Shown here: positions 1 to 64,000 of the stretch, in pieces | Position numbering within the stretch: position 1 is the stretch's first letter | Layout: the number at the start of each line of letters is the position of its first letter | DNA from: a virus | Lineage: Duplodnaviria > Heunggongvirae > Uroviricota > Caudoviricetes | Direction: 5' to 3' (one strand) | DNA: 64,000 nt | IMG/VR virus record: IMGVR_UViG_3300035494_000066 | Notes under the pieces: generated by a model | Seen by the model: the letters and a program-made list of their open reading frames with translations, nothing else | Database searches by the model: none | Told to the model about the DNA's origin: nothing | Position numbers and translations under genes: made by a program

Positions 1-17
1 TTGTCATAAGGTTGAAT

Positions 18-93
18 TGGGGTGATGCATGGGACTCGAACCCATATCTGCCGGAGTCACATTCCGGAGCTCTACCATTAAGCTAGCACCACC
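18..93 (-). tRNA. tRNA-His (anticodon GTG), with encoded G-1 and C73
   Basis: Hand-folded cloverleaf on the minus strand. T-arm GGGTTCGAGTCCC, anticodon loop aTGTGAc, 8-bp acceptor with G-1, CCA encoded. Confidence 0.7.
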
Positions 94-229
94 ATAAACT
101 CTCCGTCGACGCCAACAGTATTGCACTGTTGCACGTTTCGTCTCTGAAAAGACTCATCAGGACGGCTGTCTTATTAATGTTTCTATATTATACAGCTGGT
201 ATACTATTATGTCAACTGCATTTTACATT

Positions 230-307
230 TGGCACCCTTTGTAGGATTTGAACCTACGACCTCCGAGTTCGAAGCACGGCGCTCTGGTCCAACTGAGCTA
301 AAAGGGC
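230..307 (-). tRNA. tRNA-Arg (anticodon TCG)
   Basis: Hand fold. Acceptor gcccttt/aaagggt, D-arm agctcagttggaccagagc, anticodon loop cTTCGAa, T-arm gtaggttcaaatcctac, CCA. Confidence 0.65.
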
Positions 308-319
308 ATATTTGTTATG

Positions 320-838
320 TTAATACGATTCGTACTGTAGTGTTTCGAGGTTTAACTTCTTACGCACATCTGTGAAGTACTGACAGTAATGTGTTGGCTT
401 TTTATAAACGCTAAACGCTTTAATAAAAGACATTGCATCGGCTTTGCGATGAAAGAATACAGTCATTGACTGAGTCTCATTTGCTCGGTATTCGGTGTTA
501 CCGATGCACCAGCCTTTTACGTTATCTTCGTCGTTCCGGTCTTTTACATTGCGATCGAGCCACTCTAATACGTGCGGCTTTAGATTTGGCACACAACGAG
601 TGCAGCACTTTGCAACTTCTTCATCAGACACATCAGGGTTAACTGATTGCATTGCAGATTTAAATCGATCAAACCCTTCAGTATCTAGGTATGGCTCTGC
701 GTTTGGATCAACAAGAGCATCCCAATCAGCGATATCAGAATCTACATATCCTTTCCAACTAACAAGATGGCGACAGTGATATACTTTATCATCCCAGTGA
801 CTATGATGACACCAGATGTGATTTTGTAGATAGTTCAT
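320..838 (-). CDS. hypothetical protein (172 aa), His/Cys-rich
   Basis: Long minus-strand ORF on the strand that carries the neighbouring genes. No recognisable domain. Confidence 0.45.
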   Translation of the reverse strand: MNYLQNHIWCHHSHWDDKVYHCRHLVSWKGYVDSDIADWDALVDPNAEPYLDTEGFDRFKSAMQSVNPDVSDEEVAKCCTRCVPNLKPHVLEWLDRNVKDRNDEDNVKGWCIGNTEYRANETQSMTVFFHRKADAMSFIKAFSVYKKPTHYCQYFTDVRKKLNLETLQYESY

Positions 839-2119
839 ACATCCCTCGAGGAAAGTTGTAAATTGACTAGAAATACTGCTGCGCGTGGTTGATTCTAAGA
901 TTTAGCAAGCGTGTACAGTAACATATCGTCGGTGCTGATTTTAACTGTTGTGCTTGCATACACTCTTGATGTTTTTTTGTTTTTCGAATCAACACGATAA
1001 ATTTTAATCGTCTTTTCGTGCGGCAGTGCGGCCACTACATAACATATTGAAATGCTGGCGTAATACGAAGCCCCTACATAGTCACCAGCGGTAATTTCCT
1101 TTCCTAACAGGTCAGTGTGAACATTCATGCTATATTAAGACAATTTGTTAGATTCAAATGCACGTTGTGACATACCGAAGAACATGTAGTGAAACCAACG
1201 TACATCACCGCTCTGGACTTTAATACGAAAACCGTTTTTGACTTTTTCGACAACCTCGTATGATTGTCCGTCAACAAGACCGCTCCATTTAAAATCGTCG
1301 CCGAGCATACGTGACCGTGCAATAATGTTCATATATGTTCTCCTTGACGTTCTAAGTTATGTGTTTATTATAAGACATGTGTTAGTGAAGGTCAATACTT
1401 TTTCTTACTTTAAGTAAGATCGGACGTAAAATCTGGCCTAGTATTCCAATGCTGTATGCATTCGCGCTTGCTATAACCGAGAATGGTAGCAGTGCACCCG
1501 CCGTAATGCTCTTGGCACACTATCTGCCAAAGCTGATTGCCTTCTGCGTCCTTCCTAGAAGCAGGATAAATTGTATCAATTGGGTCTTGATTATTTAGGT
1601 CATTTCCGCAGAACGGGCAAGGTAGCAAGTCGGCCATAGTTACTCATCTTCTAGTAAATCAAATTCAGCATTAAGTACAGTGAATGCATACTTCATTAAT
1701 TTGTGGAACGCAACCGGGTCTTCGTCTACTAAACGATTACCAACAGTCTCCATGTAGTATCCTTCGGAATCTTTCTTAAAGAACGCAATAGTAAAGCAGT
1801 ATTCTTTCATGTCAGGCATTCTCCAGCCTACAATTTCTGCTTCGCGATTCTCTATCCTCCGGAATTCTAAATCACCTACTCTCATATCAATCTGCCTTAA
1901 GTGTTGTTACTTTTGGTAATCGTCTTTTGGCCCAGCTGGGCGCACTGACCGAGATTGGTAATGTTGCTTAGCGTCTTCTCTCGATTTTTGTATGGTTCGC
2001 AACATTTACCGCACTGTATGTCTTTTTGGAGCAATCGCTGCTCTAGTGCTTCAGGAGAACTAAAGTCTTTACTGCTAATGTTTCTACAAATGCAAACTTT
2101 CATTATTATATCTTAAAGT

Positions 2120-2192
2120 TGGTAGCTCTGGGTGGAATCGAACCACCATTGCACGATTATCAGTCGTGTTTTCTACCGTTGAAATACAGAGC
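2120..2192 (-). tRNA. tRNA-Ile (anticodon GAT)
   Basis: Hand fold. Acceptor agctctg/cagagct, anticodon stem cacga/tcgtg, loop cTGATAa, T-arm ggtggttcgattccacc, CCA. Confidence 0.65.
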
Positions 2193-2199
2193 TAGTGAA

Positions 2200-2279
2200 T
2201 GGTGCCCACAGCAGGGGTCGAACCTGCATGTATCCAATTAACCTTTCTACGATTTCGTAGACCGAGGGTATATGTGGGC
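2200..2279 (-). tRNA. tRNA-like element with canonical acceptor and T-arm but irregular D/anticodon region (possible pseudo-tRNA or insert-bearing tRNA)
   Basis: Acceptor gcccaca/tgtgggc, T-arm gcaggttcgacccctgc and CCA are canonical. The 43-nt core contains a perfect ctacg-aaat-cgtag hairpin and no canonical 5-bp/7-nt anticodon arm. Confidence 0.35.
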
Positions 2280-2286
2280 ATTTAAT

Positions 2287-2362
2287 TGGCGACTGTGACG
2301 GGAGTCGAACCCGCACCAGACTGCTAGACAGGCAGTTATCCTTCCCAGAGGATCTCACAGCC
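2287..2362 (-). tRNA. tRNA-Asp (anticodon GTC), copy 1 (unusual T37)
   Basis: Hand fold. Acceptor ggctgtg/cacagtc, D atcc/ggat, anticodon arm actgc-cTGTCta-gcagt, T-arm gcgggttcgactcccgt, CCA. Confidence 0.55.
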
Positions 2363-2420
2363 AGAAACTTGGCCTTAAGCAGGAGCTACGCTCAACTGTA
2401 CTTAAGGTTACAAACTAATA

Positions 2421-2503
2421 TGGTTGGGGCAGTGGGATTCGAACCCGACATGCTCTCGCGACGGTGTTACAGACCGCTTCCTTTCCCAGAAGGAGTTACC
2501 CCA
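2421..2503 (-). tRNA. tRNA-Tyr (anticodon GTA), long variable arm, copy 1
   Basis: 83 nt. Anticodon arm gcggt-cTGTAac-accgt, long variable region. T-stem is weak (3 bp). CCA encoded. Confidence 0.5.
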
Positions 2504-2510
2504 ATTAAGC

Positions 2511-2586
2511 TGGTGCAGCCTCTCGGAATCGAACCGAGTTCTCTAATTCTTCAGACTAGCGTGAGGACCACCTTCACCAAAGCTGC
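2511..2586 (-). tRNA. tRNA-Phe (anticodon GAA), copy 1
   Basis: Hand fold. Acceptor gcagctt/aggctgc, D gtga/tcac, anticodon loop cTGAAga, T-arm ctcggttcgattccgag, CCA. Confidence 0.7.
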
Positions 2587-2591
2587 ATAAT

Positions 2592-2669
2592 TGGTCTCCC
2601 GGGTAGGATTCGAACCTACGACCACTCAGTTCCAAACCGAGTGCGCTAACCAGACTGCGCTACCGAGAG
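2592..2669 (-). tRNA. tRNA-Pro (anticodon TGG), copy 1
   Basis: Hand fold. Acceptor ctctcgg/ccgggag, D gcgc/gcgc, anticodon arm ctcgg-tTTGGaa-ctgag, T-arm gtaggttcgaatcctac, CCA. Confidence 0.65.
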
Positions 2670-2705
2670 TTTGTTCTATACTGATTCTATCAGTACTATT
2701 GTAAT

Positions 2706-2783
2706 TGGTCCGGATTGCAGGATTCGAACCTGCGACCCCTTGCTCCCAAAGCAAGTGCTCTGCACAAACTGAGCTAAACCCGG
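2706..2783 (-). tRNA. tRNA-Pro (anticodon TGG), copy 2
   Basis: Hand fold. Acceptor ccgggtt/aatccgg, D gctc/gagc, anticodon arm cttgc-tTTGGga-gcaag, T-arm gcaggttcgaatcctgc, CCA. Confidence 0.6.
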
Positions 2784-2790
2784 AATAAAA

Positions 2791-2865
2791 TGGTAGCTCC
2801 AACAAGAATCGAACTTGTATTTCACCGTTATCAGCGGTACGTTCTAGCCGTTGAACTATGGAGCT
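2791..2865 (-). tRNA. tRNA-Ile (anticodon GAT), copy 2
   Basis: Hand fold. Acceptor agctcca/tggagct, D gttc/gaac, anticodon arm taccg-cTGATaa-cggtg, T-arm acaagttcgattcttgt, CCA. Confidence 0.65.
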
Positions 2866-2871
2866 ATTATT

Positions 2872-2945
2872 TGGTGGACCGACGGGGAATCGAACCCCGA
2901 TCACTACAGTGCAAGTGTAGTATAATACCGTTATACTATCAGCCC
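2872..2945 (-). tRNA. tRNA-Ala (anticodon TGC) with G3:U70, copy 1
   Basis: Hand fold. Acceptor gggctga/tcggtcc carries a G3:U70 wobble (Ala identity). Anticodon arm ctaca-cTTGCac-tgtag, T-arm cggggttcgattccccg, CCA. Confidence 0.65.
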
Positions 2946-2980
2946 AAAACGTTTAAGTAAACTAATGCTTACTCTTAAAA

Positions 2981-3056
2981 TGGTATCCCGTAGGGGAATC
3001 GAACCCCTGTTAGCAGGTTGAAAACCTGCTGTCCTGACCGACTAGACGAACGGGAC
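2981..3056 (-). tRNA. tRNA-Glu (anticodon TTC), copy 1
   Basis: Strong resemblance to bacterial tRNA-Glu. gtcccgttcgtctag..., 3-bp D stem, anticodon arm gcagg-tTTTCaa-cctgc, T-arm aggggttcgattcccct, CCA. Confidence 0.75.
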
Positions 3057-3148
3057 ATTTAATAGTAACAGGGCAAGTCTACCTCTTGCTGTTAAGCGAA
3101 CTGTTGCACACACGTCAACTCCCCCGAAGGTTTTACAACGCTGTGCTC

Positions 3149-3224
3149 AGCTTATACCTGTTATAAATTGGCGGACCTGACGAGTTTCGATCTCGCTACC
3201 TCGACAGTGACAGTGTCGCGCTCT
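3149..3224 (-). tRNA. tRNA-Asp (anticodon GTC), copy 2 (T-loop has A54)
   Basis: Hand fold. Acceptor ggacctg/caggtcc, D gctc/gagc, anticodon arm cgaca-cTGTCac-tgtcg, T-arm gcgag-atcgaaa-ctcgt, CCA. Confidence 0.6.
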
Positions 3225-3332
3225 CCCGATTGAGCTACAGGTCCTTAAATTCTGACACCTATTCCGGCTTTTACGGCAACGTTTTTATTGCTGCTAGTGC
3301 CCAACAGCATGTTGCTTGATACTTCATGAATT

Positions 3333-3409
3333 TGGTGCAGCGAGTAGGAATTGAACCTACGACACCCTGGGCTTCAACCAAGTGCTCTACCGGACTGAGC
3401 TATCGCTGC
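3333..3409 (-). tRNA. tRNA-Phe (anticodon GAA), copy 2
   Basis: Hand fold. Acceptor gcagcga/tcgctgc, D gctc/gagc, anticodon arm cttgg-tTGAAgc-ccagg, T-arm gtaggttcaattcctac, CCA. Confidence 0.55.
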
Positions 3410-3410
3410 G

Positions 3411-3486
3411 TGGCGTTCCTGCAGGGACTCGAACCCTGTGCTGCGGAGTGAAAACCCGCTGATTTAACCACATAATCGACAGGAAC
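3411..3486 (-). tRNA. tRNA-Glu (anticodon TTC), copy 2
   Basis: Hand fold. Acceptor gttcctg/caggaac, D gatt/aatc, anticodon arm gcggg-tTTTCac-tccgc, T-arm cagggttcgagtccctg, CCA. Confidence 0.6.
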
Positions 3487-3492
3487 AAAAAT

Positions 3493-3568
3493 TGGTAGGA
3501 CCGGGCGGACTTGAACCGCCAACCACCCGCTTAAAAGGCGGATGCTCTAACCATTGAGCTACGATCCT
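3493..3568 (-). tRNA. tRNA-Lys (anticodon TTT)
   Basis: Hand fold. Acceptor aggatcg/cggtcct, D gctc/gagc, anticodon arm tccgc-cTTTTaa-gcggg, T-arm ggcggttcaagtccgcc, CCA. Confidence 0.7.
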
Positions 3569-3570
3569 AA

Positions 3571-3656
3571 TGGCTCCTCGGGTAGGCTTCGAACCTACAA
3601 TGCCTATCGGCGCCTGATTAACAGTCAGGTGACTTTACCAGTTTGTCTACCGAGGA
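3571..3656 (-). tRNA. type-II (long variable arm) tRNA with anticodon GTT; discriminator G73
   Basis: 86 nt. 3-bp D stem with 11-nt D loop, perfect anticodon arm cctga-cTGTTaa-tcagg, 14-nt variable arm, T-arm gtaggttcgaagcctac, CCA. This architecture is normally Ser/Leu/Tyr, not Asn. Confidence 0.5.
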
Positions 3657-3667
3657 ATTTTAAAAAT

Positions 3668-3752
3668 TGGTAGCGAGAGCAGGATTCGAACCTACGAAGC
3701 CATTGGCAATGGGTTATGAGCCCATTCACTTTGTCCGCTTGTATATCTCGCA
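3668..3752 (-). tRNA. type-II (long variable arm) tRNA with anticodon CAT; 1:72 mismatch; discriminator A73
   Basis: 85 nt. 3-bp D stem with 11-nt D loop, perfect anticodon arm atggg-cTCATaa-cccat, 13-nt variable arm, T-arm gtaggttcgaatcctgc, CCA. Confidence 0.5.
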
Positions 3753-3757
3753 ATAAT

Positions 3758-3841
3758 TGGTGGGCCAGGCTGGACTTGAACCAGCAGTGCTTTCGCGTCG
3801 GGTTTACAGCCCGATAGGGTTACCAATTTTCCTACTGACCC
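3758..3841 (-). tRNA. tRNA-Tyr (anticodon GTA), type II, copy 2
   Basis: 84 nt. Acceptor gggtcag/ctggccc, anticodon arm tcggg-cTGTAaa-cccga (canonical Tyr loop), 12-nt variable arm, T-arm gctggttcaagtccagc, CCA. Confidence 0.7.
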
Positions 3842-3891
3842 GTAACTGAAGTAGCTAGATTTGAATCTATAACATACTCCAATGAAAAATT

Positions 3892-3965
3892 TGGTGGAGA
3901 CATGGAGAATCGAACTCCAATCACTACAGTGCAAGTGTAGTATAATACCGTTATACTATATCCCC
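3892..3965 (-). tRNA. tRNA-Ala (anticodon TGC) with G3:U70, copy 2
   Basis: Body is nearly identical to the copy at 2872-2945 (shared ~50-nt core). Acceptor and T-stem differ (ggggata/tgtctcc, tggagttcgattctcca). CCA encoded. Confidence 0.65.
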
Positions 3966-3967
3966 AT

Positions 3968-4043
3968 TGGCTCCCTGGACTGGATTCGAACCAGTAGCGA
4001 CTTGGTTAAAGCCAAGTGCCCCTACCTATAGGGCCCCCAGGGA
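3968..4043 (-). tRNA. tRNA-Lys-like with 6-nt anticodon loop (cTTTaa)
   Basis: All four arms are otherwise canonical: acceptor tccctgg/ccaggga, D gccc/gggc, T-arm actggttcgaatccagt, CCA. The perfect anticodon stem cttgg/ccaag encloses only 6 nt, ctttaa. Confidence 0.45.
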
Positions 4044-4044
4044 A

Positions 4045-4120
4045 TGGTGCTCGGTGATGGAATCAAACCATCCTGAAACTTGCTTGTAAGGCAAGCGCCT
4101 CCTCAATCGGCCAACCGAGC
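4045..4120 (-). tRNA. tRNA-Val (anticodon TAC)
   Basis: Hand fold. Acceptor gctcggt/accgagc, anticodon arm cttgc-cTTACaa-gcaag, T-arm gatggtttgattccatc, CCA. Confidence 0.65.
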
Positions 4121-4124
4121 AGTT

Positions 4125-4200
4125 TGGTTGTAGTGGTGGGATTTGAACCCACAAACCTTCACATTATGAATGTGCTGCTCTACCATTGAGCTACACTACA
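4125..4200 (-). tRNA. tRNA-Met (anticodon CAT), elongator-type (1:72 paired)
   Basis: Hand fold. Acceptor tgtagtg/cactaca, D gctc/gagc, anticodon loop tTCATaa, T-arm gtgggttcaaatcccac, CCA. Confidence 0.65.
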
Positions 4201-4566
4201 ATTACAACTTTCCTAAAATGTTAAAGAGCGTTTGTCTAATTACAGACATTAAAAAAGGGTGCCTTTGCACCCTTTTTATTAAATTCTTTTCTACTTTACG
4301 AGCAAGGGTGCAGTTTCGTAAAGTAATCCTTATAATCGCGAGCGAAGAAAATCTCAGCCACAATCGCAGGGCGAACATTAGCCATCGGCTTAACATTATT
4401 CTCTGCAATGTTGTTATGATTGATTACGTTGTTCATTTCTTGCTCTCTTTAAGTTATGTTGTACAGTATACTACGTTTTTTTCTACTGTCAAGTCTTTTT
4501 GTAAAACTTTTTAAATTTCTTTTTGTTTAACTTTGTAAATTGTATAGTTTTATTTATATCTGTTAA

Positions 4567-4596
4567 CTAAAAAACCAGAACTTTTTTGGTTTTTAA
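4567..4596. terminator. A-run/hairpin/T-run bidirectional terminator-like element (repeat copy 1)
   Basis: Sequence aaaaaacc(a)gaacttttttggttttt. A near-identical copy lies at 6705-6728. Confidence 0.45.
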
Positions 4597-4733
4597 CTAC
4601 TCGGATAACAAAAAGAACACTAATTATGTTGCGTTTGTAACATAGTTAACTAAACTGTTGTTGTGTATACGCTTAGTCTTAAATTGTAATCTATGCATTA
4701 ATTATACAGATTAGTTACACACTGTCAACATAA

Positions 4734-6197
4734 TTATTTCAAATTTTTAATCGGTATTAGTTCGGGATGTGCGCTGTAAAAATCGGTGTTGCGCTTCTGG
4801 TCAAACGACTCAGTGCTAGTTACAAATTTGTGGCTTAGATCATTTCGATTATTAAACTTGCGTAAGAAGTTAGTAACCCAATTTAGCTCAGTGTAGTTAC
4901 TACTCTGATACTTTTCGATTGCTAAATCCCTGAGCCATTGAGGAGCATTAGCTACACTAAACTCTGCAGGATCTGTAACAAAACCCCAAACTAAATTAGC
5001 GTTAAGTGTTTTCGATAGAGACACAACATTGTCTAGATACAATAAATTTTGTGTATTAACAGTAACAGAAAAACTCAACTTAGCATGTGCATTCTGCATG
5101 CAGAACTTAGAAAAATCGTTAAGATTTTCTGCAACTTCGTTCCATTTACCACCGCGTTGGATTTCAAATCGACGACCGACGTCATCGATGCTTGCTATGA
5201 TTTCTATAGATTTGAACCTCTGCAATAGTTGCATAATGTCTGGTTTATACACACTACCGTTTGTGTTGATGCTAATGCTCATGTTGTGTGCTTGCTTTAA
5301 ATCGATTAGCCTTGTTAACAACTTCTCTAAGTTAGGATTAATCAACGGTTCACCGCCTAGTAAGTGAACACTTTCGCAACTGTTGAAATCAATTTTAGAC
5401 AGAAAATCTTCCTCTAGAGGAATTTTCCCAAAGACTTCAAATGCTCTGAGATTGTTTTGTTCTTTAGCAACTCGTGTGCTTGCGTCAGGATTGCATATTC
5501 GACATTTAAAGTTACAAAATGAAGTAGCCGACACAGTTATGTCCCGGAGCTCAATGTTATCAAACCACCGAGTGTTGCAAGCGTGTAAAAACTTTTCAAT
5601 AAACTGTTGCCGTCTGCTAATTGCTCCTTGCTCTTCTTTTCTCCAGCATTCATTGCAGCCTGGGTGCTTAGTATTGCTGCTTATAGCAGCCCTAATCGAA
5701 GCGTACTGACTGTTATCCTCAATTGAGAAATTTCTATCTGTGATAGTAACGCTGTTAGAGTACTCACAGCACGGTTTTGCACTTTTATTGCTGCGAATGT
5801 TAATCATTCCGTACGGTGCAGGACAAAATGTTTCGGATAGTGCTGGGAAAGAGTCTAGCTGTATTGGTGCAGTTATAGTTCCTTCATAATTAACTACTTC
5901 AAAATCGATGTCTGAATAATCAACTATGTTGTTTCTGACGTATTCTATTTCAGCAGTTAAGTCTTGGGGGGTTTCGAGACGAACAAAACACAGTGAAATG
6001 TCGGCACGTAAAGCAGCAAATGCTAAATGGGCAATGTGCTGCCATGTCATCGGGTGCGATGTATATAGGACAATACGCTCGTCTGGTCTAAAATACGGTT
6101 TTGTGATAGCTTGAAAATAACGATACGCAGTTGAGTGTACATCACCTAATACTTCGCTCAAGTCTGCCTTACTAACTATATTAATTTCTGCGGTCAT
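4734..6197 (-). CDS. radical SAM enzyme, SPASM/twitch-type, with N-terminal Cys-rich domain (487 aa)
   Basis: CxxxCxxC motif (CNFKCRIC), GGEPL-like motif, NTNGS motif. N-terminal CxxCW...RRQQ motif is shared with the rSAM at 18300-19610. Confidence 0.75.
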   Translation of the reverse strand: MTAEINIVSKADLSEVLGDVHSTAYRYFQAITKPYFRPDERIVLYTSHPMTWQHIAHLAFAALRADISLCFVRLETPQDLTAEIEYVRNNIVDYSDIDFEVVNYEGTITAPIQLDSFPALSETFCPAPYGMINIRSNKSAKPCCEYSNSVTITDRNFSIEDNSQYASIRAAISSNTKHPGCNECWRKEEQGAISRRQQFIEKFLHACNTRWFDNIELRDITVSATSFCNFKCRICNPDASTRVAKEQNNLRAFEVFGKIPLEEDFLSKIDFNSCESVHLLGGEPLINPNLEKLLTRLIDLKQAHNMSISINTNGSVYKPDIMQLLQRFKSIEIIASIDDVGRRFEIQRGGKWNEVAENLNDFSKFCMQNAHAKLSFSVTVNTQNLLYLDNVVSLSKTLNANLVWGFVTDPAEFSVANAPQWLRDLAIEKYQSSNYTELNWVTNFLRKFNNRNDLSHKFVTSTESFDQKRNTDFYSAHPELIPIKNLK

Positions 6198-6328
6198 AGT
6201 ACCCTAGTGTCGTGAAAGTGCAGTTCGGCGTCAAATCCAAGCAGTCCGATTGTAACTCGAAAACCAGCATGGTCGCACAGTGCGGAAACGTTAACGTCGA
6301 CGCTGACGATTGTTGGTGTTTTGTACAT
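6194..6328 (-). CDS. small ORF (43 aa) translationally coupled to the radical SAM gene (stop overlaps rSAM ATG as ATGA)
   Basis: Hand translation MYKTPTIVSVDVNVSALCDHAGFRVTIGLLGFDAELHFHDTRVL. Weak RBS. Not in the ORF track because it is shorter than 60 aa. Confidence 0.3.
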   Translation of the reverse strand: MYKTPTIVSVDVNVSALCDHAGFRVTIGLLGFDAELHFHDTRVL

Positions 6329-6692
6329 ATTGGCTTCTAGCACTTTGTTAACTTTTGGAAAGCTAAATGCTTTGTGTACAACAGTAGACCAACGGTTAAC
6401 GCCGGGTCTGACAAGTTGGTATTAAACGAAATCATTTGCTCGAATCCTTATACTTTTCGACTGCAGACGCAATGCGTTGCTTAAGGTCTAAATATGATGT
6501 TGAGTAATACTCATCGTCGGCTAAGTACGGAACTGCTACCCGTTCTACAGTCTTCTTAAAAGTCCAGCACATCGACGTAACCAATTCACTCTCACGACTT
6601 AAGCCTCCCATCACGCGAACGTGTAAACATGCTTCTAAAAACTAGCTAGTGTTTCTTTCTTTTTATTTATTATAGTGTCTTTTTGCGTAGTG

Positions 6693-6998
6693 TCAACTAA
6701 AAAACCGAAACTTTTTTGGTTTTTTAACTTCGTTGACTCGAGTCAACAAGCTGTGCAGCACACGTTGATATTTATTATCGCCGTCTAACTCAAAACGTTC
6801 GAGGCGATAGTAAAAATCTCCATCTCGGCGTGTACGAAGCACTTTATCTGCGCACAAGTAGTCTGTGCGATCGGACACATTGCGAAGCACGAAGTCGTAC
6901 ATAGCAGGATCGGATGATCTTTCTACCCGATACACAGATCCTTTAAAGTAGATGTTATTGCCTAGTTGCAAATCGTTAACTACTTTTACATGCATCAT
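6693..6998 (-). CDS. hypothetical protein (101 aa)
   Basis: Minus-strand ORF downstream of a TTGACA-17-TATACT promoter at about 7020-7060. Confidence 0.45.
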   Translation of the reverse strand: MMHVKVVNDLQLGNNIYFKGSVYRVERSSDPAMYDFVLRNVSDRTDYLCADKVLRTRRDGDFYYRLERFELDGDNKYQRVLHSLLTRVNEVKKPKKFRFFS

Positions 6999-7058
6999 GT
7001 CTGTGTCCTTCTTAACGTTTATGTATTAAGTATACAGCCTGTATTGTTGTTGTCAACC

Positions 7059-7700
7059 CTATTTACACGTGATCTTACTAATTTTTTCCACTATGCTTGA
7101 GTATGTAGAAGACGTGTACTCGGAGTCTACTAGATACGGTGTCTCGTATACTTGTACAATCTGTGTAGCTTGTGAAATAAATTGGTCAAACTCGTTAACG
7201 TCGCGGTTCAACATAGTGAATTCTTTGATTAGTTGTCTCAAGGTGTTGTTGTGCTTTACTAATACCTGTTCTAGTTCTTCGAGCTCAGGAAATTGATCCC
7301 AGCTTAGCTCGCTTAGTAATTCGGTAACATAGTGACAACTGTTTGCAACATATCCGTTTAAGAATCTTGACGTGTTCTTGAGTGCAACATTGCAATCTGA
7401 CAGTAAAGTTTCGACGTGTGTGTATTTTTGATCAACAACACGTTGCTTAGAAACAAAGTCTAACGCTACGTATCGGCTTAACATCTTCTTTGTTGTGCAG
7501 AACTTCTTTGTAATAGCTTGTTTAATTAGATCAGTTTTGCCGTCAATTGCATCCACTATTAGCGCAATCTGGTCCTGCTGTTTGACAATAATTGCAGTAG
7601 ATTGTTCAATTACCCGGTCACGTTTTGCAGTAGCAACGTTAATGGCTTCTTTTAGAGAATCAATTTCTGCAGCCGGGACTTTGCGCAAATCAACTTTCAT
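7059..7700 (-). CDS. hypothetical coiled-coil protein (213 aa)
   Basis: Long minus-strand ORF. No domain recognised. Confidence 0.5.
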   Translation of the reverse strand: MKVDLRKVPAAEIDSLKEAINVATAKRDRVIEQSTAIIVKQQDQIALIVDAIDGKTDLIKQAITKKFCTTKKMLSRYVALDFVSKQRVVDQKYTHVETLLSDCNVALKNTSRFLNGYVANSCHYVTELLSELSWDQFPELEELEQVLVKHNNTLRQLIKEFTMLNRDVNEFDQFISQATQIVQVYETPYLVDSEYTSSTYSSIVEKISKITCK

Positions 7701-8520
7701 GAAGTTTCCTTTTTGTGTTTAGTGACATCTGTACTATGGTGAAGTTGACTAGATGCTGAGTTAATCTTTTTGTTAGCAGTAACTTTAATCACTGACGTGT
7801 TAACAAGGACTACAGCAACAGCTATCATCGACGCAGCGTTAATAACAAATATCTCTAGTCCGTATAAAAATAGTTCCACAGCAGCTACTATCTGCTAATC
7901 AGTTGCGTAGTTAATTGTACACATTCGCTGCTAGTGTGTCAATTGAGACCCGGTGAGAGTGGCTCCGAATATAAAGTAGTCAGCGACGAACGTAAGTTCA
8001 GCACCGACGAAACTGATGCGTAGTACCTCCCTGAATAGTTCCACATCTGCTTAATTACAAACTACGCAACTATTACCCGGGCAGTGTAGGCAATGTTACT
8101 GAAGATTAGTGTCGACAGTAACGGTATTTCACTTGCACTAACGACAGCGGCATTATATAATGCCGCTGTCGTACACATAACTTACTTGTGCAGCTATTAA
8201 CACTGCGATATAGTAGTTGGTATACCGATGAATGAAGCGTACAATATGCGCAGTTATAAGCAGTCTGTACGCAACATACACAATGTTTGCAATCACTAAC
8301 TCCATGTTAGTCAGCAACGATACTTTCTTTGTATACAACTGGCTTACCGGTGTGTTGCATAAAGTCTACTAGGTTCCGGTAAGTTACTGGTGTAATTTGT
8401 TTTCGAAGTGCAGTTACTGCAGCTGTCATGTCGTCGCCGATAATCCATTCATACTCGCCGGTTTACCGACTTCTGATTTTCGAGACCAGCGCATTCAACC
8501 ACTCTGCCAACTTGCTAAAT

Positions 8521-8595
8521 TTGGCCTGCCTACCAGGACTCGAACCCGGATTAAAGGAGTAGAAATCCTCTGTGTTATCCGTTACACTATAGGCA
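8521..8595 (-). tRNA. tRNA-Arg (anticodon TCT)
   Basis: Hand fold. Acceptor ctgccta/taggcag, D gtgt/acac, anticodon arm gagga-tTTCTac-tcctt, T-arm ccgggttcgagtcctgg, CCA. Confidence 0.65.
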
Positions 8596-8825
8596 GGTGA
8601 AGTTTTACTTTGTGTGCTGTTTCCAGCGATTTAAATCTCGGAGCAGTTTATCTGCTCGATCAAATACATTTTGTAACATTAACCGTTCGTAGTCAGTTGG
8701 GTCATAACTAGGCGTGCCAACTGTTTCTTCTACTACCGCAGATCGAAGTTCTGCAATTTGAAGCAGCTTGTTGTCAATCCAACTTGTAGTATGGATGCTC
8801 ATTATTACTACTCCTTTTTAATGTA

Positions 8826-8911
8826 TGGTACCGATGAACGGACTCGAACTGTTACGCTATCTCTAGCAGAAGATTTTGAATCTCCTGTGTCTACCATTCC
8901 ACCACATCGGC
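8826..8911 (-). tRNA. tRNA-Leu (anticodon CAA), type II
   Basis: 86 nt. Acceptor gccgatg/catcggt, 3-bp D stem, anticodon arm ggaga-tTCAAaa-tcttc, 15-nt variable arm, T-arm aacagttcgagtccgtt, CCA. Confidence 0.6.
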
Positions 8912-9005
8912 ATAGTATGCGTTTTTACTTATCAGCGTAAGGCCGCACCCCCTGCTAATGAACTTTTTTAACGTAGTGTTCGTCTACGTTCACGGGCGTG
9001 TTGTT

Positions 9006-9186
9006 TGGTGCAAACGACGGGACTCGAACCCGCAATTACAGTTAACAAGGGCATTACTCCTTGCTAGTACAAGATTGGAAAAGCAGTCATCCCGCCTTGA
9101 AACCATGCTCCTGTGCTACTCGCTGTTAGGATTTTACTCCTCACTGTCCTTTTTCAGTGTGCGTATGCCATTTCCGCCACGTTTGC
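9006..9186 (-). ncRNA. tRNA-like RNA: canonical T-arm and 3' acceptor half with CCA, plus a matching 5' acceptor strand 181 nt away (insert of ~105 nt)
   Basis: 3' part gcgggttcgagtcccgt-cgtttgc-a-cca at 9006-9035. The complementary gcaaacg lies at 9180-9186. The interior contains a hairpin cactg-aaaaagga-cagtg. Confidence 0.3.
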
Positions 9187-9196
9187 ATGTTAAAAT

Positions 9197-9270
9197 TGGT
9201 GGGTCTGCCTGGAATCGAACCAGGACCGAGCGGTTATGAGCCGCCTGCTCGACCGTCAAGCTACAGACCC
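9197..9270 (-). tRNA. tRNA with CAT anticodon (Met elongator or Ile2-type; 1:72 paired)
   Basis: Hand fold. Acceptor gggtctg/cagaccc, D gctt/gagc, anticodon arm ggcgg-cTCATaa-ccgct, T-arm cctggttcgattccagg, CCA. Confidence 0.65.
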
Positions 9271-9963
9271 TTAAACTTTATTACTTGCGTAGTATACGCA
9301 TTTTTATTTATTATGTCAAGTATTTTTACATCACACTATACAAGCAGGCGTCTTAGCTGCTCTAGTATTAAAGTAACACCGCATTCTAGACCAACTCGGT
9401 ATAGTTACTTCCTAGACTTCTCTAGTTGACACAATACATGGTCATATAACTGATCGTGTTATATCGCGTCATGTCACTTGCTGTGTGCCGCAGCTATACA
9501 ATGTGATGTAAAAATACGCCTCGCGAAGCGTCACTAGTACCAATTTATCCAGTGATCTCATCTACACCAATGGAGGTCACTGTGATCCGGTGGTAATCGC
9601 CATATGCCTGATCCTGTATTAGGGCACCTGGTTTTACTGGGTTGTAGTTGCCGGTGCTGATCTCCGGCTTGCTGGTTGTGACATCTTAGGTTCCGTTTCA
9701 AACCATACAGCGCTGTATGTACGCGGTTCCCAGCGGCAGTCGGGCCAGCGACCATCTCAAGTCTTGAGATTCTTCGTGCGAGGATAAGTCGCACTTCATC
9801 TCGCGCATCAGCCTGCGCATTTACTACAACTAGAAGCATACTGCTGTTAGTGCTTGTATCGTCCGCACTCTTATACTCAGACAGTCTGCCGCTGCTCTCA
9901 CACCAACTCGCGTATTCTGGCGCAACAGCAATATGCTTGTAGTTTTAGTAAAATACAGTAATC

Positions 9964-10040
9964 TGGTGCCAGTAGTGGGATTCGAACCCACACTTTACAG
10001 AATCTCGACCTGCTACCTCTGCCAATTGGGCTATACTGGC
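9964..10040 (-). tRNA. tRNA-like (type undetermined; possibly degenerate or Leu-GAG-like)
   Basis: Perfect acceptor gccagta/tactggc, T-arm gtgggttcgaatcccac and CCA. D and anticodon arms fold poorly by hand. Confidence 0.35.
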
Positions 10041-10056
10041 TATCTCTTATATTGTT

Positions 10057-10085
10057 ATTGTATTTTCTATGTGCTTTTGTGTCAA
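10057..10085 (-). promoter_or_regulatory. sigma70-like promoter TTGACA-17-TACAAT directed into the tRNA-like element at 10040
   Basis: Minus-strand reading gTTGACAcaaaagcacatagaaaaTACAATaac. Consensus -35 box with 17-bp spacer. Confidence 0.5.
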
Positions 10086-10633
10086 CTACTTTTTGAGAGT
10101 TTTTACTGTTTCTTTTAGCTCGCATTCTTTAATTTTACGGATTGTAATGTAAGCTCCATAAATCATTACTGCTGACATAAACACAATCCCAGCGACACTA
10201 GGAATTACAGTCGACAACGTGTATGGATCGATATTTGGCATAGTTAGTCCTGTTGCAGGTTAGTATAATTTCAGAATGGAAGAATTAGCGCAACAATTGT
10301 GGAATTATACTTGCCTTTGTGCTTAGAGTAGCCTTTTTTAATAGCCTTTTTCTTATCAGTATGTGTAACGGCTTTGTTGTACTTTAATGCATTCTTTGCA
10401 ACGTAGTTTCTGTTATTCATCGTCTATCTCGTTTTTATTTTCTTTTTTGCTATGTTGCTGCTTGAGCTCGTGTGCTTGTTTGATCACTGATGCCTCGCAC
10501 GAAACGTTGATATCTCGCAGTCGAAAACCGCATGCTTGAATGTAGTTAATAGCAGTCCTGTAGTCCATTTGCAGCTCCGTTTAGTTTCTTATTTACCTGA
10601 ATATTATAGCAGAAACAGACTACAGGTCAACCT

Positions 10634-11080
10634 TTAATGTGATTTTTTCTCTTCGTCGTAGACACGTTTCCGCAGTGATGACGAACTAAACGAATGTTCG
10701 CGATCATTGAACACACACTTGTCCATGTGACCTGAGATGTCTTTGCCTGTAAAGTGCTTGGTTTTGTATTCATCGCCAAGAATACGAACATCATAGTCTA
10801 AGCACAGCAACAAGTCGTGCAAATCCTTCTCTGTGTGGTACACAATTGTGTGGTCTACATAACGTGAGGATGCTACTTGTATTTGGCGCTCAACGATCGA
10901 CTGTACTGGCTTATTCTTTGACGGACGATCTGCACTCGGGTCAATTTGGATTGCTACAATCAAATAGTCACAATGTTTCTTTGCGTCCCGGAACATCAAG
11001 TGATGCCCTGCATGACACAGGTCAAACGCACCAGCAGTAATGCCTACAGTCAAATTCTGTCTATTAGGAATGTCGATCAT
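10634..11080 (-). CDS. cytidylyltransferase-family nucleotidyltransferase (TagD / RfaE domain II-like, HxGH)
   Basis: GAFDLCHAGHHLMF (HxGH), DYLIVAIQID, ILGDEY and a C-terminal SSSSLR motif resemble glycerol-3-phosphate cytidylyltransferase. 148 aa. Confidence 0.6.
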   Translation of the reverse strand: MIDIPNRQNLTVGITAGAFDLCHAGHHLMFRDAKKHCDYLIVAIQIDPSADRPSKNKPVQSIVERQIQVASSRYVDHTIVYHTEKDLHDLLLCLDYDVRILGDEYKTKHFTGKDISGHMDKCVFNDREHSFSSSSLRKRVYDEEKKSH

Positions 11081-11409
11081 AAGTCTCTCTCATATTTTTC
11101 AAAAATAGCGATGAACACCAAGTCATCAGAGCTGCTATCGTTGTATACACGGTGGAAAGCGCCATCAGGTATCATAAAAAGAGAACCGCTCTCAACTTGG
11201 TAGAAATCGTTGTCGATTTGTATGCGGCCTGTCCCGGAATGAAAGATGTAAACCTCTTCAAGCCCTGGATGAGAGTGGCCGCGTGTCTGCATCTCAGGAT
11301 GCAATGTTGTTTTTGATACTGTTAGATGATTTAGGAACGTGTTATCTTCGAGTAAGTAAGTCTCGTTGTCTTTGATAACGGTTCCGTTTAAGTTTTGGAT
11401 TGATGTCAT
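11077..11409 (-). CDS. cupin-domain protein (110 aa)
   Basis: GHSHPGLEEVYIFHSGTGRI cupin motif. Start overlaps the upstream gene stop by 4 nt (coupled). Confidence 0.55.
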   Translation of the reverse strand: MTSIQNLNGTVIKDNETYLLEDNTFLNHLTVSKTTLHPEMQTRGHSHPGLEEVYIFHSGTGRIQIDNDFYQVESGSLFMIPDGAFHRVYNDSSSDDLVFIAIFEKYERDL

Positions 11410-11439
11410 ATTAATTGTGTATTATCTTTTTACCCGATA

Positions 11440-12075
11440 CTAAAGTATACTGCTTAGGAAAAGCTGGATATCCAGCTTTTCCTTAGAGCTTGCAGCAACT
11501 ATCTCAATAACCCGGGCGCGACCAACTACTCGCCCGCCGATTTTAAAGCATACACCGCGGTCAGTTTTTTCGATTGCAATTGGAGTTTTACGAGGGTTGC
11601 TGCCGCGGCTGTAAATGGTCATAGCAGCCGAACCGCCTTTTTGTACAGCTTCTTTCACAGCATTAACTGCAGCAGCAGCCTGCTTTGCACCAACTTCTAC
11701 ATCTGCATCAATTGCAGCTTGTTCAGCGTCACGCGCTGCAGCGTATTCGGCTTCTTTTTTAGCCCGGAACTCTGCATGCATTTTGCCTAGCTTGTCTAAG
11801 TCAATTGCTGCTGCAACTTCGGTGATTTCTTTAACTGCGTCAGCAAAATAAGAATATGCTTCAACATCGGACTCTACTTCTTTAGTGTCGCGTCCACCGG
11901 AAGAAACTGAAATTTCACAAGACCATTTCTCATCGCCGAACCCTACTGGACGAATATACAACCGGATCACGTCCGACCAAAAGCCTTTTACTTTTACTGA
12001 AACAGTTGGACGGGATTCAACAAGTTCTTCGTAGCTCGGAACAGAGTAAGAGTAGTTGTTGCTCATTTCTATCAC
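11440..12075 (-). CDS. hypothetical protein with Ala/Glu-rich central region (211 aa)
   Basis: Minus-strand ORF preceded by the TATAAT-leader promoter motif at 12083-12105. Confidence 0.5.
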   Translation of the reverse strand: MIEMSNNYSYSVPSYEELVESRPTVSVKVKGFWSDVIRLYIRPVGFGDEKWSCEISVSSGGRDTKEVESDVEAYSYFADAVKEITEVAAAIDLDKLGKMHAEFRAKKEAEYAAARDAEQAAIDADVEVGAKQAAAAVNAVKEAVQKGGSAAMTIYSRGSNPRKTPIAIEKTDRGVCFKIGGRVVGRARVIEIVAASSKEKLDIQLFLSSIL

Positions 12076-12144
12076 CTCAGTCGCTTAACTTATGCTTGTA
12101 TTATAGCACCGAGTGATACGAATGCAAGTGGTTTTTGCAATTAT

Positions 12145-12414
12145 CTAATTCTTTTCAACTAACTCAAGCAGTACGGATAGTCCGTGTGGGTTAGTTCCGT
12201 GCACAGTCCAGCGCTGACTTATGTCGTTAACGTTAATGCGGGCGTCTAACTCGTACGACACACTGTCAGACATTGTTACAACAAGCTTACAATATGCATT
12301 GTCGACTTTTTGAAACCCAGAAACATTAACGCTGTTGATTGTTAGCTCAGGACTGGTTGGCTTTCTTCTTTTGTACCAACTTTGCGGCATTACTTTAAAT
12401 GTGTATTCGGACAT
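12145..12414 (-). CDS. hypothetical protein (89 aa)
   Basis: Minus-strand ORF in the gene array. Confidence 0.4.
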   Translation of the reverse strand: MSEYTFKVMPQSWYKRRKPTSPELTINSVNVSGFQKVDNAYCKLVVTMSDSVSYELDARINVNDISQRWTVHGTNPHGLSVLLELVEKN

Positions 12415-12432
12415 TTAGTACCTTGTACAGCA

Positions 12433-12780
12433 CTACAACACCTTTAGTAATTTGAGTGCGTTTTTAGTTAATTGAACGTATGTGTAGTTTGTCGAGTACG
12501 GCTTGAACCCGTTGTACCGCTTCGTGGGAGAACTGAGTGATTCTCGTATACGGACTAAGTATCCTGTTTTGATTAGTTTTTGGAAATCTGCATCTCGGTT
12601 AATGACAAAGCAGTATCTGCGATTAACGGGTATTCGGAGATCACGACCGTAATCGTTAATGAACTTGAGTATAGCGTAGCGTCGAGGTTGACCCGACGAC
12701 ATTTGGCATATTTTGCGAAACGCTTCTGCTTTTGTTTCAACATGTATCGATTGGTTGAATGTCTTTTGCAAGTGCTTCAT
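12433..12780 (-). CDS. hypothetical basic protein (115 aa)
   Basis: Minus-strand ORF. Lys/Arg-rich. Confidence 0.4.
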   Translation of the reverse strand: MKHLQKTFNQSIHVETKAEAFRKICQMSSGQPRRYAILKFINDYGRDLRIPVNRRYCFVINRDADFQKLIKTGYLVRIRESLSSPTKRYNGFKPYSTNYTYVQLTKNALKLLKVL

Positions 12781-12794
12781 ACTATACTCGAAAT

Positions 12795-12870
12795 TGGCAG
12801 GTCGGGCGAGATTCGAACTCGCAACCTTGGTGTTTGGAGCACCCTGTTCTGCCGTTGGAACTACCGACCT
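12795..12870 (-). tRNA. tRNA-Trp (anticodon CCA)
   Basis: Hand fold. Acceptor aggtcgg/ccgacct, D gttc/gaac, anticodon loop cTCCAaa, T-arm gcgagttcgaatctcgc, CCA. Confidence 0.65.
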
Positions 12871-13057
12871 ATTTTTCTGTTATATCGAACTGACGCGTAG
12901 TATTTACACGTCTTAGCATACGAACTGTCGCTGTGACAGCTGTAATCTGCTTTAATGCACAACCCGTTTCGTGTAGTGCCCCAGTCCTTTATGCGAATAA
13001 AGTTAGTGCAGTTCCCACATGTTCTTCCAGTTGGCATATACATTTACTCTAAAATTG

Positions 13058-13131
13058 GCAGGGGTACCAAGAATTGAACTTGGACCACTGGAGTCAAAGG
13101 CCAGTGCTCTACCATTAAGCTATACCCCTAA
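13058..13131 (-). tRNA. tRNA-Gln (anticodon TTG)
   Basis: Hand fold. Acceptor aggggta/tacccct, D gctt/gagc, anticodon loop cTTTGac, T-arm ccaagttcaattcttgg, CCA. Confidence 0.65.
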
Positions 13132-13136
13132 ATTTG

Positions 13137-13211
13137 GAGGCGTGTGTGGGAATCTAACCCACAAAAACATGATTTGCAGTCATGCCCGTTAACATTCCGG
13201 CAACACGCCAA
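13137..13211 (-). tRNA. tRNA-Cys (anticodon GCA), U73
   Basis: Hand fold. Acceptor ggcgtgt/acacgcc, anticodon arm catga-cTGCAaa-tcatg, T-arm gtgggttagattcccac, discriminator T, CCA. Confidence 0.6.
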
Positions 13212-13356
13212 TAAAAAAGTCCTCGAGTATTTCTACCGGAGGACTTGTTACTATAACAAGTGTTACAGAATCAAATCCTCTAGAGACATACAGCACCATT
13301 GTTGTCGTTGTGTATTGCTATTGTGTTGCATGTCTTGTACTCCTCAGTATGTATAT

Positions 13357-13385
13357 AGTATATTTATCTCTTACGTTCTTGTCAA
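13357..13385 (-). promoter_or_regulatory. sigma70-like promoter TTGACA-17-TATACT upstream of the Cys/Gln/Trp tRNA island
   Basis: Minus strand cagTTGACAagaacgtaagagataaaTATACTata. Confidence 0.5.
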
Positions 13386-13909
13386 CTGGTTATTTTTGGT
13401 TTGTCGACAATAAAATTTGCATATCGAGTTAAAAATCCTCTTAAACAGTCAAGCCTAGCCTGCGTTTTAGTCTGACTATCTGCTACTAGCACGTCGACAG
13501 GAACAGAAACTTGTCCTACTTGGAACAGCTCGTCTGCTAATTCTTTAGATTCTTTAAGACCTTTTCCAGACACTGACCGAATTGATTTAATTAATGTTAC
13601 TTTATCTAAGCCAGCAGCCCGGCGAGCATCGCAGCGCTTATTGTATTCGTCCCCGCGGGTACCCCCGTCGCAGAACGCTTCTGGGACCTTTAAGCGGATC
13701 GTATCGTCTGATCCTATACCTAGTCTGTATGTAGATGATAGTGCAGCCATTAGATACGTGTCGATAACTGTAATGTCGTACCGGTTTACTACTTCTTCGA
13801 TTTCTTGCAAGATTCTTAGAGTAGTATCCGCTGACTCGGTAAGTGCATCGAGCTCCGACTTAAGCCAGTGTATTAAGACGGTATTCTCAAATGATTTCAT
13901 ATAAGGCAC
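13382..13909 (-). CDS. protein with C-terminal ribosomal L7/L12 C-terminal-domain-like region (175 aa), paralogue 1
   Basis: DKVTLIKSIRSVSGKGLKESKELADELFQVGQVSVPV aligns with the bL12 CTD core (vIKavRgaTGLGLKEAKdLVE). Paralogous to 13927-14427. Confidence 0.55.
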   Translation of the reverse strand: MPYMKSFENTVLIHWLKSELDALTESADTTLRILQEIEEVVNRYDITVIDTYLMAALSSTYRLGIGSDDTIRLKVPEAFCDGGTRGDEYNKRCDARRAAGLDKVTLIKSIRSVSGKGLKESKELADELFQVGQVSVPVDVLVADSQTKTQARLDCLRGFLTRYANFIVDKPKITS

Positions 13910-13926
13910 TCTCCTTAATAATTATC

Positions 13927-14427
13927 TTAATGTACACTGACAATAAACTGTTTAAACTGTTGATTAAACTCTCGGATAGCAGCAAGGTATTCAGTTACAT
14001 CTTCTAGTGACATTGTGAGCTGTGTTGCAGGTATTGATATCGAAGTTGATTTGCGAATCATCAATTCGTCTACTGAATTTTTTGCATCTTTAAGCAAAAC
14101 TCTAGAAACTTGTCTGATAGCTTTTATCATGCGTACACGATCTATGCCTAGATCAGATAACTTGCTGTATAGACCCTGACGCACTGCTAGTTGCTGCAGC
14201 AGAACTTCGATGTCTGCTGGCAATGCTAAATCGATTTGCACAGCAGATCCTTTGCCGGTTGAAAATTGATCAGTTAATACTGCTGCTACATAGCCACTGA
14301 TAAAAGTAATGTCGTACTTGTTTAAGGTGCATTCGATGTCGTTAAGAAGATCATGTACGTTTACAGTTCCGCCAGAGATTCCGTTAACAAGCCAGTTGAT
14401 GGCAATTGTATTATTGAGCGGTTTCAT
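13927..14427 (-). CDS. protein with L7/L12 CTD-like region (166 aa), paralogue 2
   Basis: Shares NKYDITFISGYVAAVL and RVRMIKAIRQVSRVLLKDAKNSVDEL blocks with the upstream paralogue. Confidence 0.5.
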   Translation of the reverse strand: MKPLNNTIAINWLVNGISGGTVNVHDLLNDIECTLNKYDITFISGYVAAVLTDQFSTGKGSAVQIDLALPADIEVLLQQLAVRQGLYSKLSDLGIDRVRMIKAIRQVSRVLLKDAKNSVDELMIRKSTSISIPATQLTMSLEDVTEYLAAIREFNQQFKQFIVSVH

Positions 14428-14453
14428 ACCTAACCCCAGATAGTTAAGTTAGA

Positions 14454-14708
14454 TTACTGTTGACTCTGACTCAGTAATGCTAACATAGCATATTCCTCCG
14501 GAGCCTTGCATAAATTAGTTCGATATACGTTAGCTTGCTCAGACCAGGTATTAGTGACTCGCTCTACGCGAACCGTTTTCGGATTAAACTTAACAATCCT
14601 GCCGATGTCTAAGCATCTAGAATATGGAGGCGTGTACACAACCAAGTCGCCGACACTAATGTCTTGTCCTAGCATGTCAGTCATTGGATATTCTACATTA
14701 GTAGCCAT
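14454..14708 (-). CDS. hypothetical protein (84 aa)
   Basis: Minus-strand ORF downstream of a TTGACA-17-TATAAT promoter at 14734-14762. Confidence 0.45.
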   Translation of the reverse strand: MATNVEYPMTDMLGQDISVGDLVVYTPPYSRCLDIGRIVKFNPKTVRVERVTNTWSEQANVYRTNLCKAPEEYAMLALLSQSQQ

Positions 14709-14733
14709 TGGGGTTCTCCTTGTGTAATACGTA

Positions 14734-14762
14734 TATTATACACGACTAGCAGAGTGTGTCAA
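14734..14762 (-). promoter_or_regulatory. sigma70-like promoter TTGACA-17-TATAAT
   Basis: Minus strand gagTTGACAcactctgctagtcgtgTATAATata. Confidence 0.5.
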
Positions 14763-15373
14763 CTCCGACAGCGAATTAAATCTTTATTTTTGAAATAGTC
14801 AACAACCACAGACCATGGCGCACTGTAAAGACTGCTGTTTTTGGACACACGGAGTGAAATGGTCCAACGGTCGGATCGGCTAGGGTAAACTGTGTGTAAC
14901 TCGCGGATATTAACAAGCACAGGGCTAGTACCAATAATACACTCGTCGACTAGATCATCTTTGCAAACATCGGCGATGTCCACTTCGCCGAAGTAATAGC
15001 TGTCTAGATTTGATGTGTTTAGTTTGTACTGTTCGCCGCTGAACCATGCCATCACTGAGGTGCACTCCTTGCTTGTCCAGTTGATTGCAAATGTTATATC
15101 GTCTGCGGGACTAGCATCAGTGTGTATAGTGTGATCAAACTGTCCGGCTTCTCTGTAAAAGATTACACACGAGTCAACATCTAGGCCTAAGTTTGACATG
15201 TAAGAAAGCCACTCTGGCTTTAGTAAGCTGTCAAGGAGACGGCCGTGGTATTTCCATACATAAAGGCCGTCTGTGTGCTCTGCTGCAGATTCGAGCAGTT
15301 TAGGTAAAGAAAAGTCGTCGACGAATGCATTCGACACGTCAGTTTTTACATCGTACCACATGTGATCGGGCAT
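14759..15373 (-). CDS. putative 2OG-Fe(II) oxygenase superfamily protein (AlkB/TET-like HxD...H...RxxxSxR), 204 aa
   Basis: HTIHTD (HxD), then ELHTVY (distal His), then DRWTISLR resembling the AlkB RxNxTxR 2OG-binding motif. Confidence 0.4.
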   Translation of the reverse strand: MPDHMWYDVKTDVSNAFVDDFSLPKLLESAAEHTDGLYVWKYHGRLLDSLLKPEWLSYMSNLGLDVDSCVIFYREAGQFDHTIHTDASPADDITFAINWTSKECTSVMAWFSGEQYKLNTSNLDSYYFGEVDIADVCKDDLVDECIIGTSPVLVNIRELHTVYPSRSDRWTISLRVSKNSSLYSAPWSVVVDYFKNKDLIRCRS

Positions 15374-15376
15374 TAT

Positions 15377-16381
15377 TTATAGCTCTCGGTTGTTTATGTA
15401 TTTAGTAAAATCTCCATAAACAGTAATCACGTATCGCGGCTCGTTGCTATAGTTACACGCTGCATGTGCAAATTGATGAGTGTTCACTAGCATGGGATGC
15501 GTGAGGTTCGAAACACCACCGTGCATGAACTTCAATGGCGCTCCTGGGCTCGGAACCTTAACTGGAATATACATTTTTGGACTAACCGGAGCTTCACATC
15601 CGTCTATATGAATTTCAACAAATCCACCTGGCTCAAGTTTGTTGATATAAAGGCCGTACAGCTCAGTTATACCTAAGCTCAAAAGCCAATTGGTAACATA
15701 CGGTAGCTCGTCACGGTGTTCGTTGACACTATAAACATTAGACCAGTCGGTGTTACCTGGGCCTTTGTTGTGGTCGCGGAGAACTGACCATCCTTTGTGT
15801 CGGCTGTAATGTGTAGCACTGCTAGACTGCGAAAGTAACTCGAGCACTTCGGTTGCAGCAATATCTTGATTAAATTCTTCGTTAACAACATAGTACGGCG
15901 CAGTATCTGACCCTTTTTTATAGTAAAACGGACCGTACGGATGCTCGAAAAAACTGCGCACAGAAGTTGACTCAACTACCTCCGGAACAGAAGTTCCGCT
16001 GTCGCACATTACGTAGTACTCGTCAAACAAGTCAGTGCCGTACTTACCGTCTGGGAGTACAGTTTTGTAATGGGCTCGCATAACACCTAGATTGCTATGG
16101 ACCATTAACTTAAAATGTCCTGTTTTTTGATCAACATACGTTGCAGGACAGGTTATTACGCCGGTTTGAGATTCCTCAAACCACCCGGTGTAAAGGATCT
16201 CACTAATCGATTGCCCGTTAATTAGGATATCGTCGATTTTAATAAGATCACCTTCGGGTTTAACCAAAAGCATTTGCCAGCCATTGTGCATAAGAGCTTC
16301 GTGACGGCCAGTGATTACATTGCCTGATTGTAATAAAGAAAAAGCACTAGGTGTGCCTAGTACTTTTATTGTTGAACTCAT
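15377..16381 (-). CDS. hypothetical protein (334 aa); C-terminal HxD...H pattern (EIHID ... THQFAH) could indicate a second cupin/oxygenase fold
   Basis: Long ORF tightly packed between the oxygenase-like gene and folE. Only weak motif evidence. Confidence 0.45.
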   Translation of the reverse strand: MSSTIKVLGTPSAFSLLQSGNVITGRHEALMHNGWQMLLVKPEGDLIKIDDILINGQSISEILYTGWFEESQTGVITCPATYVDQKTGHFKLMVHSNLGVMRAHYKTVLPDGKYGTDLFDEYYVMCDSGTSVPEVVESTSVRSFFEHPYGPFYYKKGSDTAPYYVVNEEFNQDIAATEVLELLSQSSSATHYSRHKGWSVLRDHNKGPGNTDWSNVYSVNEHRDELPYVTNWLLSLGITELYGLYINKLEPGGFVEIHIDGCEAPVSPKMYIPVKVPSPGAPLKFMHGGVSNLTHPMLVNTHQFAHAACNYSNEPRYVITVYGDFTKYINNREL

Positions 16382-16382
16382 G

Positions 16383-17054
16383 TTAACCTCGCGCTAGTGA
16401 CATAAACTCTGCCCTGGTAGTAGGATCTTCTTTAAAAGCACCGCCTAGCTTGCTTGTTACAGTGCTAGACCCAGTATCTTCTACACCACGCGCTGCTACA
16501 CAATAGTGTTTTGCGTCAATGACTACTGCTACATCTTCTGTTTCGAGAATGTAGCACAAGGCGTGAAAGACTTGCTCAGTAAGCCGTTCCTGGATCTGCG
16601 GCCGTTTCGAGAAGTACTCGACTACCCTGTTAATTTTTGACAATCCTAGGACTTTTTCGTTAGGGATATAGCCAACAGTTGCAAAACCGTCAATGACAAC
16701 AAAGTGGTGTTCGCAGTTGCTCTTGACATTCACATTACGTTCTACAACCATTTCGTTGTAACCCATTTTGTTTTCGACTGTTGTACACTTAGGAAACGCA
16801 TCTGGATCTAAGCCCCAAAACACTTCGCCTACGTACATTTTTGCGACCCGCTTCGGCGTTTCGGCTAAGCTATCGTCACTTAGGTCTAGACCTAAGGTTT
16901 CCATGATGTCTTTAAACTTTGTTTCAATAATATCGATTTTTGCAGTGCGGGAAAGATCTGTTTCAATTGTAGGAGTCGATACGCCTACGCTTGCAAGATG
17001 TTCGTGAACCATACGACCTAATTCAGGGTCGCATTTTGTTTTGTTAAAACTCAA
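16383..17054 (-). CDS. folE: GTP cyclohydrolase I (FolE), TTG start
   Basis: Conserved FolE core NCEHHFVVIDG and overall FolE-like sequence, 223 aa. A TTGACA-17-TATAAT promoter lies at about 17130-17180. Confidence 0.8.
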   Translation of the reverse strand: MSFNKTKCDPELGRMVHEHLASVGVSTPTIETDLSRTAKIDIIETKFKDIMETLGLDLSDDSLAETPKRVAKMYVGEVFWGLDPDAFPKCTTVENKMGYNEMVVERNVNVKSNCEHHFVVIDGFATVGYIPNEKVLGLSKINRVVEYFSKRPQIQERLTEQVFHALCYILETEDVAVVIDAKHYCVAARGVEDTGSSTVTSKLGGAFKEDPTTRAEFMSLARG

Positions 17055-17173
17055 TTGTATTTCTCCTTTAGATAGCGTCTAACGTTAACGCTCAACGGAC
17101 TAGTGTATAGTCGAATGTCACCGTTGTGTGACAGAGTATTTATTTTAAATTATACAGTTAAGACGTATTCTTG

Positions 17174-17590
17174 TCAACTATATCTTCCTTTTCCAGGGAT
17201 AACATTCCTTACACCTCCGGTTGGATCTTCAGTGTCATTGTTACGTCTGAATATCAAATGTACATGCGGGTACATAACAGTTTGTCCGGCGCTTTTGCCG
17301 ACATTGATCCCGATGTTGTATCCGGTGATATCAGTTGCCTCGCTTGACACATTTTGGTTTCCTAGCTCGAGTGCTGCCCGGGTACAGCTAGCAATGCATT
17401 CTGCAGAGTTTGTTTTTGGAACAAATAACATATGTCCCGGAGTAACCGGGTACTTGTCATTAAATGCAACATAATCTTTAGTTACGAACGCCACATCGTC
17501 CCATGGTGCCGTACCAGCTTGCTGTGCCCGCTGTAAGTCGTTAGTCAAGGTAGTACACTCCGTTATTCCAGTTGCTAGGCAATCCGGCAT
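17174..17590 (-). CDS. HIT-family (histidine triad) nucleotide hydrolase/transferase
   Basis: HVHLI histidine-triad motif near the C-terminus. 138 aa. Confidence 0.6.
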   Translation of the reverse strand: MPDCLATGITECTTLTNDLQRAQQAGTAPWDDVAFVTKDYVAFNDKYPVTPGHMLFVPKTNSAECIASCTRAALELGNQNVSSEATDITGYNIGINVGKSAGQTVMYPHVHLIFRRNNDTEDPTGGVRNVIPGKGRYS

Positions 17591-17966
17591 CTAAATACTC
17601 GTTAATGCGATCTGCTAAGACAGTATAAAACGAATCTAGCTCGCCTCCTAGCGATCCTACTAACATTGAAATCTTGTTTAGTGCAGCGTCTAGCTGTCCG
17701 GCTCTGTATTCGTCGATCATGGACTCGTGTAGTAGTTTAATGGCTCTCAGACTAGGCAAATCATCTAGCGACAGCTTTCCTGCGTCGATAAGAGCATACG
17801 ACTGTGTAGTAGACTGCGCCTGGTCAGAGCTGCTGCCAAAAACATCAAGTCGGAACAGCGTATGTCGATCTTTGATATCGTTCGTTAAGTTGTTTTCTAA
17901 AATTATATCCATAACTCGCCTTATTGTGTTATATACCAACCGTACTCTTTTATATCGTGTCTCCAT
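17541..17966 (-). CDS. hypothetical protein (141 aa)
   Basis: Minus-strand ORF overlapping its neighbours within the operon. Confidence 0.4.
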   Translation of the reverse strand: METRYKRVRLVYNTIRRVMDIILENNLTNDIKDRHTLFRLDVFGSSSDQAQSTTQSYALIDAGKLSLDDLPSLRAIKLLHESMIDEYRAGQLDAALNKISMLVGSLGGELDSFYTVLADRINEYLDAGLPSNWNNGVYYLD

Positions 17967-18370
17967 CGATAAAACGGTTTCGGAATATGTAACGTTAGTG
18001 TGCCGTTAAATCCTAAGTATGGCATCGGAGGTAGTTCACCGAATTCAGTATGGTACTTTCCGAATCGAAAAATATTCTCTGCCACATTAACATCGTCTAT
18101 GTATAACTCGTCGATTATAACAGCAGTTTCTTTCTCTACATAGTGCTTATTCTGCATGGATACTGTGATTGTAACGTCGTCTAACAACGGTATAGACGTG
18201 TTAACGTGTACATCATTGTACAAGTCGCAATCTAATAGAGTAATGCCGTTTACTGTCACAGTAACGCCAGGGAAGCCGGCGTCGACTATAGGACGTAACT
18301 TAGCTCTTACTTGAAGACGTAGGTCGCTGGTATCCGTGCCGGATAAAAAGTTCTGTATACACTGGGACAT
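17921..18370 (-). CDS. hypothetical protein (149 aa; true start may be internal)
   Basis: Overlaps the rSAM gene by about 70 nt. Confidence 0.4.
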   Translation of the reverse strand: MSQCIQNFLSGTDTSDLRLQVRAKLRPIVDAGFPGVTVTVNGITLLDCDLYNDVHVNTSIPLLDDVTITVSMQNKHYVEKETAVIIDELYIDDVNVAENIFRFGKYHTEFGELPPMPYLGFNGTLTLHIPKPFYRWRHDIKEYGWYITQ

Positions 18371-19610
18371 AATCTAATATTGAATTTTTCCTTACTGCTT
18401 CTATCTTAGTTATAAACGATATCAAGTCAGCAAACCTATAAGTGTCACTAGGCGCCGAGTTAAGATAGTTGATATAACTTGTCACATCATGATACAAACT
18501 TGATTCTACTACAGACGGCGCTCGGGCATTAGGATTAGAAGCACTCCTTGACACCTGTTCGGAGAATGTAGAGTCTCGCCAATTGGTAAGATCCTCGACA
18601 ATCGTTGCTCGAACACTGTCGGGCAAGACAGTTGGCCGCATGTACTCTGGAAATTCCAAGAAATTACAACTCTCTACGCTCATACTGTTTGCAAGTGCGT
18701 ACTCGTATATAGGGATTAGCTTGTGTACAGTAAAGATGGTAGGTGTTGTTCGGAGTTGGATTAACCATTTAACTCCGTCGTTAAGACTTGCCCAGCGATC
18801 TAGCTCAGCTTTTGCATCAGCAATGTTAGATCCGTATCGCACATAGTCATTGACTTCGTCTAGTGACTCAATACTTAGTCCGACATGCACTTGCCTAAAC
18901 TCGTGTAACAAGTGAACGATACTATCGTCCCAGCTGGATAAGTTTGTAGTAAACCCGATTATAACTTTGTTTGCTACACCAGCTGCTACAATTTCATTAA
19001 TTAAACGCTTAAATGCTGGGATAATTAACGTTTCACCGCCGATGAAATGCAAGTATGCCGGCTGATTCAGCTTAACTAGATCATTAACAAATTTGTCAAC
19101 TAGGTCTGGATCATCAGTCCAGTTTTTGTGAGAGTGCGAATCGATTATTTTTGCTTTTATCAAATCGTGCGCTAGTCGGCTACTCGATTCTGGTTTGCAA
19201 AATATACATGCATTATTGCAGTAATTTCCTAGATCTATTTGCCAGTCGACCGGAAATATCTGAGCAGTAGAATCCGTTAGCCTGTCTTTCCATTCTGAGC
19301 TTAGTAGAGATTTTTCAAACGCAGTTATGTCGATACCGGTCTTAATTAGCTGCTGTGCTCTACCACTGGTTTTTCCATACTTGTCCATGTTGTAACACGG
19401 AGTACAATTATGCACAACTTCGCCGTTGACATGTTGTTGCCTAACAGCTTGCATCACATTATTAAAGTATTCCAAAGGAGACATATCGGATATGTGGGGC
19501 ATTGTAGATGGGCGATACGCCCATCTACAATAGTTGTAGTGCCCCGACGCAGTTATCCGGAAATGAAACCAAGGGCTCGAGCAAAATGTTGTTTTGAGGT
19601 CAGACATCAA
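18300..19610 (-). CDS. radical SAM enzyme, SPASM/twitch-type, with N-terminal Cys-rich domain (436 aa)
   Basis: CNNACIFC (CxxxCxxC), [14 protein letters not shown] and ESLDEV blocks parallel the 4734-6197 protein. N-terminal CTPCY...GRAQQ motif. Confidence 0.75.
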
Positions 19611-20227
19611 TTTCTTTTAGTAACTACTTCGTCGGCAAAACCGTTTGCAACTGCTTCACTGGCCGACAAAAACGTATCGAATTTCATTGTTTCGAACAGT
19701 TCGTCGTATGTCTTGCCAGCAGTGTTGTGATGCTCGTACAGTTGTGTTAGCCGTTCGTTTAGGCGCTTCGATTCTTGCAAGTGTCGTGCTGCATCTTCGA
19801 ATTCAAGTTCCTGGACGTGCACAGATCCGGTAGTACCTCGCGTTCCTGAGCTTACTCGGTGGATCATTGTGCGAGACTCTGGTAGTACAAACCGCTTGCC
19901 AGGAGCGCCAGCTTGAGCTAGGAAACTACCCATTGAAGCTGCTTGGCCTAGGACAATAGTCGATACATCAGGGCGAATAAATTGCATAGTGTCGTAAATT
20001 GCCAAGCCTGCAGTTACTGAGCCACCAGGAGAATTGATGTACATAATAATGTCTTCAGTTGGCGATTCTGCTTCTAGGAATAACAGCTGTGACACAACTA
20101 AGTTAGCCATACTGTCAGTGACCGGGCCGTTGAGCATCACAATGCGGTCTTTCATGAGTCGACTGTAAAGGTCGTAACTACGCTCGCCCTGTGATGTTTG
20201 TTCGACTACGATGGGTACTAGGTTCAT
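19607..20227 (-). CDS. clpP: ATP-dependent Clp protease proteolytic subunit ClpP homologue
   Basis: ClpP family. [10 protein letters not shown] active-site Ser, conserved His/Asp context. 206 aa. Stop overlaps the rSAM start. Confidence 0.8.
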
Positions 20228-20840
20228 TGATTTTTCCTTAATTAACGTTAACGTGAAACTTCTTATCGATAAAGTGGCTGTATGCTGATTTTACTGTATC
20301 TTCGCTTACCCCGGGTACGTTTCTTATTACAAATCTCAATGCATGTTCCTTATCCATGTACATTACACTTGCTTCTTGCAGTGCGTATTCGATGTTTGAG
20401 CTATTACTAAGATCTGTCATTTGTTGTACTCCTACTGCTATGTCTAGTTAGTATAGCAAGAGTAGCAATTTTTGCAACCAGTTATTTTCTATAAAGTTTT
20501 ACAGCTTCTTCAACAAGAGACATTGATGTGTGCTTCGCATCGTTTAGCGCAGCATACACTTCGCGAAGTGTAGTAGCGCCTGCTAGATTAGCTGCAGTTG
20601 CAGTGTATGCGCACATACAGAAGAACGAGTACTGCAGACATGCATTAACTATAGAAGCGCTTACAGAAGCATTTAGACGTCTTGCTGCGGATCGATGTGT
20701 AGTTGGTACTGTTAGTTTAATACTCATGTTCTAGGATAATATCAAAAGTAGACAACAAGTGTTCGGGTGTAGAAATGCGTAGGTACTCGATAGCACGCCA
20801 CGTGACTACAATCACATGCTGTCTAACTCGGATTAGTGCT

Positions 20841-22166
20841 CTAAATTTTTTCACCCGGAGCAAAGCCCCTGAACGTTTTAAATCTCGGGAATCTTAGCGA
20901 GTACGTACCGTCTTGGTTTTGCGTTATCGCATCTGCACGTATCTCTACTAGATTGTTAACACACAACTCTCTAAAATCCCAGTATTGCTGCCGTTCTCGG
21001 TCACTAAAGCCGCTGCCGCAGTTAACTTCGATATAACAACCATCGTCTGTTCCTTTGCACACAAATGCACCTAGACGACCTTCGTTGCGACCGGTCCCTT
21101 CTTCAACAGCAACTACAGTTAGCGTAACTTCGATGAACGGTTTAATCTTAAGCCAACTAGCAGTACGTTTACATTCATACGGCGCAAGAGGGTCTTTAAG
21201 CATAATACCTTCGTATCCGCCGTCGATTGCACGTTTATTGATTTCGTTGAGCTCAGTCTTGCCAGCCGGGGTATCTAGGTTAATATCGGCATACTCAAGC
21301 AACTCTACATTTTCTAATTTTGTAAACACGTTCTCTGTGTTATAAAATTTGTGTAACTGCTTGAGTCGATCGAGCTGAGAAGTAGAGCACTGACCGTTCA
21401 TAAAGTCTGCAAGTGGAATCATGTCAAACAAGAATAGCACAGCATCCTCTGCAGCTACGTCTTTTTTGCGCCGTACTTGTTTCATTAGGTCTTGAAAACT
21501 GCTAGACATAATCTCGCCATCGAACACGTACGGCTCGGACAGCATAGCTGCAATATTACTAAACTGTTCTTCGATGTGGGTAAAGTTAGAAAATTGTTTT
21601 CCGTTGCGACTAAACATAGTTACGCCGCCGGATGGATAAACGATCGTTATAGTGCGAACTCCGTCTAGTTTAGTTTCGACTAGTTTCCGGCCTGCGATCT
21701 TTTTTTCATGCTTTGCACCGTCGTGTGCTAGTTGGCAACTAAACACCGGAACTTGGTACTTAGGCAGTTTCTTTGCCTTTGCAACTTTGTTAACAGTTTT
21801 TTCAGAGACACCGCACCGCAAGTCTTTAATTAAAATCCGACGATACCAGTTGTTCCACTGGTCTGCTGTAGCAACATCCATTGCAAGGTTAATTGCATCT
21901 CTTGCTGCATGCCCAGTTAGTTCCCTGCGTTGCAACTTCTCAGCTAAATCGAGAAAAACGTCCCATGGTAATCCTTGACTAGGCGTGTCTTCTTTTGACG
22001 GAACTTGCTTGACGCCGAATGTGCATAATGTGTCAAGGCACATTCTAACACCTAGGAAAAACTCATCTAAGACTTCGTCCATCGCATCGGCTAAAATTTG
22101 TTCTTTTGCTAACCTCGAATTATCTGCTTCGAGTTTTTTGATAATATCTTGTGGTTGTGTTCTCAT
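20841..22166 (-). CDS. ATP-dependent DNA ligase
   Basis: Motif I KLDGVR (KxDG), EGIMLK motif, 441 aa with an OB-fold region. Confidence 0.8.
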   Translation of the reverse strand: MRTQPQDIIKKLEADNSRLAKEQILADAMDEVLDEFFLGVRMCLDTLCTFGVKQVPSKEDTPSQGLPWDVFLDLAEKLQRRELTGHAARDAINLAMDVATADQWNNWYRRILIKDLRCGVSEKTVNKVAKAKKLPKYQVPVFSCQLAHDGAKHEKKIAGRKLVETKLDGVRTITIVYPSGGVTMFSRNGKQFSNFTHIEEQFSNIAAMLSEPYVFDGEIMSSSFQDLMKQVRRKKDVAAEDAVLFLFDMIPLADFMNGQCSTSQLDRLKQLHKFYNTENVFTKLENVELLEYADINLDTPAGKTELNEINKRAIDGGYEGIMLKDPLAPYECKRTASWLKIKPFIEVTLTVVAVEEGTGRNEGRLGAFVCKGTDDGCYIEVNCGSGFSDRERQQYWDFRELCVNNLVEIRADAITQNQDGTYSLRFPRFKTFRGFAPGEKI

Positions 22167-22168
22167 CG

Positions 22169-22438
22169 TTAGCTCAGGTTAAGGTGAAATTGCATCGACC
22201 ACATGCAATTTCCTGCGTGGATTCGTTGATTAAGAGCATCTGGAACATAATGGCCCCATTGGGCGAAGAACTCATCCTTGCCCCATGTTCTTGCTCCGAT
22301 CGAAAAGTACTCTCCGAACTTAGCACGAAATTTATCGAGTGCTTCTTGGTCGGATTGTGCAGTTGTGATTAATAAAGACAGGGTACGGCCTTCGCCGGTT
22401 GCAAAGTGGTCGGCGCCGACGTAATAGATCTGAGACAT
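22169..22438 (-). CDS. hypothetical protein (89 aa)
   Basis: Minus-strand ORF abutting the ligase gene. Confidence 0.4.
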   Translation of the reverse strand: MSQIYYVGADHFATGEGRTLSLLITTAQSDQEALDKFRAKFGEYFSIGARTWGKDEFFAQWGHYVPDALNQRIHAGNCMWSMQFHLNLS

Positions 22439-22439
22439 T

Positions 22440-22658
22440 TTAATACACCGCGGTCAAGTTAGGTGTCTGAATTATTTTTTGTAGGCACTTGTGGTATACT
22501 GTGGTTAAGCCTTCTGAGATTGAATACTCTTTAATACCACTTAGCGACTCGATTCGTTTAGCTTCGTAGCCAACACGAACTTGCGAGTCAGTGTCAATCG
22601 AGTAAGAGTTAGTGAACCCAGACACCCATGTTAATTTGATTGTATATGTTTTATTCAT
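22440..22658 (-). CDS. hypothetical protein (72 aa)
   Basis: Minus-strand ORF. Confidence 0.35.
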   Translation of the reverse strand: MNKTYTIKLTWVSGFTNSYSIDTDSQVRVGYEAKRIESLSGIKEYSISEGLTTVYHKCLQKIIQTPNLTAVY

Positions 22659-22870
22659 TAATTGTTGATTTATCTTTTATCAGCTGATCAAGTACTTTAG
22701 TAATATGATCAATCTCGTTGCTAGTTACAGCAGACGCTGGTAGCTTGCCTTCGAGGACTAGCATAAGGATTTTGATTCGCTCTTGCGACATAGATATTTA
22801 ATCTCTATTAATTAAGTTGATCGGTAATTTTCTTAAGATTTTGGCCAGGCTTGTTTAGCGCACCTGATCC

Positions 22871-23125
22871 CTAACAACAGTTGCACACATCGCATCTAGG
22901 ATCTGCAGGCGCTGGGTCGATAGTAACTTCTTGCCAAGTTGCTGCTGTCGGGTATAGTTTAGTACCAGACCCGCGACATGATGTGCAAATAGTATCGTTG
23001 TCAGGATCTAATCCTCTCCACTCTAAGAATCGCATAAACTCTTTGCTTATGTATTCCTCGAGGTTCTTCGTGTGTTGTTGGAGACGTTCTAATTCAGTCT
23101 CGTCGGATGGGTATATGTTATTCAT
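22871..23125 (-). CDS. small zinc-finger protein (CxxCxGxG DnaJ-type motif)
   Basis: CTSCRGSG plus a C-terminal CDVCNCC. Confidence 0.4.
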   Translation of the reverse strand: MNNIYPSDETELERLQQHTKNLEEYISKEFMRFLEWRGLDPDNDTICTSCRGSGTKLYPTAATWQEVTIDPAPADPRCDVCNCC

Positions 23126-23409
23126 TGTTAGTACCTTGCCTTGTACATAAAGATAACCTAAGGCTACTACATCTAAGTGTCAAGGACTATCGTTTTAGCG
23201 GCGCACCGAATATGTTAGAGTCAACATCGAGCGCGTTCTTTACAGTACCGTCTGGGTTCTTAAGCTGAGGAGCTTCAGGAACACCTAGGTCTGTTTTCTT
23301 TTTTAGCTTTCGTTTTGCTGCACTAGGATTGTTAAGAGTTGCAATGTTTGCAGCACTTGTACTCCCGGGCGTAGCATCTTCTAATATAATCTCGTCTATA
23401 CGCATACAA

Positions 23410-23955
23410 CTATTTATATACAGATGCTTCAATTGGCATCCCTGGTGTAGCAAAGTCTTTAATAAATGCTACTGTTTCATATGAGTATATGCTAATAATG
23501 TAGTCATCTAGCCCAATGTTCCTGTCGCCTAGTGCGTTAATTTTATCGTTTAGTGCAGCACTAATGTGGTTGTATGAATTAACACACTCCTCGTGGTCAG
23601 TAATGATGCCAATATCTACACCCAAACAGTCACATGCGGCCCGCTGACCGTGTTTCTGGGTTAGCTCGCAAAACTTGCTAAATTTAGTTGTTGTGGCAGG
23701 AAAGATGCCAAACTTTTTCGTTTTAATGTTAGTGTATTTGAGTGCGCAGATTAGATCTAATTTCTGCCTACATGTTTCGGCTCGATACAGGTCGTAGTTT
23801 TTTAGTGCACTGTTAATTGCTGATACTAGAATATTCATACGCCAACCTCTTAAAAAAGCCCTACAGTCTGTAGGGCAGTATAGGAGCAATAAACTATGTC
23901 TATTGTTGTTTTGACTGACTATGTGCGCTTGATGAAAAGGTTTGAAACTGTTCAA
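23410..23955 (-). CDS. hypothetical protein (181 aa)
   Basis: Minus-strand ORF upstream of the kinase gene. Confidence 0.45.
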   Translation of the reverse strand: MNSFKPFHQAHIVSQNNNRHSLLLLYCPTDCRAFLRGWRMNILVSAINSALKNYDLYRAETCRQKLDLICALKYTNIKTKKFGIFPATTTKFSKFCELTQKHGQRAACDCLGVDIGIITDHEECVNSYNHISAALNDKINALGDRNIGLDDYIISIYSYETVAFIKDFATPGMPIEASVYK

Positions 23956-24105
23956 AAAACTCGGTCATAGTCTTCGGCCATGCAGACATCGACTCGGCTG
24001 TTAGGGCATCGACGTACTGCTTGGCTGCTTCTTTAAAGAATTGTTCTACAGTAGATGTACCAACAAGTTCTTTAAATTCTTCGGGCGTTAGTTCGAATGT
24101 AAATT

Positions 24106-24501
24106 TCAAAGTTCAATCTCCTGCCATCGGGCTTTCACTTGGGCTACTTTTTCTTCCGGTACTCCGTGTACATTTTGAAACTGCCCTTTGCACTCGATCA
24201 GTTGAATGTAAGCATTATATTCGTTTGCAAGAGCTACGTACGGTTTAACTTCTTTTCGAGTAGTAAATGTATTGCTCACAATCACATCGCGGCCTGCTTT
24301 GAGTTCGAGCTCAACTTGCTGCTGGCACCATGAGTGCGCTGACCGGAGTTTACTAGGATCAAATTCGTACGCAGCTGTTTCGGGGTTTACAAAGTACATA
24401 TCAGCTTCGTAGTACCGAATAGCGCTTGCATTTGCAAGAGCCTTAGCAATAGTGCTTTTGCCTGAACCCGGTACGCCGCGTACGATAGTAAGTGTTGCCA
24501 T
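24106..24501 (-). CDS. P-loop polynucleotide kinase domain protein (T4 Pnk kinase-domain-like, no phosphatase domain)
   Basis: GVPGSGKST Walker A. VIVSNTFTTRKEV...ANEYNAYIQLIE aligns with the T4 Pnk N-terminal domain. Confidence 0.6.
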   Translation of the reverse strand: MATLTIVRGVPGSGKSTIAKALANASAIRYYEADMYFVNPETAAYEFDPSKLRSAHSWCQQQVELELKAGRDVIVSNTFTTRKEVKPYVALANEYNAYIQLIECKGQFQNVHGVPEEKVAQVKARWQEIEL

Positions 24502-24531
24502 GTATTACATTCCTTTGGTATAGTTGTGTCT

Positions 24532-25092
24532 TTATTGTGTAATTATACTATCTGCGCGAATATAGTCAACTAGTTTGTCATTGATCTTGTAATAGTCGAC
24601 TTCTGCCTGTTTGCATTCGTCGTTGGCTTTGATTGTATTATGTATTGTGCGCTCAAACATTCTAAGTTTTGCAATGGTACGCACACTAGGCCGCCCGGAA
24701 GGTTTAACATACACAGACAGCCCAGGCGCGCTGGTGCGCATAGATGTAATGCTATGCGGGAGCTTCGTTAACGGATTGTCCTGTGCACAGTTGTTGACAA
24801 AAAACAGTAGGCCTTTGCGCGACACACATGTGGTCCCGTATGCATACGGATAGTTAGATATCCACGTTGTTGCGATCACGTCTTCGCCGGAGATAAAATC
24901 TATTTCGTGCCGGCTAACCGAAATGTTGTCAATTGCTTGCTTGCCTGGCATTGTTTTCATGCTGTGTGTTACCATATAGTCGACTACTGCGTCTACATAC
25001 GGGCAATACTTGTTTTGCATAAAACCTGTCAGGTAAGTTTGTGCAATGTTCAGGTACATTAACAGATATCTAATTTTTTCTCGCACAGACAT
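24532..25092 (-). CDS. hypothetical protein (186 aa)
   Basis: Minus-strand ORF. Confidence 0.45.
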   Translation of the reverse strand: MSVREKIRYLLMYLNIAQTYLTGFMQNKYCPYVDAVVDYMVTHSMKTMPGKQAIDNISVSRHEIDFISGEDVIATTWISNYPYAYGTTCVSRKGLLFFVNNCAQDNPLTKLPHSITSMRTSAPGLSVYVKPSGRPSVRTIAKLRMFERTIHNTIKANDECKQAEVDYYKINDKLVDYIRADSIITQ

Positions 25093-25264
25093 ATAACTTA
25101 CCTTGTAATTTGTGTAGAGTTAAGGACTATCTGCCGGCAGCAACCTAGCCTAGGTGCACACCTGTTGCAAACAGTGCAATAAAAAATATTAGAGCCGGAA
25201 GAAACCGTTTCATTGATGTTACCTTTAGACAGTTAGTATAGTATAATAAGTGGCTTTTTGTAAA

Positions 25265-25591
25265 TCAAAACCGGCGCTTTTTTAAATCGTGCGACCTTTC
25301 TAATGTAACGTCGTTGTCTTCGGAATAATTGTCGCTTAGTTCTCTAAAAGTTAATTCTTTATCTGACAACCAAATTTCTTTACGGGACCCAAATGTGTAT
25401 TCTAGATAGATAAAGCCAGGTCCTGCTCTATGCTGTTGCTTAGCGCTAGAGACATCCTTGAAGCCGCCGTGTTTAATTTCGATGTACTTTTTCTTGCCTA
25501 AGAACAAGTTTCTGTTAACAGCTAGTGCTTCGGCTCGTTCTGCAATACGATCAGTTATAGACTTTTCGCCTTTGTTTCGATGCTGTTTCAT
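25265..25591 (-). CDS. hypothetical protein (108 aa)
   Basis: Minus-strand ORF. Confidence 0.4.
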   Translation of the reverse strand: MKQHRNKGEKSITDRIAERAEALAVNRNLFLGKKKYIEIKHGGFKDVSSAKQQHRAGPGFIYLEYTFGSRKEIWLSDKELTFRELSDNYSEDNDVTLERSHDLKKRRF

Positions 25592-25603
25592 TATTAGTAT
25601 TAC

Positions 25604-26068
25604 TCAATTGTTTTTACTAAGTGTATGTATGACATCGAGCTGCTGCTTTAACTCTAACAATTCAGCTGCGGTTCTGGGAGATATACCGTCTGAGCGTAAT
25701 AGTATTTCGTATGCTGCTGTACTCTTGCTTTTATTCCGTACTTGCTGCACAACTTGCCGGACTATCGAGTGGATGTTCCATATTGCACTAGATGTGTTTT
25801 TTGCGGCATCTGCAGACTCATACAACTCCTCTGATGTTATCGAGAGTATGTTATACAACGCATCAGACATTATAGATATAACACTACAATCGCCTAGCTG
25901 AAGATTGTTTCTTCCTTCAGCAAATGTAGTACTAGTTAACTGATCTGTAGTTGTCATTGATTGTGCGGCTTCGTTTGCTGCGATGCACGCCTTTAAGCTT
26001 TTATTTTCTTCCCTAAGCAATGCGATCTCGGCTAATAGCTTCTTTAGGTCCGAATTATCAGTTAACAT
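25604..26068 (-). CDS. hypothetical coiled-coil protein (154 aa)
   Basis: Minus-strand ORF. Confidence 0.4.
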   Translation of the reverse strand: MLTDNSDLKKLLAEIALLREENKSLKACIAANEAAQSMTTTDQLTSTTFAEGRNNLQLGDCSVISIMSDALYNILSITSEELYESADAAKNTSSAIWNIHSIVRQVVQQVRNKSKSTAAYEILLRSDGISPRTAAELLELKQQLDVIHTLSKNN

Positions 26069-26070
26069 TG

Positions 26071-26355
26071 CTACTCCAGAGAATCTATAATCTTCTTCTC
26101 GATGTCTGCATATCCGTCTGGGTCGATTTCTTTAAGTGCAGCCCGGTGATTAACGATATATTGACTTAGAAGTTTGTTTAGTCCTATTGCACGCCGGAGG
26201 TTCATTGAAGTTTCAACATACGATCTTGTTGTGTCGTCGAACTGCCGCCGGAGCTCGTCGTGGTCGTCTTTAATTCGATACACTTCGGATCGTAAATTGT
26301 CGAGATTGAACACAAGAGCAATGTTGTCTTTAACCCGTTTAAAGAATTTTATCAT
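26071..26355 (-). CDS. hypothetical protein (94 aa)
   Basis: Minus-strand ORF. Confidence 0.4.
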   Translation of the reverse strand: MIKFFKRVKDNIALVFNLDNLRSEVYRIKDDHDELRRQFDDTTRSYVETSMNLRRAIGLNKLLSQYIVNHRAALKEIDPDGYADIEKKIIDSLE

Positions 26356-26381
26356 ATCAAACGTTCCTAATAAGCTGCTAG

Positions 26382-27497
26382 TTAAACTAGCAGCTGTTCA
26401 AGGTTGATGTTGTTAGACTCGGAGAACATTTCTGCTTTTACTAGCAGGTTTTCATCTTCATCATAGAATACGACAGTGTTGCCTTCTCGTACAACAATGT
26501 CTCCGAGATCAACGACCGCGTAATCAGTGTACGAGTCTGAGGTGCCCGGATTGACAACAAATCGAACTTTAGACGATTTAGTACCGACTGGCATGTCAAT
26601 GACGTCGAACCCTGTACGGACTTCTACCGGTGTGTCGGACCCTTTTTTCAGCAGCTGATTGATGCGCAGTTTGTTAGAAGTGCCGCCTAGCGGATTATAC
26701 GGAGTATCTACGTTTAGATCACTAATCAGCTCAGTCACCGACCCGCCGTATCGCTTGTACTCTTCGATGATAGCTTGCAGCACATCAAACGAGAACTCGA
26801 ACATCCGGAATGCAAGTTCTGCAATTTCTTCTGCAACACTGTCCGGAACGCCTTGGTCTTTGCAATAATCTAGGATTGCAGATTCTTCAAGCTTTCCGTA
26901 ACGGAAGTGATAGTGCACACGCCCCGGGCGGTTACGCATAAACTCGTTAACTTTGAACTCGTTGTTTTCTGTTAGGATAATAAGCCGCTTCTGACTTCCT
27001 GTACCGTCAAACAGCGTTAGCAGATTGTTCTGCGGGTCGTCGTCTTCTGTTGCGTTGAACGTTTTTGCAAACTCGTCGAAAAACATAGCACACTCGCCGA
27101 TGTTATTAACAAATTCGTTAAACCCAGAGCCGCTGAACGGTTCGTTGACAGTAATAACTGGTAGACCTTGGTCGATGACAGTATTGGCGATGATGGAGCT
27201 AGTTAGAGTTTTCCCTGCGCCTTTGTCGCCAGTTAGCATAACACCAGTTGAAGATGTTCTGCTGTTATAAGTAGTAACTACTTTGTTAGCACGGGCCAGA
27301 GCTGAGCCATATACTTTTTCAGGGACAGTAAACCGTTCCTTTTCGTACGTTAGGTAAAAACCGCGGTTCGGGTGAAATCTAGCAGAATACACAGCTGGGC
27401 GAAGTGTATCAGTGAAGTCAGATACTTGCAGACTTAGAACCTGTACAGTGTTACCGTCCTTAAGGAACTTAGTAGTTTTCATTGAATGTTCTCTCAT
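26382..27497 (-). CDS. AAA-family ATPase (371 aa)
   Basis: GDKGAGKT Walker A and DEF Walker B-like motifs. Preceded by a TTGACA-17-TACACT promoter at 27521-27549. Confidence 0.6.
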   Translation of the reverse strand: MREHSMKTTKFLKDGNTVQVLSLQVSDFTDTLRPAVYSARFHPNRGFYLTYEKERFTVPEKVYGSALARANKVVTTYNSRTSSTGVMLTGDKGAGKTLTSSIIANTVIDQGLPVITVNEPFSGSGFNEFVNNIGECAMFFDEFAKTFNATEDDDPQNNLLTLFDGTGSQKRLIILTENNEFKVNEFMRNRPGRVHYHFRYGKLEESAILDYCKDQGVPDSVAEEIAELAFRMFEFSFDVLQAIIEEYKRYGGSVTELISDLNVDTPYNPLGGTSNKLRINQLLKKGSDTPVEVRTGFDVIDMPVGTKSSKVRFVVNPGTSDSYTDYAVVDLGDIVVREGNTVVFYDEDENLLVKAEMFSESNNINLEQLLV

Positions 27498-27520
27498 TTA
27501 ATGTGTTGTTGAATGTAACT

Positions 27521-27549
27521 AGTGTAAAGCAGTTCTGGTAAATTGTCAA
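27521..27549 (-). promoter_or_regulatory. sigma70-like promoter TTGACA-17-TACACT upstream of the AAA ATPase gene
   Basis: Minus strand ccgTTGACAatttaccagaactgcttTACACTagt. Confidence 0.5.
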
Positions 27550-27744
27550 CGGGTTTTTGAAAGTTGCCATGTATCATTGTGTAATACATGAGGTAAAACT
27601 TCAGTAAGTGCTTCGTCTAAATCCATTCCGTCAATGGCCGCATGGTAACCATGCATAAAGACGTCAGGCACACTGTCTTGCATTGCAGCTATTTGACGCT
27701 TTAGCTCGCGGATTTCAAACTCTAGTTGCTCTTTATGTGGCATA

Positions 27745-28032
27745 TCAGTATCCCTGTGAATCCTTGATTAGTTCTAGTCGTTCTACTGCTTCGGTGTACA
27801 TGGTTGTCCCTTCTTTGTAAGTCGACAGAATTTCGGCAATGTGTTTGTATTCACGCGCTAATCGCGAAGCGGTATTGCACCAGTCGGCGAGTTCGTCGTA
27901 TGTAGGACAGACCATATACTTATTGCAGCTAGCAGTCTCAACGCCATTTGTTACATGAGCGTATCGAGCCTCTTGTCCGCAATTGCATTTCATCATGAAA
28001 ATTTCCTCTCGTGTTCCATTCGTCGCAAGCAC
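27745..28032 (-). CDS. small Cys-rich zinc-ribbon protein (95 aa)
   Basis: CNCG...CNKYMVCP...WCN cysteine pattern. Confidence 0.4.
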   Translation of the reverse strand: MLATNGTREEIFMMKCNCGQEARYAHVTNGVETASCNKYMVCPTYDELADWCNTASRLAREYKHIAEILSTYKEGTTMYTEAVERLELIKDSQGY

Positions 28033-28751
28033 TGCTCAATCGTCTCGTTAGGCAACATCTCATATGATGTGCCAGTTACTCCGCCCTTCCAAGATCCGGA
28101 ACGCTCGCCGACTTCATTACTGAAACTAATATCAATGCATTTATGTTTCAACTTTAGGAATGGCAGCCATTTGCGATGCCACACTCTTTGCTCAACAGTG
28201 CAAGTTGCATCAACCTCTTGCACTTTTCCACTCTTAAGAGTGTAAGTGTATTTGTGTGTCTCAGTCAATGCCCCGTCTTGACGAAAATCCCACGAGTCTG
28301 GACATCCTTTGGCACCTACTTTGACCCATCCGCCGTCTTTTGACAGTATTTCGTGAGTTTCGAACACCATACTAACAAACGGCAGGTCCCAGCACTTAAC
28401 ACGCGGTTTTGACATCTGGCCAATCGACTCATCAAATTCTCCGCCCCAGTAGAACATTGCAGTATTATTAGAGACACAAAACCCGTATTGAGGTAAATTG
28501 CAACCCTCTGCTAACTTTGTTTTAAATGGCAGCTTGACATGGAACACGCCCCAGATAAAACAAAAGCCGATTGCATAACGTTGATCAAAATAGCCTCCCC
28601 TCATGAGGCGAAGCTCTAGCCCGAACCTAGGAGCAAAATACCCCCATGAGAAATCAATAGAGTCTCTATTGATTCTCCACATGCCTAAGAGATGGTGTAA
28701 AATTTTTTGCCACCAATTGAACTCATACTTTAGGACTTCTCTCATACTCAA
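27993..28751 (-). CDS. hypothetical protein (252 aa)
   Basis: Minus-strand ORF. Confidence 0.45.
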   Translation of the reverse strand: MSMREVLKYEFNWWQKILHHLLGMWRINRDSIDFSWGYFAPRFGLELRLMRGGYFDQRYAIGFCFIWGVFHVKLPFKTKLAEGCNLPQYGFCVSNNTAMFYWGGEFDESIGQMSKPRVKCWDLPFVSMVFETHEILSKDGGWVKVGAKGCPDSWDFRQDGALTETHKYTYTLKSGKVQEVDATCTVEQRVWHRKWLPFLKLKHKCIDISFSNEVGERSGSWKGGVTGTSYEMLPNETIEQCLRRMEHERKFS

Positions 28752-29149
28752 TAAACTCTCTTGAAATCAGAAATTATATGGCGCTGGCCAGCAGCACATC
28801 GATGATGTTGAAAGCCCAAAGCAACAAATGCTGTATCGATTTCTTGTCTGATTTCGAGTTCGTCTATTACTTCATCGACAGTGTATGTTTTCTTTTTGTT
28901 TGGTTGGTTTTCCAGCGTGTCACGGGCATCTAGTATATCTTGAAGAGAGTAATACTTACCAGTGTGTTCCTTAGAATTTACAGGCACGAAAGCATCTTTA
29001 GCTGCATCTACATCGTCCGGGTAGAAATCATGTATTGCTGTACCCGTAAAACGAACCTCACCGTCAGCATCCAAACGAACACTTGTGGCAGCATTAGGCC
29101 AATTCGTTTCATCCAAAATACTTGCAAGAAACCTCAGATCCTTGTTCAT
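28748..29149 (-). CDS. hypothetical protein (133 aa)
   Basis: Minus-strand ORF coupled to the upstream gene. Confidence 0.45.
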   Translation of the reverse strand: MNKDLRFLASILDETNWPNAATSVRLDADGEVRFTGTAIHDFYPDDVDAAKDAFVPVNSKEHTGKYYSLQDILDARDTLENQPNKKKTYTVDEVIDELEIRQEIDTAFVALGFQHHRCAAGQRHIISDFKRVY

Positions 29150-29382
29150 TTTGACTCTCCATTAACGACATCATTGATGATCCCTACTGATTCATTTGCT
29201 TTCTTCACAGTAGCTCTCAGTGCTACAAAAGTCTGCTCAATCTCACTTACAAGATAGTCAGGAACCATGTAAGTGCCTCCAACTTTGGGGCACCGTGTTA
29301 GTTGGTCAATCAATTCTTTCATGCCAACTCCTCTCTTTAAGCTATGTGTATTATAAACAACTAAACGAGCTACGCAAACCAT
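29146..29382 (-). CDS. hypothetical protein (78 aa)
   Basis: Minus-strand ORF. Confidence 0.35.
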   Translation of the reverse strand: MVCVARLVVYNTHSLKRGVGMKELIDQLTRCPKVGGTYMVPDYLVSEIEQTFVALRATVKKANESVGIINDVVNGESK

Positions 29383-29423
29383 TAAATGCGCTATTTTAAG
29401 ACAAAGAAACTACCGCATAGCGA

Positions 29424-29711
29424 CTACTTCTCTTTGATCCCTCTCCTGATATACACTCGATAAATTGCTAGCAGCAGTCTGTATACTAGGTAGATCACTA
29501 CTAGTGCTATTCCGCTAAACACAACCATAAACAACCACATTACAGTAGAAATAACGTACTCGTTGGTTACGCAGTCCTCTGGACATTCGACTAGAAAATA
29601 ATCCAATAGAATAGGTGGTACAAAAATAAAAGCCAAAAGACTGAAACAGATAACGAACACCTGAATAACGGCCTTGTCAGTGTTTAATGTTTCTTGCTGG
29701 TAATATTTCAT
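29424..29711 (-). CDS. small membrane protein (2 TM helices, 95 aa)
   Basis: Two long hydrophobic stretches. Confidence 0.4.
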   Translation of the reverse strand: MKYYQQETLNTDKAVIQVFVICFSLLAFIFVPPILLDYFLVECPEDCVTNEYVISTVMWLFMVVFSGIALVVIYLVYRLLLAIYRVYIRRGIKEK

Positions 29712-29773
29712 CTTAGTACCTTTATTGTTAGCATGTTTGCAATTTTAACAAAATAAGCTGCTATTGTATTGTG

Positions 29774-30580
29774 TTATCGGGCAGCTAGCTGGTTGAGTTC
29801 TGCTGCAACTTCTTCTTTGTACTCACAAGCCTTAACTTCTTCAACCTTGTTGACTAACTCGTTCCAGAGGTCAACTGCTTTGTCATGCTCAGCATTGTAA
29901 GCCTTGGAATTCTTTCGGGCGTTACTGTAGTGCTTCGAAGCTATTTCGAGGACGATATCAATGCCGCGGCCAGCGGGCAAGTTACCAACTTTCAAGCCTG
30001 CTAGAACGTCCTTAGCAAAGTAGCCCTCGGTAGCAGCCAGCGGCCTGGCAAAATAAGCTACTGCATCCTCTAGATCGCGCTTGCGGAAAGTCTTAATCAG
30101 CTTGCGCTTTGCTTCTTCTAGCTCTGCGTCAGTTAGTCCGCCGTTTGCAGCACGTTCTGCTTCTTCACGGGCATTACGCTCTTCGATAACTTTGAGACGC
30201 TTAGCCTCCCGTTCAGCTTCGCGCTTCTTGCGATTTAACTCGCGCTTGCGCTTCAGCTCAGCAGCCTTTACAGCAGATATTAACGCAGTGTCACCTAGTC
30301 TCTCGACACAGCTAGAACCGATAGCAAAGAACTTGCCTTCTGCGTCTTTGATGATAAAGTGGTGCAGGATAGGAGTGCCGCAATGGGCACATGTGAAGTT
30401 GCAACACGTAGGGCGCAATGCCATTGCGTTGTTGTAGGCATTCGGATTGGCTTCTAGCAGACCTTTGCTCGGAGCTGACCAAACACCGGTTAAGCGGTAA
30501 GGGGCTACGCCCATTTCAAAGACATTGTGGTGGACAACTTTGTTCTCGGGCATTGCAACAAAAGTAGTTTCAACTGTCAT
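29774..30580 (-). CDS. hypothetical protein with N-terminal Cys/His cluster and Lys/Glu-rich coiled coil (268 aa)
   Basis: CCNFTCAHCGTP followed by a KRKRELNRKKREAEREAKRLK-type segment. Confidence 0.45.
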   Translation of the reverse strand: MTVETTFVAMPENKVVHHNVFEMGVAPYRLTGVWSAPSKGLLEANPNAYNNAMALRPTCCNFTCAHCGTPILHHFIIKDAEGKFFAIGSSCVERLGDTALISAVKAAELKRKRELNRKKREAEREAKRLKVIEERNAREEAERAANGGLTDAELEEAKRKLIKTFRKRDLEDAVAYFARPLAATEGYFAKDVLAGLKVGNLPAGRGIDIVLEIASKHYSNARKNSKAYNAEHDKAVDLWNELVNKVEEVKACEYKEEVAAELNQLAAR

Positions 30581-30623
30581 AGCGTAGTCCTCTCTTTAAG
30601 CTATGTATGTATTATAAACAACG

Positions 30624-30660
30624 AAAGGGGCTATGTAAACCCCTTTCTCTCAATTATTTT
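30624..30660 (-). terminator. hairpin terminator AAAGGGG-ctatgtaaa-CCCCTTT fused to a TATAAT promoter (repeat copy 1)
   Basis: Identical 37-nt element at 31097-31133. Followed on the minus strand by gtttataat and a leader. Confidence 0.5.
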
Positions 30661-31072
30661 AATCTATCATCTGACCAGCGCGATAGGCGAATTCTGCAAT
30701 CTCTATGAGATCTTCGAACTTATCTTCAATGTCGTAGTAGCAGGAACTACCAGAAACAAACCCCCAAATTTTACTGTTGATTGTATCAACGCCAAACCCA
30801 TATTCTTCGAACAAAGCTTCCTTGAATTGTTCCTCTATCTCATTCAGCTGCTTATCGTATTCTCGCGCTTTACTTATATATGTTGTAGCAACCAAATCAG
30901 TCAGACGTTTTTCCTCGTCACTGATCTCTTCCTTTGTGCCAACGAATTTATCGAATCCAACAAATACTTCTTTTTCGATTTCTAAACGACTCGGGCATTC
31001 GACGTCATTCTCAAAATCTTCCACCATCTTTTCGTATTTCTCATAGATCATGGCACGTCTCCTTCGTTTCAA
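30659..31072 (-). CDS. hypothetical acidic protein (137 aa)
   Basis: Minus-strand ORF between the two terminator-promoter repeat copies. Confidence 0.45.
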   Translation of the reverse strand: MKRRRRAMIYEKYEKMVEDFENDVECPSRLEIEKEVFVGFDKFVGTKEEISDEEKRLTDLVATTYISKAREYDKQLNEIEEQFKEALFEEYGFGVDTINSKIWGFVSGSSCYYDIEDKFEDLIEIAEFAYRAGQMID

Positions 31073-31096
31073 TTTATGAATCCATTATAAACAAAA

Positions 31097-31133
31097 AGAG
31101 GGGCTATGTAAACCCCTTTCTCTCAATTATTTT
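31097..31133 (-). terminator. hairpin terminator/promoter cassette (repeat copy 2)
   Basis: Exact repeat of 30624-30660. Confidence 0.5.
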
Positions 31134-31483
31134 GAATAATCCACCAACTTCTCAAAATCTTCACGGTTGTTAGCTTCGATCGGTTTAGACATGTCACGAA
31201 TAACAGTAGGACGATCTGCATCTGCTTTGTTATACATTTCAACTTGTTTCTGTTCTTGTAGCTTGTCAAACGGCTCATGTTTATAAGTGATGGATGAATC
31301 AACCATAACCAAAGCGAGGGAGATAAACCAAGCTATCGCCGCGCCTTCAATGAACCAATTGGGCGCTTTCTCGTGTTGTTTCTTTAGGAACTTCCTGAAA
31401 AAGAGACTTGCAATAACAACCGCAAGCACTGCAACAGTAGGAGCTGCCATTCCTAGTGCTACGTTAATCATGTACTCAATCAT
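31127..31483 (-). CDS. small membrane protein (2 TM helices + soluble C-terminus), possible NfeD-like partner of the SPFH protein
   Basis: Hydrophobic segments at the N-terminus and mid-protein. Sits immediately downstream of the SPFH gene. Confidence 0.35.
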   Translation of the reverse strand: MIEYMINVALGMAAPTVAVLAVVIASLFFRKFLKKQHEKAPNWFIEGAAIAWFISLALVMVDSSITYKHEPFDKLQEQKQVEMYNKADADRPTVIRDMSKPIEANNREDFEKLVDYSK

Positions 31484-31535
31484 TTTCTGACCCTCTGTTC
31501 AATAAAAAGATGGGGCCTTTTGACCCCAATTAAAA

Positions 31536-32429
31536 TCACTTACCGAGTTGCATCTGACCAGCTACAGTCTGCATCATATCAACCGGCATGAACACCTTGT
31601 TATCGCTTGCTGCCATCTGTTCCATGATCTGGAAGGAACGATATACTTTGTAATTAGGGGTCATACTATCACCCATGATCTTATTGACTTCAGCTTCAGC
31701 ACGGGCTTTCTCAACTTCAATCTTACGGCGCATTTCCTGTTCTTGTAGCTCACGTTCTAGCTGAACCTTGCTAATTTCCAGTTGAGCATTCTCTTGTTCA
31801 ATCTGCTCACGTCGCTCAGCAGCTTTTTCCTGTGCCTGGGTAATGATCGGAGGATATCCTACATCAGCAAGACCGAGGTAACGAACCTTGAAGGGAGTGC
31901 GTTTCTCGATGCTCTCAGCAAGACGACTTGACAGTTCCTTATTGATTGCGTCACGGCTACTAGCAATCTCTGCAATGGTGAACTGACTCAGATACTCTCG
32001 CGCTTCAGATCGAATAATGTCTTTAGCGTAAGTGTTATAAACAGTAGCTAGCGGAATTTGATAAACACGATCATCATCTGTAGGTCTGGGAGTTACCTTT
32101 GCAAACACCTGTTCATAATCATTAGGATTGACAGACAAGGTTGCGCGTAGATCGAAGGTCATCATCAGCTTATCACGAGGCATGAACAGCTCCATCTTCT
32201 CAGTCACGCTCTGGTCTGCAGCATTCAAAGTGACTAGCTTATCACAATACGCCCAACACCAATCCAGGCGGAACTTGGAGGTTGGAATTACGCCTTCCTT
32301 ATATCCGTTTTTGGTCATGACCTTGCCAACTTCAGCTGGAGCAACTTCTGCGACCTGGCCACAACCCACCATGCCAACAGCAAGGCCTGCGATTGCAGCT
32401 ACTTTAAGAATCTTAGACTTAATAGACAT
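31536..32429 (-). CDS. SPFH/band-7 (stomatin/prohibitin/HflKC-like) lipoprotein
   Basis: Lipobox LAVGMVGCG. SPFH-like core followed by a long EQ/RK-rich coiled coil (REQIEQENAQLEISKVQLERELQEQEMRRKIEVEKARAEAE). Confidence 0.55.
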   Translation of the reverse strand: MSIKSKILKVAAIAGLAVGMVGCGQVAEVAPAEVGKVMTKNGYKEGVIPTSKFRLDWCWAYCDKLVTLNAADQSVTEKMELFMPRDKLMMTFDLRATLSVNPNDYEQVFAKVTPRPTDDDRVYQIPLATVYNTYAKDIIRSEAREYLSQFTIAEIASSRDAINKELSSRLAESIEKRTPFKVRYLGLADVGYPPIITQAQEKAAERREQIEQENAQLEISKVQLERELQEQEMRRKIEVEKARAEAEVNKIMGDSMTPNYKVYRSFQIMEQMAASDNKVFMPVDMMQTVAGQMQLGK

Positions 32430-32771
32430 TTTTATTTCCTTTTTTGAGTTTATATTATTACGTTAATAGTTAAGGCTAGTCGAAGTTAATCGGTTCGGCA
32501 CCGTCGAAGTCTTGCGGGATGCTCGGAAGCTGCTTCCACGGTTTTGTGTTACTTAAGCCATGTTGCACGTCAATGGCCCACACTGTACCATCGTCGCATA
32601 GTGCAACAGCGGTTGCCTGTCCGTTGTTGTACGGCGTAGTTGAGATTGATATCGGTTTACGTCTAGTTGGTTGTTTCATCTGTTCCTTCTGTATTTCTGT
32701 TTGTGTTACTAAGTATAACGCTGGTAGATAGGATTGTACAAGATCTTTTTTTAAATTCTGTACTATCTGTG

Positions 32772-33086
32772 TTAATTTAGATCAAAGCTGTGTATGTCTT
32801 GGTTATCCCGGGGGCGGCTGTTAGAAAATTCAGTGTTAACAGTTTCTGGGCAGCGCACGCCTGTTCCTTCTTCGTTGATCAACTGTACTACATCATTCGG
32901 AGTAGACCCGTACCAGCTTAATACGACAAATTGGTATCCTGCTTTGCATATAGTCTCAGGTTTCGGCGGCTCAGGTCTTGCTTGATGCCCTATTATAGGT
33001 GGCAGTAGAATAGCCGCAGCTAGTCCAAGGATTGCTATTATAAGCATTAGTTCGATTAGTGTGAACCCGCGACTGTTGTGAGTCAT
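32772..33086 (-). CDS. prepilin-type N-terminal cleavage/methylation-domain protein (type IV pilin/pseudopilin-like)
   Basis: N-terminus MTHNSRGFTLIELMLIIAILGLAAAILLPP, a class III signal motif G/FTLIE plus a hydrophobic helix. Confidence 0.55.
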   Translation of the reverse strand: MTHNSRGFTLIELMLIIAILGLAAAILLPPIIGHQARPEPPKPETICKAGYQFVVLSWYGSTPNDVVQLINEEGTGVRCPETVNTEFSNSRPRDNQDIHSFDLN

Positions 33087-33355
33087 TAATCTATCTCTAC
33101 TGGTTTGTCAGTTGTTCGACTGTGTAGCTGTCCGTTTTTAATATAAAACGCTTTGTCTATTTTTCGAATTGTATTTTTTAAGTGTCTGATTGTTTCTGGG
33201 TCATTTAAGTCAACCCGGAAACCGTTGTCAAATACTTCTAGTCGTACCCCCGACTTTGTGCGGACATACGACGATCCAGGCTGAGGGAGCCACGCATTTT
33301 GTAAGGCATTAACGACCTTACAAACAAAGTTTTTACTTGCTTTTAATAAGCGCAA
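33086..33355 (-). CDS. hypothetical protein (89 aa)
   Basis: Minus-strand ORF. Confidence 0.35.
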   Translation of the reverse strand: MRLLKASKNFVCKVVNALQNAWLPQPGSSYVRTKSGVRLEVFDNGFRVDLNDPETIRHLKNTIRKIDKAFYIKNGQLHSRTTDKPVEID

Positions 33356-33707
33356 AATTACGCTCCCGCTGATCTACCTTACGGTTGCTAACTTTAAGGA
33401 AGCTCACCGGAATCCGGTAAACATACGCAACCCAATGACCTGGGCGAACAACTTCAGTTATTACACCGCGTTTTGACTTCCGGCGTGTTGTTTTCCGGCG
33501 AAGTTTTTGTAAGTTGTAAGCAATGATATATTCGCCTTGGCGATCAATCAGTGCGCCCGAAGAAACACTACTAAACGTAGATGTGAGCCCTTTGTAATTG
33601 TTCTTGATTTTGCTAACAATTTCATTTTTCGTCGAAGCAACAACTTTGCTGTTACTGTACGAGGTTATTACGAGTTTAGTTGGCTTGATATCGATCGAAA
33701 GACGCAT
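33333..33707 (-). CDS. hypothetical basic protein (124 aa)
   Basis: Minus-strand ORF. Confidence 0.4.
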   Translation of the reverse strand: MRLSIDIKPTKLVITSYSNSKVVASTKNEIVSKIKNNYKGLTSTFSSVSSGALIDRQGEYIIAYNLQKLRRKTTRRKSKRGVITEVVRPGHWVAYVYRIPVSFLKVSNRKVDQRERNFALIKSK

Positions 33708-33728
33708 CTTAGCTACCTTGTTATCTGG

Positions 33729-34004
33729 TTAATCCAACATGTTACGGTGAGCTGCTACACTAGCACAGTACTCGCTAATGCGCTCTGCAGAACCCCATGC
33801 TCCTCGGGGAACTTGATTGTAGATGAACTTAGCAATCTCTGGGATAGCAACAGCGTTCATAGAGTCTGCCCGGGCAACAGCACCCATTAAGTCATTTGAC
33901 AATACTGCGCACAAAAAGCCGCCCGGTTCAAAACCGTGTTCGATGTAGTTAGAAAGGGCATGTTGAGTGTGTTCCGGGATATTATAACCAGCAAAGTTCA
34001 TCAT
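33729..34004 (-). CDS. hypothetical protein (91 aa)
   Basis: Minus-strand ORF. Confidence 0.35.
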   Translation of the reverse strand: MMNFAGYNIPEHTQHALSNYIEHGFEPGGFLCAVLSNDLMGAVARADSMNAVAIPEIAKFIYNQVPRGAWGSAERISEYCASVAAHRNMLD

Positions 34005-34271
34005 GATGTGATCCTCTATTCCTAACTCTTTATGTGTGTATTATAGTGCCAAATTAGCATTAGTGTCAAGCTTAAATTTTACAAAATTATCAATTATTAG
34101 AAGGATTAACAAGGCACTCGGCTTTAACTTCTTCCTTGATACTATCGACTACCATTGAATGGTACGACAAGTTGTAGTTAATCCAGCGCGATGCTACAAA
34201 CGAAAAATATCCGCCAATGGCTAACACTGCTATTACAACAACACCAATTGCGATCATGATAAAATTATCTT

Positions 34272-34550
34272 TCATTGTGCCTCTTCCTCACGGAATATAA
34301 AATTTGGAGCAGCTGATGCAGTAACAACTAGCTGCCCTTCGTATGCCAACTGGCGAACCTGATGTGCACTAAGCTGTTCGTTAAGTGCGCCGAAAACCGG
34401 ATGATCTACTTTATAACGAAACAACCCATCAGACAACTTAATAACAACAGAGCTAACTCCCCAGTGGTCAACTACACCCATGATTGCAACAGATCTCGAC
34501 TCTGCATAATCAACTGCAATAAGCGTGTTCTTGTATGCATTGTAACTCAT
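34272..34550 (-). CDS. hypothetical protein (92 aa)
   Basis: Minus-strand ORF. Confidence 0.35.
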   Translation of the reverse strand: MSYNAYKNTLIAVDYAESRSVAIMGVVDHWGVSSVVIKLSDGLFRYKVDHPVFGALNEQLSAHQVRQLAYEGQLVVTASAAPNFIFREEEAQ

Positions 34551-34856
34551 GATGCACCTTTAGTTGCTGCTCTTGACACAGTTATTATACTAAAGGCGCA
34601 ACCACAATACAACCTGTTTATCTGTAAATTGTAGTTAATGGTCGGAGTTTTACGTAGTCGGCCCAGATGAGCGCAAGCCACATTGCATTTAGTAAATACC
34701 AAATCGAATCCGGGGCTTCTACAGTGTACCCGGCGCTCGACATAATTCCGTTAACGCACATTTCAGTGGCTATAATTGCTAGCATAATGTGGTTAATGTT
34801 AACAGACAAAGTTCCTAAGATGCTGCCTTTTTTCATTGCGGTAGTCCTGTGTCCTA

Positions 34857-36476
34857 TTACTTGTACGCTGCTAGTCGTTGCCGGATATCACTTAGTGTAC
34901 TAGTGTTGTACATCACACCATTGCAATATCTCAGTTTAAGTTCGCCGGTTGCAGCTTGCTCTTCGGTTTGCTGATCATACAGTACAAAAGAACCGTTTTC
35001 TTTTTCAACTCGCAGCAGACCTTTTGCCGACTTCTTAACGCCAGAGTCTGTAGCAGGGTCTTTAAAGATCTCCCGGCCAACGCCGTCGACCTCGCCGTAT
35101 GTTGCTTTCATTGCGTAGCCCAGGCTATCGCGTGTGTTGTACTGGTATGTATACGACCCGATGCCAAACACAACGTTGGTGCTAGCAAAACCTTTGTCTT
35201 TGAGTCGTTGCATAATTGCATCTGCCCGATCGAGTGTAATCGAATCACCGTAAATCAACCCGATGTGCTCGTCGAGGAGTTTATAACCCATTCCGGTCAC
35301 GGTACCTCCGAACGTGTCCCAAAGACACTCAACTGCTCCCTTAACTTCTGCTTCGCTAAGTTCGACAGAAGAGTTGTAATCATCACTTGGATCAGAGACT
35401 GTTCTAATAACACCGCGATACTTGTACGCTTCGTACTTCTCTTGTACGAGCTCTGGGTAACTTAGCTCATGATTAGCGTCCATGTCGTACATTTTATAGC
35501 CTGTTAGGATTTTAACAGGATCGCCTGAATCAGGGCGCAGTACTACTTTGGACAACCCGATTGCATTCCGGTCCCGTTTCATGATGCCATCTTTCAGTTT
35601 TGGCATGTACTCAGTCACCACTTTCCAGAAATCCCACGTGTCAGACACAACTGACACAACACCAGCTGGGTACAAGTCGAAGATAATACGCCGGAACGTT
35701 TCGATTTCTTCGTCTTTTTGGCCTAGGCACATAACCGAGTGTTCTGTTGCTGGAACACTAATGCCAACAATCTCATTGTCAGAATTAGCACCGTAGTACT
35801 CTTCTAGGTAATCAATTGCAGGAACTGTGTCAGTGCCGATAAACGATAGCAAGTGTCCGGAGCACGAACTTGCAGCATCGTGCAGGCCGCTCATACCGCG
35901 GAAGCTGAAGTCGTGTCCCTGGATTGCACTGAAATCAGTATTGCCTACAGTCTCTAGTGCATAACGATCGATGATACGTCGGTAATCTTTTGCAATAGTA
36001 GCAACAGTCGAAGGCTTCCACAGTTCGGCTGACATTACGCTTTCGATGTAGTTCACTAGCCAGTAAAACTGCGAGTAGCCAGGACTAACATCTACTGTTA
36101 CTGTTGGGATTTTTGCGCCGACCATTTCGCCTTCATCGATGCCTTTGATTGTTAGCGGCAAGAACCCTAGGTCGTGTAGTTCACCGATGTGCTCTACAGG
36201 AACGGCATTCATTCCGAGCGCGTTGTCCAGTCGACGTTTGTATTTTCTTACCACTTTCGCTTTCGGCTTACTAAAAAATGTATCACGCCAGTGATCGATG
36301 AGATACCATTTAATAAAGCCCTGCAGACCGAACACAACAGCAGTGTCACTCGTGCCTTTGTACAGTCGCATAGAACGAGGAGTAAAGTTAGAATACACTC
36401 GGGTAGTACCCGGAGTATATTGCCGGCGATGATCTGCTTTATAAAAATCAATCGCAGTTGGTGCAAATAGGTTCAT
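34857..36476 (-). CDS. nadV: nicotinamide phosphoribosyltransferase (Nampt/NadV)
   Basis: 539 aa. Nampt-like sequence throughout (type II phosphoribosyltransferase). Resembles KVP40-type phage NadV. Confidence 0.75.
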   Translation of the reverse strand: MNLFAPTAIDFYKADHRRQYTPGTTRVYSNFTPRSMRLYKGTSDTAVVFGLQGFIKWYLIDHWRDTFFSKPKAKVVRKYKRRLDNALGMNAVPVEHIGELHDLGFLPLTIKGIDEGEMVGAKIPTVTVDVSPGYSQFYWLVNYIESVMSAELWKPSTVATIAKDYRRIIDRYALETVGNTDFSAIQGHDFSFRGMSGLHDAASSCSGHLLSFIGTDTVPAIDYLEEYYGANSDNEIVGISVPATEHSVMCLGQKDEEIETFRRIIFDLYPAGVVSVVSDTWDFWKVVTEYMPKLKDGIMKRDRNAIGLSKVVLRPDSGDPVKILTGYKMYDMDANHELSYPELVQEKYEAYKYRGVIRTVSDPSDDYNSSVELSEAEVKGAVECLWDTFGGTVTGMGYKLLDEHIGLIYGDSITLDRADAIMQRLKDKGFASTNVVFGIGSYTYQYNTRDSLGYAMKATYGEVDGVGREIFKDPATDSGVKKSAKGLLRVEKENGSFVLYDQQTEEQAATGELKLRYCNGVMYNTSTLSDIRQRLAAYK

Positions 36477-36529
36477 GGATGATCCTTTGGTTTAATTTAA
36501 AAGTAGAGTTGTAAGTAACACAATTAACG

Positions 36530-36841
36530 TTAAGTGCCGCGCGTACCCCAGGTGGGCATTTCGAAGCATCCTTCGAGGTTTTCGATGCGAGTGGCTTCTA
36601 GGTACAAATCTGTAAATTCTTTACCGTATACTTCGTACCATTTTTTGACTTTACCTTCCGGAGCATACATGTAGCTAAAGCAGCAAGCATCAGACCAAAA
36701 TTTTCGGGCTTCGTCAGTGTAGCCGGCGTCGAGGATACATTGTTTGCATCGATTAATAACACCGTCCTCAAACCCGGCCCGGAAGTCTTTTGCAATAAGA
36801 GATGTTAGTAACGGGGTGCAAAGTTTAGCAACTATAGACAT
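36530..36841 (-). CDS. hypothetical Cys-rich protein (103 aa)
   Basis: Minus-strand ORF. Confidence 0.4.
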   Translation of the reverse strand: MSIVAKLCTPLLTSLIAKDFRAGFEDGVINRCKQCILDAGYTDEARKFWSDACCFSYMYAPEGKVKKWYEVYGKEFTDLYLEATRIENLEGCFEMPTWGTRGT

Positions 36842-36860
36842 TGTCGATACCTCTCAGAGT

Positions 36861-37061
36861 TTAGGCTCCGAGTGCGTAGAGTTCGTAGTTGAGTTCTTCT
36901 TGGTAATCGTTATAGCGTACATGGTCGTCTTCTGCAAGCATTGCAACTTGCTTATCAGTTAGCAGCAGGAAGTGATCGAACATGTTAACTAGTGTACCGT
37001 CTTCGTTACGGTCTAGTGCACGGAACTCTTTCATAGTGTACTTCTTAGTACGAGCGTTCAT
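36861..37061 (-). CDS. hypothetical protein (66 aa)
   Basis: Minus-strand ORF. Confidence 0.3.
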   Translation of the reverse strand: MNARTKKYTMKEFRALDRNEDGTLVNMFDHFLLLTDKQVAMLAEDDHVRYNDYQEELNYELYALGA

Positions 37062-37164
37062 ATCGCTGACCTCGTTTCCTTAGTTGATATGCATAGTATA
37101 CAACCAAAGAAAAGAGAAGTCGACTCTTTTTTGGCAAATTAATTAGTTTAATAGAACAGTAGTG

Positions 37165-38076
37165 TTACACTGACGCAACGATCAACTCGATGTTTGCATC
37201 TGCAGCAGAGTCGAAACTGTCTTGGTTAACAAACGTGTTTGTTGTAATAACAGTATCAATCAGGTTACTAAAAGGTTCGAAGCCTTTTGAAAAAATACCA
37301 TGCGGTGCTGCTAGTGTTACACTAGCCGGATTTAGTTCTTGCAAACGTTCTGCAATTTTAATGAACGTCATCCCACCGTCAACTATGTCGTCGTAAATAA
37401 TCACATGTGCAGACTCGACGTCTTCTCTTGCAGCGCGAACCGTAGTACGTACAATCTGACCGTTAGAAACATTCCTAACTTTGTCTGCACAAACAACACT
37501 AACAGTTGGCGCTTCTGCGTTCGTAGTAGCGTTATACGTGTTCCATTTAGTAACAAAGTCGAGTGTACGCTTAGTTGCACCAGCGTCTGGGCTGAGCACT
37601 ACTACGTTTTTCTTGGTTTCGGAATACAAAGAGTTGCCGTATGCAATCAGTTTATTATTCCACTTGGTTGTCATCGTCTCGGTTTCGACATTGTCGATAA
37701 GAGCACCAGTTACGTCCGAGTGAGGCATTAGTGTATACACAACATCAAATCCTAAGGAATTAATGATATTAGCCATCACCTTGATACCAAACGCCTCGCC
37801 TTCGGTGCACACTCGATCCTGTCGGCCGTACGGTACATAAGGCACTTTTAGGACTAGGTGCTTCGGTTTGTATGTTCGCTTAACAGCATCAGTTAGTAGC
37901 ACTAGCGCAACAATATCGCTGGCAGATTTGAGTTCAGCTGTAATAGTTGTTACGTTACTACGACCTAGTAGATTCGGAGTGCACTTCGGATGTAGTTCGC
38001 CGCCTGCAAACTCAATCCATCTAACATCAGCAATAGACCCGTCATTAGTGACTGTAAAGTTAGTTTTAGTTGTCAT
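37165..38076 (-). CDS. prs: ribose-phosphate pyrophosphokinase (PRPP synthetase)
   Basis: 303 aa. PRPP-binding region IIYDDIVDGGMT and Prs-like N-domain. Confidence 0.7.
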   Translation of the reverse strand: MTTKTNFTVTNDGSIADVRWIEFAGGELHPKCTPNLLGRSNVTTITAELKSASDIVALVLLTDAVKRTYKPKHLVLKVPYVPYGRQDRVCTEGEAFGIKVMANIINSLGFDVVYTLMPHSDVTGALIDNVETETMTTKWNNKLIAYGNSLYSETKKNVVVLSPDAGATKRTLDFVTKWNTYNATTNAEAPTVSVVCADKVRNVSNGQIVRTTVRAAREDVESAHVIIYDDIVDGGMTFIKIAERLQELNPASVTLAAPHGIFSKGFEPFSNLIDTVITTNTFVNQDSFDSAADANIELIVASV

Positions 38077-38313
38077 TCTTTTCTCCTACTGTTACACATC
38101 GAACAACTAGCTCGCCGCGGTCGTGACTTTTTAGTCCGTATGTTGTATTGATTTGCTGAATCACTTCTGCACGGAGCGTTTCGCATATGTGCAACGTTGG
38201 AACTGGTGTTACAGAAACACCGCCGTACCCTTTGTGACCAAATGGCGATACCCCTAACGTTACTACTAAAAATATTACCATTGTATTCATGAAGCACCTA
38301 ACACTATTTTAAA

Positions 38314-38928
38314 TTATTTGATAACAGCGTAAAACGTGCCGATTTCGTTTATCAGTGTGTTTGCTAAGTGTTGATAAACAGTGTCTGGGCTGTTGTCAGG
38401 GGTATACTCCTTGCCATCGGCATACGCACTAAAAAAGGTTGTGAACACTGATTTATACATGCCGGCTTCGATTGCAGTGTACAAATCTTTTTGTTCAATT
38501 AGTCCTTCACACACCTTGCGCATAGAGTAAACGTTTTCGTAATAACAAGATGTCATTAGCGGAAAGTTATGTGACTCAAACCCACTAGCGTCGATGGTAA
38601 ATTCGAAACAATCTGCGTTACCTTTCCAGCGAACATTAGTGATACGAGCTAACGATCCTTCTTCGGTCCAATCGTCTTCAAAAAAAGCGTTTTTAGTGAA
38701 GTGGACAATAATATTACGGTTAGTGCGAAGTGCTTCTGCTAGTTCGTCACAGGTCAATGGTGTCTGCGCTAACGTTGCTTCGATAGCGGCCTGAGCCTCG
38801 ACGTCTAGCATTGCACGCAAGGAGTTAATATCATCGCGAATTGCAATAGCACTATTGCTAGCGTCGAGCTTGGCTTCGATCGCATCTAGTGTAGGGATGA
38901 CGTGTTTGATAACATCGATAGTATTCAT
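38314..38928 (-). CDS. hypothetical protein (204 aa)
   Basis: Minus-strand ORF. Confidence 0.45.
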   Translation of the reverse strand: MNTIDVIKHVIPTLDAIEAKLDASNSAIAIRDDINSLRAMLDVEAQAAIEATLAQTPLTCDELAEALRTNRNIIVHFTKNAFFEDDWTEEGSLARITNVRWKGNADCFEFTIDASGFESHNFPLMTSCYYENVYSMRKVCEGLIEQKDLYTAIEAGMYKSVFTTFFSAYADGKEYTPDNSPDTVYQHLANTLINEIGTFYAVIK

Positions 38929-39000
38929 GTAGCTACTCCTGCAAGTGCTATTAATTTATGTATACATTATAGCACCTGCAGGCTAAGAGTAAAGGCCCGA

Positions 39001-39564
39001 TTACTTATTTTTATTGTCTAAGTGAAAAACTCGCCGCACCCAACCGTAGAAGAATTCTTCTTGAGTCTCTCGAGATTCTGTGATGTCTAGTAGGTACGAA
39101 GTTCGAATTGCGTTGAATGCGTATAACAAAACATCCATGCCTTCTTGGCCTCGGGTCTGCTTAAACTCGCCTAAGGTGTATATAGTGATAGGACCTATTG
39201 CGCCATCAGCATTAATGTCTTCGTAATCACGACCTTGTCTGTTCAGCGCGTTTAGTAAGCGCTGCAGAGTCTTAACACTAACTTTAGTGCCTGAGTTGAC
39301 GCCGAAATCAAACATAGCTTCTGCTAACTCCTGGTGTAAGTCTGCAACCTTACTGAACCCGGGGGCATTCCAATAACGTGATGTGTATATCTTTACTGCT
39401 GTTGAGCGAGGCATGTCTCGCATAGGTCCATTATAACCATATGCTCGTGCTACTTTAGCTGTAACACCCCAATTTGTTTCGCCGCCCCGGTCGTTGGGGT
39501 TGTTTACATAACCACCTTCCCTGTCAATTAAATCGTTGATGTATGTTAATAAGTGTGAATTCAT
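39001..39564 (-). CDS. GH108-family protein with PG_binding_3 peptidoglycan-binding domain (putative lysozyme/endolysin-like)
   Basis: N-terminus EGGYVNNPNDRGGETNWGVT is the GH108 signature. C-terminal peptidoglycan-binding-like region. Confidence 0.6.
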   Translation of the reverse strand: MNSHLLTYINDLIDREGGYVNNPNDRGGETNWGVTAKVARAYGYNGPMRDMPRSTAVKIYTSRYWNAPGFSKVADLHQELAEAMFDFGVNSGTKVSVKTLQRLLNALNRQGRDYEDINADGAIGPITIYTLGEFKQTRGQEGMDVLLYAFNAIRTSYLLDITESRETQEEFFYGWVRRVFHLDNKNK

Positions 39565-39568
39565 TGCA

Positions 39569-39916
39569 TTACCTGTTTAGTTCGGGCTCTGATATAAGTG
39601 CGAGCCATGCACTAGAGCCGTAACTTCTGCAGAAGAACTGCTCATTGAAGACATTGCACACATCTTCAAATGTACTTACCGGTTTTCTAAACCCGTATCG
39701 CCCGGTGATCACTAACTCCCCATCTTCATCAGTCAAATACATGCCGCAGTATGTCTCTGCATGCAAGTCGAGAACAACCGCATTGGAGTTAGTCTGTACC
39801 ACTGTTACTGGAATATTACGCTGGATAATATCATTGACCAGGGACGACATCCTTGTGCTCATAGCGATCAGGTTGTTCGAGTTGTCTGTGTAGATAAGCT
39901 GTTCTTGATTGCGCAT
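39569..39916 (-). CDS. hypothetical protein (115 aa)
   Basis: Minus-strand ORF. Confidence 0.4.
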   Translation of the reverse strand: MRNQEQLIYTDNSNNLIAMSTRMSSLVNDIIQRNIPVTVVQTNSNAVVLDLHAETYCGMYLTDEDGELVITGRYGFRKPVSTFEDVCNVFNEQFFCRSYGSSAWLALISEPELNR

Positions 39917-39927
39917 TAGTTACTGCC

Positions 39928-40476
39928 TCATATACCAAAGAAATTATCAAATTTGGAAATATTTTTCTTCCAGCTATCTAAGTCGGATACTATAGCTTTT
40001 TCTGTGACACTAAGATCAGTGTTGCTAGTGTTGGGGAGTTTTGCATGTTTAATAACATTTGAAAAGAATCGTGCATGATCTAGTAGATCTGGACAGCTGC
40101 AGTTCTGCAAGAACTCGTACGGTTTGTGCTCCTCGTCCCATGCGCTATATACCACTAGCTTGTCAGGAATTGCGTTATAACGAGATTTCCAATTCAGTGC
40201 ATGCTCAACTTTAGCTACGTCAACTTGATTAGGGTCGATGTCGAGCGATTCTAATAGATTCCTGTACTTTTTAATCAGATGTGTGCGCGGATCCTTAACC
40301 GCTCTAGGATGGATAATATCGTCAGTTCGTAAGCAGCCGAGTCTATCCAAGTAAACGCCATTGCCTGGCACTGTAAATAGATGAACTAGTACGTCAACTC
40401 GAGTGTCGAAGATTGAGCTATGATTAAACATGCTAGCCTCGACGTACTCTGTTACTGTGTAAAACACTGTTGTCAT
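39928..40476 (-). CDS. hypothetical protein (182 aa)
   Basis: Minus-strand ORF. Confidence 0.45.
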   Translation of the reverse strand: MTTVFYTVTEYVEASMFNHSSIFDTRVDVLVHLFTVPGNGVYLDRLGCLRTDDIIHPRAVKDPRTHLIKKYRNLLESLDIDPNQVDVAKVEHALNWKSRYNAIPDKLVVYSAWDEEHKPYEFLQNCSCPDLLDHARFFSNVIKHAKLPNTSNTDLSVTEKAIVSDLDSWKKNISKFDNFFGI

Positions 40477-40559
40477 ATCGGTACCGATTGCGTTAGTAAA
40501 CGAATGCGTCTATTAGCGCGCCAGCTGCAATTGCTGCAGCTCCAGTAAAAAACGCTACC

Positions 40560-40931
40560 TCAAGTAACTTTATTTTTAACTTTCTCGACAATTGCACAAT
40601 CAGCCACTGTATTAGGAATGGATTGCTGTTTTGGTTTCTTTCTCAGACTGTTTTCGCGCCAAGCTAGACTGTACACTGGCTGATGGTCAGTTAAGTAGTA
40701 CCATCCCGGAATTCCGGACTCGAGCAGTTCTTCGTCTGCATAGAACAAATGAATTACAGTAGCAGAGTCGGTGTCATGGTCGGATCGTGTCTCACCCCGG
40801 ACCATTACTTCTTCCCCGACACTAAACATAGGAGCAGATCCTGCAGGCGGCTCAGACCCTTGTTCGTTGCGTAGGTCGCTCAGTTGCTCTAGTAAACGTC
40901 GAATAATGTCTTCGGAATCATGTAAGTTCAT
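40560..40931 (-). CDS. hypothetical protein (123 aa)
   Basis: Minus-strand ORF. Confidence 0.4.
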   Translation of the reverse strand: MNLHDSEDIIRRLLEQLSDLRNEQGSEPPAGSAPMFSVGEEVMVRGETRSDHDTDSATVIHLFYADEELLESGIPGWYYLTDHQPVYSLAWRENSLRKKPKQQSIPNTVADCAIVEKVKNKVT

Positions 40932-41245
40932 GTTTTTAAACCTTTATTTTTTATATCAATCAATGACTTATTTAAAAGATAGGCAAGCTGCTTGAATTGT
41001 GTAGCAGTGTGCACATTTTGCAAAAGCTGCGGTCTTTTGCCTAGTAGAATCAATAAGTTAGCACTGTTAACAACAGTGTTTTACGGGTTTAGCTTAGTTT
41101 TGTCGTACGGCACTAAGATGATTGAATCTCGCGTCATCCTAGTAGGGTTGCGCAAAAGTTCCTCTCTTGCGCGATCTACACTCTTGCGAGACTGACTCAA
41201 CCGGCTCTTGCACATTAGAATTTTCTTAGCGATTCGGTAGTTCAT

Positions 41246-42259
41246 TTAGCCACCAGTCTTCAGAAGATACTTGTTGCTAATAGCCTTCCAGTGGTGGCCG
41301 CCATTTACTTCCTTGAACACTAGACCTTCTTGCTGCTTCTTGGGATTCACTGTACTAAAGTTCTCAGCGCGAGCTAGTACTTGCTCAATTGTTGCGTCTG
41401 TGTCAAACATGTACTCGGCGTCGACAACCGGAACGTGCTTTAACCCTAGTGTTTTGCACAGTGCAACACGTTCTGCGGCAGGCAGATACTTTCCTACACT
41501 GTAGTCGTATACAGTGTACACATAAAAATCTTGTCCTTTGATTCCGTAGTAGTTGCCCTGAATTCCTTCCCCAACAATCTCACCTTGGAGTGCTAGCGTA
41601 GTCAAGTTGTTGTCTCGCAACCGCTGTTCGATGTTATATGCGCGGGCAACTTTCCAAAGAGAGTTCTTCTCGCTCTCTTTGAGATTTAAGTTTCTGCCGC
41701 AAACGATAAAATCACCATCGGCGTCGATTGCAACTGTCATTGAGCTACCTTCGAGTTTTTCGGTAACTTCGTATGTTAGCTGTTTTAGGTCGCCCCACTG
41801 ACTAGCTAGATTCTGGATTCGTTCTTCATCGGTTTTCGGAATGTAGCCAGGGAACACACCTTTAACTTCGCCCGATAGGCACGCTGGGATAGGCGGCTCG
41901 TATTTGAGGATCCCGAGCATCTGAGTAACGTCATCGCCAACTGCAATGTCCATTTTACTGCGCACCAGTGACATAGGAAGGAGCAGGCCTTGACTCAATT
42001 GGCCGCGGAGTCGCATAGTTCGAAGGCGATAACCTTGCACGCCGGAAAATTCAGTCGGGCCAGTGCCGCGGTCAAGGAATGGCGCAATTTCATGCGGGAT
42101 AAAACTGTCAACTTCACAATAAATTGCACGATCGCCAGCAGTGTACTCGCCTTTGCGAACAACAACAGTCCAACCGTCGATAACAGCACACTCAATCTGG
42201 TCGGCTCCGGGGATGCTGCGAACAGAGTCAATTGTACGAATAGATGCTAGCTTTCTCAT
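41246..42259 (-). CDS. ATP-dependent RNA ligase-like nucleotidyltransferase (337 aa)
   Basis: Motif I-like EKLEGSS (KxxG). Ligase-size protein next to a tRNA-rich region and a Pnk-like kinase elsewhere in the window. Confidence 0.5.
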   Translation of the reverse strand: MRKLASIRTIDSVRSIPGADQIECAVIDGWTVVVRKGEYTAGDRAIYCEVDSFIPHEIAPFLDRGTGPTEFSGVQGYRLRTMRLRGQLSQGLLLPMSLVRSKMDIAVGDDVTQMLGILKYEPPIPACLSGEVKGVFPGYIPKTDEERIQNLASQWGDLKQLTYEVTEKLEGSSMTVAIDADGDFIVCGRNLNLKESEKNSLWKVARAYNIEQRLRDNNLTTLALQGEIVGEGIQGNYYGIKGQDFYVYTVYDYSVGKYLPAAERVALCKTLGLKHVPVVDAEYMFDTDATIEQVLARAENFSTVNPKKQQEGLVFKEVNGGHHWKAISNKYLLKTGG

Positions 42260-42352
42260 TAAGCCTCCTTAATCATTCTAAAAATTGCGTAGGAAATAAT
42301 AGGTCCAAAAAACACAGCCATGATTACCATATCAATGATCATGTCTAACTCC

Positions 42353-42604
42353 TTACACCAAAAATCCCAGTGAACGTGCTTCTTTGATTACTGCTTCGTT
42401 AACATCTTTGTTTGGAAATGTGATGTCTAGCAAGTAATCAACACAGTCTTCTTTCGGTAGCGATTCTTTTAAACTCACCATCTGGATGTCACTGTGGCCG
42501 TTTTTCTCGAGCACTTTGGCTCGCGACTTGCTGTTTGCATAACGCACTTTGTATTCGCCGTTGAAGAAAGAAACACCTACAAAAGAAAAAGTTTTGTCGT
42601 TCAT
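42353..42604 (-). CDS. hypothetical protein (83 aa), paralogue of the interrupted gene at 44615-45001
   Basis: Shares KVRYANSKSRAKVLEKNG-type blocks and an about 100-bp upstream promoter/leader region with the 45001 gene. Confidence 0.5.
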   Translation of the reverse strand: MNDKTFSFVGVSFFNGEYKVRYANSKSRAKVLEKNGHSDIQMVSLKESLPKEDCVDYLLDITFPNKDVNEAVIKEARSLGFLV

Positions 42605-42620
42605 TTTGCTTTCCTCTATC

Positions 42621-42690
42621 GCTTAACTTTATGTTTACATTATAGCTACACAACAAGCCCAGGTCAACACATTTTTTGGTATATTTTTAA
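42621..42690 (-). promoter_or_regulatory. sigma70-like promoter TTGACC-17-TATAAT with conserved leader (cctctatcgcttaactttatg...)
   Basis: Minus strand tgTTGACCtgggcttgttgtgtagcTATAATgtaaacataaagttaagcgatagagg then ATG. Duplicated at 45018-45075. Confidence 0.5.
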
Positions 42691-43013
42691 ATATTTCTAG
42701 CATGTGACACGATACCGAACGCGTCGACGATTTCTTCTACGGTGTACTCTGCTAGCAACACTGTTGCTTTATTCAAGTAACGTCTGCGGGTGCTTCCGGG
42801 TCTCTCCCAGTTTTCGTAGCCCCAGCCGCACTGGTCGATGTGATTTGCAGTACACAAACTCGAATGTAGCAACTCTGCAATTCGTTGCTCCGGAGGAACA
42901 GCTGCCTCGAGTAAAGCTTTACGCTGTTTTTCGAGCTCGACGATATTCTGTTGTGCAAGCTCTATTAGAGCGGTGATCTAGTCGAGCTCTGCTTTAGTGC
43001 GGTCGTTGGTCAT

Positions 43014-43376
43014 TTACGCAGCCTCCAGTTCGGTGCAAACATACGGCTTATTCCAACGGCCGACATTAATGTCGATGTAGTAAGCAGTGTCAAAATAGTC
43101 AGTCATCGCGTCACTGCGATCATACCACCCGGTGCCTTTCATTGCTTTAACAAGCTCGTTAAAGAAGTCTTTTACTTCGCCAGTGTAGTGTTCGTTGATC
43201 CAGTAAGTGTTAACGCCGAAATGGTCTTTGTTAAACTTAAACTTACCTTCTTTAAGAGTAACAACAAGAGTTGAGTGGTTATTAACGGAAATAGTACCTT
43301 TCATGTTGTACTTCTTAAGAACTGCTTTGATTGCAGGAGCAAGTTCTTTTTTACGTTCTTGATTAATGTAAGCCAT
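43014..43376 (-). CDS. hypothetical protein (120 aa)
   Basis: Minus-strand ORF. Confidence 0.45.
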   Translation of the reverse strand: MAYINQERKKELAPAIKAVLKKYNMKGTISVNNHSTLVVTLKEGKFKFNKDHFGVNTYWINEHYTGEVKDFFNELVKAMKGTGWYDRSDAMTDYFDTAYYIDINVGRWNKPYVCTELEAA

Positions 43377-43471
43377 GTCATTTACCTCTTGCTGTTTCTC
43401 TTAGTCACAATTGTATTATAGCTGCTCGAGTGGTCAAGGTCAAGCGGCTACAACACTTTTTTTAGAAAAAT

Positions 43472-44074
43472 TTACGCATTTACGATAAACAATATTCCAG
43501 GTAGGTTAAGGACGAGCAAGCTCCCGAGGTACACAAAGTATGTAGTACCAGTGCTTTCATCGTGTGTGAATTCCCTAGTTGAGAGCAGTGTTAGGCGATG
43601 AGTATATCGAGACTTGAACTTTTTAGTAACAGACCCGTCTTTGTTAGTTGTTTCAGACACCAAAACATCTTCGCGAGTCCGGAACACTCGATTAACAGTG
43701 CGTGTTGCAACTATGCAAAGCACAATCCCGATCACATAAAATGCAACCGTATGGCCGAAAAAATACAACGAGCCTACAATTATTACTAGAATTCCAGCTT
43801 CCGACGTAGCAAACTCAGTTGCAGCTACTCCGATTTGCGAAGCAAATGCTACAATAGCTTTCCCGGCCTCTTCGCCAACTGCTTTCCAATTTGCGATATT
43901 AGTAGCATCTAGGCTAGCAGCACTGTTAGTTGTTTGAGATGCCGCTAGTTCCTCAACTTTTTGAGATATCTGTTCTTTAGTCAGCCTGGTTGTGTCGATG
44001 GTGATAGTTGCAGCATGTGCAGTACTAACCGTCGCTAGGATTGATAGCACGAATGCAATAATATACGTTTTCAT
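43472..44074 (-). CDS. secreted/membrane protein with signal peptide and C-terminal TM helices (200 aa)
   Basis: N-terminus MKTYIIAFVLSILATVSTAHA. Hydrophobic C-terminal half. Confidence 0.45.
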   Translation of the reverse strand: MKTYIIAFVLSILATVSTAHAATITIDTTRLTKEQISQKVEELAASQTTNSAASLDATNIANWKAVGEEAGKAIVAFASQIGVAATEFATSEAGILVIIVGSLYFFGHTVAFYVIGIVLCIVATRTVNRVFRTREDVLVSETTNKDGSVTKKFKSRYTHRLTLLSTREFTHDESTGTTYFVYLGSLLVLNLPGILFIVNA

Positions 44075-44107
44075 AGTTTTTCCTTTTTCCGCTCGTTGAT
44101 GTTTAAT

Positions 44108-44593
44108 TTATAGTGTCCAGTGACCATTGTCGTCGATTAGTCTTAGGATAACATGGTGGCCGACTTTACCTAGTTGAATACCCTTTTTCATCCAATCTTG
44201 AACTCTAGCAATCTTGTCGGGGTTATAGTAGTGATCAGCGCCGTTTGTAATGTCAGCTAGCTTGCCTTGTACCGCAAGATATGCTATTCGGGCAGTCTCT
44301 TTAAAAGATGCTCGATCAGCAGGTTTAGACAAGTTAACGCGAAGTCCTTTGTTGTAAGTAAACTGACCTCCATAATGAATAGTAGTGCACCACGAGTCCC
44401 ACTTTTCAACGCGATCCATTCTATTCTGAATTACGTTAGCAACAACTTGTTTACCTCTGTACCCTTCACCGTTTGCTTCGTAATGAATTGCTTCAACTAA
44501 ACAGAAGTAATCGTTGATCGGCACTTCGAGCGGCTCGCTGTTTGCTAGCAACGCAGCGATTACATAAGTGCCAACAGTTGAGGTATTGATCAT
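44108..44593 (-). CDS. SleB-family cell-wall hydrolase (Hydrolase_2)
   Basis: AIHYEANGEGYRGKQVVANVIQNRM matches the SleB/CwlJ core (EARGE...V..NR). 161 aa. Confidence 0.55.
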   Translation of the reverse strand: MINTSTVGTYVIAALLANSEPLEVPINDYFCLVEAIHYEANGEGYRGKQVVANVIQNRMDRVEKWDSWCTTIHYGGQFTYNKGLRVNLSKPADRASFKETARIAYLAVQGKLADITNGADHYYNPDKIARVQDWMKKGIQLGKVGHHVILRLIDDNGHWTL

Positions 44594-44614
44594 CTTGCAG
44601 TCCTTTGAGTTAAG

Positions 44615-45001
44615 TTACAGCTCAACAAGCTTCAAGTTATTGTTCCAATCTGGCTCAATTGAAAATTTACGTCCAATGTACTTGACTTTCATTCCGTGCG
44701 ATACTGCAATAGCTTTAAACGCCGGCTCGTTGTTGTTTGAAATCACTGAACTCTTTGAGTTGATCCACACAAGCTGGCGACCATTTTCTTTAGCTCGAGC
44801 AGCATCTTCTTCTGGATTGCGGTTTGATTTAAGTGCGCGGGATCACACGTTGCCAGTGTAATACAGCTTAGTGTATGCAGAGCGCTCGGATTTAAGAGCT
44901 AGCACGTCAGCGTCGGAAATCTCCACAAATCCTTCAGTGTCAGCTTCGCGTGAAAAAACACTGAACGCCGGAAAACTAACAAGCAGCATTTCGTTTGACA
45001 T
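44615..45001 (-). pseudogene. paralogue of 42353-42604 interrupted by an in-frame TGA (at 44843-44845); pseudogene or read-through candidate
   Basis: Hand translation 52 aa, then TGA, then 75 aa. The stop aligns with a sense position in the intact paralogue. Same promoter/leader upstream. Confidence 0.4.
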
Positions 45002-45082
45002 GTCTCTTTCCTCTATCGCTTAACTTTATGTACTAAGTATAGTGGACAGAAGGCCAGGGGTCAACACATTTTTTCAAATTTC

Positions 45083-45337
45083 TTAGATAATTAGCAAATA
45101 AGTTGCTGCACAGCCTGCTACAAAACCAACAGCTAATGCAACAGATGAATAGTGTTTAGCTAGCCTAGATCGGTTCCAGCCGGATCTAGATCGAGCTCGG
45201 TCTATTCTGTTTGCTACTGTTAGTAAAACTACAGACACAACAAACATAGTAAACATACCAACTAGTACCGGAAACAACACTCCTGAGTTGTACAGTGCTG
45301 CTTCAAGTGGAGATCTGTATACGATTACTTCGGTCAT
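45083..45337 (-). CDS. small membrane protein (2 TM, 84 aa)
   Basis: Two hydrophobic helices. Downstream of the rSAM gene. Confidence 0.4.
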   Translation of the reverse strand: MTEVIVYRSPLEAALYNSGVLFPVLVGMFTMFVVSVVLLTVANRIDRARSRSGWNRSRLAKHYSSVALAVGFVAGCAATYLLII

Positions 45338-45358
45338 TTGTTTTCATCTCTGTAATAG

Positions 45359-46225
45359 TTAGCGAAAGTTTACTTCGTACTGGAGTTCTATTTCAGGTTT
45401 TGTCTTATTACATAATTTGTTTACACTACACACAATAGAACATGTTTTTTCTGGCGAATCCGATGTCCATGACGGTGCAACATCATCGATTGTTTTATGT
45501 ACTCCGAATATTCCGAAAAAGCAGCACGGGAATAAATCTCCTTTTGCATCGATGTATGCTTTCTTGCCGCGCAAACTAAGGCAATCGATGTGTCCCGGTT
45601 CAGAAGCAGGAGGTACCCAGCCAGTTGGATATTCTAATCCCGGAACCAATGCACGGGTACTTACTTTTGCACGGAATTGAGCAAACCCCAGTGATCTCGC
45701 TAACTCGATGCAGTCTTCTACTTGGTGTTCGTTGTGCTTATATATTAGCATATCCCAGCGGGCATTCCCCCCGGCGTTGATGAACGTCTGTACATTATCA
45801 ATAAGCTTATTCCAGTTGACATTCCGACGGTATATATGATTAGTGTCTGCTAATCCGTCGATGCTAAATGTAACATAATCTGTTTCGTACGAAAGAATGT
45901 CAGCAAGCTCTGCCCACCAACTCGGGCTTCGAATAGCACCGTTGGTGTTTATCGAAAGAGAGCACAGCGGGTTAATCTGTTTAGTTTGTTTTAATATATC
46001 CAGTGTGTGGCGGCCAGCAGCAGGATCGCCGAAGTTCCCGCAGAGTAGCAATCGCTTAAGTTGCTTAATCTGCTCGATGCTAAAATGCGTTAGCACTTGT
46101 TCGAATGACAAATGATTGTTTGACCTTTTATCAAACAATCCAGCGTCTTCTCTAGGACATTGCGGGCAAGCTGCCTGACATACATCAGTACTTTCTAAGT
46201 GTAATACGTTAATTTCTCTGATCAT
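45359..46225 (-). CDS. radical SAM enzyme, SPASM/twitch-type (288 aa)
   Basis: CQAACPQC (CxxxCxxC) at the N-terminus. LCGNFGDP and SINTNGA blocks. C-terminal Cys cluster CLSLRG...PCCFFG. Confidence 0.7.
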   Translation of the reverse strand: MIREINVLHLESTDVCQAACPQCPREDAGLFDKRSNNHLSFEQVLTHFSIEQIKQLKRLLLCGNFGDPAAGRHTLDILKQTKQINPLCSLSINTNGAIRSPSWWAELADILSYETDYVTFSIDGLADTNHIYRRNVNWNKLIDNVQTFINAGGNARWDMLIYKHNEHQVEDCIELARSLGFAQFRAKVSTRALVPGLEYPTGWVPPASEPGHIDCLSLRGKKAYIDAKGDLFPCCFFGIFGVHKTIDDVAPSWTSDSPEKTCSIVCSVNKLCNKTKPEIELQYEVNFR

Positions 46226-46232
46226 ACTTTAT

Positions 46233-46805
46233 TTACCAGCCGCTAACTACTAGGTCATCGTTCGCCCAATCAAAGGTATGATAGGTATAGATCAAGTTAA
46301 AAAACGAATACTCTAAGTTGTGCGCAGTAATCGGTTCGTTGGCATTCGTCAGCGAGTACAAATGATTAGCCGGGCCGGACTTGTAATTAAACTTCTCCCA
46401 CGAAAATAATCTGCTTCGCGTGTCGTTTTCTAATTCGTCGATAACAAACTTATCAGCTAGCGAAAGGGACTTTCCTGCTCTAACTGATTCTAAAACTTTC
46501 GCTAGCATAGTGTACCGTTCTTCGAAGCTACTATACAAGAGTTCAGCAACGTAGTCGATATAGTCTGCAAACTCTTTCTTTGTAACACAATTAAACATAT
46601 CCTCGTCTAAATCGACGTTGCGGTAGTACGGAACGCCTAGGCTTCCCGGAACAACAGGTAATTGATACAGCTCTTCGGCAAAAAACGGCCGGTATAGATA
46701 TGTTGAATACTCTGAACACACTGCTTCTAGTTCATCACGCGGCATAGATCGAAATTGTGCCGATGCACGTTTTGGAACTTTATTGATACGAACACGGTAC
46801 GACAT
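46233..46805 (-). CDS. hypothetical protein (190 aa)
   Basis: Minus-strand ORF directly upstream of the rSAM gene. Confidence 0.45.
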   Translation of the reverse strand: MSYRVRINKVPKRASAQFRSMPRDELEAVCSEYSTYLYRPFFAEELYQLPVVPGSLGVPYYRNVDLDEDMFNCVTKKEFADYIDYVAELLYSSFEERYTMLAKVLESVRAGKSLSLADKFVIDELENDTRSRLFSWEKFNYKSGPANHLYSLTNANEPITAHNLEYSFFNLIYTYHTFDWANDDLVVSGW

Positions 46806-46982
46806 TAACTTTCCTCAGAGTCGATTAGATCGATGAAGTCACCTTTAGTAAGGTAAGCCTTAAAACTGCTAGTAACTTGAACTGTCACAGTTGATGCCAG
46901 TCGAAGTACTAGCGTCGGACGCTTCACACACCAAGCGTCCGTCTTTAGCATATAGTTTATAAAAATGACCCACAATACAGTG

Positions 46983-47252
46983 TTACTCCTGCGGCAGTTT
47001 CAGCCGAGTTGACTCTATTTTGATATGCGGACCGTTGCGACCAAATCCGAGCACTACAGTTTCTGGCAGTTCAGCAAACGTTTTGTTAACTTCCTAGTGA
47101 ATGTCGCGCTCCCACTTGGTCTTAGTGTAGCATCCCAGGCGCTGGTTAAACCCTTTGTCTCGGGAAAATACAGCACCGTCTTCGCGGATTGCATACTCTG
47201 CTCCGGTGTTAACTGGCTGAGTGTAGTAGCAAACAGACTTGAGCTTAGACAT
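46983..47252 (-). pseudogene. NUMOD4-containing homing-endonuclease remnant interrupted by in-frame TAG (at 47094-47096)
   Basis: Hand translation MSKLKSVCYYTQPVNTGAEYAIREDGAVFSRDKGF... carries a Y-x-VS/IR-x-x-G-x-V-x-S NUMOD4-like motif. 52 aa, then TAG, then 36 aa. Too short for an intact HNH enzyme. Confidence 0.35.
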
Positions 47253-47342
47253 ACTGCCTCCTAGTGGCATCGTTTAACTTAAGTATATTGTAGTGCCGCG
47301 CAGTCTCAAGGTCAACACCTTTGAGCAGATAATGTTACTTTT

Positions 47343-48689
47343 TTAGAACGTAAGATTAGAAATGTCATCTAGTAGCAGCTGTTCAAACGATAGCTTCTTG
47401 TATGCTGCGATTTCTTTCTTAAGCTGGGTGGCTTTTGCTGTTAGCTTTGCAATTTCTTCTTTGGTTAAGCTGCGCATAGGCAAGCCCAGGAACTTAGACA
47501 CATAAGGTTCCAACGTCGAGTCATATGCAATGGTTTGAGTTACTACGTCTTTCTCTGCCGTGTTGCGCAGCTCAATCTTGCCCTGTACAACGCCTTTGAT
47601 GAAACTTGCTCTAGCGATAGCTAGGTCTGCTTCCTCTTGCATACGCTGCAGTTTGAGCTGTTTACGCAAGTCGTTGAACTCGATCCGTTTAACATACCAA
47701 GCGTTTAGCATACTAGTCAGTGAGTCAAACACTGTCACTTTGTTATTCTCGTCGGTGCACGTAAAGTTCTCGCTCACTTTCTTGACAAGCTTGAGCTTAT
47801 TAAGAATCCACTCATCGTCGTGGCTTGTGAACTTAGTGTCAACGACAACATCAAACTCAAACACGTCATTGTCTGACAGGTCGTCATAATCCTTGATTAC
47901 TTTGTCTTCGACAAGTTTTTCAAGAACAGCCTGATACTGCTTTAGGGTATATCCGATCGGAAGACTAGTGATGTTAATCCGAGCTCGACTTTTACGATTA
48001 AACGTCCCTTTAATAATCCACTGGACCGGAGTCTCACCTTGTTCAACTGTACAAGTCATCCCTTTCCACCACGGTGTTAGGTCTGCAGTGATATTCTTTT
48101 CACCAGTGGCTTTTTGTTCGACCCATTTTTTAATCTCTGCTGGGTTACGAGGTAGAATTTTTTGTGCGAAGCCAATCGAAACACCGTCGCTACCATTGAT
48201 TGCAATCATCGGCAACGTTGGCACGTAAAACCTAGGTTCTATGCTCGATCCTTCAAAGCTCTGTGCTACTAGGTTATTGTAGTCGTCTTTATTAAACAGC
48301 TGACGCAGTACTGGATTCATGCGAGCAAAAATATATCGAGTTGCTGCTGCTTCCGGAATGAAGGCGGACCCGAAGTTACCGTCACCTTCGAGGAGCGGCA
48401 GGTTGTTGCCCGAGCCAACGTAGTTTGCGGTCATGTTAACGATTGTACCTTCTAGACTGCCGTGCAAATACTGTGCATAGTCTTGTACTTTTGGTCCTAG
48501 GTTAGAAACCTTAACGAACTTATCAATGTTTTGCTGTAGCACAGTATGAAGGATTTTTCGAGAGGCATTCTTCTGCCCGTCGATGTAACTTGCAATTTTT
48601 CGAACGTTGTCGTACACACTGAAGTCGATGTACTCGTTCTTGAAAAAATCTTCTAGTTTTAGCAAGTTACTTACTACTGCATCAGTCAT
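47343..48689 (-). CDS. DNA topoisomerase II medium subunit (GyrA-like breakage-reunion domain, T4 gp52-like)
   Basis: KILHTVLQ and YLHGSLEGTIVNM...GDGNFGS...AAATRYIFARM blocks match the GyrA/ParC N-terminal domain. 448 aa. Confidence 0.75.
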   Translation of the reverse strand: MTDAVVSNLLKLEDFFKNEYIDFSVYDNVRKIASYIDGQKNASRKILHTVLQQNIDKFVKVSNLGPKVQDYAQYLHGSLEGTIVNMTANYVGSGNNLPLLEGDGNFGSAFIPEAAATRYIFARMNPVLRQLFNKDDYNNLVAQSFEGSSIEPRFYVPTLPMIAINGSDGVSIGFAQKILPRNPAEIKKWVEQKATGEKNITADLTPWWKGMTCTVEQGETPVQWIIKGTFNRKSRARINITSLPIGYTLKQYQAVLEKLVEDKVIKDYDDLSDNDVFEFDVVVDTKFTSHDDEWILNKLKLVKKVSENFTCTDENNKVTVFDSLTSMLNAWYVKRIEFNDLRKQLKLQRMQEEADLAIARASFIKGVVQGKIELRNTAEKDVVTQTIAYDSTLEPYVSKFLGLPMRSLTKEEIAKLTAKATQLKKEIAAYKKLSFEQLLLDDISNLTF

Positions 48690-49354
48690 TCACTGTCTCC
48701 ATGCTTGTTATCAATGTGTTGTTTCATATTGTTTTTACCATAAATCATTTGTCCACAGTGAGGACAAGGCTTAGTATTCCTTGCTCTACGCTCTGCAACT
48801 CGTTGCGGATCTTTCTGCGTTTGCATTTTCTTTTCGAATGCATCTTTCCAAACTGTTTCTTTCCATTCTTTAGACTGCTTCGTCTCTGAGATATGCTTAC
48901 CTCTATCTTTCATCTTAACAGACTTGGCGTGTCCTTCTTTTATTCTCTTGCTATGTGCTAGTTTAAACTCTGGTGTATTCATTGTCAAGCGAACTTTCTC
49001 ACTAAAGTATTTTCGCCATGCTGGATCCGCGCTAATGTCTTTCATTATTTCACTCATTTTTTGTTTATGTAAATCAGTATGTTTGAGTCCAGAACTCCCT
49101 TCACCGCCATCTGTTTTATTATACAGTATTCCGGATCCTAAATCTTTGCGACCGTACTTAGCAATAAGTTCAATTTCTAAATCCCAGGCTTCTTGTTCTG
49201 TAAGATTTTGTTTAATGATGTTAACTCTGTCATCACCTGGATAGTACTTGCGCCTTTTATCGAACGCTCGTTTCTTTTTACCTTTTCCGATATAGTAAGG
49301 AGTCCCATCTGTGCGGACCCACTCGTAGACATAATAAATATTATTAGCTGACAT
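48686..49354 (-). CDS. GIY-YIG homing endonuclease with C-terminal zinc finger (Seg-like), inserted between the topoisomerase II subunit genes
   Basis: NIYYVYEW...GTPYYIGKGKKKR GIY-YIG motif, LYNKTDGGEG motif, C-terminal CPHCG...H...H zinc finger. Confidence 0.7.
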   Translation of the reverse strand: MSANNIYYVYEWVRTDGTPYYIGKGKKKRAFDKRRKYYPGDDRVNIIKQNLTEQEAWDLEIELIAKYGRKDLGSGILYNKTDGGEGSSGLKHTDLHKQKMSEIMKDISADPAWRKYFSEKVRLTMNTPEFKLAHSKRIKEGHAKSVKMKDRGKHISETKQSKEWKETVWKDAFEKKMQTQKDPQRVAERRARNTKPCPHCGQMIYGKNNMKQHIDNKHGDSE

Positions 49355-49443
49355 ATTACCTTCCTTATGTTAGTGCAGTTGGATGTTGGCGCATCGCGAA
49401 CTGCTTCTAATAATATTTATCTTTTTATCATAATATCAAAAGG

Positions 49444-51231
49444 TCATATTCTCATTATGTCAAACGGCGGACTTTGCAGGATTTGTTCTTTTCGATAATC
49501 GATCGTGTCTCCAGAGAACCAGTACGTAAACAGGTCAGTATCTGTGATGTGCACAGTAGGCAACATGTTGCTCATACCGTCTGCAGCGATGATATCTTTG
49601 AGATCCTTTTCGCTCCAAGACCCTAGTCCCTTTACGTAAGAAACGTCGAGGCTTTTGCTAATCTTGTTAACGTCGGCAAATGTGTAAGCCCACTCTTTAA
49701 CAATGTTATTCTTCTTCCCGATTGCAATCGGAGTCCGGAGAATCTTCATCTTTCCGTTTGTTAGGTGGTCTGGGAAGAACTTATTCATAAACAAAGCAAC
49801 TAGACCCCGGATACGCGAACCGTCTGCGTCTGCGTCTGTTGCAATACAAATCTCAGCATCTGGGTAGGTAGTGATAATTGCATACAGTTCAGACAGCTCT
49901 TTGTTAGCCATGAACTTTTGATGGCTTACTTCTAGCACGTTAAGCGGAACACCCTTGAGTGCGTAAAATGCATTGCCTTTGCGACCTAAGCATTTAATAA
50001 GACCGCCTGAAGCACTGTCCCCTTCTACAACGTAAATTCTCTTAGTATGACCTATTGCCGCAAAGTACTTGTCGCTTGTTACCTTGCGTTTCTTTTCAAG
50101 CTTCTTAAGGTCTTTCTTTGTAGCAAGTTCATCTTGGAGACGACTATACGCGGTAATCTCCTCAATGAGGTCTACATTCTTCATTAGCTTAGCAACAATC
50201 TTTTTAGAGTCGAACTCTCCAATAGCATCGCGGCACTCAGCAGGTGCGTTTGTAACGCGCTCTTTTGTCTGACTGTCGAACTTTAATGCATGGAACCCAT
50301 TGACAACTGCGTGAACTCGAAGGTGCTGTCGGAGTCGGGCTGGTGTGATGTCAACTTTCTTTCGGCGCTTGATTGCATCACGCAAATCATTAATGATTGT
50401 GTTTACAAAATAGTCGATGTGCGTTCCTGACTTAACAGACAACCCGTTTACTAGCGAGTGTGTTTGAAAGCTTCCGTCGGACTTAGTAATGCCAAACACC
50501 GCCTTTTCTGTTTGGAACACATCACACTCGCCAAAGTAGTCCGCAAACTTTACTTTAACTAGCTTGTTGTTAAATCGGAATTTAATGTCGTCAAATGCTA
50601 GTGCTAGCGAAGTAACACGTTCAGCAATCATACCTACGTGGGCACTGTCAATACCGTCGAGGCCGAAGAAGCCGTAGTCTGGTTTAAATTTGATGATCGT
50701 GCCTTTTCGTACGGTCTTTTTAGTCGAAATGTTGATAACCTGGCCGTGACGACCTTCGAGGTGTACTTCTGAAGTTCCGTCGGCACTCTTAGCATCAAAC
50801 ATCTCAGATGTAACAAACGTGATCATCGATCCAACACCATTCATGCCGATCGATTCGCGAGAGCTGTCATCAAAGTTCGAGCCAGCGCGAGCACGGGTAA
50901 ACGCGGCAACCATCTGGTACTCTTTACCGTCCGGTGTGTCAATTAGCTTAGCAGGGATACCCCGTCCGTTGTCCGAAACAGTAATAGTACCGTCTGCATC
51001 AACGGAGACATCAATCTTGTTTGCGTATTCGCCTTTAGTGCGAACATATTCGTCGATTGAGTTGTCAATGATTTCGTTGATAACTTTTAGCAAGCCGCCT
51101 ACTAAGCTAACTTTTGAAAACTCGCGGTTGAGGAATACTGATTCCTCTTGAACAACCTGACTGCCACCGTACATCGAAAACCGTTGCTTAATGTGGTGTG
51201 CGTCAGATAGAATTTTAAAATTGTCGGTCAT
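49444..51231 (-). CDS. DNA topoisomerase II large subunit (GyrB-like GHKL ATPase + TOPRIM, T4 gp39-like)
   Basis: NEIIDNSIDE, DNGRGIP (GHKL), EGDSASG (TOPRIM). 595 aa. Confidence 0.8.
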   Translation of the reverse strand: MTDNFKILSDAHHIKQRFSMYGGSQVVQEESVFLNREFSKVSLVGGLLKVINEIIDNSIDEYVRTKGEYANKIDVSVDADGTITVSDNGRGIPAKLIDTPDGKEYQMVAAFTRARAGSNFDDSSRESIGMNGVGSMITFVTSEMFDAKSADGTSEVHLEGRHGQVINISTKKTVRKGTIIKFKPDYGFFGLDGIDSAHVGMIAERVTSLALAFDDIKFRFNNKLVKVKFADYFGECDVFQTEKAVFGITKSDGSFQTHSLVNGLSVKSGTHIDYFVNTIINDLRDAIKRRKKVDITPARLRQHLRVHAVVNGFHALKFDSQTKERVTNAPAECRDAIGEFDSKKIVAKLMKNVDLIEEITAYSRLQDELATKKDLKKLEKKRKVTSDKYFAAIGHTKRIYVVEGDSASGGLIKCLGRKGNAFYALKGVPLNVLEVSHQKFMANKELSELYAIITTYPDAEICIATDADADGSRIRGLVALFMNKFFPDHLTNGKMKILRTPIAIGKKNNIVKEWAYTFADVNKISKSLDVSYVKGLGSWSEKDLKDIIAADGMSNMLPTVHITDTDLFTYWFSGDTIDYRKEQILQSPPFDIMRI

Positions 51232-51295
51232 TTTTTTCCTTAACGTGTAATACTTCTCAAATGCTATTCAGTGCAGCAACTATTTAGTTTAGGCG

Positions 51296-51532
51296 TTATT
51301 TTGAACGCCACGCTGCTTGCAATGTATACAGAACAGCAGCAATCGGTAACACCACTGGACCTAGAAGCATCATTCTTGCTGCTTTTTTGATTTTTGAAAA
51401 AACACCAACTGTATAATTATGCATCTCACTTAACAATGCATCACTAACAGTGTCGATATTAGCATGAGTAGGAACATGCTCATAGAACTGTGCAGTTCGG
51501 TACGCTACTACAATATACATTACTGCTCCCAA
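51296..51532 (-). CDS. small membrane protein (78 aa)
   Basis: Hydrophobic ORF. Confidence 0.35.
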   Translation of the reverse strand: MGAVMYIVVAYRTAQFYEHVPTHANIDTVSDALLSEMHNYTVGVFSKIKKAARMMLLGPVVLPIAAVLYTLQAAWRSK

Positions 51533-51948
51533 TGTTTACCCGACAGAATAGATGTAATACCCGGCTGATAGATATTAACTTTTGCTCGGGCCTCTTCAAC
51601 TGTAATTACGATGCTCAACTTCTCAATATCTTCAGCACATGCATCAGTAAGCGCCCAATTCTTAGTCATAGCAGTCGGAGCAAAATGTCCTTGGACAAAT
51701 GCGTACTCGGGCCCAAACTCTTTGTTACAGGCATACTGTGCAAGTCTCTGTTGCATGCTCACAGCGTTAACCGCGACCAATCCAGCGCGTTGGAGTCCGC
51801 GGCCTTCTGTCAGGTCCGGAGAATATCGAACAACATAGTACGCAACACAATCAATTAGTGCTTGGTGCTGCTCTGCATCTGCGCGTTTATCAAAAACTTT
51901 ACCGTCGGTGCATTTGAAATGCTCAACTAGAATAGACCTGACACTCAT
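51520..51948 (-). CDS. hypothetical protein (142 aa)
   Basis: Minus-strand ORF. Confidence 0.45.
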   Translation of the reverse strand: MSVRSILVEHFKCTDGKVFDKRADAEQHQALIDCVAYYVVRYSPDLTEGRGLQRAGLVAVNAVSMQQRLAQYACNKEFGPEYAFVQGHFAPTAMTKNWALTDACAEDIEKLSIVITVEEARAKVNIYQPGITSILSGKHWEQ

Positions 51949-51963
51949 TTTGTGATCCTTCTG

Positions 51964-52173
51964 TTAGACGTGATATGATTTAACCACTCGAATGCATTCG
52001 CTGTCGACATACTTTTCGTTAACAAATCCTAACTCCGGATCTAACGGCTTAGCTAGTCGGCGAGCAACGGTTTCGCGGAACAGGTATCCGGAATCTGCAG
52101 ACACAACTTGTGATGCAAATACTTTGCGAGTGTCATTATGCAAGACTTCAATTACGTAATATGGTGCGCTCAT
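51964..52173 (-). CDS. hypothetical protein (69 aa)
   Basis: Minus-strand ORF. Confidence 0.3.
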   Translation of the reverse strand: MSAPYYVIEVLHNDTRKVFASQVVSADSGYLFRETVARRLAKPLDPELGFVNEKYVDSECIRVVKSYHV

Positions 52174-52219
52174 TAGTGGCTCCGTGCTGCCTATCTACCA
52201 TGAATACAGTATAGCAACT

Positions 52220-52459
52220 TCACACTGTGAGATCAACTCCTAGACGGCCTAATTCGTGTCGAGCAACGTCTAAATCTGCACACATACCGTTAGTAATGTA
52301 ACGCACCAGATCGTCGTGTGGTAGCGCAGCGAGCATTCTAGTCAATTTATCCTTAGGTGCAAGTCCGCCGATCTGAACTAGCAAGGATTCAGCGCGTTCG
52401 ACGGTTGCAAAGTGCTCGCGGGCTTTTACAAATTCAGAGCGATCCATATTAAACCTCAC
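52220..52459 (-). CDS. hypothetical protein (79 aa)
   Basis: Minus-strand ORF. Confidence 0.35.
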   Translation of the reverse strand: MRFNMDRSEFVKAREHFATVERAESLLVQIGGLAPKDKLTRMLAALPHDDLVRYITNGMCADLDVARHELGRLGVDLTV

Positions 52460-52674
52460 AGACCAAAGACGTGGTCGTATACGTTTTGCAAAACAATAGC
52501 ATCTACTACTTCGGGGTAACCAGTAACTGCAAGACGTTTAAAGTTAACGTAGATAAACTCATCAATTTCAGACATTGTTGCGCCACGTTCGTTGAGCAAG
52601 AGTCGCGCAGCATCGGCAATTCGAAAAACCAGTTGGTCGCCTTCTTCGGAGTACATGTCAAACATATCAATCAC
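52456..52674 (-). CDS. hypothetical protein (72 aa)
   Basis: Minus-strand ORF coupled to its neighbour. Confidence 0.35.
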   Translation of the reverse strand: MIDMFDMYSEEGDQLVFRIADAARLLLNERGATMSEIDEFIYVNFKRLAVTGYPEVVDAIVLQNVYDHVFGL

Positions 52675-52675
52675 C

Positions 52676-52945
52676 TTAAAAGTATTGACGACGGCTGTCG
52701 TCGGTTGCTAAGTCGCGGCGTACATTGCCGTTTTCGTCAATGTGGATACCCGGCAAGCCGTTAACATCCGGGCCAAGCATTTCAGCGGTTAGGTACCCGA
52801 ATCCTTTGTAATTACCAGTCTCCATTAGCGCAAGCTCGATAACATTGCACATACCGTATCGCATTTCTGCACTGCAGGTGCTATTTGCAAGCATGTCGTT
52901 AACACGAGTCTTCAGTTCGTCAACATTAACAGTTTTACGGGCCAT
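52676..52945 (-). CDS. hypothetical protein (89 aa)
   Basis: Preceded by the conserved TATAAT-leader promoter at 52962-52984. Confidence 0.4.
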   Translation of the reverse strand: MARKTVNVDELKTRVNDMLANSTCSAEMRYGMCNVIELALMETGNYKGFGYLTAEMLGPDVNGLPGIHIDENGNVRRDLATDDSRRQYF

Positions 52946-52961
52946 GTCGTCTACCTCGTTT

Positions 52962-52984
52962 GCTTAACTTATGCTTGTATTATA
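52962..52984 (-). promoter_or_regulatory. conserved promoter/leader element TATAATACAAGCATAAGTTAAGC (minus strand), copy
   Basis: Near-identical 23-mer at 12083-12105 and 57716-57738. -35-like TTGTAT 17 bp upstream. Confidence 0.5.
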
Positions 52985-53063
52985 AAGCCACCACGAGACT
53001 GATACAAGACTTTTCTTTAAAAATTTTGCCCAGCTTGGTCTGTTAGAGAACAGCACTGCTTAG

Positions 53064-53336
53064 TCAAATGAACTTACGCTTGTACTTAAACAGTGCCCTC
53101 TTTGAGAGAATATATGCCGTTAGCAAGCCTAACGGGCCCGCTAACGCCCACAGCATAGCAAACGTCATGTCGAACCAGTAATCCTGTGCTGCGATAATTT
53201 CGTATTTCCCTTGCCAGTAGCCGAAAACGTAACCGTAACAAACAACTGAACAAATAAGATAAAACACTACGAGTATTGCAAGAAACACCAGGCTGTTATC
53301 CTTTTTTTTTGTTTTAAGAGTTTCTGATGAAGACAT
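53064..53336 (-). CDS. small membrane protein (2 TM, 90 aa)
   Basis: Hydrophobic ORF. Confidence 0.35.
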   Translation of the reverse strand: MSSSETLKTKKKDNSLVFLAILVVFYLICSVVCYGYVFGYWQGKYEIIAAQDYWFDMTFAMLWALAGPLGLLTAYILSKRALFKYKRKFI

Positions 53337-53358
53337 GTGGCGATTGTTCCTTACATCT

Positions 53359-53829
53359 TCATGCTTCGTATTCTACACAAGTAAACTCAACATCATACAG
53401 TTGTTCGACATCAAGAAGAATTTGTTCAATGATGTTCCAGTCACCGCCTCCTAGCCCACATCCGATATACTTCGGGATGATCAACTCATAGTCAACTTCG
53501 TCGGAGTCGCTATTTACTAGTTGTGTTATTGCGTTTACGAATGCGGCGTAATTAGTATGTCGCTCGCCAGTTCCATAATTAAACTGTGAGAATAGACCGA
53601 CTACACTATGATATGAATCGATCATAGTAAAAAAGTACTCACCAAACATTTCACTAGAACCAAAATGATCTACACACTCTTTGTAGTCATCAAAATGATT
53701 TGGATATGTGTCTCGAATCTGCTTTGCAATACCAGAACCCATTACACCTTGGCAATTTACTTGATGTATGAGGACTGCAGATTTCGAGTTTTTGAAAACT
53801 TCAATTGCGTCGCCGCTAATGTATTTCAT
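53359..53829 (-). CDS. macro-domain (ADP-ribose-binding/processing) protein
   Basis: LIHQVNCQGVMGSGIAKQI and IGCGLGGGDW match the macro-domain nucleotide-binding loops. 156 aa. Confidence 0.6.
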   Translation of the reverse strand: MKYISGDAIEVFKNSKSAVLIHQVNCQGVMGSGIAKQIRDTYPNHFDDYKECVDHFGSSEMFGEYFFTMIDSYHSVVGLFSQFNYGTGERHTNYAAFVNAITQLVNSDSDEVDYELIIPKYIGCGLGGGDWNIIEQILLDVEQLYDVEFTCVEYEA

Positions 53830-54256
53830 AGTTGCCCTATATTCGAGTTCATTTAAACATAGTATAGCATGCTAGTATCCGAGCTGCAAGTTAAGTAGCA
53901 TCGTCTTGTCGCCAGTAGAAGCCCAAGCCTAGTTTCTTATAAGAAACCATACCTAAGTAAAATCCAGACTCTAGGCACTTAACATTGGACCAAAGCAGTT
54001 TGCCTAACTTTAAAAATACCATACGTTACCTTTATATTCTTCTTGCAACTTAGCTAAGAAGTCCTTTTTAATATCTGCTTAGCTTCGTCGACTAACGAAA
54101 CTACTGCATTTACATCATATCTACTAGGACCGTATACATCAATACCGCTGCGAGTTGTATATTGATAACTTCCTTGCTCTAGAGATAGCTTTGCTAGCTT
54201 CTTGATCAACTTTGTCTTTCTGCCCATTACACAGTGCTCCTATCATTGCTCTAGTA

Positions 54257-54562
54257 CTATCGATCAGCAGCATCATGCAGTGCAGCTTTCAACGCTTTAT
54301 TCTCATTGATAATCTCGAGTAGCTGCCGAGGCTGGATCACAACTGGACAGACAAGCGTCTCGAGATTATCATGATTATCGCCGCCGTATACCCAACAGTC
54401 TTCATTACCGAATTGAACGAAACGCTCAACGCGCAGTTGTCGGTTGTGCTGAGCTTCTCGGTCAGCTTCCTCAACAATCAACGCGTTCCTCCGTTTTAGC
54501 TTTTCTACTTCAGCTATTAACCGCTTATTTTCCTTTTGCAATTCTAACATGTCTGTTTTCAC
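54257..54562 (-). CDS. hypothetical coiled-coil protein (101 aa)
   Basis: Minus-strand ORF. Confidence 0.35.
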   Translation of the reverse strand: MKTDMLELQKENKRLIAEVEKLKRRNALIVEEADREAQHNRQLRVERFVQFGNEDCWVYGGDNHDNLETLVCPVVIQPRQLLEIINENKALKAALHDAADR

Positions 54563-54594
54563 TTAGTGATCTCGTTATGTAGCTCAACAACGTG

Positions 54595-55011
54595 TTACTT
54601 TGCAGATATGTGCTTGCTGCTCTGGACTGCTGCTGCAATATCTACAAATTTTGTAAGCCAATTGATTCCTAGTGAATTATCAACTGGTGTGTCGTTATCA
54701 AGGTGGTATTTTGTCCAAAGCTCTAGACCGAGATGTGCATAGCCGTTCCACGGCTTTCCGTACGGATCGAGCTCACTTGTAAGACCCGCATTTCCGATTG
54801 GGCGGATTCTAGCACAGTTTACAAGCGCATCCCAGCGCCCGGCTGATTCTTTAAGCCGGGCTACTTCGTCAAGAAGAGATAAGTAAGTCACCGGATTCAT
54901 TGATGAAGTTTTTTCCAAACATTTATCACACAACGTTAACCCGGTTACTAGTGTTGATGTGTTAACAGTTTCAGAACAATAAATGCAGTGTCGTTCGAAC
55001 ACAGCGTTCAT
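54595..55011 (-). CDS. hypothetical protein with N-terminal CxxC...CxxC zinc ribbon (138 aa)
   Basis: CIYCSE...CDKCLE. Confidence 0.4.
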   Translation of the reverse strand: MNAVFERHCIYCSETVNTSTLVTGLTLCDKCLEKTSSMNPVTYLSLLDEVARLKESAGRWDALVNCARIRPIGNAGLTSELDPYGKPWNGYAHLGLELWTKYHLDNDTPVDNSLGINWLTKFVDIAAAVQSSKHISAK

Positions 55012-55050
55012 AATATAGGCCTGTTGGTTGGTTTTGTTATTAACAGTATC

Positions 55051-55386
55051 TTACTTCGACATCTGTTCAAGTGCAGCTAACACGATCGCTAAGCGAGTTG
55101 CAGACTCAACGTCAGTGCCATGGTCTACTATTGCAGTACTGCTAGCAACAGTGACATTATTTTTCATATCTACGTCGACCTTAAGTCCTGCAGTGCACAT
55201 TAGTTTCATAGCGTCACTATTTTCAGTAATCGGGTTCCAGTGAAACGTCTTAGCGCCTGCAGGTGTGTTGACGGACACATTTAACTTATCGTGCTGCACA
55301 GACAGCACTTTAAACCCAACGCATTCTGCTAACGCATACAGTATAATATACATCTGGTCTTCAGTAAAATCAGATACCTTCATCAA
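55051..55386 (-). CDS. hypothetical protein (111 aa)
   Basis: Minus-strand ORF. Confidence 0.4.
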   Translation of the reverse strand: MMKVSDFTEDQMYIILYALAECVGFKVLSVQHDKLNVSVNTPAGAKTFHWNPITENSDAMKLMCTAGLKVDVDMKNNVTVASSTAIVDHGTDVESATRLAIVLAALEQMSK

Positions 55387-56070
55387 TTGCTCCTGTAGTT
55401 ATAGCAGATATTGTTTGAATCAACTCCTCTAGACGATTAACTTTATCTGTTAAGGCTCTGATCTGGTTGTCTTTATCAGTTAGTTCGCGACTTGCTCTGA
55501 GGTAAAAACTATAACGCTGGCAAACATCGATCTCGTCGCCTTGCCAGCAGTCAGGCGGCATTTGCAGCACCGCATGTAACATTAGATCACTCATGTTGTA
55601 TTCTAATAGATAGTGAAAAAACCAATTACGTCTGGTTGAGTTCTGACCGGTCTTTCATTACTTCGTCATAAATCTTAGCAGACATTACAGCTATTACAGG
55701 TGACTGAGTTTTTTCTTCGACTTTACGCCGGGCATCAGCTGCAGACTGCGCAAACACACGGGTAGTAGTGAACCCAGAATTCGATTTTACGGATGCAATA
55801 AATTCTTTCATGTTAGTCTCCCAAAATTTGATTTTATACAATTCGTTCGAACAACTCAACATACAGATGCAAGCGGCCGACTGTTAGACCTACCGACAAG
55901 AAACAGTGCTTGTTACACCCGATACTGAATCCAACCTCAGGTACATCTTGCATTGCGTAGCCAGCGATCACGACTTCCCGGCTACCAGTGCTTCCTATGC
56001 CGATTTCTTTACCAAACATTAAGTCTAGTGTTCGGGTAGTAACATGCATTTATTGCTCCTCGATTTACTA

Positions 56071-56673
56071 TTACAGAGATCGACTAGACACAGTCTGTGC
56101 AACATACTCAGCAGCTGCTTTGAATGTCACAAATGTTTCACCCGGGAACTGCTTAGCAAGCCGTTCCGCTTCGGCAGCAGCAGCCTCGGCGCTAGAGTGT
56201 ACTTTTGGTGTGCTAGCAAACGCCGGGTTGCCTTTAACGATCTTGGCAATTACATAGCCACCGTTGAATGTCACAGGTGCATTATCAGACGGTGTAGCAA
56301 TCAGTTCAGCTTTGGTTTCAGCTTTGGGTTTCGAGTTTGCAGGAACTGACGGCTCACGGATTGCCAAATAGTGACTTAACTGTTTTACTAGAGAAGAGAC
56401 TTCGCTATCTGTTAGTGATCGACCGTTGTAGTGATACAACTTACATAAAGCAGATTGACTATAAACCCGGCGGTAGCCATTAATGGTTAGTCGATACGAC
56501 GGGCTATTTGACGGCCCTGTATACTGCATAAAATACGGCTTTTGCAGCTCAGCTGATGGTTTCTCAAACGCAATTGCATGAAAAATGCCATTGACGGTTT
56601 TAATGATTGCATAGTTGGTATGTCGACTACCGGTAATAAGCGTGATCGGTGTGTTCTTTTCGATGTAATACAT
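56071..56673 (-). CDS. hypothetical protein (200 aa); N-terminal region may be a NUMOD-like DNA-binding module
   Basis: YRLTINGYRRVYSQSAL-type motif. Weak evidence. Confidence 0.4.
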   Translation of the reverse strand: MYYIEKNTPITLITGSRHTNYAIIKTVNGIFHAIAFEKPSAELQKPYFMQYTGPSNSPSYRLTINGYRRVYSQSALCKLYHYNGRSLTDSEVSSLVKQLSHYLAIREPSVPANSKPKAETKAELIATPSDNAPVTFNGGYVIAKIVKGNPAFASTPKVHSSAEAAAAEAERLAKQFPGETFVTFKAAAEYVAQTVSSRSL

Positions 56674-56683
56674 GTTGATACCT

Positions 56684-56962
56684 TTAATTGAGTTCTTCTA
56701 AGAGTTTATTAAATTGTTGTTCGGGCAGGGAATGAAAGTGCTCGTATTGCCATGTGATGCCGATATCCTGCGCCCGGCGCTTCGTTGCATTGAGTAACTC
56801 GCTAAATCCACGAGTTACGATTTTGTACGGAAGATAGAAGTCGGCTATGTGTTTACGAGATCGATCTTTAAACACTAAAACATGAACAAGGTTATTGCTT
56901 TCGCGTTCCCGGATCGCAATTTGTACTACACCCAAGTCAGTTACTGTCTTTTTCTTACTCAT
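56684..56962 (-). CDS. hypothetical protein (92 aa)
   Basis: Minus-strand ORF. Confidence 0.35.
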   Translation of the reverse strand: MSKKKTVTDLGVVQIAIRERESNNLVHVLVFKDRSRKHIADFYLPYKIVTRGFSELLNATKRRAQDIGITWQYEHFHSLPEQQFNKLLEELN

Positions 56963-57699
56963 ACTGCTACCTTTTCCCAGTTGTTTTTTACATACGTACG
57001 AGCCTGACCACGAGCCATATCTAGCGTAGACATTGCACTAGCAATAACATCGTCGATTGATTGACCTGCTGCCTTTGCTGCTGCAATCAGGTCTCGTACT
57101 GCATCAGCTTTTGAGCCAGTGCGTTTAACAGGCGCTGATTTTACTTTTTTTGCAGGAGTCGATTCTGTAATGTAGTTTCCGTTAATACCAATTACTCGAT
57201 GCTCACACTTGTTAGTCAGCTCGCCACCGTTCTTAACACGAAACGTCTTGCCTGCTACTAGCTTTTTATGATAGTGTTCGCTCAGTGTTACTTTGCGGCC
57301 GCATGTTGCTACGTACTCGTACGTTTTTCCACGTGCATACACAACAGGCAAATCATGAGTGCGAGTGGCGTTTCCGCCTAGTGCTTTACACACACGCTGC
57401 CATCCAGCATCGTGGCCGCGGCCGAGTTTGTTATTAAACTGACAAATAGTATGGGCAACTTCGTGCGGCACAGTATCGTTTAACATCTGTTCAGTCGCCA
57501 ACTCAAGCAGTGTGCTGTTAAATCGCAGAATAAACTGCGGATCAAGTCCGCCAGCGCGGCGGCGGATTGCTTGTCCTGCACAAGTACCTTTAAGGTCGAA
57601 CTTAATTACCGGCACAGGACAGTTGATGTTGTACAATTCGTTAGCAGTTTTGATCAGCTTCTGTACTTTCTCGATTACAGCAGTTTGATTCGGAGTCAT
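56959..57699 (-). CDS. SprT-like zinc metalloprotease domain protein
   Basis: HEVAHTICQF HExxH motif in a SprT-like context. 246 aa. Preceded by a TTGACC-17-TATAAT promoter with the conserved leader. Confidence 0.5.
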   Translation of the reverse strand: MTPNQTAVIEKVQKLIKTANELYNINCPVPVIKFDLKGTCAGQAIRRRAGGLDPQFILRFNSTLLELATEQMLNDTVPHEVAHTICQFNNKLGRGHDAGWQRVCKALGGNATRTHDLPVVYARGKTYEYVATCGRKVTLSEHYHKKLVAGKTFRVKNGGELTNKCEHRVIGINGNYITESTPAKKVKSAPVKRTGSKADAVRDLIAAAKAAGQSIDDVIASAMSTLDMARGQARTYVKNNWEKVAV

Positions 57700-57715
57700 G
57701 TCACTTGCCTTGTTT

Positions 57716-57768
57716 GCTTAACTTATGCTTGTATTATAAGGCCAGCTAGCTAGGTGGTCAACAACTTT
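57716..57768 (-). promoter_or_regulatory. sigma70-like promoter TTGACC-17-TATAAT plus conserved leader ACAAGCATAAGTTAAGC
   Basis: Minus strand gtTGTTGACCacctagctagctggccTTATAATacaagcataagttaagcaaaca. Confidence 0.55.
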
Positions 57769-58051
57769 TTTGCAATAAGAAAAACATTTTATCTTCTGAG
57801 TCGTCGAAAACAACACATCGTCCGTACTGACTATAGGTCCCTTTGCAATTAGCTTCTAACCAGCTGGTTAGAGCAGACTGTTCCATACCAGAATGCACAA
57901 CATCTACACCAGCTGCTTCTAGAATTGAGATCAATACAGTATTGTCAAGCTCGTGTGCTATTTTGTTAGCTAAGATCTCCTTAAGTTCGCGATCGGGTGT
58001 CTTAACCTGTGTTGATGCTTTTAAATGCTTTGTAACGCCACGGTTAATCAT
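57758..58051 (-). CDS. hypothetical protein (97 aa)
   Basis: Minus-strand ORF. Confidence 0.35.
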   Translation of the reverse strand: MINRGVTKHLKASTQVKTPDRELKEILANKIAHELDNTVLISILEAAGVDVVHSGMEQSALTSWLEANCKGTYSQYGRCVVFDDSEDKMFFLLQKSC

Positions 58052-58435
58052 AATATCAGTCGTTTGAGCTATTGCTTCGGGGGCCGAGGGCGTCGATTAG
58101 CTGAGCGATTGCTTCTGCAGAAATACAGCCGTTTTCGTCTAGAGGCAACGAGAACCCATCTGTGCGAAGCACTACAACTGGATTCTCGAGCTCGTAGTCT
58201 ACTTCGAGTTCAAGCTCTTGCTGACTTTCGTTTGTGAGTGTGATGATTTTATTAGTTACAGTTAGCATCGTTAGCCTCGTGTGTTAGTATCAGCGATTTG
58301 ATCCGGACAATCTCAGCAATACACATGTCACGGTATTCTTTGTAGTAAGGGTGTTTATACTTAAAATATTCGAAGCTAGCTAAATCAGCTAGCTTTTGTA
58401 AGTTTATGATTTCGTTTTGATACTGCAACCGCAGA

Positions 58436-59104
58436 TCATGTCCAGAGGTTTCTAAAGTATTTCCCGAACAGTAAGAGGCCATTGTCGATCCTTTTCTGGT
58501 ATTTAGCCATCCCTTCGCGATCGACTTTGTAAGTGTGTTTCGGGCCGTGTACTAGTTCGTACATTTGAATTTTACGATCGTCATCGCACGGCTGCCAGTC
58601 GAAGTCAATTTCACCACTGGTAAACTGATCTTCCCACTCACCGTCTAGGTTCTCGAATGCAAAAATCATTTCGTTAATGACCCAATCCCATCGATCAAAG
58701 AACTTAGGATCGGTTTCACCTTTTTCTTTGTACAAGGCTACTTCATCTGGTGTAGGGCGTAGCTCTTCCGGGACATCTTCTACATCAACAAACGGAGCTC
58801 CTTGCTTTTGCTCTTGTAGTTGCTTGAGCATTGGCAGAATAATCGGCTGCAAGGTGGTGTCCATGCTCCATGTATCCCACGGATCGATCCGTACCTTAAC
58901 AGTTTGCTCCATGCGATCGAGCACTACGTTGATAGTGTGATTATAGAACCACTGGATGGCATCGTCTAAGACCTCGATAAGTCTATCGACTCGATCGGGT
59001 TCGAAGCCTCTATAAAACTGCTTCTCGCTGTACTTATAATCCATCCAGTCGCGATGAATATTTGTGATCTTACGTGATACGTATTTTCCGATTTTTACTT
59101 TCAT
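58436..59104 (-). CDS. hypothetical protein (222 aa)
   Basis: Minus-strand ORF. Confidence 0.45.
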   Translation of the reverse strand: MKVKIGKYVSRKITNIHRDWMDYKYSEKQFYRGFEPDRVDRLIEVLDDAIQWFYNHTINVVLDRMEQTVKVRIDPWDTWSMDTTLQPIILPMLKQLQEQKQGAPFVDVEDVPEELRPTPDEVALYKEKGETDPKFFDRWDWVINEMIFAFENLDGEWEDQFTSGEIDFDWQPCDDDRKIQMYELVHGPKHTYKVDREGMAKYQKRIDNGLLLFGKYFRNLWT

Positions 59105-59115
59105 GTAGTGAGGCC

Positions 59116-59586
59116 TTAAGATCCTTGTTGTTCTAAATTAGTGTAATAACTGCGCAAGGTTGGGATATTTGCTGCTTCAAGAAGTGTATAATAAACCCAG
59201 TGATTATGGCCAGCGTATGACTCGAGATACTCATCGCCGAGCATAAAATATTCATTAACAAACTTTGCAACAGCGCCGGATCGACTAATGCCAGCAAAGC
59301 AATGAACGATCACATCTTTCTTTCGGCGAAACGATTCGTCAACAAAGCTAACAATAGTCTTTGCTTTGTTCTCAGTAAACCCACTCTGATCAGACGAGAT
59401 ATCTGCAAAATTAAGAAAAATTGCAGCTGACTCAGCGGACTTGTTTGCAACCCACATGTCTCGCATTTGATTCTTTTCCGAGTTTGTGTCGCTAATCGAA
59501 ATAAAGTCAACAGCATTCTTCTCAAAATACCCACTGAGAACTAGTTTGATTGCTTCTGCCCGCGACACGAACTTTACAGATTTCAT
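59116..59586 (-). CDS. dual-specificity/tyrosine protein phosphatase (CX5R)
   Basis: VHCFAGISRSG matches the HCxxGxxRS P-loop. Confidence 0.65.
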   Translation of the reverse strand: MKSVKFVSRAEAIKLVLSGYFEKNAVDFISISDTNSEKNQMRDMWVANKSAESAAIFLNFADISSDQSGFTENKAKTIVSFVDESFRRKKDVIVHCFAGISRSGAVAKFVNEYFMLGDEYLESYAGHNHWVYYTLLEAANIPTLRSYYTNLEQQGS

Positions 59587-59633
59587 ATGTGAATCACCGT
59601 TTTGCCTAGTAGTTAATGTACGTAGTATAGTGC

Positions 59634-60173
59634 CTACTGCAGATGTGTGTCGATCAGTTTTTGCACATGTTCATTGAGCCGTTTGTATAAATCGTCGGGC
59701 AACTTAGTTAACACTTCTGCAACTTTCTTTTTTTCCGGAAGATACACTGCAGCAAATTTCCGATCTAGATTTGCAATGCTACTAGTGTTCGAAATGATAT
59801 CAAACGCTTTAACAATTTGACTTTTTTCGGATGCTGCAGCAACATGGTTGCGATCAATTGCTGCCCGGGTTGCTCGGTTGCCGTCGGCTAACGTGCTAAC
59901 GTCAGTTACCCCTGCAACAATATCTGCAATTGCCGGGCCGAACATCTGGCTCACTAGCTCAATCGACACATTAGTATCTTCAACTACGTCATGAAGAAGC
60001 GTTGCTGCTAACACGTCAGAGTCAGTAGTAAACTCTCTTGCATAACAGTATACTTCTACAGGGTGGACAATATACGGTTCGTTTGTATATTTCCGCAACT
60101 GACCTACTGCAGCGTGTGCTGCCGAAGCAAAGATGTACGCATCTTGTTCGATTTGAGTCAGAGGTTCTATCAT
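59634..60173 (-). CDS. HD-domain hydrolase resembling the RelA/SpoT (p)ppGpp-hydrolase domain (small alarmone hydrolase-like)
   Basis: YIVHPVEV...LLHDVVEDT...GVTDVS mirrors the SpoT HD motif set (HP...LLHDvvEDT...GVTKl). 179 aa. Confidence 0.55.
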   Translation of the reverse strand: MIEPLTQIEQDAYIFASAAHAAVGQLRKYTNEPYIVHPVEVYCYAREFTTDSDVLAATLLHDVVEDTNVSIELVSQMFGPAIADIVAGVTDVSTLADGNRATRAAIDRNHVAAASEKSQIVKAFDIISNTSSIANLDRKFAAVYLPEKKKVAEVLTKLPDDLYKRLNEHVQKLIDTHLQ

Positions 60174-60194
60174 TTGTATACCTCACTATGGTAG

Positions 60195-60491
60195 TTATAA
60201 CAAGTCGGGAGTGTTGGGGTATTCTGCGAATGCGATTGCAGTTACAGCGCCTGCAGCTACTTCAGTTAGCCCTAAATCACGCTGGACTACTGTATTCGTA
60301 CATAGTTTAGCATCATTGAACATTTTGTCAAGTTTTGCAGTACGGGCTTCGAGTACAATTATCCGACTAGGAGATGCTTGAATTTGTAAGCTTAAACGTG
60401 ACACTGCATGACCAACTTGGCTTGCAATCTTGCCCGGGGACATATTGAGAGACTTGTTGTAATAGCACTTAAACACAATGTCATTGCTCAT
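60195..60491 (-). CDS. PTH2-family peptidyl-tRNA hydrolase-like protein
   Basis: SPGKIASQVGHA resembles the PTH2 GKGKIAAQCSHA block. C-terminal DLGLTEVAAGAVTAIAF resembles the PTH2 C-terminus. 98 aa. Confidence 0.45.
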   Translation of the reverse strand: MSNDIVFKCYYNKSLNMSPGKIASQVGHAVSRLSLQIQASPSRIIVLEARTAKLDKMFNDAKLCTNTVVQRDLGLTEVAAGAVTAIAFAEYPNTPDLL

Positions 60492-60811
60492 TTTAGTAGG
60501 ACTCCATCAGAAAAGTTGCCTTTTACACTAGTCTTATGCCGGCGCAGCCGCTGGACTGTTGCAGCAAAATCACAGCCTTTTACTGCTAGCAAACTGTCGA
60601 CAACATCCAGTAGATCACCGATTTCTTCAGCAAGTTCTGAGTCTGATTCCGCGGCGTCGATTTCGATAGCTTCTTCGACTATTTTTTTAACCAAATAGTA
60701 CTGGACCATTCGGGGCACTAGCTCAGCTGGATAAGTTTCTCTGATAGTAGTAAACTCACACGGAGTGGTGTAGCCTATAATCTCAGGTATGTGGTTTCTA
60801 ACAAGTTTCAT
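60488..60811 (-). CDS. MazG/HisE-like NTP pyrophosphohydrolase
   Basis: EEIGDLLDVV EExxD/ELGD motif typical of all-alpha NTP-PPases. 107 aa. Confidence 0.5.
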   Translation of the reverse strand: MKLVRNHIPEIIGYTTPCEFTTIRETYPAELVPRMVQYYLVKKIVEEAIEIDAAESDSELAEEIGDLLDVVDSLLAVKGCDFAATVQRLRRHKTSVKGNFSDGVLLK

Positions 60812-61098
60812 TTGAGTTCTCTATTAATGTATTCAATTAAGTCACTAACATAACACACATCGACACCGTTCTTTACAGTCTTAACCTGGTCGATAGCATC
60901 GCGTATTGCCTGAGCCTTAAGGGATAAGATAGACTCGTCGGGGTTTTCTCGCAACATTGTTTGCACATCGCGCCATGCTAATGTGCCTGCTAAAAAATCC
61001 GAGTTTGTTGTTTTTATTCTTGCGATCAATTCGATTGCATCGTGTAGTCGTTCGCATCTCGCGTTTAGTTTTGTTAAGCGGTCATCGTCTGTGGTCAT
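60808..61098 (-). CDS. hypothetical protein (96 aa)
   Basis: Minus-strand ORF coupled to the MazG-like gene. Confidence 0.35.
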   Translation of the reverse strand: MTTDDDRLTKLNARCERLHDAIELIARIKTTNSDFLAGTLAWRDVQTMLRENPDESILSLKAQAIRDAIDQVKTVKNGVDVCYVSDLIEYINRELK

Positions 61099-61163
61099 TG
61101 CTAGCCTTACTGTGCAGAACTTCTGCTACCTAACGCAGAGAGGCTTCTTGATATACTGCAGTA

Positions 61164-61646
61164 TTATTTATGCATATATTGTGCAATTGCACGAGCAATA
61201 ATTTCAGCGTCAGCTAATGCCCTATGCGGCCGGTGTTGCTGCGCTAAGTACGAAACGCAATTGCTAAACTTATCCCACGGCACTACAGTTTCGATACCAA
61301 CAATATCGAAGCTCGGCGTCATGTTCGCAGCATCGTATAACACGCTAAGCCAGTTTGCGTCAAACCCCGGAGCGTCTGATACCATAACACTATCGCACAC
61401 TGCATTAATGCGCTCGCATGCTTCAGTAACCGAAATGCCAAACTCGTTAATTTGCTCGCGAGACAACCCGTGTATGAGCTCGGCATTATAATCCCAGTGG
61501 GTCCACTGCGGCTCGGGCTTGATGTAAAAGCTAATACGTTTAGCAGGATCGGCTAGATCAAATATACCTACTTCAATTGGGTAACTGTCGGGGTGTAACC
61601 CTGATGCTTCTACGTCAACTACCTGAATGTTATTTACTGAGTTCAT
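61164..61646 (-). CDS. DEDD-family 3'-5' exonuclease (DnaQ/RNase T-like)
   Basis: VVDVEASGL Exo I motif. 160 aa. Confidence 0.55.
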   Translation of the reverse strand: MNSVNNIQVVDVEASGLHPDSYPIEVGIFDLADPAKRISFYIKPEPQWTHWDYNAELIHGLSREQINEFGISVTEACERINAVCDSVMVSDAPGFDANWLSVLYDAANMTPSFDIVGIETVVPWDKFSNCVSYLAQQHRPHRALADAEIIARAIAQYMHK

Positions 61647-61981
61647 TTACACTTTCCTAGGTATGTGTTTTTTACATATGCAATAAGTTCCGGCTCTTGG
61701 GTTTCATGTTCGACATTACAATCGAGACATGTGCTAGTGTACTGAACATTATTGCCTTCTACAGTAGAGTAGACTTGCACATGCTGCGAGCCGCAGCAAT
61801 CGCAGGTTCGGAATGATTCGAATTCAACAATGTCATAAATCATCTCTGACCTAACAATGATACTATCTAGATGAGAAGCAGCTTCACGATAGCTACAAAA
61901 TAAAAACGGCTTGTTTTGCAAGCCAACCACCTTATGCGGTTTTGCTGCTGATCCTACTTCTACAACACCGTATATAATCAT
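61643..61981 (-). CDS. hypothetical Cys-rich protein (112 aa)
   Basis: CDCCG...CLDC. Confidence 0.4.
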   Translation of the reverse strand: MIIYGVVEVGSAAKPHKVVGLQNKPFLFCSYREAASHLDSIIVRSEMIYDIVEFESFRTCDCCGSQHVQVYSTVEGNNVQYTSTCLDCNVEHETQEPELIAYVKNTYLGKCK

Positions 61982-62057
61982 TGTAATCCCACTATAGATT
62001 CATTTTTCCTGCTGCGACCCGAGCAGCGACTATGTTGTTATTCTTGTAACCTACGTG

Positions 62058-62357
62058 CTAATATGAGCTAAAGCTCTCGCCTCGGTAAAATGCAGACTCT
62101 ACTTGGACATAGACCCAGCTGGGGAAATCGCCGACTAATTTCCCTACTTCATAACTCGGACGGAATGCGGTACGTGCATAATTAACAACTGGTTGCTCGT
62201 TCCAGTTTTTGACTGGGTCGTATGCCAGGCATTCTTTGTGACAAGTTAGTGATTTCGCAGTGATGGTTTCTCCTGAACCCATCAGACGAACTCGAAGTGT
62301 CTGTCCGTTTCTCTTAATTTTGAATTCTTTTTGTACGTCCGAAGTCATACTATTCAC
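62058..62357 (-). CDS. hypothetical protein (99 aa)
   Basis: Minus-strand ORF. Confidence 0.35.
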   Translation of the reverse strand: MNSMTSDVQKEFKIKRNGQTLRVRLMGSGETITAKSLTCHKECLAYDPVKNWNEQPVVNYARTAFRPSYEVGKLVGDFPSWVYVQVESAFYRGESFSSY

Positions 62358-62623
62358 CAGTTGCAGAGTTCGTTAGATGAGTTCTCCGACTCGAACATCC
62401 AAAACGAGTCAAAATCGCACTGTACATTTAGCGGGAGAGATGGGTTGAAATCAATTGACCCAACGTCACCGTGGCTCCCGGAACAAAAGTATTTAACTCC
62501 GGAATCCGGGTCAGTGACAGTAAACATTAGCACGCCTTTTTCGATATAAAAGTCAGCCGGTACTTGGTGTAAGATACGCAAACCGCTCTTAACAAAACTT
62601 TCCCAACTAGTGTAGTGTGCCAT
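62354..62623 (-). CDS. hypothetical protein (89 aa)
   Basis: Minus-strand ORF. Confidence 0.35.
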   Translation of the reverse strand: MAHYTSWESFVKSGLRILHQVPADFYIEKGVLMFTVTDPDSGVKYFCSGSHGDVGSIDFNPSLPLNVQCDFDSFWMFESENSSNELCNW

Positions 62624-62703
62624 GCTAAAAACACCTCGCTGTATTATTTAAGTACAGTATATGCGGTCTTAATCACAAAGTAAAGAATTATTTAGAATTT
62701 TTT

Positions 62704-63012
62704 CTATCTATCCGGGGATTGACCCGAGTTGAACTGACTCGAGTCGAATGCGAACGGCTCATTGTGCATTAAATCCATTTTTCCTTTTTTCATTCTTGAC
62801 AAGACATGTTTATCTGGTAGCGGGTCGACAACATACAGCAGTAACGTTGTGTGAGGCAATGGCTCGTTGTTTATAGCTGCTTGCACTTGGTCAAGGACCT
62901 TGCTATCAGCGTCTAGCGCACCAAGTACTTGGTACAGCTCGCATAGAAGAGCAGTATGGTTGTCTGAATTTGATCTAAACCAGTCCCGGAGCTGTAGTAA
63001 AAATTGTATCAT
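62704..63012 (-). CDS. hypothetical protein (102 aa)
   Basis: Minus-strand ORF. Confidence 0.35.
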   Translation of the reverse strand: MIQFLLQLRDWFRSNSDNHTALLCELYQVLGALDADSKVLDQVQAAINNEPLPHTTLLLYVVDPLPDKHVLSRMKKGKMDLMHNEPFAFDSSQFNSGQSPDR

Positions 63013-63052
63013 ATCGTAATTTTGCCCAACTTAATTTCTCGATATAGTTCTT

Positions 63053-63295
63053 TCACTTATCTAACTCTTTCAATCGTTCAAGATAAGTTTCAATTCCATA
63101 GTCGTCTTCGAGATAGTAATCGAGATGATGAATCCTCTGTCGTACTTCCTTAAGCTTTGGTAATAGATCGATTATACTATCTTTCACTTCATCTGTGAAC
63201 TTTTCTTTCGGGTCTCCATTGATGAGAAGGTGTTCAATCTCATCTTCAAGTTGGATCAGTCTATACTGAATGTAATCAAAGTATCCTCCAGACAT
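63053..63295 (-). CDS. hypothetical protein (80 aa)
   Basis: Minus-strand ORF. Confidence 0.3.
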   Translation of the reverse strand: MSGGYFDYIQYRLIQLEDEIEHLLINGDPKEKFTDEVKDSIIDLLPKLKEVRQRIHHLDYYLEDDYGIETYLERLKELDK

Positions 63296-63681
63296 TATTC
63301 ATCTCCCGATGGAAGTGTAATCTCTACCCAGCATTCGCCACATGGTCGATCTTCACATTTATACAAAGCGTGAAAACCACGCAATTGAAGTTGGCTTATA
63401 AAGTGCTGAGTTTCAATATCATACCGAGACAATGTTCTGGTTGTCACCTTAATAATGTCGACGCCTTGCATAAAAGATGATTCACACTCTTTAGAAATAA
63501 ACTCATCTATTCTTGGGTCAAATTGATTAACCTTCTCCCGAAGGTCTTTAGCCATAATTGGTTTCATTTTGCTGTTCTCATCAAAGCTACAAAGGAAAGT
63601 ATCGTGCACTAGCAGTTCTTTATAGTTCTGCGCTATTGTGCTCGAGTGTAATCTGCTGCAAGCACGCCTTGTTAAATACAA
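63295..63681 (-). CDS. hypothetical protein (128 aa)
   Basis: Minus-strand ORF. Confidence 0.4.
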   Translation of the reverse strand: MYLTRRACSRLHSSTIAQNYKELLVHDTFLCSFDENSKMKPIMAKDLREKVNQFDPRIDEFISKECESSFMQGVDIIKVTTRTLSRYDIETQHFISQLQLRGFHALYKCEDRPCGECWVEITLPSGDE

Positions 63682-64000
63682 TCTCGTACGGGATGTAATT
63701 CACTGTATATTCATGCTTAAGCGGAGTTACTACCGAAGTATACTCTAGTGAGTTAGTGCAAACCAACAGCTGGATACAATAGTAATCCGGATGCTTTAGA
63801 TACGCACCAAAATCATCATCAGCTAGTAAAAAACCAGTTGGGCCAGATATTAGCGGACGAATTTCAATAACTTGCCCTTTTGCGCCAGGACCAACACTGC
63901 TTCCAACTGGGTCAATATCGACGTACTTTTCTGCAGTTTTGATATTAATACTTATAATCCCGTTGAGCTGTTCTCCAGCCGAAATGCTAGTAATAACATC

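What the first reader, a model, noticed from the sequence alone, without database searches (positions are those of the whole stretch)
4734..6328. Three paralogous SPASM-type radical-SAM enzymes with a shared N-terminal CxxC[WY]...R.QQ domain; one is translationally coupled to a 43-aa upstream ORF
The rSAMs at 4734-6197, 18300-19610 and 45359-46225 share these blocks:
- CxxxCxxC;
- GGEPL / GNFGDP;
- (S/T)(I/T)NTNG(S/A);
- IxSIDxV.

Two of them also share an unusual N-terminal Cys motif: CNECWRKEEQGAISRRQQ versus [24 protein letters not shown] rSAMs are typically peptide or protein modifiers (anSME, PqqE, sactisynthases).

Immediately upstream of the first enzyme is a 43-aa ORF, MYKTPTIVSVDVNVSALCDHAGFRVTIGLLGFDAELHFHDTRVL. 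Its stop overlaps the rSAM start codon (ATGA), which is a precursor-peptide-like arrangement. Three such enzymes in one phage window is unusual.
Basis: partly seen in the sequence, partly recalled or inferred. Interest (0 to 1): 0.75.

Follow-up and report, generated by a model that had tools for sequence, protein, structure and literature searches.

The report
Phage twitch-type radical SAM enzyme trio
A large uncultured phage carries three iron-sulfur "radical SAM" enzymes of an uncharacterised but widespread phage and bacterial family. The small upstream ORF proposed as their peptide substrate is a fragment of an unrelated, frameshifted small phage gene.

Summary
All three radical SAM (rSAM) ORFs are real, on the minus strand. 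rSAM1 (4734-6197) and rSAM2 (18300-19607) belong to NCBIfam NF033640, "twitch domain-containing radical SAM protein". rSAM3 (45359-46225) is a different, shorter rSAM with a C-terminal twitch-like Cys set. None has a full SPASM motif.

The peptide-precursor reading fails:
- The upstream ORF is 44 aa, not 43. It is the 3' two-thirds of an ~80-aa gene from a conserved small-protein family, split here by a 1-nt frame change.
- Homologues of that family sit next to non-rSAM genes.
- The family is absent from about 115 related rSAM loci.
- ATGA overlaps occur at about 10% of gene junctions in this window.
- rSAM1's extra N-terminal domain is a (βα)4 fold, not a peptide-recognition element.

Several rSAMs per genome is already reported for T4-like aquatic phages, and about half of the related loci here carry two or more.

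Relatives sit beside glycosyltransferases, sugar aminotransferases and sugar-phosphate nucleotidyltransferases. This makes sugar or nucleotide-sugar tailoring the best guess, but it is unproven. This is a new member of a known, uncharacterised kind.

The parts
4734..6197 (-). rSAM1, 487 aa. It has a phage-specific N-terminal (βα)4 domain (aa 1-118, nt 5844-6197), an N-terminal twitch domain (aa ~121-215; C125, C143, C144, C181, C184), an rSAM core (C228/C232/C235, GGEPL, NTNG) and a helical C-terminal region.
18300..19607 (-). rSAM2, 435 aa from ATG 19607 (the ORF list gives TTG 19610). It is an N-terminal-twitch rSAM without the extra N-terminal domain. Cysteines: C9, C27, C68, C71 and C130/C134/C137. 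Its ATG overlaps the ClpP stop codon.
   Evidence: NF033640 at 223 bits.
45359..46225 (-). rSAM3, 288 aa. Its rSAM core has C16/C20/C23 and CGNxGDP in place of GGE. It has a C-terminal twitch-like Cys set (C215, C234, C235, C262, C266). It is not a member of NF033640.
   Evidence: 38.7 bits against 170. More than 2000 homologues at about 50% identity. Family-conserved Cys.
6194..6435 (-). Split small gene of about 80 aa when the two frames are joined. The N-terminus MISFNTNLSDP is read from ATG 6435 in one frame. The rest (GVNRW...DHAGFRVTIGLLGFDAELHFHDTRVL*) is in the -1 frame from about 6403.
   Evidence: Exhaustive phmmer. Three-frame translations. End-to-end alignment of the joined sequence with 17 homologues. 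Identical sequence in the separately assembled contig L129. In-frame codon usage is gene-like.
6400..6408 (-). Site of the 1-nt frame change (GAC CCG GCG read as ..CCG|GGC GTT..). There is no canonical slippery heptamer and no significant downstream RNA structure.
   Evidence: RNA fold z = -1.2.
6669..6696 (-). Perfect sigma-70 consensus promoter (TTGACA-N16-TATAAT). It heads the unit 60-aa ORF, split small gene, rSAM1.
   Evidence: Five perfect sites are found, all on the minus strand, against 0.02 expected.
4701..4728 (-). Second perfect sigma-70 consensus promoter, immediately after the rSAM1 stop. It heads the downstream tRNA array.
18..4200 (-). Array of 22 tRNA genes directly downstream of rSAM1. 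Seven more tRNA genes lie at 8522-13209.
   Evidence: This adjacency is not conserved in related rSAM loci.
10634..11409 (-). Cupin protein (11077-11409) and an RfaE-domain-II / TagD-like sugar-phosphate nucleotidyltransferase (10634-11080), overlapping by 4 nt. The same nucleotidyltransferase lies next to N_Twi rSAMs in L055, L119 and L120. In L086 and L087 it is fused to a PMI-type cupin.
19607..20227 (-). ClpP protease directly upstream of rSAM2. A ClpP ... N_Twi rSAM neighbourhood recurs in L055, L119 and L120.

Best explanation
The window comes from an uncultured jumbo phage of about 300 kb, distantly T4-like. It carries three Fe-S radical enzymes of the SPASM/twitch group.

What the enzymes are:
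- rSAM1 and rSAM2 are divergent paralogues of NCBIfam NF033640, rSAM proteins whose single-cluster twitch domain is N-terminal.
- rSAM1 belongs to a subfamily of about 500 aa, seen here only on phage-like contigs, with an extra N-terminal (βα)4 domain.
- rSAM3 belongs to a separate, very abundant family of about 288 aa with a C-terminal twitch-like Cys set.

Mechanism (inferred from the superfamily, not shown here): the CxxxCxxC [4Fe-4S] cluster reductively cleaves SAM to a 5'-deoxyadenosyl radical. That radical abstracts a substrate hydrogen. The auxiliary cluster (Cys125/143(144)/181/184 in rSAM1) then accepts an electron or anchors the substrate, as in BtrN and anSME.

Most likely substrate class (inferred from family-level gene neighbourhoods): a small molecule, namely a sugar, nucleotide-sugar or glycan, that these phages tailor as part of a multi-rSAM auxiliary gene set. 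It is not a ribosomal peptide.

The upstream small ORF is an unrelated neighbour. It is the distal fragment of a frameshifted small phage gene of about 80 aa, and its ATGA overlap with rSAM1 reflects the tight gene packing of this genome.
For: Identity of the enzymes:
- PF04055 hits above threshold for all three.
- NF033640 scores of 236 and 223 bits against a cut-off of 170.
- Invariant twitch and rSAM cysteines in 96 homologues, and in 120 rSAM3 homologues.
- AF2 model with pLDDT 92. The closest solved folds are SkfB, viperin, SuiB, anSME and BlsE, matching only over the core (TM about 0.3).
- Many uncultured-phage rSAMs and the KVP40 and phi-pp2 'MoaA/NifB/PqqE' proteins share the fold (TM up to 0.8).

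Phage setting:
- An identical rSAM3 lies on a 302,565-bp contig.
- Topoisomerase II is 43% identical to that of Vibrio phage Va1.

The multi-rSAM set is a clade feature:
- 56 of 83 related loci carry the ~500-aa rSAM together with a gp47-like gene, typically in the order gp55 - gp47 - rSAM - gp46 followed by one to three more rSAMs.
- rSAM3 orthologues (47-49% identity) lie 2-5 kb downstream in 7 of 21 loci that extend far enough.
- Homologues of about 800 aa are tandem fusions of two N_Twi modules.
- The literature reports up to 12 rSAMs in one T4-like environmental viral genome (PMC5332604).

Link to sugars:
- Bacteroidota and Bdellovibrionales homologues occur as up to four copies per locus. 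GT4/GT1 glycosyltransferases are present in 19 of 30 loci, with PhyH dioxygenases, an NAD epimerase/dehydratase and WelO5-like proteins also nearby.
- Vibrio phage K566 has four rSAMs interleaved with two GT8 genes and one GT4 gene.
- Pelagibacter phage Mosig has three MoaA-like rSAMs among genes annotated in its GenBank record as an ArnB-type sugar aminotransferase, a carbamoyltransferase and methyltransferases, with an acetyltransferase-domain gene further off.
- An RfaE-II-like nucleotidyltransferase lies next to the rSAM in L055, L119 and L120, and is present with a PMI-like cupin in this window.

The small ORF.
Against: - No glycosyltransferase was detected among the 25 Pfam families listed for the window (25 of 50 matching families were shown). 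None of the three rSAMs here has a sugar gene as an immediate neighbour.
- The ~500-aa subfamily usually sits among DNA replication and recombination genes (gp55, gp47, gp46).
- rSAM1 follows a consensus early-type promoter. This would also fit a nucleic-acid or host-takeover role.
- No member of NF033640 or of the rSAM3 family has been characterised in the literature searched.
- rSAM subfamilies often change substrate.
- The fold search gives no specific functional match.
Confidence: 0.5

Rival explanations
1. RiPP system: rSAM1 modifies the 44-aa product of the overlapping upstream ORF, for example with a thioether or carbon-carbon cross-link.
For: - The stop and start codons overlap (ATGA).
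- In-frame codon usage of the ORF is gene-like.
- SPASM/twitch rSAMs include many peptide maturases, and SkfB is the top solved-structure hit.
Against: - The ORF is a fragment of a conserved, frameshifted ~80-aa gene.
- Its homologues neighbour an NT5C-like gene, not rSAMs.
- The family is absent from about 115 N_Twi_rSAM loci.
- No conserved small ORF lies next to family members.
- Upstream genes of rSAM1 homologues are gp47, gp55 or unrelated.
- ATGA overlaps occur at about 10% of junctions.
- The peptide has a single Cys and no repeated core motif.
Confidence: 0.03
2. Nucleic-acid or nucleotide chemistry. The rSAMs would modify phage DNA bases (hypermodification), phage-encoded tRNAs or free nucleotides. 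rSAM1 would be an early gene next to the tRNA array, and rSAM2 lies near GTP cyclohydrolase I.
For: - rSAM1 lies between a consensus early promoter and a 22-tRNA array.
- GTP cyclohydrolase I (16383-17054) and a HIT protein lie 1-2 kb from rSAM2.
- The ~500-aa subfamily is embedded between gp47 and gp46.
- Viperin and MoaA, which act on NTPs, are among the best structural matches.
- A phage rSAM is known in thymidine hypermodification (M6 gp53, PMC8989533).
Against: - The tRNA adjacency is not conserved. No tRNAs were found in L001-L005 or L041, and only L119 and L120 among 83 loci have any.
- QueE, MoaA and viperin models score far below their cut-offs, and MiaB-type and other tRNA-modifying rSAM models are not among the listed hits.
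- No QueC, QueD or DpdA was seen in the window.
- M6 gp53 is SPL-like, a different rSAM subfamily.
Confidence: 0.2
3. Protein modification, or general Fe-S and redox 'auxiliary metabolism'. The rSAMs would act on a phage or host protein, in the manner of anSME or activating enzymes. Alternatively they would form part of a virus-driven Fe-S economy together with ClpP and Fe-S assembly genes.
For: - ClpP is directly upstream of rSAM2, and this is syntenic in L055, L119 and L120.
- Relatives carry Fe-S assembly (IscA-like), SOD and further rSAMs nearby.
- Nishimura et al. 2017 link viral rSAMs, ClpP, Grx and Fe-S scaffold genes.
- anSME is among the structural matches.
Against: - No candidate substrate protein is conserved beside the genes.
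- Scores against anSME-like and activase models are far below their cut-offs.
- The sugar-gene neighbourhoods are more specific.
Confidence: 0.15

Closest known systems
NCBIfam NF033640 (N_Twi_rSAM, 'twitch domain-containing radical SAM protein')
   Same: rSAM1 and rSAM2 match the model end to end above its cut-off. They have the same order of domains: N-terminal C...CC...CxxC twitch, then CxxxCxxC core.
   Different: rSAM1 has an extra (βα)4 domain of about 118 aa, seen here only on phage-like contigs. No function is known for the family in the literature searched. rSAM3 is not a member.
BtrN (2-deoxy-scyllo-inosamine dehydrogenase), the archetypal twitch-domain rSAM acting on a carbohydrate-like substrate
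   Same: One auxiliary cluster sits in a truncated SPASM (twitch) domain. By analogy, the substrate would be a sugar-type small molecule and the reaction a two-electron oxidation. This comparison rests on established knowledge and inference.
   Different: The BtrN twitch domain is C-terminal. There is no detectable sequence relationship beyond the core, and BtrN is not among the top Foldseek hits.
SPASM RiPP maturases and anSME (SkfB, SuiB, CteB, anSMEcpe)
   Same: They are among the best solved-structure matches, together with viperin (E 3e-7 to 1e-4), and belong to the same SPASM/twitch clan.
   Different: - The match covers only the core (TM about 0.3).
- There is no RRE and no conserved precursor gene.
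- The auxiliary domain is N-terminal and binds a single cluster.
- NCBIfam maturase models score 20-55 bits against cut-offs of 300-720.
Multi-rSAM gene sets of T4-like aquatic phages (Nishimura et al. 2017, PMC5332604; pelagimyophage rSAM cassettes, PMC7029224; Vibrio phage K566; Pelagibacter phage Mosig; KVP40 'MoaA/NifB/PqqE family protein')
   Same: Several SPASM/twitch-type rSAMs occur per phage genome, often with ClpP, Fe-S assembly genes or sugar-tailoring genes.
   Different: - This phage has no close cultured relative.
- Its three rSAMs are dispersed over 41 kb rather than clustered.
- rSAM1 is not in the usual gp47-gp46 slot.
Viperin / MoaA (NTP-acting rSAMs)
   Same: Core fold similarity is highest when normalised to the target (TM up to 0.56). 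There are weak HMM hits.
   Different: Scores are far below family cut-offs (viperin 36.9 against 180; MoaA 49 against 284). The auxiliary domain and C-terminal region differ.

Membership tests
Radical SAM superfamily (PF04055) | CxxxCxxC cluster motif and a Pfam score above the gathering threshold | tested here: met
   Scores are 53.5, 41.7 and 38.7 bits against a cut-off of 29.5. The motifs are [16 protein letters not shown] and CQAACPQC.
NCBIfam NF033640 N_Twi_rSAM | Full-length HMM score above the curated cut-off of 170 bits | tested here: met
   rSAM1 scores 236.1 bits (aa 121-481) and rSAM2 scores 223.2 bits (aa 7-421). rSAM3 scores 38.7 bits and is not a member.
NCBIfam NF033640 N_Twi_rSAM | Twitch-type Cys set located N-terminal to the rSAM core | tested here: met
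   C125, C143, C181 and C184 are invariant, and C144 is present in 98-99% of about 97 homologues. rSAM2 has C9, C27, C68 and C71. Bacterial homologues give PF13186 hits at residues about 20-88.
SPASM domain proper (two auxiliary clusters) | Seven-Cys motif CX9-15GX4C...CX2CX5CX3C...C and a PF13186 hit above threshold | tested here: not met
   Only 4-5 conserved auxiliary Cys are present in each protein. PF13186 is absent for rSAM1 and rSAM2 and scores 14.2 against 21.5 bits for rSAM3. This fits the one-cluster twitch type.
rSAM-dependent RiPP system | Precursor-peptide gene conserved next to the maturase across homologous loci | tested here: not met
   An HMM of the small-protein family finds 0 hits in about 115 rSAM loci. 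No conserved small ORF is present. Homologues of the small protein neighbour non-rSAM genes.
rSAM-dependent RiPP system | RiPP recognition element (PqqD-like winged helix-turn-helix) in the maturase or a partner protein | tested here: not met
rSAM-dependent RiPP system | Enzyme-dependent modification of the peptide | not testable with these tools
   This needs co-expression and mass spectrometry.
QueE / 7-deazaguanine pathway | QueE HMM above its cut-off, with QueC, QueD and DpdA partners present | tested here: not met
   QueE models score 23-33 bits against cut-offs of 206-260. Only GTP cyclohydrolase I was found in the window.
Viperin / MoaA | Family HMM above its cut-off | tested here: not met
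   Viperin scores 36.9 against 180 bits. MoaA scores 49.3 against 284 bits.
Twitch rSAM with a functional auxiliary [4Fe-4S] cluster | A second Fe-S cluster is bound and required for catalysis | not testable with these tools
   Only the conserved cysteines are shown. EPR or Mössbauer spectroscopy and Cys-to-Ala variants are needed.

The most novel reading that the evidence does not exclude
The conserved multi-rSAM set of uncultured aquatic T4-like and jumbo phages may build a so far unknown radical-tailored sugar or nucleotide. The set comprises the ~500-aa N-terminal-twitch enzyme with its phage-specific (βα)4 domain, the ~288-aa C-terminal-twitch enzyme, and further rSAM and SDR-like partners. 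The phage would attach the product to its DNA or virion. That would be a new class of viral hypermodification or glycan chemistry, with a new rSAM architecture at its centre.
Probability: 0.15. Interest if true: 0.7.

Novelty: new member of a known kind. Interest (0 to 1): 0.35.

Why it matters
The RiPP idea was the exciting part of the finding, and it does not hold.

What remains is a well-defined open problem. Two large, conserved and entirely uncharacterised families of twitch-type rSAM enzymes recur in uncultured aquatic T4-like phages:
- NF033640, including a ~500-aa subfamily seen here only on phage-like contigs and found at a fixed gp47-gp46 position in dozens of metagenomic phage contigs.
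- A ~288-aa family with more than 2000 homologues at about 50% identity.

Bacterial members of NF033640 lie in glycan-type loci. Identifying the substrate would explain why these phages invest in several oxygen-sensitive Fe-S enzymes. It could also reveal new sugar or nucleotide chemistry.

Tried and rejected
1. Word-indexed search of the 49-aa ORF against 5.8 billion proteins found nothing. The exhaustive phmmer search then found the family, so the first negative came from the prefilter.
2. Megablast and tblastn against cultured phages found no close relative of the region or of the three rSAMs. The small protein has no cultured-phage match and no PHROG family.
3. An IMG/VR scan with rSAM1 and with a 21-mer from the small gene found nothing.
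5. tRNA-modification idea from the adjacent 22-tRNA array: the adjacency is not conserved.
6. Programmed -1 frameshift in the small gene: there is no slippery heptamer and no significant structure (z = -1.2). The frame change is identical in a second, separately assembled contig, so random assembly error is unlikely. Pseudogene or split gene is favoured.
7. A conserved 96-117-aa ORF (cluster K26) upstream of some N_Twi rSAMs looked spurious on inspection, being low-complexity or antisense-like.
8. Literature searches for NF033640, N-terminal twitch rSAMs or rSAMs in glycan loci found no characterisation.
9. The afdb50 fold library was unavailable.
10. Solved-structure sequence search returned only weak MoaA and SuiB hits.
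Full report
**Observation**

The three ORFs exist as described, all on the minus strand: rSAM1 at 4734-6197 (487 aa), rSAM2 at 18300-19610 and rSAM3 at 45359-46225 (288 aa). For rSAM2 the likely start is ATG 19607, giving 435 aa.

Each has a CxxxCxxC motif and a Pfam Radical_SAM hit above the gathering threshold.

rSAM1 and rSAM2 are distant paralogues (23% identity, E 9e-14). rSAM3 resembles rSAM1 only over the generic core (E 3e-6). It shows no significant similarity to rSAM2.

The "shared blocks" (GGE-type motif, NTNG, SID) are general features of this branch of the superfamily. rSAM2 lacks the NTNG block.

**The N-terminal Cys motif**

Both rSAM1 and rSAM2 match NCBIfam NF033640, "twitch domain-containing radical SAM protein", nearly end to end. 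They score 236 and 223 bits against a cut-off of 170.

In an alignment of 96 homologues, these residues are invariant or nearly so:
- C125, C143(C144), C181, C184, W185, E188, S194 and R196;
- the rSAM triad C228, C232 and C235.

This set of 4-5 Cys fits a one-cluster twitch domain rather than a full SPASM domain, and here it lies N-terminal to the core.

**rSAM3**

rSAM3 belongs to a different family, with more than 2000 homologues at about 50% identity and 281-305 aa among those listed. Its conserved C-terminal Cys are C215, C234, C235, C262 and C266. This is again twitch-like, but C-terminal. "SPASM-type" is therefore right as a clan and wrong in detail.

**Structure of rSAM1**

An AF2 model of rSAM1 is confident (pLDDT 92). 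Solved structures match only over the core: SkfB, viperin, SuiB, anSME and BlsE, with TM about 0.3.

Predicted viral proteins match much better, with TM up to 0.8. These include many "uncultured Caudovirales" rSAMs and the KVP40 and phi-pp2 "MoaA/NifB/PqqE family" proteins.

rSAM1 has an extra N-terminal domain of about 118 aa. It is conserved in the ~500-aa subfamily (D12, Y45, D66 and F71). It was not aligned in most of the bacterial homologues, whose matches begin at about residue 121 of rSAM1.

**The small ORF**

The ORF starts at ATG 6328 and has 44 codons, not 43. Its TGA overlaps the rSAM1 ATG.

A word-indexed search found nothing. An exhaustive phmmer search against 1.84 billion representatives found about 17 small proteins of 54-154 aa. 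The best has E 7.6e-11 and 61% identity. Their residues about 32-77 match the ORF.

Three-frame translation shows how the gene is arranged:
- The family's N-terminus (MI.FN..L.NP...) is encoded by the 32-aa ORF that starts at ATG 6435.
- The rest (..RW......NK.LE.N.YKT......DHAG....GLLG...E.H.YDTR) continues in the -1 frame from about 6403.

The joined 80-aa sequence aligns end to end with the family.

A separately assembled contig (L129) is 100% identical over 4241 bp, including this site. Random assembly error is therefore unlikely.

There is no slippery heptamer and no significant local RNA structure (z = -1.2). A disrupted or split gene is more likely than programmed frameshifting.

In-frame codon usage of the fragment is gene-like.

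**Is the small protein linked to rSAMs?**

No, on five counts:
- Its homologues lie in a module of 76-77 aa, then 89-94 aa, then a 165-aa NT5C-like gene. These sit on phage contigs that also carry NAMPT and NMNAT-Nudix genes, with no rSAM nearby.
- An HMM of the family finds it in none of about 115 N_Twi_rSAM loci (1.37 Mb).
- No other conserved small ORF flanks those genes.
- The genes upstream of rSAM1 homologues are gp47, gp55 or unrelated.
- Four-nucleotide overlaps occur at 10 of about 100 junctions in this window, and rSAM2 overlaps ClpP in the same way.

The RiPP reading is not supported.

**Is three rSAMs unusual?**

No. A metagenome scan returned 80 loci of the ~500-aa subfamily. With three loci fetched earlier, 83 related loci were analysed:
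- 56 of them also carry a gp47-like gene, typically in the order gp55 - gp47 - rSAM - gp46 followed by one to three more rSAMs.
- Occasional neighbours are a B12-type rSAM and an SDR-like protein.
- About half of the loci carry two or more rSAMs.
- rSAM3 orthologues lie 2-5 kb downstream in 7 of 21 sufficiently long loci.
- Homologues of about 800 aa are tandem fusions of two N_Twi modules.

Other phages show the same pattern. Vibrio phage K566 has four rSAMs within 7 kb. Pelagibacter phage Mosig has three.

Nishimura et al. 2017 reported T4-like marine viral genomes with up to 12 rSAM genes, alongside ClpP, Grx and Fe-S scaffold genes (PMC5332604). Pelagimyophage rSAM cassettes are noted in PMC7029224.

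**Genomic setting**

The window belongs to a contig of about 302 kb. The phage is distantly T4-like: its topoisomerase II is 43% identical to that of Vibrio phage Va1.

The window also holds:
- 29 tRNA genes;
- ClpP, DNA and RNA ligases, and NAMPT;
- GTP cyclohydrolase I and a HIT protein;
- Acb3;
- an RfaE-II-like nucleotidyltransferase with a cupin.

Five perfect TTGACA-N16/17-TATAAT sites lie on the gene strand, against 0.02 expected. One, at 6696-6669, heads the unit 60-aa ORF, split small gene, rSAM1. Another, at 4728-4701, follows the rSAM1 stop and heads the tRNA array.

**Function**

Nothing in the literature searched characterises either family. The most consistent signal is carbohydrate tailoring:
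- Bacteroidota and Bdellovibrionales members of NF033640 occur as up to four copies per locus. GT4/GT1 glycosyltransferases are present in 19 of 30 loci, with PhyH dioxygenases, an NAD epimerase/dehydratase and WelO5-like enzymes also nearby.
- The rSAMs of Vibrio phage K566 are interleaved with GT8 and GT4 genes.
- The rSAMs of Pelagibacter phage Mosig sit among genes annotated in its GenBank record as an ArnB-type sugar aminotransferase, a carbamoyltransferase and methyltransferases.
- An RfaE-II/TagD-like sugar-phosphate nucleotidyltransferase lies next to the N_Twi rSAM in L055, L119 and L120. It is fused to a PMI-type cupin in L086 and L087, and is present with a cupin in this window.

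I therefore favour radical tailoring of a sugar, nucleotide-sugar or glycan, with moderate confidence. Possible reactions are oxidation, epimerisation or dehydration, with the twitch cluster as electron acceptor by analogy with BtrN and anSME.

There is evidence against this:
- No glycosyltransferase lies next to the rSAMs in this window.
- The ~500-aa subfamily sits among DNA replication and recombination genes.
- rSAM1 appears to be expressed early.

Nucleic-acid or nucleotide chemistry and protein modification therefore remain live rivals.

**Verdict**

The enzyme-class assignment is refined to the N-terminal-twitch family NF033640 plus a separate C-terminal-twitch family. The peptide-precursor interpretation is not supported.

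The finding is a new member of a known, widespread but uncharacterised kind. It is of moderate interest as an open biochemical problem, not as a new system.

Noticed in passing
window 6194-6435 (-), frame change near 6400-6408: A conserved phage small-protein gene of about 80 aa (motifs NPFS.RW, DHAG, YDTRHWD) is split by a 1-nt frame change. The same sequence occurs in a separately assembled contig. The family has no PHROG or Pfam match and no cultured-phage homologue.
   Followed up: yes
window 187-215, 4701-4728, 6669-6696, 14735-14762, 17149-17177 (all -): Five perfect sigma-70 consensus promoters (TTGACA-N16/17-TATAAT) lie on the gene strand, against 0.02 expected by chance. They are probably phage early promoters, confined to the first 17 kb of the window.
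   Followed up: partly
window 18-4200 and 8522-13209 (-): There are 29 tRNA genes, including duplicates (Pro-UGG x2, Ile-GAU x2, Asp, Phe, Glu, Tyr, Ala, Met x3). One call at 3968-4043 has an undetermined two-base anticodon ('tt').
   Followed up: no
window 10634-11409 (-); L055, L086/L087, L119/L120: A cupin is paired with an RfaE-domain-II/TagD-like nucleotidyltransferase. In L086 and L087 the two are fused, with a PMI-type cupin. In three related phage loci the nucleotidyltransferase lies next to an N_Twi rSAM. This hints at a phage nucleotide-sugar pathway.
   Followed up: partly
L042-L121 (metagenome loci): Synteny is strongly conserved: baseplate or tail-like genes, gp55, gp47, the ~500-aa rSAM, gp46, one to three further rSAMs (with or without a B12-type rSAM and an SDR-like protein), then what looks by eye like a GIY-YIG-type protein. 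The rSAM is inserted between the two subunits of the gp46/gp47 nuclease.
   Followed up: partly
P0064, P0074, P0076, P0100, P0108, P0109, P0112, P0115, P0117: Homologues of about 800 aa are tandem fusions of two complete N-terminal-twitch rSAM modules. This suggests that these enzymes work in pairs.
   Followed up: partly
window 16383-17054 and 17174-17590 (-): GTP cyclohydrolase I and a HIT-family protein lie 1-2 kb downstream of rSAM2. No QueC, QueD, QueE or DpdA was detected in the window, so the role of the cyclohydrolase is unexplained.
   Followed up: no
window 27993-28751 (-): Strong match to the CBASS inhibitor Acb3 (Pfam PF25187, E 2e-60).
   Followed up: no
window 13382-13909 and 13927-14427 (-): Two adjacent ORFs of about 170 aa each give weak, sub-threshold hits to the ribosomal L7/L12 C-terminal domain. 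They are possibly paralogues.
   Followed up: no
window 6432-6614 and 7059-7700 (-): By eye, the C-termini of the 60-aa and 213-aa ORFs upstream of rSAM1 share a motif (VPYLADDEYYSTSY... against TPYLVDSEYTSSTY...). This was not tested statistically.
   Followed up: no
window 34857-36476 (-); L126: NAMPT is present in the window. The related contig L126, which carries the small-protein family, also has NAMPT plus an NMNAT-Nudix gene (an NAD salvage module like that of KVP40).
   Followed up: no

Follow-up and report, generated by a model that had tools for sequence, protein, structure and literature searches.

The stretch of viral DNA analysed here (64,000 nucleotides, hereafter the window) contains 29 tRNA genes, all on the minus strand and all with an encoded CCA. 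On the same strand is a 181-nt unit (9186 to 9006) with a 7-bp acceptor stem, a T-arm, a discriminator A, and an encoded CCA. The CCA end of a tRNA-Met(CAU) gene (9197-9270, minus strand) lies 10 nt before this element, and a sigma-70-type promoter (TTGACA-17-TATACT, 11/12; 9291-9319, minus strand) lies upstream of both, tRNA-Met being the presumed first cistron of a common transcript. A tRNA-Leu gene is found 94 nt downstream of the element. The neighbouring tRNA-like sequence at 9964-10040, which a preliminary description of this DNA had called irregular, is called as tRNA-Leu(GAG) with a score of 53.8 bits, but it is of class I with C at position 33; the TTGACA-17-TACAAT promoter claimed for it is present at 10085-10057.

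All parts of the element are on the minus strand. The 5' acceptor strand, GCAAACG (9180-9186), is followed by U8-G9 and a D-arm of the class II tRNA type, GCG/GAAAUGGCAUA/CGC, with a 3-bp stem and an 11-nt loop containing GG (9161-9179). After A26 comes a 5-bp hairpin at the position of the anticodon arm, which we call arm 2 (CACUG/AAAAAGGA/CAGUG, 9142-9159); its loop has 8 nt, is A-rich, and lacks U33. An extra segment, a structured domain of about 95 nt at the position of the variable arm, lies between arm 2 and the T-arm. It contains the P4 hairpin AGGA/GUAAAA/UCCU with a near-invariant UAA-A loop (9128-9141), the Pv helix that closes the extra domain (ACAG at 9123-9126 with CUGU at 9038-9041), the long irregular hairpin P5-P5b-P6 (ACAGGA..UGG..AAGGCGG/GAUGA/CUGCUUU..CCA..UCUUGU, 9069-9114), and the P7 hairpin GCAAGG/AGUAAUGC/CCUUGU (9045-9064). 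The T-arm, GCGGG/UUCGAGU/CCCGU (9017-9033), is followed by the 3' acceptor strand CGUUUGC (9010-9016), discriminator A73 (9009), and the encoded CCA (9006-9008).

The preliminary description had recognized the T-arm, 3' acceptor strand, discriminator and CCA at 9006-9035, the complementary 5' acceptor strand at 9180-9186, and the perfect interior hairpin at 9159-9142, and all of these are present. As it had stated, nothing nearer pairs: within 400 nt upstream, no stretch other than the 5' strand matches the 3' acceptor strand at 7/7 Watson-Crick positions, which defines the 181-nt unit, and offsets nearer than this closure give at most 6/7 pairs. Its statement that there is no normal cloverleaf core is incorrect: the interior contains the 5' half of a cloverleaf, consisting of U8-G9, a 3-bp D-stem, A26, and the 5-bp arm at the anticodon position.

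Conventional tools do not recognize the element. ARAGORN made no tRNA or tmRNA call on the 181 nt. An Rfam scan over 8400-10200, of the kind that had been suggested for tRNA, group I intron and tmRNA models, did not match the element as a tRNA, tmRNA, or intron, either at gathering thresholds or at E<=10; the tRNA model RF00005 (gathering threshold 29 bits) left it unmatched even at the latter, and the tmRNA model RF00023 found only T-arm fragments in the window (14.9-16 bits, cutoff 47). Taken alone, the sequence could be a decaying tRNA pseudogene or a chance combination of a T-arm and a complementary heptamer. Consistent with this are the rejection by tRNA finders, the acceptor closure, whose improbability by itself is only moderate (p~0.023 when mononucleotides are shuffled), and the z-score of the single-sequence fold, which is only -2.0. 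The family structure described below gives 50 canonical pairs on the window copy, with a free energy of -52.7 kcal/mol, compared with -56.9 for the MFE structure.

We identified homologs of the element in viruses and bacteria. There are six Vibrio phage homologs (72-79% identity), with pv27, Va1, and phiKT1024 among the cultured carriers, which are unannotated or mis-annotated as an ORF on the opposite strand, two or three further viral contigs (L066 and L071/L078), and about 35 bacterial or metagenomic loci, which are Beta- or Gammaproteobacterial where not metagenomic. All members were collected by a pattern fixing GGAGTAATG and GCGGGTTCGA; the extent of the family is therefore its extent within that pattern, and the invariance of the T-stem and of the P7 loop is a selection artefact. 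Members are 180-230 nt long, the phage form being the compact one; the tip of P5-P6 in the window copy lacks about 45 nt found in bacterial members, where they may form a pseudoknot. Every helix of the family (P1, D, arm 2, P4, Pv, P5/P6, P7, T) is present in the window copy, in the same order.

The phage form of the RNA is rare in the viral collection that we scanned. When viral sequences were scanned twice with patterns that did not rely on the T-arm, 58 loci came out, and the covariance model accepted none of these as a member; the 58 loci from a collection scan with pattern TGNNNGGAAATGGCATAC, which the window copy does not match, were chance matches or ordinary tRNAs. A megablast search of cultured phages with the 1.9-kb region gave no match, and the L066 and L071 units, used as blastn queries, added no cultured phage.

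The helices covary. In the family alignment, which was fitted to the model, 96.5% of cells are paired, whereas shuffles give 73% and slid partners 42-47%. Double changes occur in 27 of the 36 pairs (350 cells), including phages as well as bacteria, and none of these measures was reached in any of 500 shuffles. In the acceptor stem, all seven pairs covary. In 41 of 42 members, the D-stem and arm 2 occupy fixed positions, with 11 and 16 distinct versions, respectively, and when strands of these two stems are cross-paired between members, only 7-8% pair. A covariance model built from bacterial members only, with no phage copy (R2), matched the window at exactly 9006-9186 on the minus strand with 110.5 bits (E 4.5e-32, model positions 1-218). 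The best score of R2 among the tRNAs of the window was 30.4 bits, and tRNA-Asp, which has an identical T-arm, scored 17.1 bits. A sequence-only profile of the 5' half had the element as its sole match in the window, but the match was weak (E=0.86).

The compensatory changes and the conservation in 41 other sequences place the element far beyond chance. The pseudogene or chance reading, to which we would give almost no weight, is already refuted by these comparative data: there are the compensatory cells, the high score of a model blind to phage copies, and conservation across unrelated phages and bacteria. The decay that had been named as a possible outcome is thus replaced in the alignment of relatives by conservation and compensatory change. 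Between pv27 and the window, there is no detectable protein in common across 40 kb, and no conserved protein neighbour of the element was found, while the RNA is 72% identical; this argues for selection on the RNA itself. That the element encodes a structured, non-decoding RNA of 181 nt derived from tRNA, and that this RNA is the compact version found in phages of a conserved family, is well supported.

The preliminary description offered two readings of the unit, a tRNA interrupted by an intron or mobile insert, whose removal would give a functional tRNA, and a tRNA-like small RNA. The first has in its favour that the acceptor stem, D-arm, T-arm, and CCA are all of tRNA grade, and that one relative (L161/L090) has an additional insertion of about 80 nt in the T-loop region. 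Bacterial copies also have RtcB as a neighbour, the ligase of tRNA splicing in archaea and eukaryotes (PMC8421152). We found no Rfam intron family at E<=10 over 8400-10200, and the extra segment is at the variable-arm position, outside the anticodon loop. At about 95 nt, it is too short for a group I intron. The whole of this supposed insert is present, conserved and covarying in all 42 members, phage and bacterial, and no member is intron-less. Excision would moreover leave the A-rich 8-nt loop of the window copy without U33, and the arm-2 loops of the family have 7-18 nt and likewise lack U33; there would still be no decoding after any excision. We consider the interrupted-gene reading very improbable. 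The second reading was borne out, in that the RNA is conserved, covarying, and tRNA-shaped with a loop that is not an anticodon loop, and it is the arm-2 loop that leads us to call the element non-decoding.

In the family, Pv encloses two branches with the conserved loops GAUG (P5/P6) and AGUAAUG (P7), and the small P4 hairpin that precedes them has the loop GUAAAA. The arm-2 loop sequence is AAAAAGG in phage copies versus AAA(A)CG in bacterial copies, and because of this difference a single shared ligand is not guaranteed. Among the known tRNAs, the greatest resemblance is to class II tRNAs (Leu, Ser, Tyr), with which the family shares UG, a 3-bp D-stem, a 10-11-nt D-loop with GG, A26, and a 5-bp arm followed by a long extra arm before the T-arm. 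The true tRNAs scoring highest with models R1 and R2 were also class II (T4 tRNA-Leu, the window tRNA-Tyr, and the Ser and Tyr tRNAs of L063). The family differs from them in having no anticodon loop and in its variable region, which is about 95-140 nt long with three hairpins, versus 13-21 nt. Class II tRNAs are probably the evolutionary origin of the family. Two short motifs were considered by eye and set aside: a resemblance of the Type I junction GGUGAAGG to the 16S decoding-site strand is not conserved across the family, and a Shine-Dalgarno-AUG reading of AGGAGUAAUG has too short a spacing and a frame that differs between the window and pv27.

Like tmRNA (RF00023), the element has a 7-bp acceptor stem, a T-arm, a discriminator, and CCA, and both RNAs are tied to translational stress. 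These likenesses raise the possibility of an aminoacylated rescue factor resembling a miniature tmRNA, charged at its CCA end, that would enter stalled ribosomes or donate its amino acid under stress. CCA is encoded in 38 of 42 members, and many bacterial members have ends like GGGG(G/C)UG...CACCUCC-ACCA together with G3:U70; the acceptor stem, T-arm, and ACCA of several of them fit the tmRNA consensus. RF00023 gave sub-threshold end-to-end alignments on bacterial members of 30.1 and 26.5 bits (E 1e-10 to 1e-7), but these are below the 47-bit cutoff and derive from the acceptor stem and T-arm only, with 163 nt skipped. The 3-70 pair is GU in 22, GC in 14, and AU in 4 of the 42 members. G3:U70 is the alanine identity pair, yet it varies between close relatives (GU in L114, GC in L137) and is absent from all phage copies, the window copy having A3-U70. 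With A73 and a D-arm like that of tRNA-Leu, the window copy could instead suit leucine; E. coli LeuRS is not known to read the anticodon. The RNA also co-occurs with near-complete tRNA sets and stress operons. Against a tmRNA-like role, the element is about half as long as tmRNA, has a complete D-arm and second arm that tmRNA lacks, does not have the pseudoknot and tag-ORF layout, and was not called as tmRNA by ARAGORN. A reading frame from the arm-2 loop to the invariant UAA is not conserved, the frames being split 19/17/4 with variable in-frame stops, and we have abandoned the idea of a mini-ORF or tag for lack of frame conservation; other candidate frames were viewed by eye only. In our judgement a rescue factor is unlikely.

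The species 1 and 2 RNAs of phage T4 (rnaC and rnaD) are likewise stable RNAs other than tRNAs, co-oriented with and ending a phage tRNA cluster, and the 3' part of rnaC resembles a tRNA, with a T-arm and a stem like that of an acceptor. The two T4 RNAs are 139 and 119 nt long and have other internal structures. Model R1 matched only the 3' part of rnaC, at 24.9 bits, which is the level of an ordinary tRNA (T4 tRNA-Leu scored 35.8). We therefore regard rnaC and rnaD as analogues and have rejected them as homologs.

The genes around the bacterial copies are those of RtcR-controlled operons: RtcR, Ro60, YrlA, band-7, RtcB, and RlaP. Rtc-type proteins adjoin 24 of the 39 non-viral members and are not universal; tRNA arrays of 3-47 genes hold 12 of the 39, always co-oriented with the tRNAs, and three members have both an array and Rtc-type neighbours. 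Ro60 genes adjoin some members (L102, L167, and L133), and the L133 unit is located between two YrlA genes. Rtc operons respond to damaged tRNAs, and the tRNA-like domain of Y RNA has been proposed as a competitive inhibitor of anticodon nuclease (PMC7790460). Long tRNA arrays are co-regulated with rtcB and have been proposed as sponges for toxin RNases (PMC8421152).

The Y RNAs YrlA (RF02553) and YrlB (RF02565) share RtcR-regulated operons (rsr-yrlBA-rtcBA) with members of the family, and, like the family, they mimic tRNAs through modules resembling the T- and D-arms (PMC4201824). In YrlA, the order of the modules is permuted, with the T-arm before the D-arm; its two ends make up the stem that binds Ro60, and a 7-bp acceptor stem or CCA is missing from most YrlA RNAs. 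The two groups are also separated by their models: RF02553 and RF02565 matched neither the window nor the bacterial units, and at a Salmonella-type locus Rfam YrlB and YrlA scored 105.5 and 70.9 bits, respectively, where R2 gave only a 17-nt T-loop match. Rfam 15 has no family for the RNA described here. The literature that we searched contained no description of it. The family of tRNA-shaped RNAs in Rtc operons and tRNA arrays is thus conserved and apparently uncatalogued.

The RNA has a constant orientation in the transcription units that contain it, with tRNAs or band-7 and rtcB on either side, which could mean that the fold acts only in cis, as an RNase P/RNase Z processing signal or a stabilizing signal in polycistronic tRNA or rtc transcripts, and among the functional features it is the 7-bp acceptor stem and CCA that are conserved best. 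For such punctuation, an ordinary tRNA or a simple minihelix would suffice. The extra domain of about 100 nt, with its covarying helices and conserved loops, has been kept from Betaproteobacteria to phages, and the RNA is conserved between phages with unrelated flanking genes. We rate a purely cis-acting role as decidedly improbable.

The best explanation overall, and one that we think rather probable, is a non-decoding RNA that matures like a tRNA and serves as a mimic in the conflict over the damaging and repair of tRNAs. From its anatomy and established tRNA biology, the RNA would be transcribed together with tRNA-Met from the promoter at 9319-9291, cut by RNase P at the 5' end of its 7-bp acceptor stem, and trimmed at the 3' end to the encoded CCA, as would the 29 surrounding tRNAs. 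The GG of the D-loop and UUCGA of the T-loop would permit the usual L-shaped elbow. The function of the mature RNA as a tRNA mimic in this conflict can be proposed only tentatively from context. A protein that normally handles tRNAs, intact or broken, would be presented with the tRNA-shaped body, and the extra domain would give specificity. In bacteria, the RNA would be expressed together with RtcB, Ro60, RlaP, and spare tRNAs. For the phage, which has no linked RtcB, we lean toward a protective decoy or competitive ligand of a host tRNA-directed nuclease, acting alongside the replacement tRNAs; a close alternative is a cofactor for ligase-based repair.

This functional proposal draws on the gene neighbourhoods of the bacterial copies, and the viral loci are without those neighbours: tblastn found no homolog of RtcB, RtcR, Ro60, RlaP, or band-7 in the 64-kb window, and the other viral loci likewise had none of the five. 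What the viral loci do have is tRNA genes, with a same-strand tRNA within 300 nt of the RNA in four of five viral lineages. The RtcB-encoding jumbo phages Caulobacter Magneto, Ralstonia RP12, and Erwinia Desertfox have no family member, and the 207-nt "gp177" between band-7 and RtcB in Magneto is not one.

A broader reading, to which we would give a little less than an even chance, is that the element belongs to the viral branch of a new class of tRNA-derived RNA, a dedicated component of bacterial RNA-damage modules that phages captured for counter-defence. The modules would be the RtcR-RtcB-Ro60-RlaP operons and the long arrays of "spare" tRNAs, and the RNA would join YrlA and YrlB as the third RNA encoded in such operons, one that ends in a true acceptor stem with CCA. 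It may carry an amino acid, or repair proteins or nucleases may take it for a tRNA. Phages would have acquired it in a reduced form, which would travel with their tRNA arrays and serve in counter-defence.

The RNA bears on two questions, namely which substrates and RNA partners the Rtc repair operons of bacteria have and what long tRNA arrays are for. Conserved, strongly covarying, and common to Rtc operons, long tRNA arrays, and phage tRNA clusters, it offers a physical link among them in the form of a concrete molecule. Few tRNA mimics are listed so far (tmRNA, Y RNAs, viral TLSs, and the T4 species 1 and 2 RNAs), and this family would be a new one; in phage biology it would stand as a candidate for counter-defence based on RNA. 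Because the gene is unannotated or mis-annotated in deposited phage genomes and absent from Rfam, a covariance model would improve annotation. The window also contains a gene for an Rnl-type RNA ligase (PF09414 with a PHA02142 OB-fold; 41246-42259, minus strand), 32 kb from the element, which we take as context only; judging from this gene, the phage has RNA-repair capacity.

On computational evidence, the 181-nt element that runs from 9186 to 9006 on the minus strand of the window is a genuine RNA gene, tRNA-shaped and under selection. Its family is linked to Rtc operons and to tRNA arrays, and the RNA is unable to decode. Read 5' to 3', its sequence is GCAAACG-UG-GCG-GAAAUGGCAUA-CGC-A-CACUG-AAAAAGGA-CAGUG-(95 nt)-GCGGG-UUCGAGU-CCCGU-CGUUUGC-A-CCA. 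The T-arm, 3' acceptor strand, discriminator, and CCA lie where the preliminary description had placed them, and GCAAACG at 9186-9180 was confirmed as the 5' acceptor strand, being the only heptamer in the 400 nt upstream that pairs at 7 of 7 positions. The acceptor closure alone is not very improbable (p~0.023), and the single-sequence fold was 2 standard deviations better than shuffles, no more. The same description had reported no normal cloverleaf core, which proved incorrect: U8-G9, a 3-bp D-stem with an 11-nt GG-containing loop, A26, and a 5-bp hairpin occupy canonical positions in the 5' half. ARAGORN reported neither a tRNA nor a tmRNA at the element, and the suggested Rfam scan called no tRNA, tmRNA, or intron there at gathering thresholds or at E<=10; the only Rfam signal was a set of 15-16-bit fragments of tmRNA models over the T-arm. 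No further Rfam 15 family comes close to the window element or to the bacterial units.

We identified copies of the element by blastn (72-79% identity) in six Vibrio phages of about 190 kb each: pv27, phiTY18, phiKT1024, Va1, TDDLMA, and SRILMA. These copies are unannotated or overlapped by an opposite-strand "hypothetical protein", and they start 6-10 nt 3' of a long tRNA-Cys. In pv27 (L001 1398-1479) and Va1 (L003 1316-1402), the 81-87-nt "tRNA-Cys(GCA)" directly upstream has a long variable arm, which is odd for tRNA-Cys. A search signature from the common 3' part (GGAGTAATG...GCGGGTTCGA) added two viral lineages (L066 and L071/L078) and, from metagenome and genome collections, about 35 more distinct units, all bounded by a 7-bp acceptor stem and 182-231 nt long. 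Many of these are on chromosomes or in metagenome-assembled genomes of Beta- and Gammaproteobacteria, including Azonexus, Azovibrio, Dechloromonas, Chitinimonas, Undibacterium, Thiothrix, Thiomargarita, and Arenicella. The window copy aligns with the bacterial units block for block, lacking only a segment of about 45 nt at the tip of the long hairpin. The family was sampled with one exact pattern and one scan per large collection, and its breadth may exceed our sample. One member (L161 5488-5781 and L090 1-234; 294 nt in total, 133 bits) carries an insertion of about 80 nt in the T-loop region and is either decayed or truly inserted.

The covariance model R2, built from bacterial and metagenomic members without any phage copy, recovered exactly 9006-9186 on the minus strand over its full length, with 110.5 bits and a rough model E-value of 4.5e-32. 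The Vibrio phage copies scored 88.7-90.2 bits, and other compact-type or viral copies (L066, L101, L082, L071) 65-141 bits. The top ordinary tRNA of the window reached 30.4 bits, and tRNA-Asp, which has the same T-arm sequence as the element, 17.1 bits; the pattern used for selection thus accounts for at most about a third of the element's score. When the bacterial 5' halves were turned into a sequence-only profile, the element was its sole match in the window and lay in the right register, though only at E=0.86. The 5' half is kept more in structure than in sequence. Two 87-nt "tRNA-???" genes (L064 670-756 and L065 154-240) have a D-arm, UGGCGGAAAUGGCAUACGC, identical to that of the window element, along with an 8-nt A-rich loop, GACAAAAA, and an ordinary long variable arm. 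Neither R2 nor the companion model R1 gives them a member score, and they may be a short relative or precursor form.

The family structure, obtained with RNAalifold and refined manually, comprises the acceptor stem P1, the D-arm, arm 2 at the anticodon-arm position, P4 with a GUAAAA loop, Pv, which shuts the extra domain, the long irregular hairpin P5-P6 with a GAUG apex, P7 with an AGUAAUG loop, and the T-arm. The proposed covariation analysis gave a strong compensatory signal across 42 phage and bacterial members. In this alignment, which was fitted to the model and therefore favours the structure, 96.5% of cells hold standard pairs, as against 73.2% with the 3' letters shuffled and 42-47% with partners slid by 1-3 columns. 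Both sides change in 27 of 36 pairs (350 cells), and none of 500 shuffles reached any of the covariation measures. The acceptor stem alone is 99.7% paired, with up to 17 double changes per pair. Since the slid-partner control behaves as it does and 23 of 33 pairs are compensatory in a raw MAFFT alignment, the signal is independent of model fitting. Parsing at fixed positions located the D-stem and arm 2 in 41 of 42 members, with 11 and 16 versions, respectively; when a 5' strand is combined with the 3' strand of another member, full pairing results in just 7-8% of cases. For the T-stem and P7 loop, invariance is a product of the selection pattern and does not measure natural variability. The window copy forms 50 canonical pairs in the comparative structure with no mismatches, at -52.7 kcal/mol versus -56.9 for the minimum free energy fold, and nearly all helices are common to both.

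These comparisons do not support the earlier reading of a tRNA interrupted by an intron or mobile insert. No intron model matches, and the extra segment lies at the variable-arm position and is kept with compensatory changes in every homolog. The arm-2 loop has 7-18 nt, an A-rich 5' side, and no U33, so that no excision could yield a decoder. A charged, tmRNA-like rescue role is a less likely function, having lost support in our tests. Two bacterial members do align over their whole length with the tmRNA model RF00023, but their scores of 30.1 and 26.5 bits fall short of the cutoff of 47, and the likeness is confined to the acceptor stem, T-arm, and ACCA. The G3:U70 pair of tmRNA occurs in 22 of 42 members, varies among close relatives, and is in no phage copy, and a candidate tag frame that stops at the invariant UAA shows no conservation, the frames being split 19/17/4. 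Identity with the bacterial Y RNAs was also rejected: a Salmonella-type rtcB fragment gives 105.5 bits with Rfam YrlB, 70.9 bits with YrlA, and no hit with R2, and neither Rfam family matches any unit. Homology to the T4 species 1 and 2 RNAs was rejected as well, as R1 scores rnaC at the tRNA background level. Because the true tRNAs scoring highest with the family models are class II (Leu, Tyr, Ser) and the element's D-arm is of the class II type, the element may plausibly descend from a class II tRNA whose variable arm expanded.

Bacterial units sit within RtcR-controlled operons, with gene orders such as RtcR / Ro60 - YrlA - unit - YrlA - RtcB - RlaP (L133), RtcR / tRNA-like - band-7 - unit - RtcB - RlaP (L137), and RtcR / unit - Ro60 (L167). 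Among 39 non-viral members, 21 have only Rtc-type protein neighbours, 9 only a tRNA array, 3 both, and 6 neither within the sequence examined; an identical copy of one of these six (L119) adjoins RtcB in L163. The arrays hold 47 tRNA genes in 8.3 kb (L084), 28 (L116), 20 (L161), 15 (L146), and 12 (L106). The other loci belong to mobile or defence settings (a restriction-modification island, TnpB, VapE primase). The unit always has the orientation of its neighbours, and 4 of 5 viral lineages have a tRNA on its strand no more than 300 nt away. In seven Beta- and Gammaproteobacterial loci (L137 4633-4706, L147 6551-6624, L162 5308-5381, L153 2148-2221, L114 5101-5174, L154 4991-5063, L166 4952-5024), a tRNA-like gene of about 74 nt opens the rtc operon. 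Its "anticodon" varies among related operons (CAU, UGU, AAA, AAU), its acceptor ends fit the tRNA model poorly in the two Rfam-scanned loci (L137, L153), and it may be a second tRNA mimic of the same operon. In Caulobacter phage Magneto, gp177 (L170 3758-3964), a 207-nt "hypothetical protein" between a band-7 gene and RtcB, occupies the bacterial slot of the RNA. The family models do not match it, and it may be a small gene without relation to the family or an RNA of another kind.

Neither Rfam 15 nor the searchable literature yielded a description of this RNA, though literature coverage is incomplete and an earlier mention is possible; Das and Shuman noted just a conserved "noncoding gap" in Ro-containing rtc operons.

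The element lies within the window's tRNA set, 29 minus-strand genes that all encode CCA. A near-consensus promoter, TTGACA-17-TATACT (9319-9291, minus strand), precedes a tRNA-Met (9270-9197, minus strand), and the element begins 10 nt past the CCA of this tRNA. By established tRNA biology, both would be on one transcript, RNase P would cut the 5' end of the element at the 7-bp acceptor stem, the 3' end would be trimmed to the encoded CCA, and the D-loop GG and T-loop would give an L-shaped fold. RlaP repairs tRNAs with missing nucleotides (PMC12776372), and long tRNA arrays and rtcB are co-regulated under translational stress, with possible sponging of toxin RNases (PMC8421152). As genomic context and literature suggest a role in conflict over tRNA damage and repair, we propose that the element would present itself to a tRNA-handling protein as a tRNA body with a specific extra domain. 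The phage copy is accompanied by replacement tRNAs without RtcB, and for it we tentatively favour, from context and literature, a role as decoy or competitive ligand of a host nuclease directed at tRNAs. A cofactor of ligase-based repair is nearly as likely as this decoy.

The window comes from a large lytic phage whose auxiliary and repair genes include an Rnl-type RNA ligase, NAPRTase, PRPP synthetase, DNA ligase, type II topoisomerase subunits, and three radical-SAM enzymes. No homologs of RtcB, RtcR, Ro60, RlaP, or band-7 were found in its 64 kb, and no close cultured relative was found. Of 23 proteins sampled across the 40 kb surrounding the pv27 copy, not one has a window homolog, and the RNA is thus conserved independently of its surroundings. 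The NAPRTase, PRPP synthetase, and Rnl-type ligase genes are clustered (34857-38076 and 41246-42259, minus strand), and Ralstonia phage RP12 (L171) has the same set beside its RtcB; the group looks like an auxiliary module for NAD salvage and RNA repair.

Several other tRNA genes are unusual. The irregularity reported at 9964-10040 (minus strand) was borne out, since this "tRNA-Leu(GAG)" is class I with a short variable loop, C for U at 33, and a mismatched D-stem pair, and it does have its own near-consensus promoter (TTGACA-17-TACAAT, 10057-10085). The minus-strand genes at 3571-3656 and 3668-3752, called Asn(GUU) of 86 nt and Met(CAU) of 85 nt, have long variable arms unusual for their isotypes. 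A weak match at 8455-8516 (minus strand; RF00005, 20.6 bits, E 0.36), truncated in the T-arm region, may be a decayed tRNA. Viral contigs and pv27 contain several 95-240-nt tRNA-like matches of 17-28 bits, longer than normal tRNAs and without an ARAGORN call (L033 2049-2165, 2601-2710, and 4544-4663; L011 8983-9089; L071 5575-5692; L174 15286-15381 and 16065-16305). At 3968-4043 (minus strand), ARAGORN calls a "tRNA-???" with a 2-nt anticodon; it has a 6-bp stem with the 6-nt loop CUUUAA, is otherwise a good tRNA (Rfam 46.9 bits), and may be a suppressor-like or otherwise non-standard decoder.

What the first reader, a model, noticed from the sequence alone, without database searches (positions are those of the whole stretch)
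12083..12105. Conserved promoter-plus-leader family: TTGAC(A/C)-17-TATAAT followed by invariant ACAAGCATAAGTTAAGC 5' UTR
At least three genes share an identical 23-nt TATAAT-plus-leader block. Their starts are at 12075, 52945 and 57699. A related variant, ctctatcgcttaactttatg, precedes two more genes at 42604 and 45001. Most copies have a near-consensus -35 box at 17 bp.

A conserved, non-SD leader downstream of a consensus host-type promoter suggests a shared post-transcriptional control site. Candidates are a translational repressor operator (as with T4 RegA), an RNase E or RegB-like cleavage site, or an sRNA target.

Many other genes here use plain TTGACA-17-TAnAnT promoters (10085, 13385, 14762, 17180, 27549, 7060). 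This is consistent with host-RNAP early transcription across the window.
Basis: seen in the sequence. Interest (0 to 1): 0.5.

Follow-up and report, generated by a model that had tools for sequence, protein, structure and literature searches.

The report
Phage early promoter with conserved leader
A large T4-like phage reuses the same host-type promoter together with the same first dozen transcribed bases in front of several early genes, much as phage T5 is known to do, so this looks like an extended strong promoter and not a new control site.

Summary
On the minus strand, TATAATACAAGCATAAGTTAAGC occurs three times exactly. A variant, ACATAAAGTTAAGCGATAGAGGAAAG, occurs twice. All five copies share one geometry: -10 box, 6 nt, predicted +1 A, a 27-28 nt 5'UTR, GAGG, 8 nt, ATG.

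The -35/-10 spacers are at chance identity while the block is invariant. The block is therefore constrained and is not a recent whole-cassette duplication.

The window is the early region of a 302-kb T4-like phage with dozens of sigma-70-type promoters. Many of them start with CATAA at the predicted +1.

The post-transcriptional reading gained no support:
- The leaders are unstructured.
- No antisense partner was found.
- No RegA homologue was found in the 84 kb examined.
- The block keeps a fixed distance to the -10 box but a variable distance to the start codon.
- In other phages the same block precedes tRNA genes.

The same 5' end (ATAAGTTAA[G/A/C]) recurs as a promoter-family consensus in unrelated metagenomic phages. 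It also closely matches the conserved downstream region of phage T5 early promoters (ATAAATTGA; P11 reads ATAAGTTAATGAGAGG).

Best reading: an extended early promoter (initial transcribed sequence) fused to a standard open 5'UTR. It is a new member of a known kind, of modest interest.

The parts
12064..12127 (-). Cassette copy 1. -35 TTGCAT 12127-12122; 16-bp spacer; -10 TATAAT 12105-12100; discriminator ACAAGC 12099-12094; predicted +1 A at 12093; conserved block ATAAGTTAAGC 12093-12083; SD GAGG 12078-12075; ATG 12066-12064. The 5'UTR is 27 nt. The gene runs to 11440 (208 aa, no Pfam or PHROG match).
52943..53007 (-). Cassette copy 2. -35 TTGTAT 53007-53002; 17-bp spacer; -10 TATAAT 52984-52979; ACAAGC; ATAAGTTAAGC 52972-52962; SD GAGG 52957-52954; ATG 52945-52943. 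The gene runs to 52676 (89 aa, no family match).
57697..57761 (-). Cassette copy 3. -35 TTGACC 57761-57756; 17-bp spacer; -10 TATAAT 57738-57733; ACAAGC; ATAAGTTAAGC 57726-57716; SD AAGG 57711-57708; ATG 57699-57697. The gene runs to 56959 (246 aa, SprT-like metalloprotease).
42602..42667 (-). Variant cassette 1. -35 TTGACC 42667-42662; -10 TATAAT 42644-42639; discriminator GTAAAC; ATAAAGTTAAGC 42632-42621; SD GAGG 42616-42613; ATG 42604-42602. The 5'UTR is 28 nt. The gene runs to 42353 (83 aa).
44999..45064 (-). Variant cassette 2. -35 TTGACC 45064-45059; -10 TATACT 45041-45036; discriminator TAGTAC; ATAAAGTTAAGC 45029-45018; SD GAGG 45013-45010; ATG 45001-44999. The gene runs to 44843 (52 aa).
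47240..47315 (-). Degenerate member: TTGACC-17-TACAAT atacTTAAGTTAAACgatgccactAGGAGGcagtATG.
6996..7056 (-). Degenerate member: TTGACA-16-TATACT taataCATAAACGTTAAGAAGGacacagacATG.
34002..34069 (-). Degenerate member: TTGACA-18-TATAAT acacaCATAAAGAGTTAGGaataGAGGatcacatcATG.
37059..37106 (-). Distant member of repeat family D4: TATACT atgcatATCAACTAAGGAAACGAGGtcagcgatATG.
1330..1395 (-). Degenerate member: TTGACC-17-TATAAT aaacaCATAACTTAGAACgtcAAGGAGaacatatATG.

Best explanation
The block is the downstream part of a family of strong phage early promoters read by the host RNA polymerase, fused to a short standard 5'UTR.

**Anatomy.** The -10 box is followed by a 6-nt discriminator ending in C. 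Transcription is predicted to start at the A of CATAAG. The conserved ATAAGTTAAGC is then the first 11 nt of the transcript, that is, the initial transcribed sequence.

**Proposed function of the first part.** This purine-rich, C-poor, unstructured start is selected because near-consensus promoters are limited by promoter escape. The first 10-20 transcribed bases strongly set their productive output.

**Proposed function of the rest.** The remaining leader (a 4-nt linker, GAGG, an 8-nt spacer, then ATG) is an open, efficient ribosome-binding site. Several early genes thus receive the same transcription and translation start module.

**Shown versus inferred.**
- Shown: the sequence anatomy, the constraint, the anchoring to the -10 box, the lack of structure, and the recurrence in other phages and in T5.
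- Inferred: the transcription start point, early timing, and the effect on promoter escape and strength.
For: 1. **Promoter context.** All five copies share the same geometry. The window holds dozens of same-strand TTGACA-17-TATAAT sites. It is a T4-like early region with topoisomerase II subunits, DNA ligase, RNA ligase, NAD salvage genes and 29 tRNAs.
2. **Start-site geometry.** TATAAT + 5 nt + C + A is the geometry of T5 N25, whose non-template strand from -12 to +2 is TATAATAGATTCAT (PMC7472727).
3. **CATA at the predicted start.** In the window, 9 of 24 strict promoters have CATA at that position, against a background of 0.8%. In L044 it is 11 of 12. The gp52 relatives also show aCATA.
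4. **Modular conservation.** Spacers are 2-8 of 17 identical, while the -10 box plus block is 23-24 of 24 identical. The two variant copies are identical from -2 to +24, yet their discriminators match at only 2 of 6 and their spacers at 3 of 17.
5. **Anchoring.** GTTAA lies 10 nt after the -10 box in 7 of 9 cases in L030 and 7 of 9 in L044. Its distance to the start codon ranges from 20 to 31 nt.
6. **Not tied to translation.** In tRNA-array phage contigs (L013, L035, L067) the same block heads a tRNA precursor.
7. **T5 analogue.** About 15 of 27 annotated T5 promoters read TATAAT-N5-(c/t)ATAAATT(G/A)A...GAGAGG...ATG. P11 reads ATAAGTTAATGAGAGGG.
8. **Recurrence in other phages.** L030 (at least 8 promoters), L044 (5), L066, L039 and L095 use ATAAGTTAA[G/A/C]. 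They share almost no proteins with the window.
9. **Real promoters.** Of 59 metagenome matches, 33 carry an unrequested -35 box with at least 5 of 6 matches to TTGACA; chance is 1.9%.
10. **Literature.** The initial transcribed sequence changes output over roughly three orders of magnitude, and a purine-rich non-template strand favours escape from N25 (PMC5961368; PMC12464699). The leader is 14 of 20 purines from +1 to +20.
11. **Open leader.** The leaders are unstructured.
Against: - No transcription start or expression data exist for this phage, so +1 and early timing are inferred.
- Escape optimisation alone does not obviously require an exact 11-nt sequence. The published randomised-sequence screens found only weak consensus for fast escape, and T at +2/+6/+7 is not a clear 'fast' signature.
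- Conservation of the variant pair extends to +24, beyond what RNA polymerase contacts during escape. Part of the constraint must therefore be at the RNA or translation level, or reflect shared ancestry.
- The closest relatives by gp52 keep CATA but not GTTAAGC. The second half of the block is therefore not essential for this promoter type.
Confidence: 0.6

Rival explanations
1. Post-transcriptional control site. The 5'-terminal AUAAGUUAAGC would be bound by a phage translational repressor, cut by a phage or host endoribonuclease, or paired with a small RNA, so that a set of early mRNAs is switched off together.
For: - The block is constrained while neighbouring promoter spacers are free.
- In the variant pair, conservation starts almost exactly at the predicted +1 and runs through the 5'UTR. 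That pattern fits selection on the transcript.
- T4-like phages are known to use RegA and RegB (established knowledge).
Against: - No RNA structure.
- No complementary sequence on the transcribed strand beyond chance.
- No RegA homologue in 84 kb.
- The block does not overlap the SD or AUG, where RegA and RegB act. It contains no GGAG, and the SD here is GAGG/AAGG.
- It is anchored to the -10 box, not to the start codon.
- It also precedes tRNA genes in other phages.
- It recurs in phages from low-GC gut and rumen samples and in T5. A single phage-specific regulator is therefore unlikely.
Confidence: 0.12
2. PeSL-type mobile regulatory cassette. The identical promoter-leader segments would be kept alike by, and serve as sites for, homologous recombination that shuffles small early genes, as described for T4-like phages.
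For: - PeSLs are defined as early promoter + stem-loop + SD + start codon. Recombination joints were mapped between the -10 box and the SD (PMC2839356; PMC4122927).
- The window is a hyperplastic early region full of small ORFans.
- True terminator-plus-promoter repeats exist at 30595-30660 / 31068-31133 and at 4522-4594 / 6652-6724.
Against: - None of the five copies has an adjacent stem-loop (and the sequences).
- Identity is confined to 23-25 nt islands with randomised spacers in between. This pattern suggests purifying selection on functional modules and not gene conversion of whole cassettes.
- No close relative exists in which to look for indels. All other assemblies of this phage are 100% identical, and the next SprT homologue is 42% identical.
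Confidence: 0.15
3. DNA-level operator or class mark. The sequence from -6 to +12 would mark a temporal class of promoters. A phage protein (a repressor or an RNA-polymerase-binding factor) would recognise it to shut these promoters off after the early phase.
For: - In T5, early promoters share a class-specific discriminator. The RNAP-binding protein gpT5.026 weakens RNAP contacts with -5/+2 (PMC7472727).
- The three main copies share the discriminator ACAAGC as well as the block.
- GCATAAGTTAAGC is a 10-of-13 imperfect palindrome (read directly from the sequence).
Against: - The variant pair has unrelated discriminators, and the dyad symmetry is not kept in the variants.
- The same block is used by many unrelated phages, which would each need a matching factor.
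- No candidate binding protein was identified.
Confidence: 0.08

Closest known systems
Early promoters of coliphage T5 (N25, P25/26/28, H207 and others; Gentz & Bujard 1985 and Kammerer et al. 1986, as cited in PMC7472727 and PMC12464699; their content recalled from memory)
   Same: - Near-consensus sigma-70 promoter with an A-rich upstream tract.
- The same -10 to +1 geometry (TATAAT-N5-C-A).
- A conserved transcribed start ATAA(A/G)TT(G/A)A followed by a GAGG-type SD and an ATG about 25-28 nt from +1.
- Many copies per genome in front of small early genes and tRNAs.
- T5 P11 reads ATAAGTTAATGAGAGG, against ATAAGTTAAGCAAACGAGG here.
   Different: - A different phage lineage: T4-like, not Demerecviridae.
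- T5's -35 box is TTGCTT-like and its discriminator is ATATT(C/T).
- In T5 the SD follows the block directly, whereas here a 4-nt linker intervenes.
- Here only a subfamily of the promoters (5 strict copies plus about 6 degenerate ones) carries the full block.
- The function of the downstream region was tested for T5 N25, not here.
PeSL (promoter-early stem-loop) cassettes of T4-like phages RB49/phi1, T4/PST and KVP40/nt-1 (PMC2839356, PMC4122927)
   Same: - Repeated intergenic modules made of an A/T-rich tract, sigma-70-like -35 and -10 boxes, an SD and a start codon.
- Located in hyperplastic early regions, in front of ORFans.
- Found in a T4-like phage that encodes NAD-salvage genes and many tRNAs, as KVP40 does.
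   Different: - The five copies lack the defining stem-loop.
- The published definition stresses the promoter boxes and the hairpin, not an invariant transcribed block.
- A role in recombination could not be tested.
T4 RegA translational operators and RegB cleavage sites
   Same: They are shared short RNA signals in the 5' regions of several early mRNAs of a T4-type phage.
   Different: - RegA sites overlap the start codon, and RegB cuts GGAG in the SD (established knowledge, recalled).
- The present block is at the extreme 5' end, 16-27 nt upstream of AUG. It lacks GGAG and is anchored to the promoter.
- No RegA homologue was found in the 84 kb examined.
Sigma-70-dependent promoter-proximal pause elements (lambda PR', lacUV5)
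   Same: A -10-like hexamer of form TAnnnT lies in the first transcribed bases: TAAGTT or TAAAGT at +2 to +7.
   Different: - No pausing data exist.
- No Q-type antiterminator context is present.
- T at +7 is not enriched among the window's other promoters.
- This is a resemblance only.

Membership tests
Sigma-70-type phage early promoter with conserved downstream region (T5 type) | -35 and -10 hexamers close to TTGACA/TATAAT at a 16-18 bp spacing | tested here: met
   The -10 box is TATAAT in 4 copies and TATACT in 1. The -35 box is TTGACC in 3 copies, TTGTAT in 1 and TTGCAT (16 bp spacer, with TG extended -10) in 1.
Sigma-70-type phage early promoter with conserved downstream region (T5 type) | A-rich (UP-like) tract upstream of the -35 box | tested here: met
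   All five copies have such a tract: ttgcaaaaaccac, tttttaaagaaaagtc, ttgcaaaaaagttg, accaaaaaatgtg and tttgaaaaaatgtg.
Sigma-70-type phage early promoter with conserved downstream region (T5 type) | Conserved sequence from +1 to about +10 shared by many promoters of the genome (T5: ATAAATTGA) | tested here: met
   ATAAGTTAAGC occurs 3 times and ATAAAGTTAAGC twice, plus degenerate members. T5 promoters were read directly for comparison.
Sigma-70-type phage early promoter with conserved downstream region (T5 type) | Transcription by host RNA polymerase starting at the predicted A, early in infection | not testable with these tools
   No transcriptome exists for this uncultured phage. The start point is inferred from geometry identical to N25.
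Sigma-70-type phage early promoter with conserved downstream region (T5 type) | The downstream region contributes to promoter strength or escape | not testable with these tools
   Supported only by analogy (PMC12464699, PMC5961368).
PeSL cassette (T4-like phages) | Sigma-70-like early promoter with an SD and start codon at the 3' end | tested here: met
PeSL cassette (T4-like phages) | Stem-loop (terminator or attenuator) within or next to the promoter | tested here: not met
   No terminator-like hairpin lies adjacent to any of the five copies (sequences). Such hairpins are present at other cassettes: 30626-30651, 31099-31124, and 4522-4594 / 6652-6724.
PeSL cassette (T4-like phages) | Association with indels or replacements between close relatives, or mini-circle formation | not testable with these tools
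   Other assemblies of this phage are 100% identical. The nearest relatives are too distant.
RegA translational operator | Site overlaps the SD/start codon of the target mRNAs | tested here: not met
   The block spans +1 to +11, which is 16-27 nt upstream of AUG. The sequence around the AUG is not conserved among copies.
RegA translational operator | The phage encodes a RegA homologue | tested here: inconclusive
   tblastn with T4 RegA against the window plus flanks (84 kb) gave a best E-value of 1.4. About 218 kb of the genome was not available.
RegB cleavage site | GGAG motif, usually in the SD | tested here: not met
   The SDs are GAGG or AAGG, and no GGAG occurs in any of the five leaders.
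sRNA target | A complementary RNA is encoded by the phage | tested here: inconclusive
   No complement on the transcribed strand of the window beyond chance: 2 weak hits against 2.2 expected. The rest of the genome and the host were not searchable.

The most novel reading that the evidence does not exclude
ATAAGTTAAG, fixed at +1 to +10, may be a discrete functional element that unrelated phages of Gram-negative and Gram-positive hosts have converged on.

One possibility follows from the -10-like hexamer it carries at +2 to +7 (TAAGTT or TAAAGT; TAAATT in T5). This could re-engage the sigma factor, giving sigma retention or a promoter-proximal pause near the SD.

Alternatively, it could form a 5'-terminal RNA tag read by a universal host factor.

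Either reading would add a new module to the definition of strong phage early promoters.
Probability: 0.12. Interest if true: 0.6.

Novelty: new member of a known kind. Interest (0 to 1): 0.3.

Why it matters
The finding gives a clean natural example, outside T5, of a promoter family in which the first transcribed bases are conserved as tightly as the -10 box. That supports the view that the initial transcribed sequence belongs to the promoter.

The recurrence of nearly the same 5' end in unrelated uncultured phages offers a ready set of natural sequences for testing rules of promoter escape and 5'UTR design.

For annotation, it provides a motif that marks early transcription units. It also corrects start codons in this phage group, for example ATG 12066 in place of GTG 12075.

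Tried and rejected
- **Exact 17-mer in IMG/VR.** The 5 hits all lacked a promoter context and are chance matches. The 21-mer variant gave 0 hits.
- **Near-identical DNA in GenBank phages.** None found.
- **Close relatives through the genes downstream of the leader.** None in IMG/VR. The nearest SprT homologue among 5.8 billion proteins is 42% identical. Orthologous-position conservation therefore could not be tested.
- **Closest relatives by gp52 (L007-L012, 68-73% aa).** They have the same promoter style and aCATA at the start, but no GTTAAGC: 1 of 37 promoters, which is background.
- **PA5oct.** This is the best named-phage hit for a gene in motif-bearing locus L044. It does not use the leader.
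- **Bacterial genomes (one per species).** There were 23 matches, of which only 3 had a strong -35 box. Most are Clostridia-type repeats or chance, so they give no clue to the host.
- **RNA structure.** None. 5'-hairpins formed by GTTAAGC with a downstream GCTTAAC exist in a few foreign contigs (L016, L021, L026, L050, L072) but not in the window.
- **Antisense partner.** None.
- **RegA.** None in 84 kb.
- **Literature search by sequence string.** Only primers and unrelated hits.
- **Ideas considered and dropped:**
  - IHF, Fis and ArcA sites: poor fit by eye.
  - NAD-cap-favouring start: -1 is C and +2 is T, contrary to the published preference as I recall it.
  - rrn boxA: only UUAACAA is shared, and GCUC is absent.
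  - Tandem UAAG repeats: not kept in T5, L030 or L044.

Full report
**1. Observation**

The minus strand carries ACAAGCATAAGTTAAGC three times without mismatch, at 12083-12099, 52962-52978 and 57716-57732. Allowing up to 3 mismatches, shuffles give 0.40 matches. Each copy directly follows TATAAT and precedes a GAGG/AAGG Shine-Dalgarno sequence and an ATG.

The variant, CTCTATCGCTTAACTTTATG in plus-strand spelling, occurs twice at 42614-42633 and 45011-45030, against 0.01 expected. An independent repeat search recovers both families as D4 and D14.

All five copies share one geometry:
- a -35 box, then a 16-17 bp spacer;
- a -10 box, then a 6-nt discriminator ending in C;
- an A, then a 5'UTR of 27-28 nt;
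- a conserved block at +1 to +11/12, then a 4-nt linker;
- GAGG or AAGG, then 8 nt, then ATG.

This geometry shows that the gene of copy 1 most likely starts at ATG 12066. The GTG at 12075 lies inside the SD. Only three copies have a near-consensus -35 box (TTGACC). Copies 1 and 2 have TTGCAT and TTGTAT.

**2. Context**

Every substantial ORF lies on the minus strand. Pfam identifies several functions:
- both T4-type topoisomerase II subunits;
- an ATP-dependent DNA ligase and an RNA ligase;
- NAMPT-like and Prs-like NAD-salvage enzymes;
- two radical-SAM proteins.

ARAGORN finds 29 tRNA genes in the first 14 kb. The gp52 homologue is at most 43% identical to any GenBank phage, the best being Vibrio phage Va1. 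No GenBank phage shares DNA identity with the window.

The same sequence occurs, 100% identical, in several public assemblies, the longest being 302,565 bp. The window is therefore the early, hyperplastic region of an uncultured T4-like jumbo phage.

Promoter-like strings (TTGA[CAT]N, 16-18 nt, TAnnnT) number 42 on the minus strand and 12 on the plus strand.

**3. The block is constrained and modular**

- Among the three main copies, the -10 box, discriminator and first 12 transcribed bases are 23-24 of 24 identical. The 17-bp spacers are 2-8 of 17 identical, which is chance level.
- The two variant copies share the upstream tract and the -35 box, differ in the spacer (3 of 17), the -10 box (5 of 6) and the discriminator (2 of 6), and are then identical from -2 to +24.
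- This mosaic is not what a recent duplication of a whole cassette would leave. It points to selection on separate functional modules. A contribution from short-patch recombination cannot be excluded.

**4. The block is the extreme of a graded family**

Many other promoters in the window read TATAAT-N5-CATAA, followed by a looser (G/C)TTA(A/G). Examples:
- CATAAACGTTAAGAAGG
- CATAAAGAGTTAGG
- CTTAAGTTAAAC
- CATAACTTAGAAC
- CATAGCTTAAAGAG

Among 24 strict promoters, 9 have CATA at the predicted start (background 0.8%) and 5 have GTTAA[ACG] (background 1.8%). Ten kilobases on either side of the window hold further members, CATAAGGTAAGCAAAC and CATAACTTAGCAAAG.

**5. Tests of the post-transcriptional reading**

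- The five leaders with 25 nt of coding sequence fold no better than shuffles, and four fold worse (z = +1.0 to +1.4).
- The complement of the block is not found on the transcribed strand beyond chance.
- T4 RegA, taken from NC_000866, has no homologue in the 84 kb available. This is weak evidence, given a 302-kb genome.
- The block does not overlap the SD or AUG and contains no GGAG.

**6. Related and unrelated genomes**

The closest relatives found are six IMG/VR contigs with 68-73% identity in gp52. They use the same promoter style and often aCATA at the start, but not GTTAAGC.

A degenerate pattern covering both variants (TATAMT-N5-CATAA-N0-1-GTTAAGCRA) gave 59 matches in 58 metagenome loci. 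Of these, 33 have a -35 hexamer with at least 5 of 6 matches to TTGACA at 16-18 bp. That box was not part of the pattern, and its chance frequency is 1.9%. In one-per-species bacterial genomes only 3 of 23 matches have such a box. All 3 IMG/VR matches do.

In several of these contigs the motif is the consensus of a whole series of promoters:
- L030: at least eight copies of aatagCATAAGTTAAC/GTTAAAC/GTTAAGC...GAGGGC...ATG.
- L044: five copies of agctgCATAAGTTAA[A/G]CAA...GGAGCGAA...ATG.
- L066/L062, L039 and L095/L032.

These contigs share almost no proteins with the window. The exceptions are a 41%-identical SprT homologue in L044 and a 40% match over 57 aa in L030.

In L030 and L044 the GTTAA lies exactly 10 nt after the -10 box in 7 of 9 cases each. 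Its distance to the start codon varies from 20 to 31 nt.

In freshwater contigs that are long tRNA arrays (L013, L035, L067), the same promoter plus block precedes a tRNA gene, not an ORF.

The block is thus tied to the transcription start and not to the ribosome-binding site. It also does not need to be translated.

**7. The known analogue**

The T5 record (NC_005859) annotates its mapped promoters. Read out on their own strand, about 15 of 27 are TATAAT-N5-(c/t)ATAAATT(G/A)A followed by GAGAGG and an ATG. P11 reads TATAATatttatATAAGTTAATGAGAGGG.

PMC7472727 gives the N25 non-template strand from -12 to +2 as TATAATAGATTCAT. It also notes that T5 early promoters share a class-specific discriminator. 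This fixes the start-site geometry used above.

For N25 the initial transcribed sequence is a strong determinant of productive initiation, and purine-rich non-template sequences favour escape (PMC12464699). Randomised positions +2 to +10 change output by about three orders of magnitude, which led those authors to include this region in the definition of a promoter (PMC5961368).

The original dissection of the T5 downstream region (Kammerer et al. 1986; Gentz & Bujard 1985) could not be opened. It is cited from memory and from the reference lists of the papers above.

A sample of 125 distinct IMG/VR promoters of form TTGACA-17-TATAAT-N5-CATAA shows the general trend: purine at +5 (76%), T at +7 (51%), A at +8 and +9 (61% each), and very little C.

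**8. PeSL comparison**

T4-like phages carry repeated early-promoter cassettes, called PeSLs, that end in an SD and a start codon and mediate gene shuffling. Crossovers were mapped between the -10 box and the SD (PMC2839356; PMC4122927).

The window does contain such cassettes. GAGAGAAAGGGGTTTACATAGCCCCT occurs twice, with the -35 box TTTACA in the hairpin loop (D10/D11). There is also a terminator-plus-promoter repeat, D9.

The five copies under study have no adjacent hairpin, so the defining feature is not met. Their recombination role cannot be tested without close relatives.

**9. Conclusion**

The evidence favours an extended early promoter (discriminator plus initial transcribed sequence) fused to a standard, open 5'UTR, of the kind long known in T5 and related in spirit to PeSL cassettes. 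It does not favour a dedicated post-transcriptional operator.

What remains unexplained is why the exact string ATAAGTTAA(G/A/C) recurs in unrelated phages. A -10-like hexamer at +2 to +7 (TAAGTT, TAAAGT, and TAAATT in T5) is a possible lead, but T at +7 is not enriched among the window's other promoters. I rate this as a low-probability novel reading.

Noticed in passing
window 30595-30660 and 31068-31133 (minus strand), with a partial third copy at 29347-29380: Repeated composite terminator-promoter cassette TTGAGAGAAAGGGGTTTACATAGCCCCTtt..TTTATAAT. The -35 box (TTTACA) sits in the loop of an A3G4...C4T3 hairpin. This matches the PeSL architecture described for KVP40/nt-1-type phages.
   Followed up: partly
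window 4522-4594 and 6652-6724 (minus strand): A second repeat. A hairpin AAAAACCAAAAAAGTTCTGGTTTTT (terminator-like) is directly followed by a promoter: TTGACA-16-TATAAT at 6696-6669 and, with a weaker -35 (TTAACA-16-TACAAT), near 4544.
   Followed up: no
window 12064-12078: The ORF list starts this gene at GTG 12075, which lies inside the GAGG Shine-Dalgarno sequence. By analogy with the other four cassettes, the in-frame ATG at 12066 is the likely start.
   Followed up: yes
window 1-14000: There are 29 tRNA genes on the minus strand, with several duplicated isoacceptors (Pro, Ile, Asp, Phe, Glu, Tyr, Ala, Met). One has an irregular anticodon loop (3968-4043). Promoters at about 9296 and 10062 lie 15-20 nt upstream of tRNA-Met and tRNA-Leu and have AT-rich ATAAAG/ATAAG-type starts.
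   Followed up: partly
window 34857-36476, 37165-38076, 4734-6197, 18300-19610; flank L102 6504-11826: Auxiliary metabolism genes: NAMPT-like and Prs-like NAD-salvage genes and two radical-SAM proteins. Just outside the window lie thymidylate synthase, a Thg1-like protein, a Trp-halogenase-like flavoprotein and a methyltransferase.
   Followed up: no
L013 3275-3360, L035 6170-6260, L067 (freshwater phage-like tRNA arrays): The same promoter plus CATAAGTTAAGCAA start is followed by TTAACATCGTTCTTTAAAAG. This resembles an rrn/nut boxA (GCTCTTTAACAA, recalled) and lies just upstream of a tRNA gene. It may be an antitermination signal for untranslated tRNA-array transcripts.
   Followed up: no
L006, L099-L104: Assemblies from several independent samples are 100% identical to the window over every overlap (99.98% for L104). 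The samples are SRR11791769/70/834, SRR634690, ERR700148 and JGI 2228664012. The phage is therefore widespread but shows no microdiversity in these data.
   Followed up: partly
window 42621-42632 and 45018-45029: The variant leader contains UAAAGUUAA, the exact reverse complement of the T7 gene 10 'epsilon' translational enhancer UUAACUUUA. It would therefore be identical to the 16S rRNA segment that epsilon was proposed to pair with (recalled from memory). This is probably coincidence.
   Followed up: no
L016/L056, L021, L026, L050, L072: In some foreign contigs, GTTAAGC(A/G)A is followed within 1-5 nt by its complement (GCTTAAC and similar). This gives a hairpin at the 5' end of the transcript. 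The window's copies lack it.
   Followed up: no
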